This document shows positions 1 through 32,000 of a stretch of 32,000 nucleotides of DNA, one piece after another. Source of the stretch: an uncultured archaeon (GTDB lineage Archaea > Asgardarchaeota > Thorarchaeia > Thorarchaeales > Thorarchaeaceae); assembly GCA_964648855.1 (NCBI GenBank), contig CAZYLT010000001.1:330001-362000 (forward strand), read 5' to 3'. The notes under the pieces were generated by a model, which searched no databases, had not been told where the DNA came from, and worked only from the letters and a program-made list of their open reading frames with translations. Both the position numbers and the translations under genes were made by a program. The stretch's first letter is position 1. Every line of letters starts with the position of its first letter.

Positions 1-1
1 G

Positions 2-379
2 TCTCTAGGAGGGCTTGGTAAAAAGATGCGACTTACTTCAATCCTCTATCTCATCACAATTCTTTCTCTAGCTGGCATTGCGCCTCTCAGTGGGTTCTTA
101 ACGAAATGGCTGTTAATGGCCACGGTATACGAGCACCTTTTGGTGAGTGCGGGAATACTCCCCGCCATCGGCGCCCTGTTGTTGCTTTTGGTTTCTTCGC
201 TATTCGCATTCGTGTTCTTCATCCGTTCATTTCACTGGATCTTTCAGGGGGCGGAACGAAAATCATTGAAGAATGTGTCCGAGGTTCCGAAAGAAATGTG
301 GGTTCCTGCAGCCATAACCACCGCAATCATTGTTGCTTTTGGGTTAATGCCTCATCTATTCATGGCTTTTGTCACATAG
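2..379 (+). CDS. C-terminal part of a proton-conducting membrane subunit (MrpD/NuoL-M-N/HyfB/MbhH family); starts before the window
   Basis: Frame is open from base 2: SLGGLGKKMRLT...LSLAGIAPLSGFLTKW, matching the LGGL..KMP and AGxPPxxGFxxKW motifs; ends with hydrophobic helices and E.P..M..P...G..P. Confidence 0.88.
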   Translation, partial: SLGGLGKKMRLTSILYLITILSLAGIAPLSGFLTKWLLMATVYEHLLVSAGILPAIGALLLLLVSSLFAFVFFIRSFHWIFQGAERKSLKNVSEVPKEMWVPAAITTAIIVAFGLMPHLFMAFVT

Positions 380-465
380 CAGGCTATTTTTTAGCCTGAG
401 GGACTTGCGATCTGAGAGAATACAGAATCGAAGCGATGATTGCCCTGCCAATCACAATTTGAGCA

Positions 466-936
466 TCAGATATTCTCGATGCGATGAAACGACCAATCAT
501 ATTTTGAAATAACAAGTCCGACGTCAACCACTAGTCTGTCGATTAGCTTTTGAATTGCATAACCACTCTCACTACTTATCCTAATCAGCTGATAAGTGGT
601 GGTGTAATTAGATTCTTCTTCATCTTCGCCAATCTCCACCGTTGTGTGTGTGCAGGTCACATCACCCAGAATATTGACACGGATATCAGCGTCCACATAG
701 TTTCCTGCCATCTTTTTGTGCTTCGAATACTTCTTGATTTCAGCCCTGACAGTTTTCCCGTCTTTGACTTCTTCAACTGACTTAGTTCCTTGCTTCTGTT
801 CCTTAGCTACTTCCTGTGTGTCATCTTCAACTCTTGTAAACCCATACTTGTCTTCAAGTATGTCGCTCAAGAGAGGATGTTCAGTTGAATGATATACGAG
901 ATTCTCCAATGTGATCGTAACGGTTTCTTTATTCAC
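466..936 (-). CDS. Hypothetical soluble protein, last gene of the hydrogenase block
   Basis: 156-aa ORF with GTG start preceded by GGGGT, 36 bp downstream of the NuoI-like gene on the same strand; no recognised motif. Confidence 0.7.
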   Translation of the reverse strand: MNKETVTITLENLVYHSTEHPLLSDILEDKYGFTRVEDDTQEVAKEQKQGTKSVEEVKDGKTVRAEIKKYSKHKKMAGNYVDADIRVNILGDVTCTHTTVEIGEDEEESNYTTTYQLIRISSESGYAIQKLIDRLVVDVGLVISKYDWSFHRIENI

Positions 937-972
937 TAGTATACCCCATAGATTTCAAGATTTAGATGGATT

Positions 973-1311
973 CTATTCAACATATAGGCTTTCTCGATCA
1001 TGCGTACCGGTCAGATACTCGTTCGATAGTGCGATAGCATCTACGGGACAAACGTCCCTGCACTGTCCGCAAAATAAACAACGACTTAAATTAAACCTTA
1101 CCTTCTTGTCTTCCTTCACGAGAATGGCACCTGCTGGACACATTTTTGTACAGAGCAAGCATCCGATGCATGTATCACGGTCATAGACTATCTTTCCTCG
1201 GAGTCGCGTTGGTTCTGGCTCTCTGTCTTCAGGTTTTGCATCCCACGGAATAGTATATGGCTTCTTGAAGAGTGAATTCATTGCATCACGTAACATCTGA
1301 ACGACTTTCAT
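973..1311 (-). CDS. 2x[4Fe-4S] ferredoxin subunit of a group 4 hydrogenase (NuoI/EchF/MbhN-like)
   Basis: KKPYT..W, RLRGK, CIGCLLCTKMCP and CLFCGQCRDVCP. Confidence 0.93.
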   Translation of the reverse strand: MKVVQMLRDAMNSLFKKPYTIPWDAKPEDREPEPTRLRGKIVYDRDTCIGCLLCTKMCPAGAILVKEDKKVRFNLSRCLFCGQCRDVCPVDAIALSNEYLTGTHDRESLYVE

Positions 1312-1320
1312 TTACATCAC

Positions 1321-2274
1321 CTAGAATCCTGTCATCACAAGAAATGTTGATAGTATTACGAGCAAAAGAGGCAACCCCCAGAAGAAACGGAGTGCTTGAT
1401 ATGGCTTGAAGCGTGCGAAAATTGTACGCGGCAATGTAACTGTGAAGAACATTACAGCAAATGCAAGAACAAGGCGCATTATGATTGATCCATAGATGCC
1501 CCCGAAGGCAAACAACAGGGGATGGTTGAAGAAGAGAATTGTAGCGAGAAGGGTAAGATTGAGTGCTAGCACATCTTTGCTAAGCTTCATCAGCGCAAGA
1601 TGAGACCCTGTATACTCAATAAGCACACCATGAGCTATCTCCGTTTTTGCGTTAGGAATATCATAAGGAGCAACGGATAAGGCGGCGGGTATGCAGAGAA
1701 GAAATGCTGCTGCGGCGAAAACCATGCCAGGAGAAGCTAACACCATAGCGGTGCCCATTGACTCCTGAATCTGAACAATTCCATAGCTTGCCAGAGTGAA
1801 ATCTGCCTTAAACATCGCGAGTACCAATGACATGATGAATGTCAGCTCGTAGGCGAGCATCATTGTTATGCTTCTAGAGAAACCTATCGTGCCATATGGA
1901 TTTCCAGAGGCTGCACCTCCGACAGCATACATCAATGAAGGAATAGTGAGCAAGTAAATGATGAGGATGATGTCGCCCTCGACTGGAACCTGCAGAAACA
2001 CTACGGCCATAGTCATGACGGAACTAATGATAGGACAGATGGCAGCGATTATGGGAACCAAGGTAAAAATGACCGACGCTGAGGTTTCTGGCACCAGCTG
2101 CTCCTTCCCAAACAATTTAATGAAATCATAGAATGGTTGAAGAATAGGAGGGCCGATTCGATTCTGCATCCGTGCATGAAGTTTCCTGTCCATACCTTCG
2201 AATAGGAGCCCAAGAACGACTGATGAGGGAACTAGCATACTCACAGTCAGTAACGGGATGAGTATGTCTATCAT
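1321..2274 (-). CDS. Membrane subunit of the complex I subunit 1 family (NuoH/EchB/MbhM-like)
   Basis: RKLHARMQNRIGPP...QPFYDFIKLFGKE, PYDIPNAKTEI..G..IEYTG, FARFK; start placed at the ATGA overlap with the large-subunit stop. Confidence 0.93.
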   Translation of the reverse strand: MIDILIPLLTVSMLVPSSVVLGLLFEGMDRKLHARMQNRIGPPILQPFYDFIKLFGKEQLVPETSASVIFTLVPIIAAICPIISSVMTMAVVFLQVPVEGDIILIIYLLTIPSLMYAVGGAASGNPYGTIGFSRSITMMLAYELTFIMSLVLAMFKADFTLASYGIVQIQESMGTAMVLASPGMVFAAAAFLLCIPAALSVAPYDIPNAKTEIAHGVLIEYTGSHLALMKLSKDVLALNLTLLATILFFNHPLLFAFGGIYGSIIMRLVLAFAVMFFTVTLPRTIFARFKPYQALRFFWGLPLLLVILSTFLVMTGF

Positions 2275-3422
2275 TCCTGAGTCACCTTCACTACCCGGTC
2301 TGTACAACTCATGCAGGGGTCAATCGAGGATGCAAGTACTGGAATATCAGCCAACTCGCCGCCTTTCATCATGGTTTCCATGCTGATGACGTTCGCTAAG
2401 GTCGGCGACCTTACTTTCAATCGTTCCAACCCCTGCTTACCATCTGTCTTGACATAGTGAATAAGCTCTCCCCTTGGCGCCTCTACTCGAGAGACCGCCT
2501 CACCGGCGGGAATGCTTCGCATGCGCTTCTGGCTGCTTCCTTCGACAACGATTGGTCCGTTCGGCAATTCATCAAGAACTGCCCTGATAATCTTTGCAGA
2601 CTCGAATATCTCAAGATTTCTTACTTGGGTCCTCGCAAGGCTGTCCCCCGCTTCGGCCAGTATCAAATCGAAAGTATCTTCTAGGTCCTCATATGCTGCG
2701 TAGGGGTCATTTTTCCGGACATCAATTGGTACACCCGAAGCTCTTGCTGTTGGACCTACTACACAAAGATCTTTAGCAAGCTGGGTGGTGAGAACGCCGA
2801 CGCCTTCAAGCCTCTTTTTTGCGGTGCGGTCTGCATATACGTCCTGAATGTAGACTGCAGATTTTTCTATTTCAGTCAAATATGACCTAATTTTCTGTGA
2901 AATCGCAGCATCAATGTCATACCGCACTCCACCAATCGTATTCATGCCGTAGTGTATCCTGTTCCCAGTTATTTCCTCAAACAAGTCATTAATCTTCTCC
3001 CTGTGCTTGAAGGAGTACATGAATAAGGTATCAAATCCAATTTCATAAGCCATGACTCCGAGCCACAGAATGTGACTCTGGATGCGTTCCATCTCTGAGA
3101 TAAGCACTCGTAGATACTTAGCACGTGCAGGCACATCAAGGCCGCCTATCTCTTCAATCGCATGAATGTAACAAGTTGAATGACAGTTTGAGCATATTCC
3201 ACATATACGCTCTGTAAGGAATATGTTTTGCATCAAATTCCGTGTCTCAGCCAATGCCTCTATCCCGCGATGAACAAAACCAACTCGTAGATTTACTGCA
3301 TCAATGCGGTCTTTCTTAAGAGAGATATTGAATTGAATTGGCTCTTTGAAAGCCGGATGGACCGGCCCAACAGGAATCCGAGCTTCTCGGGTTTCAATTT
3401 GTTCTTTGCTATTCGTTGTCAT
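2271..3422 (-). CDS. Group 4 [NiFe]-hydrogenase large subunit
   Basis: GPVHP, HRGIE, L1 motif RICGICSNCH, EAPRGE, L2 motif DPCMSCTDR; all four metal-binding Cys present; start uncertain (3422 or 3437). Confidence 0.95.
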   Translation of the reverse strand: MTTNSKEQIETREARIPVGPVHPAFKEPIQFNISLKKDRIDAVNLRVGFVHRGIEALAETRNLMQNIFLTERICGICSNCHSTCYIHAIEEIGGLDVPARAKYLRVLISEMERIQSHILWLGVMAYEIGFDTLFMYSFKHREKINDLFEEITGNRIHYGMNTIGGVRYDIDAAISQKIRSYLTEIEKSAVYIQDVYADRTAKKRLEGVGVLTTQLAKDLCVVGPTARASGVPIDVRKNDPYAAYEDLEDTFDLILAEAGDSLARTQVRNLEIFESAKIIRAVLDELPNGPIVVEGSSQKRMRSIPAGEAVSRVEAPRGELIHYVKTDGKQGLERLKVRSPTLANVISMETMMKGGELADIPVLASSIDPCMSCTDRVVKVTQE

Positions 3423-3849
3423 CCCTATCAGACCCATATTTTTTCTCCAAGGCTTTCAATACGCCATCCATAATTGCTTCTGGCTTAGGCGGACATCCGG
3501 GAACGTATGCATCCACAGGCAAGAATCTATCGACAGGACCCTCTACCATGTCACTTCCGAAGAAAGGACCAGTCGACAATGCGCATGCACCTATGGCAAC
3601 AATGGCTTTTGGTTCGGGTATCTGGTCATACGTCATTATTGCTCGCTTCACCATTTGTCGTGTCATCGGACCTGAAATCAGCAGCACATCAGCATGACGA
3701 GGGGTTCCTACCAATACACAGCCCAGCTGTTCCAAGTCGAATCTAGGTGTCAAGGATGCCACAATTTCAATATCGCATCCATTGCATGACCCTGTATTGA
3801 TATGGAATAGCCATGGAGATTTTAGCCTGCTTTTTCGTGTAATGCTCAT
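3409..3849 (-). CDS. Group 4 [NiFe]-hydrogenase small subunit (NuoB/EchC/MbhJ-like)
   Basis: SPW, SCNGCDIE, PRHADVL, GAC, VPGCPPKPE; start 3849 or 3888. Confidence 0.95.
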   Translation of the reverse strand: MSITRKSRLKSPWLFHINTGSCNGCDIEIVASLTPRFDLEQLGCVLVGTPRHADVLLISGPMTRQMVKRAIMTYDQIPEPKAIVAIGACALSTGPFFGSDMVEGPVDRFLPVDAYVPGCPPKPEAIMDGVLKALEKKYGSDRDDNE

Positions 3850-4107
3850 CGTGTTTTGCCTGCTATTTTGTCTTGGATGGGTGACCATACTCGGAAAGGC
3901 ATAAAACGATTGTCAAATGATACTCCACTTTTTGATATTTGAGTTGATATTTCATCTTTGATTTCAGCTGAATACCTGTAGTACTACAATACTCAACATG
4001 AGTCATTTGGTGATTACATCAGACGAGCAGGCATGCGTGAACGCTGACCCACACATCTCAACCTGTTGCAGAGGGGATTGCAGTGGTTAGAGTACTGATA
4101 ACTGCGT

Positions 4108-5250
4108 TCATATCTTCACCCAGTTCCTATCAAGGGCGATGTAAAGGAATAGCCCAGCTACAAAACCAGTGGCCACATTGAAGGCCACAGAAATGAGAGC
4201 AGTGAAAAGCAAGATAGATACTTCTGTTCCTTTAATGTCTTTCAGTGCGCTCTTGCCAAGTTCAAGAGAGGCCAGTATGAGCATTATTCCTACGATGAAA
4301 AGAGGATAGGAAGTGAATATGGCTAGTAGGCTATCAGAGAAGAGGAGAGCCAAAGTGATTTCTACTACGCCCTCCATCACTAGTGCACCTCCAGTTCTTG
4401 CCCCAAAGAGGTATTGACTTGCGATACCTCCAGCACCATGGCACAGAGGCATCCCTCCAATAAAAGGAGTTGTTACGTTAATCACACCCAAGTTGGCCAT
4501 CAAGCTTCTTGGACCGATATCTTTGCTCTGCGGGAATAGCTCATGAATGAGAGCTACGGTTGCTAAGATCGAGTTGGTAATAGTAAGGAAAAGCTGTGCG
4601 AATCCTGCATAGATGAATCCGTAGAATATGTCAGCTAGTGAGAAGATATGCAGCTGAGGAAGAGAGAGGGACAATGTGATATTAGCAATATCCAGCGACC
4701 CTGTGATTATGGCGTATCCAAATCCAAAAAAGACCAAAAAGAGTGCAGACGGCAGGTACTTGTTGCGAAGCAGCATTAATGCTATCACCATGAGAATCGC
4801 AGACATAAGGAAATTTTGAGCTATCAACTCCGCCCCAACCAGAACCAGTGTGAAAGCAAGGCCAAGCTGAATCCCTCGGACAATGCTCTTTGGCACCCGT
4901 CTAAGGAGAGAATTAAAGCGCCGCGAGAGGGAAAGGACAACACAAATGAAACCCACTGAGAATCCACCACCTAGAACCCTGTACATAGGCCATCTTTGAG
5001 CCAGTGCCACGGTCCCAAGGACTTTTTGGGGTTGAACAGTGAGAGGAAGTCTGTAGATGAGGGCTAAAACTACATTGGTCAATCCAATCCCCAATAGAAG
5101 ACCTGTAGGGCTGAAACCACAGAGGGTTATGTATCCAATAGTGAAAGGAATCAGGGTGCCAAAATCGCCGAGACTGCCTGCAAACTCCCTAATAGAGAAC
5201 TCGAAGCCCTTTATTACAGCCATTGGTTTAGTTATCTCCTTTGAGGGCAA
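4108..5250 (-). CDS. MOT1-family molybdate (possibly tungstate or sulfate) transporter
   Basis: GSLGDFGT, PLTVQPQK, GGMPLCHGAGG..SQYLFGARTG; polytopic membrane protein. Confidence 0.85.
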   Translation of the reverse strand: MPSKEITKPMAVIKGFEFSIREFAGSLGDFGTLIPFTIGYITLCGFSPTGLLLGIGLTNVVLALIYRLPLTVQPQKVLGTVALAQRWPMYRVLGGGFSVGFICVVLSLSRRFNSLLRRVPKSIVRGIQLGLAFTLVLVGAELIAQNFLMSAILMVIALMLLRNKYLPSALFLVFFGFGYAIITGSLDIANITLSLSLPQLHIFSLADIFYGFIYAGFAQLFLTITNSILATVALIHELFPQSKDIGPRSLMANLGVINVTTPFIGGMPLCHGAGGIASQYLFGARTGGALVMEGVVEITLALLFSDSLLAIFTSYPLFIVGIMLILASLELGKSALKDIKGTEVSILLFTALISVAFNVATGFVAGLFLYIALDRNWVKI

Positions 5251-5303
5251 ACCCTTCTATCTTCTAATTTGCCGGTGCAAGTACTGCATTTTGACAAGAA
5301 ATA

Positions 5304-5318
5304 ATTCCGATTCGGAAT
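5304..5318. promoter_or_regulatory. Perfect 7-1-7 inverted repeat abutting a minus-strand TATA-like element; candidate operator of the transporter gene
   Basis: ATTCCGA-T-TCGGAAT; TTATAT on the minus strand at 5317-5322. Confidence 0.4.
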
Positions 5319-5399
5319 ATAAGAATAGTTCGCCCAATACTTGATCAGTTTCAACCACTCATATTGATCTTGAACACTCTATAATGCATGATTTTTCAG

Positions 5400-5421
5400 T
5401 GTCAATGAGTCTTCATTGACA
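5400..5421. promoter_or_regulatory. Perfect 9-4-9 inverted repeat; candidate operator or hairpin
   Basis: TGTCAATGA-GTCT-TCATTGACA in the divergent intergenic region. Confidence 0.45.
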
Positions 5422-5698
5422 TAGCCATTTTTTTGCACTTGAACATAGATTGTATTCAGTATGGTACAAAAATAGGTGAGTACAAAGAATAACAAGGCAA
5501 TGGAGAAGGTAGCACAAAACGCGGTATCGGCTTGCTCAAACCATTGTCAGAGGAAATTCTCTAATCCGTCTTCCAAAGTCAATCCGCCACCATAATGTAA
5601 ATCTACTCATTGGCACAACCATTCCATTAAAAGCACTGCTGTTTTCAGCCTTCATTAAGACGCAAATGAAAACACGCGCTCTAATATGAGTGAACACA

Positions 5699-6349
5699 AT
5701 GGCATCCCACCGATATGACGTTCATATACATACCGAGTACTCAGATGGCGCTGCATCCGTTAGAGAAGTTGTTGAGAAGGCGGTTGCACTTAGGCTAGAA
5801 ACAATAGCTATCACAGACCACTTCTGGCCGTCATTAGGTAGCCAACGGGCAAAGAGGGGACTAATCAAACAGCGGAGAATCGAGATTGAACAGCTGAAAC
5901 TTGAGTATCCAGAACTTACAATCCTTGATGGTGCGGAGGTGGATATCATGCCGTATGGCAAGCTAGCAAATGTTTCAGGCGGCTACGACCAGTTTGACAT
6001 CTTGATAGGGTCGTTTCATTATAGTTGCGATTCATCACTCTGGAGTTCTACGCTGACCAAGGTATTGAGAGATTTCAGCTTTGACACACTGGGGCACTGG
6101 GATGGCTTCCTGACAAACTACCGGCAAGAAGATGGTCGGAGAGCAGCGAAAGCGCTTGCAAAAGCGGAGGTGGCAATAGAATTGAGTGCTAGATATCCTA
6201 TTGTACACACGCAGTTCCTGGAGCTTGCTAGAGATGTCGGTTGCAAGTTTGTCTTGGGAAGTGACGCCCATACAATTAGCGAGATTGGACGTCTAAGTGA
6301 CCAAATCAAGATGGCATCAGCTCTGAATCTTCTCCTCATAGAATATTAG
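5699..6349 (+). CDS. PHP-domain metal-dependent phosphoesterase
   Basis: DVHIHTEYSDG, ITDH, GAEVD, SFH, LGH, GSDAH; start 5690 or 5699. Confidence 0.9.
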   Translation: MASHRYDVHIHTEYSDGAASVREVVEKAVALRLETIAITDHFWPSLGSQRAKRGLIKQRRIEIEQLKLEYPELTILDGAEVDIMPYGKLANVSGGYDQFDILIGSFHYSCDSSLWSSTLTKVLRDFSFDTLGHWDGFLTNYRQEDGRRAAKALAKAEVAIELSARYPIVHTQFLELARDVGCKFVLGSDAHTISEIGRLSDQIKMASALNLLLIEY

Positions 6350-6427
6350 CAGGATAGAGAAGGATATCCAGAACGTTTTTTTCTGCTATCGCTTCTATGT
6401 TTCGTTGATATTTCATGGAGGATTCAC

Positions 6428-6853
6428 GTGATGAATGAAGAGAAGCTGCTATTTCCATCAGAAGATTGGATTACAACATATATGGAAAAACTGAACAAAA
6501 ACGAAGCCTATAAGGACGCAGCGTCCACTTGGGAGGGCGATTTCATTTTTCAAATAGACCCCGACGGCGAGATAGTAGAGGAGCCCATCAGATTCTACTT
6601 AGACCTTTGGCATGGTGACTGTAGAGAAGCAAAGATGGTGGATGAGGATACTGATGCTGAGTTTGTCTATCAAGGACCATACAAGAATTGGAAAAAGCTG
6701 ATCGAGGGAGAAATAGATCCGATAAAGGGCCTCATGTCAAGGAAATTCAAACTTGGAAAAGGAGACATGGGAAAAATCATGCGTGCCACCAAGGCAGCCG
6801 CAGAGCTGGTGGCTACCGCATCGCAAATGCCAACCAAGTATCTCGACGAGTGA
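6428..6853 (+). CDS. Stand-alone SCP2 (sterol carrier protein 2) lipid-binding domain protein
   Basis: FPSEDW...LN.NEAY..AA..WEGD, LWHGDC, W..LI.G.IDP...LM..KFKL.KGDM; GGAGG RBS. Confidence 0.85.
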   Translation: MMNEEKLLFPSEDWITTYMEKLNKNEAYKDAASTWEGDFIFQIDPDGEIVEEPIRFYLDLWHGDCREAKMVDEDTDAEFVYQGPYKNWKKLIEGEIDPIKGLMSRKFKLGKGDMGKIMRATKAAAELVATASQMPTKYLDE

Positions 6854-6886
6854 ACAAACAGATAGAAACGTTCAGGAGCATGAACA

Positions 6887-7972
6887 TTGACCTTTCTTCA
6901 TACCAATATCTGTGGATTGTTGGGTATCAAATATCCCATATTTCAAGGAGGAATGGGGCCGTATAAGACAGAAGACCTGGCGATAGCTGTCAGTAATGCC
7001 GGGGCTTTAGGTCTCATAAGTAGCATCGGAATGGCCGCAAGTTTGCTACCGGAGGCAGCACCTGTTGATGCAAAGAGGATGTTTGGTAATGACCCACCTA
7101 AGGAGCTTCTGAGAAAATCTATAGAACGAGTCACCGAGGAAACTAAGGCAGAAGAGGGAATATTTGGGGTAAATGTACCCGTTGCATCGGAGTTCATTCT
7201 CGCATCAAAGATGTTTGTGGAACAGATAATCGAATCAAGAAAGAACGATTCTGAAGTTGAAAAACGGCTCAAGGTGATAGTCACATCGGCTGGTAACCCT
7301 ACTCCGTGGGCGGAAGTGAAGAAACATGGACTGATTTGGGTTCATGTTGTACCGTCAGTCTATCATGCTAAGAAGGCAGAAAAGGCAGGAGTAGATATAA
7401 TCGTTGCTTCGGGACATGAGGGTGGTGCACATGTTTCGTGGGAACCCGTTCATTCTATGGTCTTAGTACCTGCAGTAGTACGAAATGTTGACGTGCCTGT
7501 TGTTGCAGCTGGGGGCTTTTGCGATGGGGCGTCTCTGGCAGCTGCAGTTTGTTTAGGTGCTGATGGCATTCAAATGGGAACCAGATTCATCGCGACAAAA
7601 GAGAGCGATTTTGAAGACCTTTGGAAACAAGCGATAATTGAGAGAGAGGAGAGGCAGACGTTAACAGGAAGGGGTCTCTTTGGACCGATGAGATTCCTAC
7701 GAAACAAGAGGGCTGAGAAGATCGTAAAGAGAACGTTGAAGGATGTACCTTCCTTTTACCTAGGGGACCCTGTTCAGTCAAATGAGGAAATTCTCGAATT
7801 GGAGAAATCAGGTTTCAACGAGCTCCTAGATGGCAATGAAAACGAGGCCCTCATGTTTGGCGGAGAATGTACTGGTCGAATTGATGACCTGCCGTCAGTC
7901 GAGGAACTCATAGCGAGAATAATGAATGAATCCAAGAGTGTCTTGAGTCGCATATGTGCTAGTCTTGAATAG
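6887..7972 (+). CDS. FMN TIM-barrel protein of the nitronate monooxygenase / FabK enoyl reductase family
   Basis: LLGIKYPIFQGGMG, AVSNAGALG, GHEGGAH, PVVAAGG, GIQMGTRF..TKES; AGGAG RBS before TTG. Confidence 0.9.
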   Translation: MTFLHTNICGLLGIKYPIFQGGMGPYKTEDLAIAVSNAGALGLISSIGMAASLLPEAAPVDAKRMFGNDPPKELLRKSIERVTEETKAEEGIFGVNVPVASEFILASKMFVEQIIESRKNDSEVEKRLKVIVTSAGNPTPWAEVKKHGLIWVHVVPSVYHAKKAEKAGVDIIVASGHEGGAHVSWEPVHSMVLVPAVVRNVDVPVVAAGGFCDGASLAAAVCLGADGIQMGTRFIATKESDFEDLWKQAIIEREERQTLTGRGLFGPMRFLRNKRAEKIVKRTLKDVPSFYLGDPVQSNEEILELEKSGFNELLDGNENEALMFGGECTGRIDDLPSVEELIARIMNESKSVLSRICASLE

Positions 7973-8078
7973 CCTCCTGAATTAGTCAGCAGACATAAGA
8001 GGGAGTTCTCTAATAGGATGGGAAGTAGGCATATTGAAGTCAGTATTTCATATGTCTTCGCTCAGTGGAGTGAGAAAA

Positions 8079-9254
8079 ATGGTCTGGTGGTTCCTAGCCC
8101 CAAAGGTTGTCTTTGGTGAAGATGCTCTTGACGAGCTTGAGCAGATTGATGGTAGTAGAGCGCTAATTGTCACGGACAAGGTCATTGCAAAAATCGGACT
8201 TGCAGAGAAGGTACAGAAGAAGCTCGAGGCAAACGACTGGGAGGTTCTTGTCTGGAATGATGCCGAGCCCGATCCCAAGGTTTCCACAGCAAAATCAGCC
8301 GCGGAGGTGATGCGACGCTTTCGAGCGGATTGGATTTTCGCTATTGGGGGTGGATCTGTGATGGATACCGCAAAAGCCGCGTGGGTTCTTTACGCAAACC
8401 CCGAGATGAATTTAGAGGCCCTCACACCCTTCGACTCTCTGGGAGTTAGAGAGAAGGCAAAATTGGTTTGTATTCCAACAACCGCAGGGACAGGTTCAGA
8501 AACAACAAAAGCGATAGTTGTGCGCGAAGATGAGTCAGGCAGAAAATTTGCAACTATTAATTCGGAACTTGTGGCAGACCTAGCGATACTGGAACCGGAG
8601 TTTGTCAAAGGGCTTCCCCGGGACTTGACAGCCTATACTGGAATGGATGCACTGACTCATGCAATCGAAGCCTATGTGAGCATGTGGAAAAATGACTTCT
8701 CGGATGCCTGTGCTCGGCAAGCTATTCGCATAGTATTTGAATGGCTACCAAAATCAGTAGACGATCTGGAGGATTTGCAGGCAAGAGAAAAGATGCTTGT
8801 TGCTGCAAACCTTGCAGGTTTGGCATTCAGCAATTCACAGGTCTGTCTAGCACATTCTCTCGGACATAGTCTGGGTTCAGTACTTCGTACCCAACACGGT
8901 CTTGCTGTTGGCTTGGCTCTTCCGTACACCGTTGAATACAGCGCTTATGATAACCCTGAAACCGCGACCCATTATTCCGAATTGGCAGGGATGCTGGGAA
9001 TCGCTGGAGATGATGAAGAAGAAACAGCACGACTTCTCGCGGTACACATTCGGAAGCTGCAAAAATCGATTGGATTTCCGACGAGCATAAAGGAAACAGG
9101 TGTCACGAAGGAAGAGTTCGAAAAAGGGCTTGATAAGCTGGTTGAGTTTGCCATGATGGATTCCAGTATCACGATGACACCCAGAAGCATTGGGAGTGAC
9201 CAGATACGGAGAATATACGAGTACATGTTCTATGGCAAGAAAATTGACTTCTAG
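8079..9254 (+). CDS. Iron-containing alcohol dehydrogenase
   Basis: GGGSVMD.AK, PTTAGTGSE, DALTHAIEAY, HSLGH, HG. Confidence 0.93.
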   Translation: MVWWFLAPKVVFGEDALDELEQIDGSRALIVTDKVIAKIGLAEKVQKKLEANDWEVLVWNDAEPDPKVSTAKSAAEVMRRFRADWIFAIGGGSVMDTAKAAWVLYANPEMNLEALTPFDSLGVREKAKLVCIPTTAGTGSETTKAIVVREDESGRKFATINSELVADLAILEPEFVKGLPRDLTAYTGMDALTHAIEAYVSMWKNDFSDACARQAIRIVFEWLPKSVDDLEDLQAREKMLVAANLAGLAFSNSQVCLAHSLGHSLGSVLRTQHGLAVGLALPYTVEYSAYDNPETATHYSELAGMLGIAGDDEEETARLLAVHIRKLQKSIGFPTSIKETGVTKEEFEKGLDKLVEFAMMDSSITMTPRSIGSDQIRRIYEYMFYGKKIDF

Positions 9255-9265
9255 GTGGGCTAGGA

Positions 9266-11080
9266 ATGAAAGGATACAGGGGAAGAATACTGCGAGTTAA
9301 TCTCAGTACATCGAAAACCTCCATACAGGATATGGACGAGAATCTGGCAAGGCGGTTTATTGGCGGAGCAGGACTTGGCTGTAGATTGTTGTACGACATG
9401 GTGGACAAAGACACTGACCCCTTAGGGCCAGCGAATCCCTTGATATTCATGACCGGCCCATTCTGTGGCACCTTGGTTCCCACAGGCAGCAAAGCATCTC
9501 TATGTGCACGTTCACCTTACACCGGTCTCTTGGGATACAGTACCTTCGGGGGGCACCTAGGTGCCGACATCAAGTTCGCCGGTTATGATGGCATCATTGT
9601 TACGGGTCAGGCGAACGAACCCAGTTATATTCTGGTAGAAGATGACAATGTCGAAATTAAGGATGCAAAAGAAATCTGGGGAACAGATACGCAGGTAACA
9701 TGGGACACTCTCAAAGAGGAAACGGGGTATAGGAATGCTGGAGTTGCACGTATAGGAATCGCAGGCGAAAATCTCGTCAAATTTGCCAGTGTTATCATAG
9801 ACCATTACCGTGCAGCAGGACGCACCGGTATGGGGGCGGTAATGGGCTCAAAGAAATTGAAGGCATTAGTTGTGAAGGGCAACAACAGAAGAGTTCCAGT
9901 TCATGATGAAGAACTGAGAGAATACACTGCAACTCTAAACAGTGACAAAAGAGATGACCCCACATTTGTCATGTATTCTGATTTAGGCACTGCAGGCTTC
10001 GTAGATATGGCCAGCATTATGTATGGTTCTTTGCCAGCAGGATACTATACGATGTCTGATTTCGATACATACAACATCAGCGGGACTACTATGCGTGAGG
10101 AAATCCTCATCGGAAAATCAGCATGCTATCGTTGTCCTATTGGGTGCGGTAGAAGAATCAAAATTGAAGACGGAAAATACGCCACAGGAGAATTCGCTGG
10201 GCCAGAGCTTGAAATAACCGGTACTATGGGGTCTCTCATTCTGAACAATAATCTAGATGCTTTAGCATATATCAGCAAGCAGTTCGATCTACTTGGCATT
10301 GATTTCATCTCCGGTGGCAATACTATAGCATTTGTCTACTATCTATTTCAGGAAGGGATTCTCACAGGGAACAATCTCGATGGCGTGGAGCCTAAATGGG
10401 GAGAGGTTGAAAGCGCACTAGCACTATTGGATAAGATAGCGAAAAGAGAGGGAATAGGCGATCTTCTTGCTGAGGGAAGCAAGTCTTTCGGAGCTGAATA
10501 CGGCGTTGAAGAACTAGCGGCACAAGTGAATGGACTAGAGCTTCCTCAGCACGACCCACGTGGATTCTCGGGCATGGCAATAGCCTATGCCACCTCCCCG
10601 CGTGGAGCTTGTCATATGAGTGCTGATATGTATAACGTTCAAATGGGTCAGCAGAATGAGGCTCTGGACATTGTAAGCGAGGATAGATTCGCTAATGAAG
10701 CAGATTTGGCTGCCAAGCAACAGGACTTCAGATGCGTGACTAACTCTGCGGTAATCTGCAATTTCTACCCAATAAAGGCCGAAGAACTTGCTATACTCCT
10801 GCAGAAAGTTACTGGGTGGGACTATTCTGTAGCGGAATTAGCAATGACTGGTGAGAGAATATTTACTCTCATGAGATTACTCAATCTAAGACTTGGGTAC
10901 TCGACTAAAAATGAACGACTCCCCGAGATTATATTGAAACCTTTGGAAGGGCCGACTGAGGGCTATGTGCCCGATATAGACGCACAGCTTTCTACATGGT
11001 ACAATTATCGCAAGTGGAGTCCGAATACGGGCGAGCCCAGCGCAGAAAAACTGAGAATCCTGGGTCTCGCAGATATTTGA
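9266..11080 (+). CDS. aor: Aldehyde:ferredoxin oxidoreductase family (W/Mo-pterin)
   Basis: GY.GRILRVNLS, AGRTGMGAVMGSKKLKA, CYRCPIGC, DLLGID, HDPR, RGACH. Confidence 0.93.
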   Translation: MKGYRGRILRVNLSTSKTSIQDMDENLARRFIGGAGLGCRLLYDMVDKDTDPLGPANPLIFMTGPFCGTLVPTGSKASLCARSPYTGLLGYSTFGGHLGADIKFAGYDGIIVTGQANEPSYILVEDDNVEIKDAKEIWGTDTQVTWDTLKEETGYRNAGVARIGIAGENLVKFASVIIDHYRAAGRTGMGAVMGSKKLKALVVKGNNRRVPVHDEELREYTATLNSDKRDDPTFVMYSDLGTAGFVDMASIMYGSLPAGYYTMSDFDTYNISGTTMREEILIGKSACYRCPIGCGRRIKIEDGKYATGEFAGPELEITGTMGSLILNNNLDALAYISKQFDLLGIDFISGGNTIAFVYYLFQEGILTGNNLDGVEPKWGEVESALALLDKIAKREGIGDLLAEGSKSFGAEYGVEELAAQVNGLELPQHDPRGFSGMAIAYATSPRGACHMSADMYNVQMGQQNEALDIVSEDRFANEADLAAKQQDFRCVTNSAVICNFYPIKAEELAILLQKVTGWDYSVAELAMTGERIFTLMRLLNLRLGYSTKNERLPEIILKPLEGPTEGYVPDIDAQLSTWYNYRKWSPNTGEPSAEKLRILGLADI

Positions 11081-11086
11081 TTAAGT

Positions 11087-12607
11087 TCAAGATTCCATAT
11101 TTCCGATGTCGGCTAGAACTGATTTCAACACATCATAGAGAATACCCACATCCTCTATCTTCAGTTTCTCATCAGGTGAGTGTGGATTCTTTATTGTAGG
11201 CCCTATGGAGACCATCTGTAGGCCAGGTATGCCAGCGCCTAATATACCACATTCCAAGCCTGCATGGATTGCCTCGACAATCACGTCACTGCCATAGACT
11301 TTCTCATACTTCTCACGAATAAACTTCAGAAAAGGGCTTTGCGGGTTTGGAGCCCATCCGGGGTAGGCTGGACCTTTTGTGCCAACCCAGCCACCCATTT
11401 TTCCAATGAAAACCAATCTTCGCCGGACAGACTCTAATTCCTCTTTGATGCTGCTTCTTGAAGACATCTGTAATTCAATACCGTGTTCATCAGTGCTGAT
11501 TACAGCCACATTGTTCGATGTTTCAACAAGGTCTTCGACACTTGGTGAGAACCGCAGTGGACCATGTGGAAGTGAGTGGACAGTTCTTATGACACATACT
11601 GAGCTTTCCGTGTTGAATGTACTCGCAGGATTTGCTTTCTCCAAAGAAACCGTAATCTCGGGCTCCAGAACATCATCCTTAACCGACTGCCTACTATAGT
11701 ATTCAGTTATTGCGGAGATTTCATCTTCAATCAGGCTTCGTGCCTCGTCAGCTTTTTCCTTTCGAATCGCAAAAACGGCATGAGAGTCGCGAGGTATTGC
11801 ATTCCGCTTACCACCACCATTCCAGCTGGACAGTCGAACCTCGATTGTATCTATTAGCGCGGATAAGCATCGAGCCACAAGTTTGTTGGCATTCGCTCGA
11901 GGCTCATGAATATCAACGCCTGAGTGACCACCCTGTAATCCGGATACTGACAGTTTGAGGAAGACATCATCAATCTTTGGTTCAAATTTCTGTATCTTCT
12001 TTTCGAGAACCGTGTCTCCGCCACCAGCAGATCCAATTGTTATTACCCCGACATCTTCTGAATCCAAGTTTATGAGAAGCTTGCTCTCAATTCCCATTTC
12101 TTCGGGGTCTAATGCAAAGGCACCAGTGAGCCCAGTTTCCTCATCTACTGTTGCCAGCATCTCAAGTGGCCCGTGTTTGACATCAGGGTCTGTCAGTATT
12201 GCTAGGCCAAGAGCCATTCCAATCCCATTATCGGCACCAAGGGTTGTTTCATCAGCATCAATCCACTCGCCATTCTTCTGAATCCGAACAGGTATTGGCT
12301 TGTTTTCAAAATCGAACCCCCCCTTTCGATCGGTTTCACATACCATGTCTAGATGACCTTGAAGAATCACCGATGGTGCGTTCTCCATGTCTGAATCAGC
12401 TTGCTTCTTGATGAGGATGTTCCCTGCTTCATCCTCAGTCACATCAAGTTCTATTCCAAGTTCTTCTTCTTTTTTCGCAATCCACTCTTTTAGACGTCGT
12501 CGAATTTTCTCCTCCTTTTTGGAGGGGCGCGGTGTTTTCGTAAAGACCTCCTCGAAAATATGCCAGACGTTCTTTGGCTTCAGCTTCTCAAGCACCATGT
12601 TGTTCAA
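11087..12607 (-). CDS. pepD: Aminoacyl-histidine dipeptidase (M20C)
   Basis: QGHLDMV, LGADNG, DEETG, NLDSE, GGHSG.DIH, HAGLECG, HSPDE. Confidence 0.92.
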   Translation of the reverse strand: MNNMVLEKLKPKNVWHIFEEVFTKTPRPSKKEEKIRRRLKEWIAKKEEELGIELDVTEDEAGNILIKKQADSDMENAPSVILQGHLDMVCETDRKGGFDFENKPIPVRIQKNGEWIDADETTLGADNGIGMALGLAILTDPDVKHGPLEMLATVDEETGLTGAFALDPEEMGIESKLLINLDSEDVGVITIGSAGGGDTVLEKKIQKFEPKIDDVFLKLSVSGLQGGHSGVDIHEPRANANKLVARCLSALIDTIEVRLSSWNGGGKRNAIPRDSHAVFAIRKEKADEARSLIEDEISAITEYYSRQSVKDDVLEPEITVSLEKANPASTFNTESSVCVIRTVHSLPHGPLRFSPSVEDLVETSNNVAVISTDEHGIELQMSSRSSIKEELESVRRRLVFIGKMGGWVGTKGPAYPGWAPNPQSPFLKFIREKYEKVYGSDVIVEAIHAGLECGILGAGIPGLQMVSIGPTIKNPHSPDEKLKIEDVGILYDVLKSVLADIGNMES

Positions 12608-12710
12608 TCTCCAGTGTTTTAGAAAAAAGAGAGCCGTCTAATAGTCTTTACCGAAGAAACGCTAACCTTTTGACTGGGTTCTCAAATCCATTTTGGGTGA
12701 GAGGAAAGCA

Positions 12711-13586
12711 ATGGTATTTGATCCAGCATTGACAAACGCGCTTCGTGAGGCGCTCCCGTGGGCAGGTCCATTCTTCTTGGCAATCACTGAGCTTGGCTCT
12801 GAAACCTTTTACGTAGCCCTCATTCTCGTGGGCTACTGGGCATTTCGAAAAACAGACTCTATCAAAGTAGCATACGTCCTTCTCGCGTCAGTAGTTTCAA
12901 ACTACTGGCTAAAACTCGCAATAGCAAACCCAAGGCCAGATCCATCGAACTGGTTGGGTGACTACGAGGCGAGTAACTATAGCACACCAAGCGGTCATTC
13001 TCAGAACTCAGCTACGCTGTTTGGATGGATGGCTGCAAAGGCGAAAACATGGTGGATGACAATTTTATCAGGAATCCTGATATTTCTCATCGGAATCTCA
13101 CGAGTGTATATTGGAGTTCACTACTTAGGTGATGTCCTGCTTGGGTGGGGCGTGGGAATCTTCACAGTCATTGTGCTTTATTTTGCTGAAGAGCCATTAT
13201 CTAGATACTTTGAGAGAATGAATAGCACGCTCCTTTATGGGCTCCTATTCCTCTTCGGGCTCCTGGCTACACTTGTGTCATCGTTTCTACTGCCACTGCC
13301 ACTAGGAGACAATTTCGGATCTCTGGGTGGACTAATCATGGGTTTAGCAATTGGTCTTCCTTTGGAGCAGCGCTATGTTGGATTTGACACTGCTGCACCA
13401 CAGGGCCAGAACTGGCGTGTGATACTTAGGATTCTCTTTGGTCTGATTATAGTTATTGGAGTGATGATTGGACTGGCGCCAATCTTGGCGACTGAGAATA
13501 TTTTCCTTAGAGCAGTGAGATATACACTTGTTGTCATTATTGGCTCATTTGCCTGGCCTCTGATATTCAAGAAGATTGGCATCTGA
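12711..13586 (+). CDS. Membrane PAP2-family phosphatase with extra C-terminal transmembrane helices
   Basis: KLAIANPRP, PSGH, SRVYIGVHYLGD; GAGGA RBS. Confidence 0.9.
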   Translation: MVFDPALTNALREALPWAGPFFLAITELGSETFYVALILVGYWAFRKTDSIKVAYVLLASVVSNYWLKLAIANPRPDPSNWLGDYEASNYSTPSGHSQNSATLFGWMAAKAKTWWMTILSGILIFLIGISRVYIGVHYLGDVLLGWGVGIFTVIVLYFAEEPLSRYFERMNSTLLYGLLFLFGLLATLVSSFLLPLPLGDNFGSLGGLIMGLAIGLPLEQRYVGFDTAAPQGQNWRVILRILFGLIIVIGVMIGLAPILATENIFLRAVRYTLVVIIGSFAWPLIFKKIGI

Positions 13587-13655
13587 GCTGCAAATCAATT
13601 AGGCTCGACAGATTCAATAGCAGGAACACAATTCAATATGAGAAGTGTGAGCACA

Positions 13656-14375
13656 ATGGAAAGTAAATTCAGTAGTCCGTTAAGCAGTCCTCTGTATCCC
13701 CCTCCACCCTACCATTACGAGAATGCAAGATTGTTTCTTTCATTATTCTATCCATCAGAGGATTCAGTTCAAACCCTTCTGCCAAAGCCCCTAATGCCCT
13801 CACAACTTCCGCTCATGGCCTTGCTTGTTGCGGAACAGCCGTGCAAAGAAACAGGTACCTTCATGGAGGCAGGCATACTCGTACAATGCATGTTTGACAA
13901 TCGCGAGTCGGGTGAAGAAGAGGTGGGCGTCTACTTCGCTCAGAACTTCGTTGATTCGGATATCGCTCTGGCTGCAGGGAGAGAGATTTGGGGCTATCCG
14001 AGAAAGCTGGCGAATATCTCTTTAGATTTGAAAGGAGATATGCTGAATGCAAAAGTCGTGCGAAACGGCAATATCTTACTCGAAACAATGTGCGAGCTCA
14101 CCGATGAAGGAGAATGGATTGATAGCGGCCCCAATATCAATGCCAAAATATTACCAGAAGTGGGTGGTTCCAGCCACTCCATATTATCTCTGACCGCCAC
14201 ATATCTCACATATGATATAAAGAATGGGCGCTCTGGTGATGTGCAAATAGACATTCAAGGTACACCTGATAACGGACTTGATGTCATTGAGATTGAGAGT
14301 TCCATGATCGGACTCTATTTTGATTGCGACATAACTGTCCCAGCAGGAAAAGAAATCGCCAAGTTAGAGCTATAG
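13656..14375 (+). CDS. Acetoacetate decarboxylase-like (Adc) family protein
   Basis: PL.SPLYPPPPY, LLPKPL, AAGREIWGYPRK; start 13638 or 13656. Confidence 0.85.
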   Translation: MESKFSSPLSSPLYPPPPYHYENARLFLSLFYPSEDSVQTLLPKPLMPSQLPLMALLVAEQPCKETGTFMEAGILVQCMFDNRESGEEEVGVYFAQNFVDSDIALAAGREIWGYPRKLANISLDLKGDMLNAKVVRNGNILLETMCELTDEGEWIDSGPNINAKILPEVGGSSHSILSLTATYLTYDIKNGRSGDVQIDIQGTPDNGLDVIEIESSMIGLYFDCDITVPAGKEIAKLEL

Positions 14376-16088
14376 ATACTCGCTCGCGTCCATTTTAGCC
14401 AATTTCAGACCAGCAAGCCTAGTGTTACGCCTAAAGAGAAGGTAGCATATCAGTGCAAAACCGGGTAGAGCAAGGTATGTGTAAAGCACATTCATGGTCA
14501 GCCCAATCGAAATCATCCCGAAAATCCCAATATAGCCCAGTAGCAGAGGGAAAATCAGAGCTCGCACCAGACTCCATATTGATATCGGCATTTGGGTTGA
14601 AGAGCCGCGCTGTCTCTCGATTTGACGCTCTGCCTTGAATTCCCCTCCATCTGCTGCTGCATAAGCGGCACTCGCACCTGATGCCATTGTCAAGAATAGC
14701 AGACCAATTGTGATGGCAGGAAGATACAGTAGCAAAATAGGAGTCAGGAAGTAGATGAAGACCGAGGTTATGACTCCGGCACCAATGGTAAATGGAAGAG
14801 CACTATACACTTTTCCCTTGAGATAATCCTGCAGATTTACACTCGCAAGCTGAAGGTTCATAATGTTATCGCCCTCATAGACTGTTTCCAATCCAGCAAA
14901 GTAATAACCATATGCGAGAGCAATTGGAATCACTGCGGATATCATTAGGTAAGGAGTGAATGCAAATATCATTTCTCCGCCTGCAAATGCTGGTAGAATT
15001 ATCCAGATTACATATCTAATGGGACCTAGGAGATACTGAGTCAATACTCTCGCTTCTCGTCTTATGGTCGAGATATTGTACCATACTGATGCACTGATCG
15101 TTTGATTGAACTTGATGCCCGGTATTGGCTGTGGATCCCAGGTGGAGTGGTCTACGGGTGCAGCTTTCTTGGGTGTGCGTTTCTCTGCTGATGCAAGCCA
15201 GCCACTGTAATGTGCTTTTTCGCTAGCGATAGCGGTTAGATAAAGAAGGCCAACCGAGAGAAATCCATAGAAAATCGCCATAGCCAAATCCTGAATCGGG
15301 ATAGGGAGTCCTACAAGAGTACGTAGTGTTATTGAGCTTGCAGCGTAGCCGGGTGTGAGGTCTGATGAGAATCCTAAGGATTGGAGAATATCAAATACAC
15401 CCGTGAAGAGTCCAAATCCAAAACCGCCATCGGAAAGATAGAATGATGCATACCAAAGTGTACCACCGATTATCCCAGCAGCAGTGAGTATAGCATAGCC
15501 AACCTGTTTCAGTCTTCTTCGCCCCGCCACTAGCCTAGAAACCCCGAGGCCAAGTAGTCCACCAAAAGATACCCCAATAGCTATCAGCAAATACATTGAC
15601 AGAAGAAATACAGGAATAGATATGAAAGCAAAGAGAGCTGGAGACAGTATACTAAACCCAGCAAAAATCGACCCTCCAATCACCAACCAGAAAATGCTGT
15701 TGTAGAATACCGTAATGATGACCTTCTCCAAGAACAGAGTTCGGAGAGAGATGGGCATAACCATCAGATACTCCATTCGAGAGCTATTCGCAACTGTTGA
15801 AGCCATGACAGCAGTAGAGCCCAGAAAAGAGAATAACATGAGTGTGTTGAAAATTGTTGCTCCAAGCCCAGGATTTTCAGTAGCAACAGAACGTGCCAAG
15901 GGCCACAATGGTCTCCCGGGAAAAACAATGAAGAGTGTGATGATTACTGCGATAGCAATAGCTATCACCAATCTCGAAGATCTCTTCCAAAGAGGCTCAA
16001 GTTCAGTGCGTTTTCCGCCAGGATTCATAAAACGAAATGTTCTGGACAAATCTTGCCTGAGGAGGAAAATCAAATCAGATATGTTCAA
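14370..16088 (-). CDS. Large ABC-2-type exporter permease
   Basis: About 12 hydrophobic segments in two halves, MEYLMVMPIS...LF.EK motif; 4-bp overlap with the upstream ABC ATPase. Confidence 0.75.
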   Translation of the reverse strand: MNISDLIFLLRQDLSRTFRFMNPGGKRTELEPLWKRSSRLVIAIAIAVIITLFIVFPGRPLWPLARSVATENPGLGATIFNTLMLFSFLGSTAVMASTVANSSRMEYLMVMPISLRTLFLEKVIITVFYNSIFWLVIGGSIFAGFSILSPALFAFISIPVFLLSMYLLIAIGVSFGGLLGLGVSRLVAGRRRLKQVGYAILTAAGIIGGTLWYASFYLSDGGFGFGLFTGVFDILQSLGFSSDLTPGYAASSITLRTLVGLPIPIQDLAMAIFYGFLSVGLLYLTAIASEKAHYSGWLASAEKRTPKKAAPVDHSTWDPQPIPGIKFNQTISASVWYNISTIRREARVLTQYLLGPIRYVIWIILPAFAGGEMIFAFTPYLMISAVIPIALAYGYYFAGLETVYEGDNIMNLQLASVNLQDYLKGKVYSALPFTIGAGVITSVFIYFLTPILLLYLPAITIGLLFLTMASGASAAYAAADGGEFKAERQIERQRGSSTQMPISIWSLVRALIFPLLLGYIGIFGMISIGLTMNVLYTYLALPGFALICYLLFRRNTRLAGLKLAKMDASEYL

Positions 16089-16858
16089 TTCCTCTCACCA
16101 GAATCTTCAAGGTAACTCGCAATTAATTGCATATCGGGTCCACCAGTAAGCTCCAGGAAAATTTCTTCAAGAGAAGACTGACCTTCAGCCTTTTCGCGCA
16201 GCTCATCCAGAGTACCTTCGGCAATCATCTTGCCATCTTTAATTATTCCAACTCTATCGCACATTTGTTCTGCAATCTCTAGCACATGAGTAGACATGAG
16301 AATTGATGCCCCTCGCTTTCGCAGACCGTTGAGAATTTCTTTGACAGTTGCCGCACCCCGAGGATCTATACCTGCTTGTACTTCATCTAGAATCAAAACC
16401 TGAGGTCTATGAACGAGAGCAGCAACCAAGCTTACCTTCCGTGTCATACCCTGTGAATATGTTTCAATGAGGTCATCGCTGGCATCCATGATATCAAGCA
16501 GTTCGAGGAGTTCCTCAATGTCTTCCGTTCTTTCTTCTCCTCGCTTGACCCTCCAAATATCTGCCACATAATTCACATATTCCCAACCAGTTAAGCGCTC
16601 AGGGAGTACGGGGTTTTCTGGAACATATCCTGTAACCCTCTTTGCCTTTACAATTTCATCCCTTATGCCATGACCGTTTATTTTGGCTGTTCCCTCTGTC
16701 GGCTTAAGCAGGCCTAGAAGCATTCGCATCGTCGTTGATTTGCCAGACCCATTTGGCCCGAGTAGGCCGTAAATTTCTCCAGAATTTACTGTGAACGAGA
16801 GATGGTCTACCGCGACAAAGTCCCCAAACTTCTTTGTAAGCTCAACAGCCTCAATCAT
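16085..16858 (-). CDS. ABC transporter ATP-binding protein
   Basis: Walker A GPNGSGKST, signature YSQGM, Walker B ILDE, H-loop STH. Confidence 0.95.
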   Translation of the reverse strand: MIEAVELTKKFGDFVAVDHLSFTVNSGEIYGLLGPNGSGKSTTMRMLLGLLKPTEGTAKINGHGIRDEIVKAKRVTGYVPENPVLPERLTGWEYVNYVADIWRVKRGEERTEDIEELLELLDIMDASDDLIETYSQGMTRKVSLVAALVHRPQVLILDEVQAGIDPRGAATVKEILNGLRKRGASILMSTHVLEIAEQMCDRVGIIKDGKMIAEGTLDELREKAEGQSSLEEIFLELTGGPDMQLIASYLEDSGERN

Positions 16859-16931
16859 TGAATCTCACCGCCGAATCTGGGCTAATCACATAAATGGTTT
16901 GAGTTTCAGGTTAATTGTTTATTGGGCGTTT

Positions 16932-16945
16932 CAAAAGTATAAAAA
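16932..16945 (+). promoter_or_regulatory. Candidate archaeal BRE-TATA promoter of the lipoate cluster
   Basis: CAAAAG-TATAAAAA about 45 bp upstream of the ATG; GAGGAG RBS at 16975-16980. Confidence 0.4.
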
Positions 16946-16988
16946 GAGAGTCTAAATCCTCAGAGAGCACGTCAGAGGAGTATTGGCA

Positions 16989-18116
16989 ATGGCAAGTGAG
17001 GCGTCTGAAGAGAAAAGAAAGAACCAAAGCAAAGAATCGCCCGAGTATGTTAGGACGAGTCTTGCTGCCGCAATGACCATGAACAAGCTCCCAGGAAAAT
17101 TCTATCGTGATGCAAAACTCTACTGCATCAATCTCCTTTTGACTTATGATGAAGGATGCCATGCAAGATGTGCGTATTGTGGTCTCTCAAACTCTCGAGA
17201 AGTGGATACGGATTGGGTGGACAACAGCTTCATCAGGGTTGACTGGCCAATTTATCCTCTCAACGAAGTGAAAGAGGCACTATCAGATGGAACTTGCCCG
17301 CATGTAGAGAGAGTCTGTGTCTCGATGATAACACTAGGTTGTGCTCGAGAGGACTGTTTTAAGGTCGTTTCAGAGTTAAGAGAGGTAATCCCGCAGATTT
17401 CGGTCTTAATCACACCGACCATTTTGAATGAGAATTGGCTGATTAGAGCCAAGGAGGCTGGAGCAGACAAGGTGGGTATCGCAGTAGATGCTGCCACTCC
17501 AGAACTATTTGAGAAGCTGCGGGGAAACGGAGTCAACGGCCCCCACAAGTGGAAGAAATATTGGCAAACCGTTGAGGAAGCAGTTGAAGTATTTGGTAAA
17601 GAGAATGTTGGAATTCATTTGATAGTTGGAGTTGGAGAGACCGAAAAGGAGATGGTTGATGCAATACAACGTGCCCAAGACCTTGGCGCTGACACCCATC
17701 TCTTTTCTTTTTTCCCAGAAGAGGGTTCAGATATGCAAGACGATCCACAGCCACCTCTGGGTACGTACCGTCGGATTCAGGCTGCACGATATCTGATAAA
17801 TAACGAATTAACCTCTGCAAAGAGAATGCAATTCAATAATCAAGGTCAGATTACAGATTTTGGCATCAGCAAGACCGAGTACAATCAAATGATGTCTGAG
17901 GGAAAGGCATTCATGACCTCGGGTTGCAACGGAACAACCATGGATAATGCATGCAATCGACCCTTTGGAAATTGCACCCCCTATCAGGCCTATATTGGAC
18001 ACTGGAGGAACTTCCCGCTATCCCCTGATAAGGACGATTTGAAAAAGATTGCAGAACAGATACGAGACTACTCATTGAGCTATGAGATGGACGATGACTA
18101 TTTTGAAGATGAATGA
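16989..18116 (+). CDS. lipS2: Radical SAM lipoyl synthase component LipS2
   Basis: CHARCAYC (CX3CX2C), HLIVG.GETE, C-terminal TSGC...CNRP signature; sits in a lipoate ligase cluster. Confidence 0.85.
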   Translation: MASEASEEKRKNQSKESPEYVRTSLAAAMTMNKLPGKFYRDAKLYCINLLLTYDEGCHARCAYCGLSNSREVDTDWVDNSFIRVDWPIYPLNEVKEALSDGTCPHVERVCVSMITLGCAREDCFKVVSELREVIPQISVLITPTILNENWLIRAKEAGADKVGIAVDAATPELFEKLRGNGVNGPHKWKKYWQTVEEAVEVFGKENVGIHLIVGVGETEKEMVDAIQRAQDLGADTHLFSFFPEEGSDMQDDPQPPLGTYRRIQAARYLINNELTSAKRMQFNNQGQITDFGISKTEYNQMMSEGKAFMTSGCNGTTMDNACNRPFGNCTPYQAYIGHWRNFPLSPDKDDLKKIAEQIRDYSLSYEMDDDYFEDE

Positions 18117-19104
18117 GAGTCTTCTTGAACAGTGCTTCGAAGCAGAGGAGTATGATCTTAAGCCACTCTTTGAGATGGCTTTTGAATTGTCAAGAAAGAA
18201 GTTCTCAGAGGACATTATCTTCTATTCTCCAGGAATGATTCATTATCAGACCGAATTTCATGAGGCAACTGACCCATTTAGGTTTCCAAGCATCTCAATA
18301 ACTGGTAATTCTTGTGCCATTGGCTGCGAGCATTGTAGAGGAAGGCTTCTAGAAAGCATGATACATGCCACTACTCCAGAGGATCTCTGGAGAATCTGTG
18401 AAGAAATTGTCAGAAAGGGAGGCTCAGGGTGTCTGATAAGCGGTGGTTCAACTTCGCGAGGCAACACACCCTTGGAGCAGTTCATACCAATAATAGAGAG
18501 AGTAAAATCCGACTTAGACCTCAATGTCGTTGTCCACACAGGAATAGTATATCCCGAGATTGCTGAGGAACTTGGTCGAGCGGGAATAGATGGAGCCATG
18601 CTTGATATTATTGGCTCACACCAAACCTTGGAAGAGATTTACCACCTCGATATGCCAGTGAGCATATTTGAGGACTCCATGCGACTTCTTAATGAGTATA
18701 ATGTTCCAATGATGCCACATATTATTGCTGGGCTATACCATGGGAAGCTCAATGGTGAGGACCAGGCAATCCGAATGATTGGAAAATATAATCCGGATTC
18801 AATAGTGATTGTTGCCTTTATGCCGCTCGATGACACCCCAATGGAAAAAACGAATCCAGCGACACCCATGGATATAGCGAGGGTGGTACTTGGAGCGCGG
18901 TTGTACATTCAGGACCGCCCAGTCGTTCTTGGGTGTGCACGACCTCTTGGTCTACATCGTAGAAGCCTAGACCGACTTGCTATCGATGCGGGAGTGAATG
19001 CCATAGCCTACCCTACTGAAGAAGGATACTCCTATGCAAAGAAGAGAAACCTATCAATCGGTTTATCGGACCAATGTTGTTCCTTGATAACTAAAAAACT
19101 GTGA
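18109..19104 (+). CDS. lipS1: Radical SAM lipoyl synthase component LipS1
   Basis: SITG.SCAIGCEHC, GCLISGG, LGCARP and terminal CC signatures. Confidence 0.87.
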   Translation: MNESLLEQCFEAEEYDLKPLFEMAFELSRKKFSEDIIFYSPGMIHYQTEFHEATDPFRFPSISITGNSCAIGCEHCRGRLLESMIHATTPEDLWRICEEIVRKGGSGCLISGGSTSRGNTPLEQFIPIIERVKSDLDLNVVVHTGIVYPEIAEELGRAGIDGAMLDIIGSHQTLEEIYHLDMPVSIFEDSMRLLNEYNVPMMPHIIAGLYHGKLNGEDQAIRMIGKYNPDSIVIVAFMPLDDTPMEKTNPATPMDIARVVLGARLYIQDRPVVLGCARPLGLHRRSLDRLAIDAGVNAIAYPTEEGYSYAKKRNLSIGLSDQCCSLITKKL

Positions 19105-19108
19105 TAGC

Positions 19109-20737
19109 ATGAACAGAAATGACTTCGACAAATGGCGTCTCATTGACACAGGCATTTTGACAGGTGCCCAAAATATGGCCCTTGACGACGTCATCCTCGA
19201 GTGCCATGCGTACGAGAATACTCCGAATACCATAAGATTCCTTCAGTTCAATCCATCCACTGCATTGGTAGGATATCACCAATCGATTGAACAAGAAATC
19301 AGAATCGATTTTTGTAAACACCATGGCATAGATATAAACCGACGACTTACGGGAGGAGGAGCCATCTTGTTTACGCCGACATGTCTTGGTTGGGAAGTCT
19401 TCGCAGATAAGTCGGTGTCAAGGATTAGAGATTTGAGAACTGACCTCGATAAACTTGCCCAATTAATCTGCGAAGGAACAGTAAGAGGACTTCAAGAATT
19501 GGGAATAGAAGCAGAGTTCAGACCCAAGAATGATATCGAGGTCAATGGACGAAAAATCTCTGGGACTGGGGGGACTGAACGAGAGGATTCGTTCATGTAC
19601 CAGGGAACATTACTCGTAGATTTTGATGTCGAGCTGATGCTAAGAGCGCTTAGAATTCCTGTAGAGAAACTGCAGGATAAGGAAATTGAAAGCGTGAAAG
19701 AGAGAGTGACATGTCTGAAGTGGGAGTTAGGCCGGGTTCCACCGTTAGCGGATATTAAGCGAGCGATAGCTGATGGATTTCAGGAGGTTCTTGACATTCA
19801 ACTGCAGGACAGGGGATTGTATCCAATTGAGTCGGAAATGTATAATCAAAAACTCCCCGAATTCGAATCTGAAGATTGGATAAACATGGTGAGAAAGCCT
19901 CTTGACTGGGCGGGAACCGTAAGCACGATGCGAAAGACCCCAGGAGGATTGATCAGGGCGTCTCTTTCAATAGATATCCCAGGCAACTATATTGTGAGTT
20001 CCTTCATTACAGGAGATTTCCAGGTATTTCCCCAGAGAGCTATCATGGACTTGGAGTCAACGTTAAAGAATTCAGACGCAAGCTATGCATCCATCAGAAA
20101 CAACATACTGGACTTTTTCGAGTCTTCAAGAACCAGAATTTTCGGAATACCTCCTGAAATCGTAGCAGATACGATAATTGAAGCAGTGAAGAAAAAGTCC
20201 TTCGTCAACTACGGCTTTACATTGGATGACTCAAATCAATTGATGACCGTGAACTTCTTGCCTGATGAGTTGGAACAACAGCATTTTGATTTCGTGTTGT
20301 TGCCGTATTGTGCTAAACTCCTAGGCTGCGAGTATCGGTTTGTCGAAGGATGTTCAATGTGTGGCGGATGTTCTACCAACGATGTCTATAAACAGATTAC
20401 CGAGCTGAATGTCCCCGTTAGAACAATCCAGAACTTCGAAGATCTTGTGGAGACAGTTCACGAGTTTAAAGAAAAGGGGGCGCGTGGCTACGTTGGTTCT
20501 TGCTGTGATGCCTTCTACAGTAAGCATTACCAGGATTTCGTTGACATGGGCGTACCTGCTCTTCTAGTTGACGTAGATGATTCGACATGTTATGACTTAG
20601 GAGAGGAAGAAAAGGCATACGAAGGAACTTTCGAGGGACAGACGGTGCTGAAAACTGACCTAATATTGAAGGTTATCAATACGCTAACAAATATGGGAAT
20701 ACTCCACAGTGGGGTGGTTCAACATCGCTCAGTATGA
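19109..20737 (+). CDS. lplA: Lipoate/octanoate-protein ligase (LplA catalytic plus C-terminal accessory domain) fused to a Cys-rich DUF116-like domain
   Basis: NMALD, RRLTGGGA, NDIEVNGRKISG, K.PGGLIR...ITGDF, then LLPYCAK..GC....GCSMCGGC...GSCC...STCY. Confidence 0.88.
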   Translation: MNRNDFDKWRLIDTGILTGAQNMALDDVILECHAYENTPNTIRFLQFNPSTALVGYHQSIEQEIRIDFCKHHGIDINRRLTGGGAILFTPTCLGWEVFADKSVSRIRDLRTDLDKLAQLICEGTVRGLQELGIEAEFRPKNDIEVNGRKISGTGGTEREDSFMYQGTLLVDFDVELMLRALRIPVEKLQDKEIESVKERVTCLKWELGRVPPLADIKRAIADGFQEVLDIQLQDRGLYPIESEMYNQKLPEFESEDWINMVRKPLDWAGTVSTMRKTPGGLIRASLSIDIPGNYIVSSFITGDFQVFPQRAIMDLESTLKNSDASYASIRNNILDFFESSRTRIFGIPPEIVADTIIEAVKKKSFVNYGFTLDDSNQLMTVNFLPDELEQQHFDFVLLPYCAKLLGCEYRFVEGCSMCGGCSTNDVYKQITELNVPVRTIQNFEDLVETVHEFKEKGARGYVGSCCDAFYSKHYQDFVDMGVPALLVDVDDSTCYDLGEEEKAYEGTFEGQTVLKTDLILKVINTLTNMGILHSGVVQHRSV

Positions 20738-21776
20738 TGTCGTCGTAGTTGGAGGAGGCCCCTCCGGCGCAGTTACTTCGCTTCTTCTGGCAAAAGATGG
20801 CATGAAGGTCCTCCTACTTGAAAAGGGACATGAAAAAAGGCACAAAGCCTGTGGAGGAGTATTGCCTTCTGTTGCCCCTGATACCATTGAAGACATAATA
20901 GACTCGGAAATTCCTGAGGAGGTTTTCGAAAATCCGAGAGAATTGGGTCTCTACTACGTTCCTCCAAGCGGGCCTAATAGTGGAGGTAGAGTTCGAAACT
21001 ACACCATTCATAATATAAATCGAACCCGTTTCGATTTTTGGTTACGCGAGTTAGCTGAAGAGGCAGAAGTGGAAATCCGATACAACACAAAAGCCACTTC
21101 AGTTTCAATAAATGAGAAGTCAACTAGGGTATCAATTCAGGGGCAGAAGGCAACTATCGAAACGCCTATTCTGGTTGGTGCAGATGGAGTAAGGTCGACT
21201 GTTCGTAAATCCCTTTTTTCCGACACCAATGTTCCAATCATGGTCGTGGGCCAAGAGAAATGGATTGCGAAAGGAGATTTTGAAGACTGCTTTTACGGAT
21301 TCTTTCATGACAAATATTCAGTAGCTTATGCATACCTGATACCCAAACAAGATAGTATCCTCATTGGTCTTGGTGTGGAACCAAACAGAAAGCCAAGTTA
21401 TGCGGAATCGCTAGATAGCTTTCGTTCAATGCTAATTGATGAGTTCTCGTTTGCCCCTGAAAAGATTGTTCGAAGGGAAAGTTGGGCAATTCCATTTGGA
21501 TATTTCATGCCAGGTAAAGAGAATGCGATACTGGTCGGTGATGCTGCAGGGCTCTGTAATCCATTGTCTGGAGAGGGGATTAGATTGGCAATTGAGTCAG
21601 CGGAGTCAGCAGCCAATATCATTGCACATGCAGATCAATCTAAAATCATAGAAGATTATCAGCATGAGGTGAAAGGACTAGCTGATATGATTAATGACCT
21701 CAATGATTTTGTAAGAGGGCTTGATAACGAAAAACGCGAACAATTTGTCTCAGAGGAACTATCAAGAGGATTCTGA
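20709..21776 (+). CDS. FAD/NAD(P)-dependent oxidoreductase of the geranylgeranyl reductase family; LipT-like by context
   Basis: YDVVVVGGGPSG, KACGG, GADG, VGDAAG.CNPLSGEGI. Confidence 0.85.
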   Translation: MGWFNIAQYDVVVVGGGPSGAVTSLLLAKDGMKVLLLEKGHEKRHKACGGVLPSVAPDTIEDIIDSEIPEEVFENPRELGLYYVPPSGPNSGGRVRNYTIHNINRTRFDFWLRELAEEAEVEIRYNTKATSVSINEKSTRVSIQGQKATIETPILVGADGVRSTVRKSLFSDTNVPIMVVGQEKWIAKGDFEDCFYGFFHDKYSVAYAYLIPKQDSILIGLGVEPNRKPSYAESLDSFRSMLIDEFSFAPEKIVRRESWAIPFGYFMPGKENAILVGDAAGLCNPLSGEGIRLAIESAESAANIIAHADQSKIIEDYQHEVKGLADMINDLNDFVRGLDNEKREQFVSEELSRGF

Positions 21777-21824
21777 TAGCAAGAGATATAGTTGCCAATC
21801 GCACACATTCTTTTTGTGTCCACT

Positions 21825-22916
21825 ATGAAAGAGCGATGGCGATTACTTGATTTGGGCGCTATTGAACCGCTTGAAACACAAATTATCTATGATATGGTTG
21901 CTCAAGGGATTACAGAGGGAGAATCACAGAATACAATCATCATTTGCTGGCCCGCTGAGCCCTTAGTTAGTGTAGGCTATTTCCAAGAGATTGAGAAGGA
22001 TATAGACCTTGCATTTTGCCGGAAAAACGATATTGTGGTGACACGCCGTGTAATCGGGGGTGGAGGAGTCTACCTAGATGATGGACAGCTATTCTACCAA
22101 TTAATTGGGCGAGTTGATAGTCCAACTACGCCAAAGCCCATTGATGCCTATTATCGGAAATTTCTCAAAGCACCAGTTCAAGCATATAGGAATCTTGGCA
22201 TTGAAGCTGAATTTCGACCAGTTAATGATATTCAGGTCAATGAAAAGAAAATATCAGGAAATGGAGCAGGAGATGTTGGTGATGCTCGCATTCTCACCGG
22301 CAACATAATTTTAGATTTTGACTTCGAAATGATGGTGAAGGTTCTTCGAGTACCAAGTGAGAAATTTCGGGATAAAGTATACAAGAGCCTCAAAGACCGG
22401 CTGTCAACAATTCTACTTGAAACTGGATCAATGCCACAAAAAGACGAGATTAAAACCGACCTAATCAGGCTTTACGAGGAAACCCTTGACATTGAACTTG
22501 AGAAGGGCAAGTTATCTTCATGGGAAAAGAGCAGGATGTCAGAGCTCCGCTCCAAATACAAGTCAAATGAGTGGCTTCACTGGAGGAGTGGAGGCAGACT
22601 TGATGCTCGAACTGTTAGAATATCCGCAACAGCCTCTGTTGGTACAGCGAGCCATAAGGCCGAAGGCGGGTTGATTCGGGTGACTGCAGAGGAGATAGAA
22701 AATGAGATCAATGAAATTGTCATTAGTGGAGATTTCTTCATGCTTCCGTCCACAGCAATCGGAGAACTTGAGAACAACCTGAAGGGCTCTACTCTTTCTA
22801 GAGACGCGATACTGGAAAGAATTAAGGAAAGCTATACTCAGCTGGATATTGATTCGCCAGGAGTCAAGCCAGAAGATATTGCTGATGCGATTGAGTTGGC
22901 CTTCGAACAAAAGTAA
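21825..22916 (+). CDS. lplA: Second lipoate-protein ligase (LplA catalytic plus accessory domain)
   Basis: VSVGYFQ, RRVIGGGGVYLD..QLFYQ, NDIQVN.KKISG, HKAEGGLIR, ISGDFF. Confidence 0.9.
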   Translation: MKERWRLLDLGAIEPLETQIIYDMVAQGITEGESQNTIIICWPAEPLVSVGYFQEIEKDIDLAFCRKNDIVVTRRVIGGGGVYLDDGQLFYQLIGRVDSPTTPKPIDAYYRKFLKAPVQAYRNLGIEAEFRPVNDIQVNEKKISGNGAGDVGDARILTGNIILDFDFEMMVKVLRVPSEKFRDKVYKSLKDRLSTILLETGSMPQKDEIKTDLIRLYEETLDIELEKGKLSSWEKSRMSELRSKYKSNEWLHWRSGGRLDARTVRISATASVGTASHKAEGGLIRVTAEEIENEINEIVISGDFFMLPSTAIGELENNLKGSTLSRDAILERIKESYTQLDIDSPGVKPEDIADAIELAFEQK

Positions 22917-22973
22917 AGCGAAGGACCAATGAGGAATTTAACAAATCGCGTAAAGCCTTGAGGTGAACCAATC

Positions 22974-24059
22974 ATGCCGTCGGATGTTAGCTTTTCTGCG
23001 ATTGCGCCCGGAAGAGTCTGCATCTTTGGAGAACACAGTGACTACTTGGGACTAGATGTGATTCCCGCAGCAATTAGCATGCATATCGAGATTTCTTGTT
23101 CACCACGCGATGATCGTCTAATGGATATCAGATATTCGGATTTGGGAACAAAGGATACGTTCGAGATTGATACAAAAATCGATTATGCCCATGAGAGGGA
23201 CTATGTTAGAAGTGCATTTAATGTACTTAGAAGGCAGGGACTTACTCTCTCTTCAGGATGGTCAATGTATGTTAGAGGAAACATACCAATTGCAGGAGGA
23301 CTATCCAGCTCGTCAGCATTAGCTGTCGCATCAGTCCTGGCATATTCTAGAATGGCTGGAGAATCCCTGAATCCCAAAGCATTAGCCGAGCTTGCATTCC
23401 AGGCTGAGGTCAAGGAATTTGGAGAAAGCGGAGGTATGATGGATCATTATGCATCTGCGTACGGTGGAATCATACACTTGACTACAAAACCTAAGATAGA
23501 GGTGACCAGAATCCCTACATCCATTAGTGGGTTCGTCATTGGTGACTCGGGGGAGGAGAAGAAAGATACCGTGGGAGATCTGGAAGAAATCCGCAATTTG
23601 GCTGAGAAGGGATACAACAAACTAGCACAGTACGTAGACAATTTCGACCAAACCAAAACAGCCCTTGAGAAGGTTCAACCATTCCTGAAACGGCTTTCCT
23701 CAAGAGAGCAGACAGTGGTGGAAACGACCATCAAAAATAGGGACTTAACACAGCGTGCATATGATACTCTAAAGTCTAGTAACTACGAACCTGAAGAGTT
23801 AGGCTCAATGATTGATCAACATCATATCTATTTGCGTGATGGTCTGAAGCGATCGACCAAGAAAATAGAAAAGATGATACGAGCTGCAAAGAAAGCAGGA
23901 GCTTTGGGCTGCAAAATCAACGGAAGCGGTGGAGGAGGAACGATGCTAGCATATTGTCCAGGAAAGGTGGATGTTGTTTCATCAGCTATAGAGAGAGCAG
24001 GGGGGACACCATATGTGGTCAGTATTGGACAGGGCGCCCACCTGAGCGTCCAAGATTGA
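22974..24059 (+). CDS. Galactokinase-like GHMP kinase
   Basis: APGRVCIFGEHSDY, PIAGGLSSSSA, GMMD, GCKINGSGGGG. Confidence 0.88.
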   Translation: MPSDVSFSAIAPGRVCIFGEHSDYLGLDVIPAAISMHIEISCSPRDDRLMDIRYSDLGTKDTFEIDTKIDYAHERDYVRSAFNVLRRQGLTLSSGWSMYVRGNIPIAGGLSSSSALAVASVLAYSRMAGESLNPKALAELAFQAEVKEFGESGGMMDHYASAYGGIIHLTTKPKIEVTRIPTSISGFVIGDSGEEKKDTVGDLEEIRNLAEKGYNKLAQYVDNFDQTKTALEKVQPFLKRLSSREQTVVETTIKNRDLTQRAYDTLKSSNYEPEELGSMIDQHHIYLRDGLKRSTKKIEKMIRAAKKAGALGCKINGSGGGGTMLAYCPGKVDVVSSAIERAGGTPYVVSIGQGAHLSVQD

Positions 24060-24064
24060 AGAGG

Positions 24065-25627
24065 TTAGTCGCTCGATGCAAGATCTTCCATTCTGCGTTC
24101 AACTATGCCAAGTATTTCGTCTTTGAGATTCTCGCTCTCTTCAATGAGCTCCTCAACTTCCTTTCGAATGTTCTTGACGAATTTCTCGTCCTTAATATTG
24201 TCAAGATTTATTCTGACATTGAGAGATGCTGCCTTGATTGCGGCTGAGAGTGCATATGCAGCGCCGCCAGCATCAGTTATGGCATTGATATTGCCCTTCT
24301 CTGCAGCAACTTTTGCATGAGTGAGTGCCTCATATGATTGCTTCATGGTTTCTAATGGAATCTCAGCAGCATGAATTGTTGCTTCCTCTACGGCTTCTTC
24401 TTTCGTTTGTTTTTCCTCTTCATTTCCTTCAGGAAGCTTATAAGTTTCCATCACTTTTTCAAAGGCTTCAGAGTCCTTCTCAACCATGTCCAGCAGAACA
24501 CCCCTGTTTGTTTCACAGGCATGTCGATGATCAAGCATCTCCTTTTTGATTGCAGCAAATTTTCTTCCAGTCAATGAGAGACCTGTGACCATGCATACAA
24601 GAGCCGCGCCATAAGAGCCCATAACTGCAGCAACACTTCCTCCACCAGGAGTTGCTCTGGCTCGTCGCACCTGATTCCCGAATTCGATTAAGGACATTTC
24701 AGTGAACGACTTCTCAGTGGGCTCTTCAGCACCACCAAGATAATACAAATCGAGAATCATTGATTCATCGAGATTCTCTGGTTGCAGATAGTACTTGAGA
24801 GCGTCAATCAAAGCGAAGAGAGGTACCATTCCAATAATCTCGGTTTCAACGACAGTGGCACCAAAACGTTTCGCTTCGTTCCTCACAACTTCAAGAACCT
24901 GATGTATCTTGGTTCTCTTGGGATGGGTGAGATTGCATGAAACCTGAACCATTCCCTTATCCGGCAAGTCCAGGCCAATACCTTGCACATACACAAAGCC
25001 ACCAGTGGTTGCTCTAACTGCATTCGCACAGACCTTTGCTACCTCAACATTAGTTGTATTAAGGTTGAAATTGATTGCAATCAGGAAGAATCGTGCTCCG
25101 GTAGCAGTGGCACCAGCTGTTGGATTGATTTTGTTAGGGCCATAATCAGGAGTCCTACTCTCATCCTCTCCGATGGTTTCACGAAGCCCTTCAAATTCTC
25201 CTTGACGAATATTAGGCAATTCTTCTCGTTCAGGACGCGTTGCGGATTTCTCATAGAGGTATACGGGTACATCATGCTTCTCAGAATATTCCTTGGCGAA
25301 TTCTTTTGACAGCTCTATACACTCGCCAATGGTTACTCCGTGTAGCGGAATGAAAGGAACAACATCAACTGCGCCCATTCGAGGGTGAGCTCCCTCGTGT
25401 TTGCTCATGTCAATTCGTTCTACTGCAACATCCGCTGCCTTCAGAGCTGCCTGTTTAACCTTCTGTGGTTCTCCTATGAATGTGAATACCGACCTGTTGT
25501 GATCAGGGTCATATTCAACATTAAGAAGACGAACACCATCAACGCTCTTGATGGCATCAGCCAATTCATCAATTACCTCTTTTCGACGACCCTCGCTGAA
25601 ATTGGGTACACATTCGACAACCTTCAT
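24065..25627 (-). CDS. ftcD: Bifunctional glutamate formiminotransferase / formiminotetrahydrofolate cyclodeaminase
   Basis: ECVPNFSEGR, DHNRSVFT, HPRMGAVDVVPF, followed in frame by TPGGGSVAA...NVRINL cyclodeaminase domain. Confidence 0.92.
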   Translation of the reverse strand: MKVVECVPNFSEGRRKEVIDELADAIKSVDGVRLLNVEYDPDHNRSVFTFIGEPQKVKQAALKAADVAVERIDMSKHEGAHPRMGAVDVVPFIPLHGVTIGECIELSKEFAKEYSEKHDVPVYLYEKSATRPEREELPNIRQGEFEGLRETIGEDESRTPDYGPNKINPTAGATATGARFFLIAINFNLNTTNVEVAKVCANAVRATTGGFVYVQGIGLDLPDKGMVQVSCNLTHPKRTKIHQVLEVVRNEAKRFGATVVETEIIGMVPLFALIDALKYYLQPENLDESMILDLYYLGGAEEPTEKSFTEMSLIEFGNQVRRARATPGGGSVAAVMGSYGAALVCMVTGLSLTGRKFAAIKKEMLDHRHACETNRGVLLDMVEKDSEAFEKVMETYKLPEGNEEEKQTKEEAVEEATIHAAEIPLETMKQSYEALTHAKVAAEKGNINAITDAGGAAYALSAAIKAASLNVRINLDNIKDEKFVKNIRKEVEELIEESENLKDEILGIVERRMEDLASSD

Positions 25628-25766
25628 GCGTGTCACCAAGCCCGTCGGATAAGTTCAAGCAAAAAAGCATTTGGGAATCGGGGGTTTAGTCGAAAAATGA
25701 TGTCAGATAGGCAAAAAAGAGACGCGAATTGCACATCTGGTCATTTCTTGTTCCAAGCAGCTAGGG

Positions 25767-26702
25767 TTAGCTTGTATATCCACCATAATCTATGGCGTCG
25801 ACAATGAAGACATTGGTCTGGTTCTGCAGATACGTATAGGCTGCAAGTACATTTCTGAGTAACATGGCAATAGTCATTGGCCCCACACCACCAGGTACCG
25901 GAGTAATGTAAGATGCTTTCTCCTTAACAGTTTCAAAATCGACATCACCCTTTGGCGTAGCCACATCTATGACAATTGCACCCTCTTTAACCATCTCTTC
26001 AGTGATAAAATACGGGTCGTCATTGGATTCCCGAAGTCCAACCGCAGTGACAAGAATATCTGCTTGCTTAGTCATACTTGAGATGTCCTTGGTCTTCGAA
26101 TGGCAAACGGAAACCGTAATGTCTCTGTCAAGCAACATGAAAATTAGTGGTTTGCCGACTATAGTAGATCGGTTAATGATGACCGCGTCTTTTCCTTTCA
26201 AATCAACCGGTAGTAAATCCAGCATCGTGACAATACCTTGAGGAGTCGCAGCACTCAAGAATTCATTCCCATGGAATAACCGATATATGTTCCTCGGGGA
26301 AAATCCATCAACATCTTTACCAGGCGATATTGCATCAATAACCTCCTCTTCATCGATATGACTTGGCAGAGGCAACTGTACGAGTATACCATGAACATCA
26401 CGGTCTTGATTGAGTTCCTGTATCAGGTCGATAAGCTCCTCTTCGGTCGTGTTCCCCGGTAAATCATGGGTTTCGGAAAGAATACCGGCCTTTTCACAGG
26501 CTCGCTGTTTCATACGCACATACATTTTGGACCCTGGGTCCTCACCAACAATAATGGCGACTAGCTTTGGCGGTGTTCCGTGTACCTCAGTCAGATGCTG
26601 AACTTCTTCCTTGATGTGCTGTCGTATCTTTTTTGCCAGAGTCTTGCCGTCAATGACTTTTCCTTCTACGAATTCCTCAAGTGCAATGTCGTATTCGCTC
26701 AT
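25767..26702 (-). CDS. folD: Methylene-THF dehydrogenase / cyclohydrolase
   Basis: IDGK, YVRMK, GILVQLPLP, KDVDGF, RS.IVGKP, TPVPGGVGPMT. Confidence 0.95.
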   Translation of the reverse strand: MSEYDIALEEFVEGKVIDGKTLAKKIRQHIKEEVQHLTEVHGTPPKLVAIIVGEDPGSKMYVRMKQRACEKAGILSETHDLPGNTTEEELIDLIQELNQDRDVHGILVQLPLPSHIDEEEVIDAISPGKDVDGFSPRNIYRLFHGNEFLSAATPQGIVTMLDLLPVDLKGKDAVIINRSTIVGKPLIFMLLDRDITVSVCHSKTKDISSMTKQADILVTAVGLRESNDDPYFITEEMVKEGAIVIDVATPKGDVDFETVKEKASYITPVPGGVGPMTIAMLLRNVLAAYTYLQNQTNVFIVDAIDYGGYTS

Positions 26703-26713
26703 GTTGAATCCTC

Positions 26714-28309
26714 CTAAAATACGCCTGATATGTTGCCATCCTCATCTATGTCCATCTCTTCTGCCGCGGGATCAGATGGGAGTCCAGGCATCAACATGAC
26801 ATCTCCAGTGTACACAATAACAAAACCAGCACCAGCGCTGACATCAGCTCCACGTACGGTTAAGACGAAATCTTCCGGTCGCCCCTTCTTGCGAGGATCA
26901 TCACTGAGGCTGAATTGTGTCTTCGCCATGCATATTGGGAGCTCACCATGCCCACGTTTCTTCAACGACCATAGTTCTCCATTGGCATTATCTATGTACC
27001 TGACACCCTTTGCTCCATAGATACTCTTGGCAACCTTCTCAATTTTCACTTTGAGGTCTTCATCGACATCATAGGTGTAATTCACTTCGTTTCGAGTTCC
27101 TGTAATATCAAGTACTGCCTTCGCCATATCCTTTCCACCCTCGCTACCCTTGGCAAATACCTCTGAAACCTCCATCCTCCATCCCTTTTTCTCGCAGAAT
27201 TCCCGTACTTCTGCAATCTCCCCATCAGTATCATCAGGGAATCGGTTCACAGCAATTGCAAATGAAGGACCAAAGTTTTGGATGTTCTCTGCATGTTTCG
27301 CCAGATTTGGTAAGCCCTTCTTGAGGTCATCATCACCCTGCTCTTTCAGGGCTCTTATGCTGGTGATGATCACAACTCCGTCGACATTAAGGTTGCCAGC
27401 ACGAGTGACGATGTTCATAAATTTCTCAGCACCGAGATCTGCTCCAAATCCTGCCTCGACTACCACATAGTCAAATAGACGCAGTGCAATGTCAATCGAC
27501 ATTATTGAGTTCGTTCCATGGGCTATGTTTGCAAAGGGGCCGATGTGAATGAGGGCTGGTGTTCCCTCAGATGTCTGTACCAGATTCGGCTTTAGGGCAT
27601 CCTTCAACAAGACAGCCATTGCACCGTTCGCATTGATATCTTTGGCATATACTTCATTGAGGTCGTAATCTCGAGAGAGCAAAATATTGCCAAGCCGCTC
27701 CTTTAGGTCGGTATAGCTATTTGCCAAAGCCATTATTGCCATGATTTCGGAGGCAGCTGTAATTACATAGCTATCCTCTCTTGGAAACCCATTGTCCTTT
27801 CCGCCAAGGCCGACAACGACTTTTCTTAACGCCCGGTCATTCATGTCTATCGTTCTTGTCCAGTAGACTCTTCGTGGATCAATGCCTGCTTCATTCCCTT
27901 TGTTCACATGATTATCCAGCATTGCAGACAGAAGGTTGTGTGCTGCGGATATAGCTGGAAAATCCCCGGTGAATAGGAGGTTAATCTTCTCAAAAGGATG
28001 AACTTCTGATTTACCACCGCCAGCGGCACCGCCCTTGATTCCAAAAACGGGACCCAGTGATGGTTCACGAAGTGTCACCACTGCGCTCTTCCCGAGAGCA
28101 TTGAGCGACATAGACAAGCCTATAGAGTTTGTAGTCTTACCCTCTCCCGCGGAGGTCGGAGTGGTGGCAGTTACAAGAATCAGTTTTCCTTTCCGTTCTC
28201 CAAGCTCCTTCCGAATATTGAGATTGATTTTGGCCATGTGTTTTCCATAGGGTTCGAGATACTTTTCAGGAATTCCTGCCTCTTCTGCGACTTCAGTAAT
28301 GGGTTTCAT
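26714..28309 (-). CDS. fhs: Formate--tetrahydrofolate ligase
   Basis: TPTSAGEGKTT, REPSLGP.FGIKGGAAGGG, GPFANIAHG, EAGFGADLGAEKF, MAKTQFS, MPGLP. Confidence 0.96.
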   Translation of the reverse strand: MKPITEVAEEAGIPEKYLEPYGKHMAKINLNIRKELGERKGKLILVTATTPTSAGEGKTTNSIGLSMSLNALGKSAVVTLREPSLGPVFGIKGGAAGGGKSEVHPFEKINLLFTGDFPAISAAHNLLSAMLDNHVNKGNEAGIDPRRVYWTRTIDMNDRALRKVVVGLGGKDNGFPREDSYVITAASEIMAIMALANSYTDLKERLGNILLSRDYDLNEVYAKDINANGAMAVLLKDALKPNLVQTSEGTPALIHIGPFANIAHGTNSIMSIDIALRLFDYVVVEAGFGADLGAEKFMNIVTRAGNLNVDGVVIITSIRALKEQGDDDLKKGLPNLAKHAENIQNFGPSFAIAVNRFPDDTDGEIAEVREFCEKKGWRMEVSEVFAKGSEGGKDMAKAVLDITGTRNEVNYTYDVDEDLKVKIEKVAKSIYGAKGVRYIDNANGELWSLKKRGHGELPICMAKTQFSLSDDPRKKGRPEDFVLTVRGADVSAGAGFVIVYTGDVMLMPGLPSDPAAEEMDIDEDGNISGVF

Positions 28310-28513
28310 TTTTCCTACACCAGTGAAAGTAAACTTTTGATTAGTTGTTCCAATCAGTGCAAGTATTGACTGATAAAATGCACCGTATGGCTGTAGAGGC
28401 GGTTTGGTCAATCATGGTTGTGTCAGAAATGCACTCTTTTACAAAAGGTCTTGGCAATTATTACTGAAAAAAAGATGAGGCAGGGTGTTTATCCGCCTAT
28501 TGGGCTGAGAAAT

Positions 28514-28612
28514 ATGAATAGGCTTCCTCTCGAGGCACTGCCAGATGCATTGCCAGATGAAATTGATGTCGAAAAATATGTGATTTGCACGTATTATGTA
28601 GGATTACCCCCG
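28514..28612 (+). pseudogene. 5' fragment resembling the N-terminus of a RuBisCO-like (form IV) protein
   Basis: MNRLPLEALPDALPDEIDVEKYVICTYYV resembles the LPExID.E.Y.IATYY start of RLPs; resemblance ends before the expected EQSTGTW. Confidence 0.5.
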
Positions 28613-28719
28613 TTTATGTCTGCGATGAAAATCTCGTCGGAGTCGTCAAAACAAGCAAGCGTACGAACTGCTACGCTGCCAACTATTCCACAACCACCAA
28701 CGACTACATCACGTGACAT
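28612..28719 (-). pseudogene. 5' fragment of a saccharopine-dehydrogenase-like Rossmann-fold gene
   Basis: MSRDVVVGGCGIVGSVAVRTLA...EIFIADIN is a complete beta-alpha-beta nucleotide-binding unit, followed by 5 unrelated codons and a stop. Confidence 0.65.
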
Positions 28720-28919
28720 GTTTAGTGTGAGCTTTAATCGCTCCATAGAGATATGGCGAGCATAATCCAATTTGATGAAAAATCTGAAAGATTCTGGGAT
28801 GAAAATTTCGCATAGAATCAAACGCTACTTGAAGAAAGATTGATTGGACGATTGCTCACGACTTTGCCTGCCGGGTCTGCATCAGCAAATGGCTACTTGG
28901 AGAGAAAGCAGTGCATTGA

Positions 28920-29687
28920 TTAGCTTTCTTCAATCCTTATGGGCTGACCAACGGACAGTCGAAGCTCCTGAACAGCACTTGCATTCTTTGCGGCAATCTC
29001 GAGGGTATCGTAGCTGCCAGTGACCAAGAAGAGACCTTCGTCAGGGCCCTCGGAATACGTCGGATACCAATTCAGATCCCACTTCAAGTCAGAGGTTTCA
29101 ATCCTGTATTCCTTGGCATTTGCATGGGGAATATTGGTGATGATGTTTCCAAATCTATCAATCCTCACTATCATGCCATCGCGGTCATGCAGAGGAAACT
29201 CCAATTTCACACTTAATTCTGATTTGAATCCTCCAAGTACCTGACCTGCCTGACCACGACCCATATACCCTGCGGCTCTAGCAAATACATCTCGACCATG
29301 AAACGTTCTTGACGCATTATCTTCAATTACTAGTGTGGAAACACTCTTTATTCCGTCCTGTTTTACCGCTGGATACATCAGACCATTATCAGGCCCAATG
29401 AAAGAGTAATTCTTCGTTCTCACATAGATAGGGTCGCGTCCTGTTCCAACTCCCGGGTCAATTACACAGACAAAGATAGTATTCCGCGGAAACTGTGCGA
29501 AAGCCTGTAACAAGACCCAAGCACCCTCACAAATTGACTGCGGTCGAATCGAGTGTGTTAGGTCAACAATTCTAGAACTAGGACTCAAAGAGATGATGAC
29601 ACCCTTCATTATCCCAACATATTCAGATTCTCCGAAGTCAGTCAAAAGCACAACAAGTGGAGGGTTCCTCATAGCCATGGCGCTCAC
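28920..29687 (-). CDS. SAM hydroxide adenosyltransferase (DUF62; chlorinase/fluorinase superfamily)
   Basis: LLTDFG, YVG.MKG, DLTH, IDPGVGT.R, GPDNG, TFHGRDVF, IDRFGN. Confidence 0.92.
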   Translation of the reverse strand: MSAMAMRNPPLVVLLTDFGESEYVGIMKGVIISLSPSSRIVDLTHSIRPQSICEGAWVLLQAFAQFPRNTIFVCVIDPGVGTGRDPIYVRTKNYSFIGPDNGLMYPAVKQDGIKSVSTLVIEDNASRTFHGRDVFARAAGYMGRGQAGQVLGGFKSELSVKLEFPLHDRDGMIVRIDRFGNIITNIPHANAKEYRIETSDLKWDLNWYPTYSEGPDEGLFLVTGSYDTLEIAAKNASAVQELRLSVGQPIRIEES

Positions 29688-29694
29688 CCGCTTT

Positions 29695-30852
29695 CTATTC
29701 GATTTTTACTAATCTTATTTCATTGTAATCTGTCAAGACACGAATATAGCCTCTCAACATTTCATCCACACTACTATCTCCGGTGTCAACCTTAAGTGTC
29801 CCACCCTCAATGCCCTTGAGCTTTGAAGGCGTGCTCATTACAATGATGTCATCTCGTTCGACTTTCTCAATTATTTTGGGACTGATTTGCTGATTACCCC
29901 TACCAAATAACATCCCTTGATGTCCTATGGGTGACACAATGATTTTGGTCTTGCTGAAGTCTTCCACCAAGTCTAGTATCTGGTCTTCATTGAGATCGTT
30001 ATGAACCTCTCCGTCTTTGTACAGGTCGACCCCTAACGTTGTCTTTTCTATATCAAGTAGGTCTGCCACACTCTTTACGGTGGTTCCCGGACCGAGTACA
30101 TAGGTCCCATACTCATCCATGTTTTCAACAATGTATCGTGCAATTGCCTCCTGAGCTTCTCTCTCATCCACTGTTTCGGGGCTGGCTTGCTTGGCACCTT
30201 GAAAGCGTGCAGGAACTGATGGCCCTTTCATATAGCCGTAGAGCCGAATTTCCAGTTTATCATTCCGGAAGGCTTCTTCATCAATATCCATTATTTCGAA
30301 TTCTGTTTCGCCCGTCTGCCCCTCCTCAATCAGACGAATGACCTCTGCAGCGTCGCGAGGATTCAGAACAAAAATAGCGCTATACATCTTGACGCCAGCT
30401 GGAATACCAATAACCAAGAGGTCCTCAAGACCATACTCTTTGATTGCATCTAAGATATCTCTGGCAGTACCGTCGCCACCAACAAAAGCAATTATCTCAA
30501 CGCCTGCATCAGCCAATGCCTTCACGCATCGCTTAGTATCTTCAGCAGTGGTTTCATCGGAGATGTCCACGTCTATTGTTTCGAAGGGAATATTCTCATT
30601 CTTGCATTCATTGCCCCCCATATCACCAGGACAGGCAGTCAAGGTGGGGTCATGTTTATTGTCATCGAAAAGGGGAGAAAGAGCATTGAGAAAGTCCTGT
30701 GCTCGGTTTGGAGACACCGGCTCTGCGCCCAATTCTCTTGCCGTATCTACGACTCCGTCTGTTCCCTTAAGACCAACACGACCGCCCATCCCAGCAATAG
30801 GATTCACTATGAAACCAATGTGCAACAATGTCAATTCATCCCTATGTAACAT
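29695..30852 (-). CDS. ATP-NAD kinase / AcoX-like family protein
   Basis: IVNPIAGMGGRVGLKGTDG, GGDGTARD, GVKMYS, GPGTT, GRGNQQ, VDTGD. Confidence 0.88.
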   Translation of the reverse strand: MLHRDELTLLHIGFIVNPIAGMGGRVGLKGTDGVVDTARELGAEPVSPNRAQDFLNALSPLFDDNKHDPTLTACPGDMGGNECKNENIPFETIDVDISDETTAEDTKRCVKALADAGVEIIAFVGGDGTARDILDAIKEYGLEDLLVIGIPAGVKMYSAIFVLNPRDAAEVIRLIEEGQTGETEFEIMDIDEEAFRNDKLEIRLYGYMKGPSVPARFQGAKQASPETVDEREAQEAIARYIVENMDEYGTYVLGPGTTVKSVADLLDIEKTTLGVDLYKDGEVHNDLNEDQILDLVEDFSKTKIIVSPIGHQGMLFGRGNQQISPKIIEKVERDDIIVMSTPSKLKGIEGGTLKVDTGDSSVDEMLRGYIRVLTDYNEIRLVKIE

Positions 30853-31162
30853 ATATCTGTATAATCTACACTATAGGGCTTTTGATAGATTCATTTCTAA
30901 GGCGTCTACTTCTGGTTGGGAAAAGATACGAGTACATAGAATCCTTCAAGTCTGTTTATCGAACAGACGCATGCCAACGTATTTTACATTTTCATGACAT
31001 AAAAAGTGCCAGGTGCGTTTCATCTTGGATATCAAAGGACTTGGCATTATTCTCGTGTTAGTTCTAGCAATTAGCTCTCCCGGGCCTATTGTCTATCCTA
31101 GATACCAATTCCCATAATTCTCATCATAATCTTGCTAAGGAGAAAGCATGCTTAACCTAGAA

Positions 31163-31999
31163 TTAGTAGTTAAAATCTATCATGAATTCAGATGAGATTC
31201 TCCATGACTTTGATTTCTCGTCAAATGTTTCAGGCCATATTCCATAGACCTCAGTGTTCTCATAGTCAACCATAGAAACCATAAGGTCGGAGCTATTGCC
31301 ATGAACGTACTCTAATACACGCGACATGTGAGAAGGTGGCAATCTCAGGTACCAGAACAAGAATTCATCCGCAATTTTCAGTGTTGACCTGAAGGGAATA
31401 GGATTGGAAAGCATCTTCGCCTGTAGCTCCAAAGCAAATCTCTGTTCCACATTAGCGGTAAGAATCACATTGCTATAGAGATCAAATGCCTCTGGGTCTA
31501 TGAAGACATGATATCCTTGTATGAAGTGATCCTGCAATAACTTTAGTCGACGAGAGAATTCCTGTGATGAGAATTCTATACCTCTTTTGGATAATTTGTC
31601 AATTATCGCCTTCTGCTTTCTTCGAGCTCCATGAACCAGGTCGCTGAGAATATACATATCGTTCTTGGAAAGCAAGTCCAGCCTTGGAACGCTTTGCCTA
31701 GGTTTCTTCACAGACGGAATCTCGATTGTGGATTCAATCCAAGAAGACCAATCAAAACCCCATGTGAAAGAATTGTTGTCCCAATGTTCTAATCGGGCTA
31801 TACTAAAGATTGGCGCCGTGTTGGTAGTTGGCAGTATCCAAAAACTATCTAGGTGATTCTCATCGACCTTTGACTCAAGCAGAGTCCTTAGCTGATTCTG
31901 AGAGCCAAGCGGAATACGGAATTGTGCGAATAGTCCCGGAAAACCTCCATAGGATCGTGCACGATATTTCGTGTAGGGATGTGCATCACAGAGCTGCTC
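31163..31999 (-). CDS. Winged-helix / Lrp-AsnC-like regulator with internal duplication; starts beyond the window
   Basis: Frame stays open from 31711 to the window edge (EQLCDAHPYTKYRAR...WD..SFTWGFDW), then LSKNDMYILSDL...SSQEFSRRLKLL HTH and terminal WPETFDEKSKSW. Confidence 0.7.
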   Translation of the reverse strand, partial: EQLCDAHPYTKYRARSYGGFPGLFAQFRIPLGSQNQLRTLLESKVDENHLDSFWILPTTNTAPIFSIARLEHWDNNSFTWGFDWSSWIESTIEIPSVKKPRQSVPRLDLLSKNDMYILSDLVHGARRKQKAIIDKLSKRGIEFSSQEFSRRLKLLQDHFIQGYHVFIDPEAFDLYSNVILTANVEQRFALELQAKMLSNPIPFRSTLKIADEFLFWYLRLPPSHMSRVLEYVHGNSSDLMVSMVDYENTEVYGIWPETFDEKSKSWRISSEFMIDFNY

Positions 32000-32000
32000 C

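Follow-up and report, generated by a model that had tools for sequence, protein, structure and literature searches.

Why a lipoate ligase encoded by an Asgard archaeon should end in an additional domain with eight cysteines is the question raised by this locus. In the window, by which we mean the whole 32,000-nucleotide stretch of DNA analyzed, the ligase gene lies in an operon for the radical SAM lipoyl synthases LipS1 and LipS2 and a LipT-like flavoprotein (Table 1). A 2026 review lists the electron supply of LipS1/LipS2 and the restoration of their auxiliary clusters as open questions (PMC13692748), and LipT is described as "possibly" delivering electrons (PMC10332631). We present the eight-cysteine module as a candidate for the redox helper still missing for these synthases.

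The fusion is encoded by a forward-strand reading frame (19109–20737) for 542 amino acids. A gene-calling artifact was ruled out: besides 35 Asgard genomes, more than 100 others keep this frame open. Upstream, the 5′ end of lipS1 overlaps the 3′ end of lipS2, whose translation probably begins with the ATG at 16989; a second copy of LipS1 is encoded elsewhere in the genome (C2:177537). Lpl(AB) ligases are recognized by the lipoyl-AMP-binding lysine in GRKxSGxGG and by the RRxTGGGA motif, and the fused ligase retains both intact (NGRKISGTGG and NRRLTGGGAI), as in the sLpl(AB) type. Its LplB-type accessory domain scores 29.8 bits with NF053749, below the 65-bit cut-off, and matches the PDB chain 3R07_C (E 6.6e-5). 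Against PDB sequences, the ligase part retrieves the LplA entries 1VQZ, 2ARS, and 3R07 along with LplB, and Foldseek superposes it on solved LplA structures with TM scores of 0.83–0.87, about 360 columns being aligned to full-length LplA at 0.83–0.86. Over its first 365 residues, the fused ligase shares 46% identity with an unfused sLpl(AB) from a bacterial operon, and this part falls into clade A of the ligase tree.

Table 1. Features of the lipoyl synthesis operon in the window (nucleotide positions of the window)
Feature	Position	Strand	Support or extent
lipS2 (radical SAM lipoyl synthase, C8 sulfur)	16983..18116	+	NCBIfam NF053743, 218.9 bits, E 1e-64, below 270-bit cut-off; Pfam Radical_SAM
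lipS1 (radical SAM lipoyl synthase, C6 sulfur)	18082..19104	+	NCBIfam NF053742, 209.4 bits, E 7e-62, below 230-bit cut-off
Lpl(AB) ligase part of the fusion	19109..20215	+	Pfam LplA-B_cat PF21948, 156.8 bits, residues 20-225; LplB-type residues 276-359
Eight-cysteine DUF116-subfamily domain	20216-20737	+	Residues 370-542 (173 residues) of the 542-aa ligase
Cysteine codons of the eight-cysteine domain	20309, 20327, 20351, 20360, 20369, 20501, 20504, 20588	+	
lipT-like FAD oxidoreductase, geranylgeranyl-reductase family	20709..21776	+	TIGR02032 GG-red-SF, 176.8 bits, above 158.8-bit cut-off; Pfam FAD_binding_3
Second Lpl(AB) ligase, 374 aa, without the cysteine domain	21792..22916	+	PF21948, 122.2 bits; Lip_prot_lig_C, 31.9 bits

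The lipT-like gene starts at a GTG (20709) and overlaps the end of the ligase gene by 29 nucleotides, bearing out the original prediction of an overlapping LipT-like flavoprotein. It encodes a geranylgeranyl-reductase-family FAD protein within a lipS1/lipS2 operon, in the position described for LipT (PMC10332631). The second ligase, which probably starts at the ATG at 21825, is 31% identical to the first and has no DUF116 among its Pfam matches, as had likewise been anticipated. The genome encodes two putative acceptor proteins, one adjoining gcvT (P0356) and one stand-alone (P0355); comparing the two GcvH-type acceptors by charge (pI 4.9 versus 4.1) singled out no substrate.

The closest characterized counterpart is the sLpl(AB) of the sLpl(AB)-LipS1/LipS2-LipT pathway (Thioalkalivibrio TK90_0642; Cao 2018, Tanabe 2023, PMC10332631), which has the same clade, catalytic motifs, and lipS/lipT gene set. 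However, characterized sLpl(AB) ligases stop after the LplB domain, whereas the fused ligase continues for about 170 residues with eight cysteines; the comparison system also differs from the operon here, which has a second, distant ligase. A ligase joined on one chain to sulfur-insertion machinery has a precedent in the bifunctional LplA-LipA fusion (NCBIfam NF053790), but that model reaches 96 bits on the ligase part of our protein, far below its 800-bit cut-off, and the domain added here is not a radical SAM domain.

The tail carries the motif LLPYCAK..GC..GCSMCGGC..GSCC..STCY, with cysteines at residues 401, 407, 415, 418, 421, 465, 466, and 494 (nucleotides 20309–20590); the preceding 369 residues contain five cysteines only. 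Pfam assigns residues 394–496 (nucleotides 20288–20596) to DUF116 at 27.4 bits (cut-off, 25). The excised domain scores 29.7 bits, the genome scan gave 29.9 bits, and relatives score 28.8–40.9 bits against the same family (PF01976). A DUF116-like domain on a lipoate ligase had been proposed from position 20200, about 16 nucleotides upstream of the boundary used here (20216); the start thus shifts slightly, and the domain itself stands. An exact-sequence look-up for P0108 returned no record, and a short-protein word search found fragments only. Our literature search found no assigned function for DUF116, in line with the original prediction; the only discussion found is a 2015 comparative-genomics prediction, which foresaw electron transfer for canonical members (PMC5898192). 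No paper describing the lipoate ligase–DUF116 fusion was found.

The family has been delimited by CxxCxxC within at least six cysteines (PMC5898192). Canonical DUF116/COG1852/arCOG02078 proteins (e.g., MMP0162; Makarova 2015, PMC5898192) have seven cysteines and a flavodoxin-like fold in common with the domain here, but they comprise about 190–230 amino acids and are described with N-terminal transmembrane helices, whereas our domain has a ligase N-terminus and an eighth cysteine. Seven cysteine columns, CxxCxxC included, align with four canonical Asgard DUF116 proteins; the eighth is C465, and only the ligase-associated subfamily has the adjacent CC pair that results. Set against canonical members, this subfamily also has an extra conserved C-terminal AYxGxF motif, and its profile matches canonical DUF116 weakly (E 1e-4 to 1e-7). 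The domain thus passes the Pfam cut-off and has the CxxCxxC-containing cysteine set and the flavodoxin-like α/β fold, with LplA and LplB domains preceding it in place of the two N-terminal transmembrane helices. We conclude that it is a fused, soluble-type variant of DUF116.

Other family identities were considered. The ferredoxin-type motif CxxCxxCxxxCP was not found in the domain, where CxxCxxC is present with no Cys-Pro after it, and neither Fer4 nor other Fe-S Pfam families matched at E up to 10; a ferredoxin-family identity is therefore without HMM support. The HdrB CCG domain (PF02754) was rejected, with no HMM match at E up to 10, and the cysteine order (CxxCxxC-x43-CC-x27-C) is unlike the CCG pattern Cx31-39CCx35-36CxxC. 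Models of Nfu, IscU, and A-type carriers in Pfam and NCBIfam gave no match, a functional analogue being outside the reach of such a sequence search.

The AlphaFold 2 model of the domain (pLDDT 93.1, pTM 0.87) has a β-α-β arrangement with four parallel strands, a confidently predicted four-stranded flavodoxin/Rossmann-like fold. In this model, strand 1 leads into C401–C421, strand 3 into C465/C466, and strand 4 into C494, which puts all eight cysteines on the sheet's C-terminal edge. In flavodoxin, FMN is held at this same edge. Foldseek returned no PDB match to the domain model at E ≤ 0.001, and a VIA-align wide search gave generic Rossmann/flavodoxin-like chains and response-regulator receivers, with the best Z of 8.1 for a designed protein; the Foldseek and VIA fold searches thus found no solved relative or functional homologue. 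These generic fold matches agree with an earlier HHpred result (PMC5898192). Profile matches to PDB sequences, namely, an eL43 zinc ribbon (E 0.015) and HCAR 5DQR (E 0.62), were at chance level. A complex prediction of LipT and the domain with FAD and two 4Fe-4S clusters (score 0.01, mark 0.32) weighs neither way on binding.

Conservation of the eight cysteines exceeds chance, as the original prediction required. None of the eight varies in 18 relatives (45–80% identity), and across 120 cluster representatives (27–48% identity) each is either invariant or at least 90% conserved. Among the matches listed from species-representative genomes, which span more than 20 phyla of bacteria and archaea, all eight are kept in 114/114 complete domains, two of the eight being fixed beforehand by the search pattern. 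Searching 1.84 billion proteins with a profile yielded 220 matches, the strong ones being nearly all Lpl(AB) fusions of about 520–560 amino acids; this DUF116 subfamily thus rarely occurs without a fused Lpl(AB) ligase. An exception is Sporomusa silvacetica, which encodes the domain as an independent module, in a gene of its own that closes the run gcvH-lpl(AB)-lipT-lipS2-lipS1. Other cultured carriers include Desulfovibrio desulfuricans, Pelosinus fermentans, and Acidithiobacillus ferrianus, and we take the carrier lineages to be largely anaerobes or microaerophiles.

Gene context links the domain to lipoyl synthesis and to LipT. Among the matches listed from a degenerate DNA pattern scan, which is biased to the LxPYCAK motif, the 8-kb locus contains lipT, lipS1, or lipS2 in 68/118 cases, and in 50/118 LipT is directly 3′ of the domain or fused to it. 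Genes for GcvH/LbpA are near the domain in at least 11 loci. Natural Lpl(AB)-DUF116-LipT fusions exist (P0091/P0216, L081), as do fusions of DUF116 to a CdhB-like domain (P0183, P0190, P0186, and at least 10 Aquificota loci). In a sample of 201 Asgard genomes, 35 have a strong match to the domain; LipT occurs in 27, every one a carrier (27/27), with its gene adjoining the domain gene in 23, and in none of the 166 genomes lacking the domain. LipS1 behaves differently, being present in 139 genomes of the sample, 104 of which lack the domain, which argues that the domain is not generally required. The predicted co-occurrence of the fusion with lipT and, in many phyla, with lipS1/lipS2 operons was thus borne out, whereas a strict linkage to lipS1 was not. 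Given that ligase-lipT adjacency is also seen in operons whose ligase lacks the cysteine domain, the Asgard pattern may reflect inheritance of one transferred operon, not functional pairing.

A second context lies outside lipoyl synthesis. A divergent ligase-like clade (clade B) with the eight-cysteine domain is located in ubiT-ubiU-ubiV operons, and the domain adjoins the Fe-S enzymes UbiU/UbiV and a radical SAM gene in at least 20 loci. The ligase part of clade B is degenerate, with the catalytic lysine missing in about 15 of 59 representatives. The module is therefore not lipoate specific, and such neighbors fit a general electron relay better than a LipS-specific sulfur donor.

We tentatively read the domain as a redox module with Fe-S clusters that cooperates with LipT and serves LipS1/S2, and we give this reading somewhat less than an even chance; metal binding, electron transfer, and the partners are what we infer from the cysteines, fold, and gene context. 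The eight cysteines would bind iron-sulfur, most simply as two [4Fe-4S] clusters, with C465 adding to the seven canonical cysteines to make up a second set of four. The domain would then relay single electrons, with the FAD protein LipT as its partner (in Aquificota, the CdhB-like domain may take LipT's place), and would provide LipS2 and LipS1 with low-potential electrons for SAM cleavage. On the same chain, the ligase part would attach octanoate to the acceptor protein and keep the acceptor close. LipT and the domain would together form an analogue of flavodoxin reductase and flavodoxin (Fpr/FldA), the usual reductant of radical SAM enzymes in Escherichia coli. The proposed likeness is that of a flavoprotein reductase and a small α/β carrier of flavodoxin-like fold passing single electrons to radical SAM clusters. 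The two systems differ in that the carrier here would hold Fe-S on cysteines instead of FMN, is tethered to a ligase, and has no sequence relationship to its counterpart, and LipT belongs to the geranylgeranyl-reductase family, not to the ferredoxin-NADP reductase family.

Several observations count against an Fe-S relay. The domain lacks CxxCxxCxxxCP and gave no Fe-S Pfam match at E up to 10, and the eight cysteines could instead hold two structural zinc ions. Because LipT retains geranylgeranyl-reductase motifs, electrons may run the opposite way, from the domain to LipT, or LipT may be a hydride reductase with a substrate of its own. Canonical DUF116 domains are also found fused to isoprenoid-synthase-like proteins, for which a relay would have no obvious use. 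In E. coli, lipS1-slpl(AB)-lipT-lipS2, without the domain, suffices to lipoylate LbpA (PMC10332631), which argues against a strict need for it.

An unlikely alternative is that the domain resupplies clusters or sulfur, carrying a transferable Fe-S cluster or sulfide with which the auxiliary clusters of LipS2/LipS1 would be rebuilt at each turnover, the ligase tether allowing repair at the point of use. According to a review, LipS1/S2 probably consume an auxiliary cluster, with the mechanism of regeneration an open point (PMC13692748). LipS1/S2 have the same need as LipA, whose auxiliary cluster is regenerated by NfuA/IscU (PMC13692748), but the domain has no family resemblance to these carriers, and its cysteine count and partner domains differ. 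The placement in lipS operons at those 68 of 118 loci among the matches listed would suit such a donor, as would the seven cysteines of canonical DUF116, which could leave one cluster with a free coordination site. Known Fe-S carriers rely on two to three cysteines in each subunit, and their labile sites are often formed where two subunits of a dimer meet; a monomer with eight invariant cysteines looks more like one with fixed redox centers. Resupply also accounts neither for the fusions to flavin-type partners nor for the ubiTUV operons, where we know of no sacrificed cluster, and most Asgard genomes with LipS1 do without the domain.

A non-redox role, with structural zinc or with Fe-S serving as an oxygen/redox sensor or docking scaffold, appears rather unlikely to us. 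The domain would then stabilize, oligomerize, or regulate the ligase or recruit partners, and its dispensability in many LipS1/S2 systems is consistent with this. The degenerate clade B ligase likewise suggests scaffold-like use of the whole protein. Retention of all eight cysteines across more than 20 phyla argues otherwise, as do the repeated flavin-type fusions and the predicted position of the cysteines where flavodoxin-like folds classically hold their cofactor, both of which would be unusual for purely structural zinc. Quite improbable, finally, is Fe-S thiol/disulfide chemistry resembling that of ferredoxin:thioredoxin reductase (FTR) or HdrB, in which a cluster beside the CC pair would use LipT electrons to reduce a lipoyl disulfide or 8-thiol mixed disulfide to the dithiol state on the ligase-held acceptor: the seven to eight cysteines exceed one cluster's need, and the subfamily-specific CC pair and the linkage to flavoprotein and lipoyl acceptor genes accord with it, but neither PF02754 nor a related family matched, no HdrB or FTR chain is among the fold matches listed, the ubiTUV context has no disulfide substrate, and the reading derives from a motif.

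The original prediction of a candidate Fe-S or sulfur-relay component serving LipS1/S2 thus holds in part: the family, the cysteines, the LipT link, and the lipS operons stand, while Fe-S in preference to zinc, transfer of electrons or sulfur to LipS1/S2, and coupling of octanoyl loading to sulfur insertion are proposals. The 104 domain-free LipS1 genomes, the E. coli reconstitution, and the ubiTUV operons argue against a strict or lipoate-specific role. A far-reaching version, which we consider speculative and rather improbable, would make Lpl(AB)-DUF116 the missing regeneration and activation factor. Here, the LipT-charged Fe-S domain would both reduce LipS2/LipS1 and re-supply their sacrificial auxiliary clusters while the ligase holds the octanoylated acceptor, yielding catalytic lipoyl synthesis, and DUF116 more broadly would be a new class of cysteine-ligated Fe-S carrier on a flavodoxin fold for radical SAM and Fe-S enzymes, including UbiU/UbiV.

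If the cysteines bind only zinc, the finding shrinks to ordinary domain decoration. As a strictly conserved module tied to a ligase and LipT in more than 20 phyla, with cultured carriers, the domain offers a concrete protein for purification. Its occurrence with ubiT-ubiU-ubiV suggests a common helper for oxygen-independent Fe-S chemistry, and the module would provide the first functional handle on DUF116/COG1852.

The lipoate operon consists of five closely packed genes (see table) whose radical-SAM pair matched LipS2 (218.9 bits) and LipS1 (209.4 bits) in NCBIfam. Both ligases contain an LplA/B catalytic domain (Pfam), and the N-terminal 365 residues of the 542-amino acid protein form a normal ligase that matches solved LplA and LplB chains and retains the catalytic Lys motif. 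The original prediction of an eight-Cys DUF116-like tail on this protein was confirmed: Pfam places DUF116 at residues 394–496 (27.4 bits; cut-off 25), and the tail contains Cys residues 401, 407, 415, 418, 421, 465, 466, and 494. As also predicted, the tail is confined to this protein and missing from the 374-amino acid second ligase, and the LipT-like gene overlaps, with a GTG start at 20709, 29 nt ahead of the ligase stop. At 176.8 bits, the LipT-like flavoprotein exceeds the cut-off (158.8) of the model for the geranylgeranyl-reductase subfamily. No further DUF116 was found in the same assembly, and NCBI already names homologs of the fusion "DUF116 domain-containing" or "lipoate-protein ligase family." Homologs carry the name Candidatus Thorarchaeota, which places the window in an Asgard archaeon.

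Elsewhere in the window, folate one-carbon genes lie just downstream of the cluster (24065–28411, minus strand; formiminotransferase-cyclodeaminase, FolD, and formate-tetrahydrofolate ligase) and would be in keeping with a connection to glycine cleavage. A 572-amino acid ORF lacking a Pfam match (14370–16088, minus strand) overlaps a co-directional ABC-transporter ATPase gene (16085–16858) and may encode an uncharacterized permease or partner. Complex-I/group-4 hydrogenase-like subunits (NuoH-, NuoD/NiFe-, and NuoB-like) together with aldehyde:ferredoxin oxidoreductase (1321–3888, minus strand; 9266–11080, plus strand) indicate ferredoxin-based anaerobic host metabolism.

The Cys residues, whose lack of conservation would have refuted the original prediction, are strongly retained. 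All eight are invariant in 18 relatives (45–80% identity). When 1.84 billion representative proteins were searched with a profile of the tail, 220 matched, including 123 at E ≤ 1e-30; nearly all strong matches are ~510–560 amino acids long with an Lpl(AB) ligase N-terminal to the domain. Across 120 of the proteins found, which share 27–48% identity with the query, six Cys never vary, nor do P399 and Y400, and conservation of the remaining two Cys is at least 90%. Scanning species-representative genomes with a degenerate DNA pattern yielded at least 120 stretches; among the matches listed, 118 encode the domain and all 114 complete copies have all eight Cys, two of which were preset by the pattern. 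The eight-Cys domain is thus beyond chance and a family in its own right. Canonical Asgard DUF116 proteins (190–220 amino acids) share seven of the Cys columns, whereas C465, the first of the CC pair, is peculiar to the ligase-associated subfamily. Carriers include Asgard archaea (Thor-, Heimdall-, Hod-, Borr-, Sif-, and Jordarchaeia), other archaea (Bathyarchaeota, Thermoplasmatota, Methanobacteriota), and bacteria (Thermodesulfobacteriota, Myxococcota, Chloroflexota, Bacillota, Actinomycetota, Nitrospinota, Caldisericota, Aquificota, Pseudomonadota).

In scan loci L007 and L008, the gene for the fused ligase is followed, ~3.4–6.6 kb downstream, by two SQS_PSY genes plus one for an amine oxidase. 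In two other Thorarchaeota genomes (L026:731-2401, minus strand; L027:764-2389, plus strand), a canonical seven-Cys DUF116 is fused to a ~330-amino acid C-terminal domain with a DDxxD isoprenoid-synthase-like motif, matching the DUF116-polyprenyl-synthetase fusions mentioned by Makarova 2015 (PMC5898192).

The expected co-occurrence with lipS1, lipS2, or lipT held in 68 of the 118 loci among the matches listed (8-kb locus), with LipT immediately downstream or fused in 50. Lpl(AB)-DUF116-LipT fusions occur at locus L081 and in proteins P0091/P0216, the latter with a radical-SAM gene and TusA next downstream. In Aquificota, at least 10 loci, two of them split forms, join the ligase and DUF116 to a CdhB-like domain (PF02552, CO dehydrogenase/ACS epsilon); published gene maps of model organisms, Aquifex aeolicus among them, list a "cdhB" gene in their legend without explanation. 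One 1117-amino acid ligase-ligase-DUF116-CdhB protein is encoded amid TusA, DsrE, LbpA, LipS1, LipT, LipS2, and LipY. Sporomusa silvacetica encodes the domain apart from the ligase, in a 194-codon gene at the end of a gcvH-lpl(AB)-lipT-lipS2-lipS1 operon; the domain is therefore an independent module.

Features of the lipoate operon, its genome, and related loci (C, contigs of assembly GCA_964648855.1; L, loci from the degenerate DNA scan)
Feature	Location	Strand	Remarks
Five closely packed genes	window 16983-22916	+	lipS2, lipS1, 542-aa ligase, lipT-like flavoprotein, 374-aa second ligase
Second LipS1	C2:177537-178340		same genome
Two further LplA-type catalytic domains	C17:27116-27730, C1:245134-245769		~270 aa; same genome
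Two GcvH-type acceptors	C2:92792-93151, C5:73791-74147		same genome
Clade B gene after ubiT-ubiU-ubiV	L057:1518-5681		Acidithiobacillus ferrianus
Clade B gene after ubiT-ubiU-ubiV	L073, L082, L087, L124, L126, L134, L139, L142, L143, L151, L155, L041, L042		further loci
Lpl(AB)-DUF116-CdhB-like, fused	L098, L110, L112, L115, L121, L128, L138, L158		Aquificota
Separate ligase gene, then DUF116-CdhB	L069, L076		Aquificota

A tree of 94 ligase parts resolved two clades (98% local support). Clade A, with canonical motifs, contains the window's protein, and unfused bacterial sLpl(AB) ligases are nested within it. All 47 members of clade B are fusions, and their motifs are degenerate; about 15 have substituted the catalytic Lys. 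Some clade B genes stand alone, and a Thioalkalivibrio-like contig encodes one divergent from its normal lipS1-slpl(AB)-lipT-lipS2 operon. In at least 20 loci of Pseudomonadota type, a clade B gene immediately follows ubiT-ubiU-ubiV, frequently accompanied by an MnmL/YtqA-type radical-SAM gene, placing an eight-Cys protein beside the O2-independent ubiquinone pathway. UbiU, UbiV, and UbiT of A. ferrianus exceed NCBIfam equivalog cut-offs; the UbiUVT paper makes no mention of a clade B-type gene.

Of 201 sampled Asgard genomes, 139 have LipS1 and 35 give a strong domain match. LipT (E ≤ 1e-70) occurs in 27, all among those 35, adjoins the domain gene in 23, and was found in no sampled genome lacking the domain. 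Where the domain is encoded, LipS1 is usually present in two copies, one of them within 2–5.5 kb of it (22 cases). In one related genome (G016:C176:7097-8146, minus strand), the LipT ortholog beside the domain gene reads through one in-frame TGA, which might stem from a sequencing error, mark a pseudogene, or involve recoding. The Thorarchaeaceae genome itself has two LipS1, four LplA-type catalytic domains, and two GcvH-type acceptors, one adjoining gcvT (motif ESMKA) and one isolated (ESGKW, no Cys). Because LipS1, ligase, and acceptor genes are multiple, the cluster has the appearance of a second module for lipoylation, complete in itself, which fits the ligase transfers from bacteria to Thorarchaeota described in PMC10332631.

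The domain was modeled with high confidence (120-row alignment; pLDDT 93.1, pTM 0.87) as a beta-alpha-beta-alpha-beta-alpha-beta fold. Five Cys fall within the long loop following strand 1, the CC pair immediately past strand 3, and C494 past strand 4. These positions lie along the sheet's C-terminal edge, the cofactor-binding site of flavodoxin-like folds; from this topology, the eight Cys are probably near one another in space. Fold searches returned only generic Rossmann/flavodoxin-like matches, and no solved chain matching by sequence was found. Both results agree with the only paper found discussing DUF116, a comparative genomics study predicting a flavodoxin-like, metal-binding, electron-transfer protein (PMC5898192).

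The best-supported reading, to which we give nearly even chances, is a putative Fe-S redox module paired with LipT. It draws on a flavodoxin-like fold whose cofactor site has seven to eight fixed Cys, on repeated linkage to flavin-type domains, either covalent or within an operon, and on Fe-S/radical-SAM neighbors that need single electrons in or out. LipT and the domain would be the counterpart of flavodoxin reductase and flavodoxin for LipS2/LipS1, the domain being tethered to the ligase that would present the acceptor to them. Electrons may also run the opposite way, with LipT as acceptor, since it retains geranylgeranyl-reductase motifs. Against a redox helper, most LipS1-bearing Asgard genomes among the 201 lack the domain, and four genes without it were functional in E. 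coli (PMC10332631); domain-LipT co-occurrence may be no more than a sign that one operon was inherited. Resupply of clusters or sulfur to the sacrificial auxiliary clusters is unlikely, and the regeneration route of LipS1/S2 is stated to be not known (PMC13692748). A structural, sensor, or scaffold role appears rather unlikely, and Fe-S-dependent disulfide chemistry on the lipoyl arm is distinctly improbable.

No discussion of the ligase-DUF116 fusion was found in literature on DUF116, COG1852, PF01976, or arCOG02078, or in the papers covering sLpl(AB), LipS, and LipT, one of them a 2026 preprint about the ligases. The ligase and the pathway are known; the strictly conserved accessory domain is the undescribed part, and its function is now open to testing.
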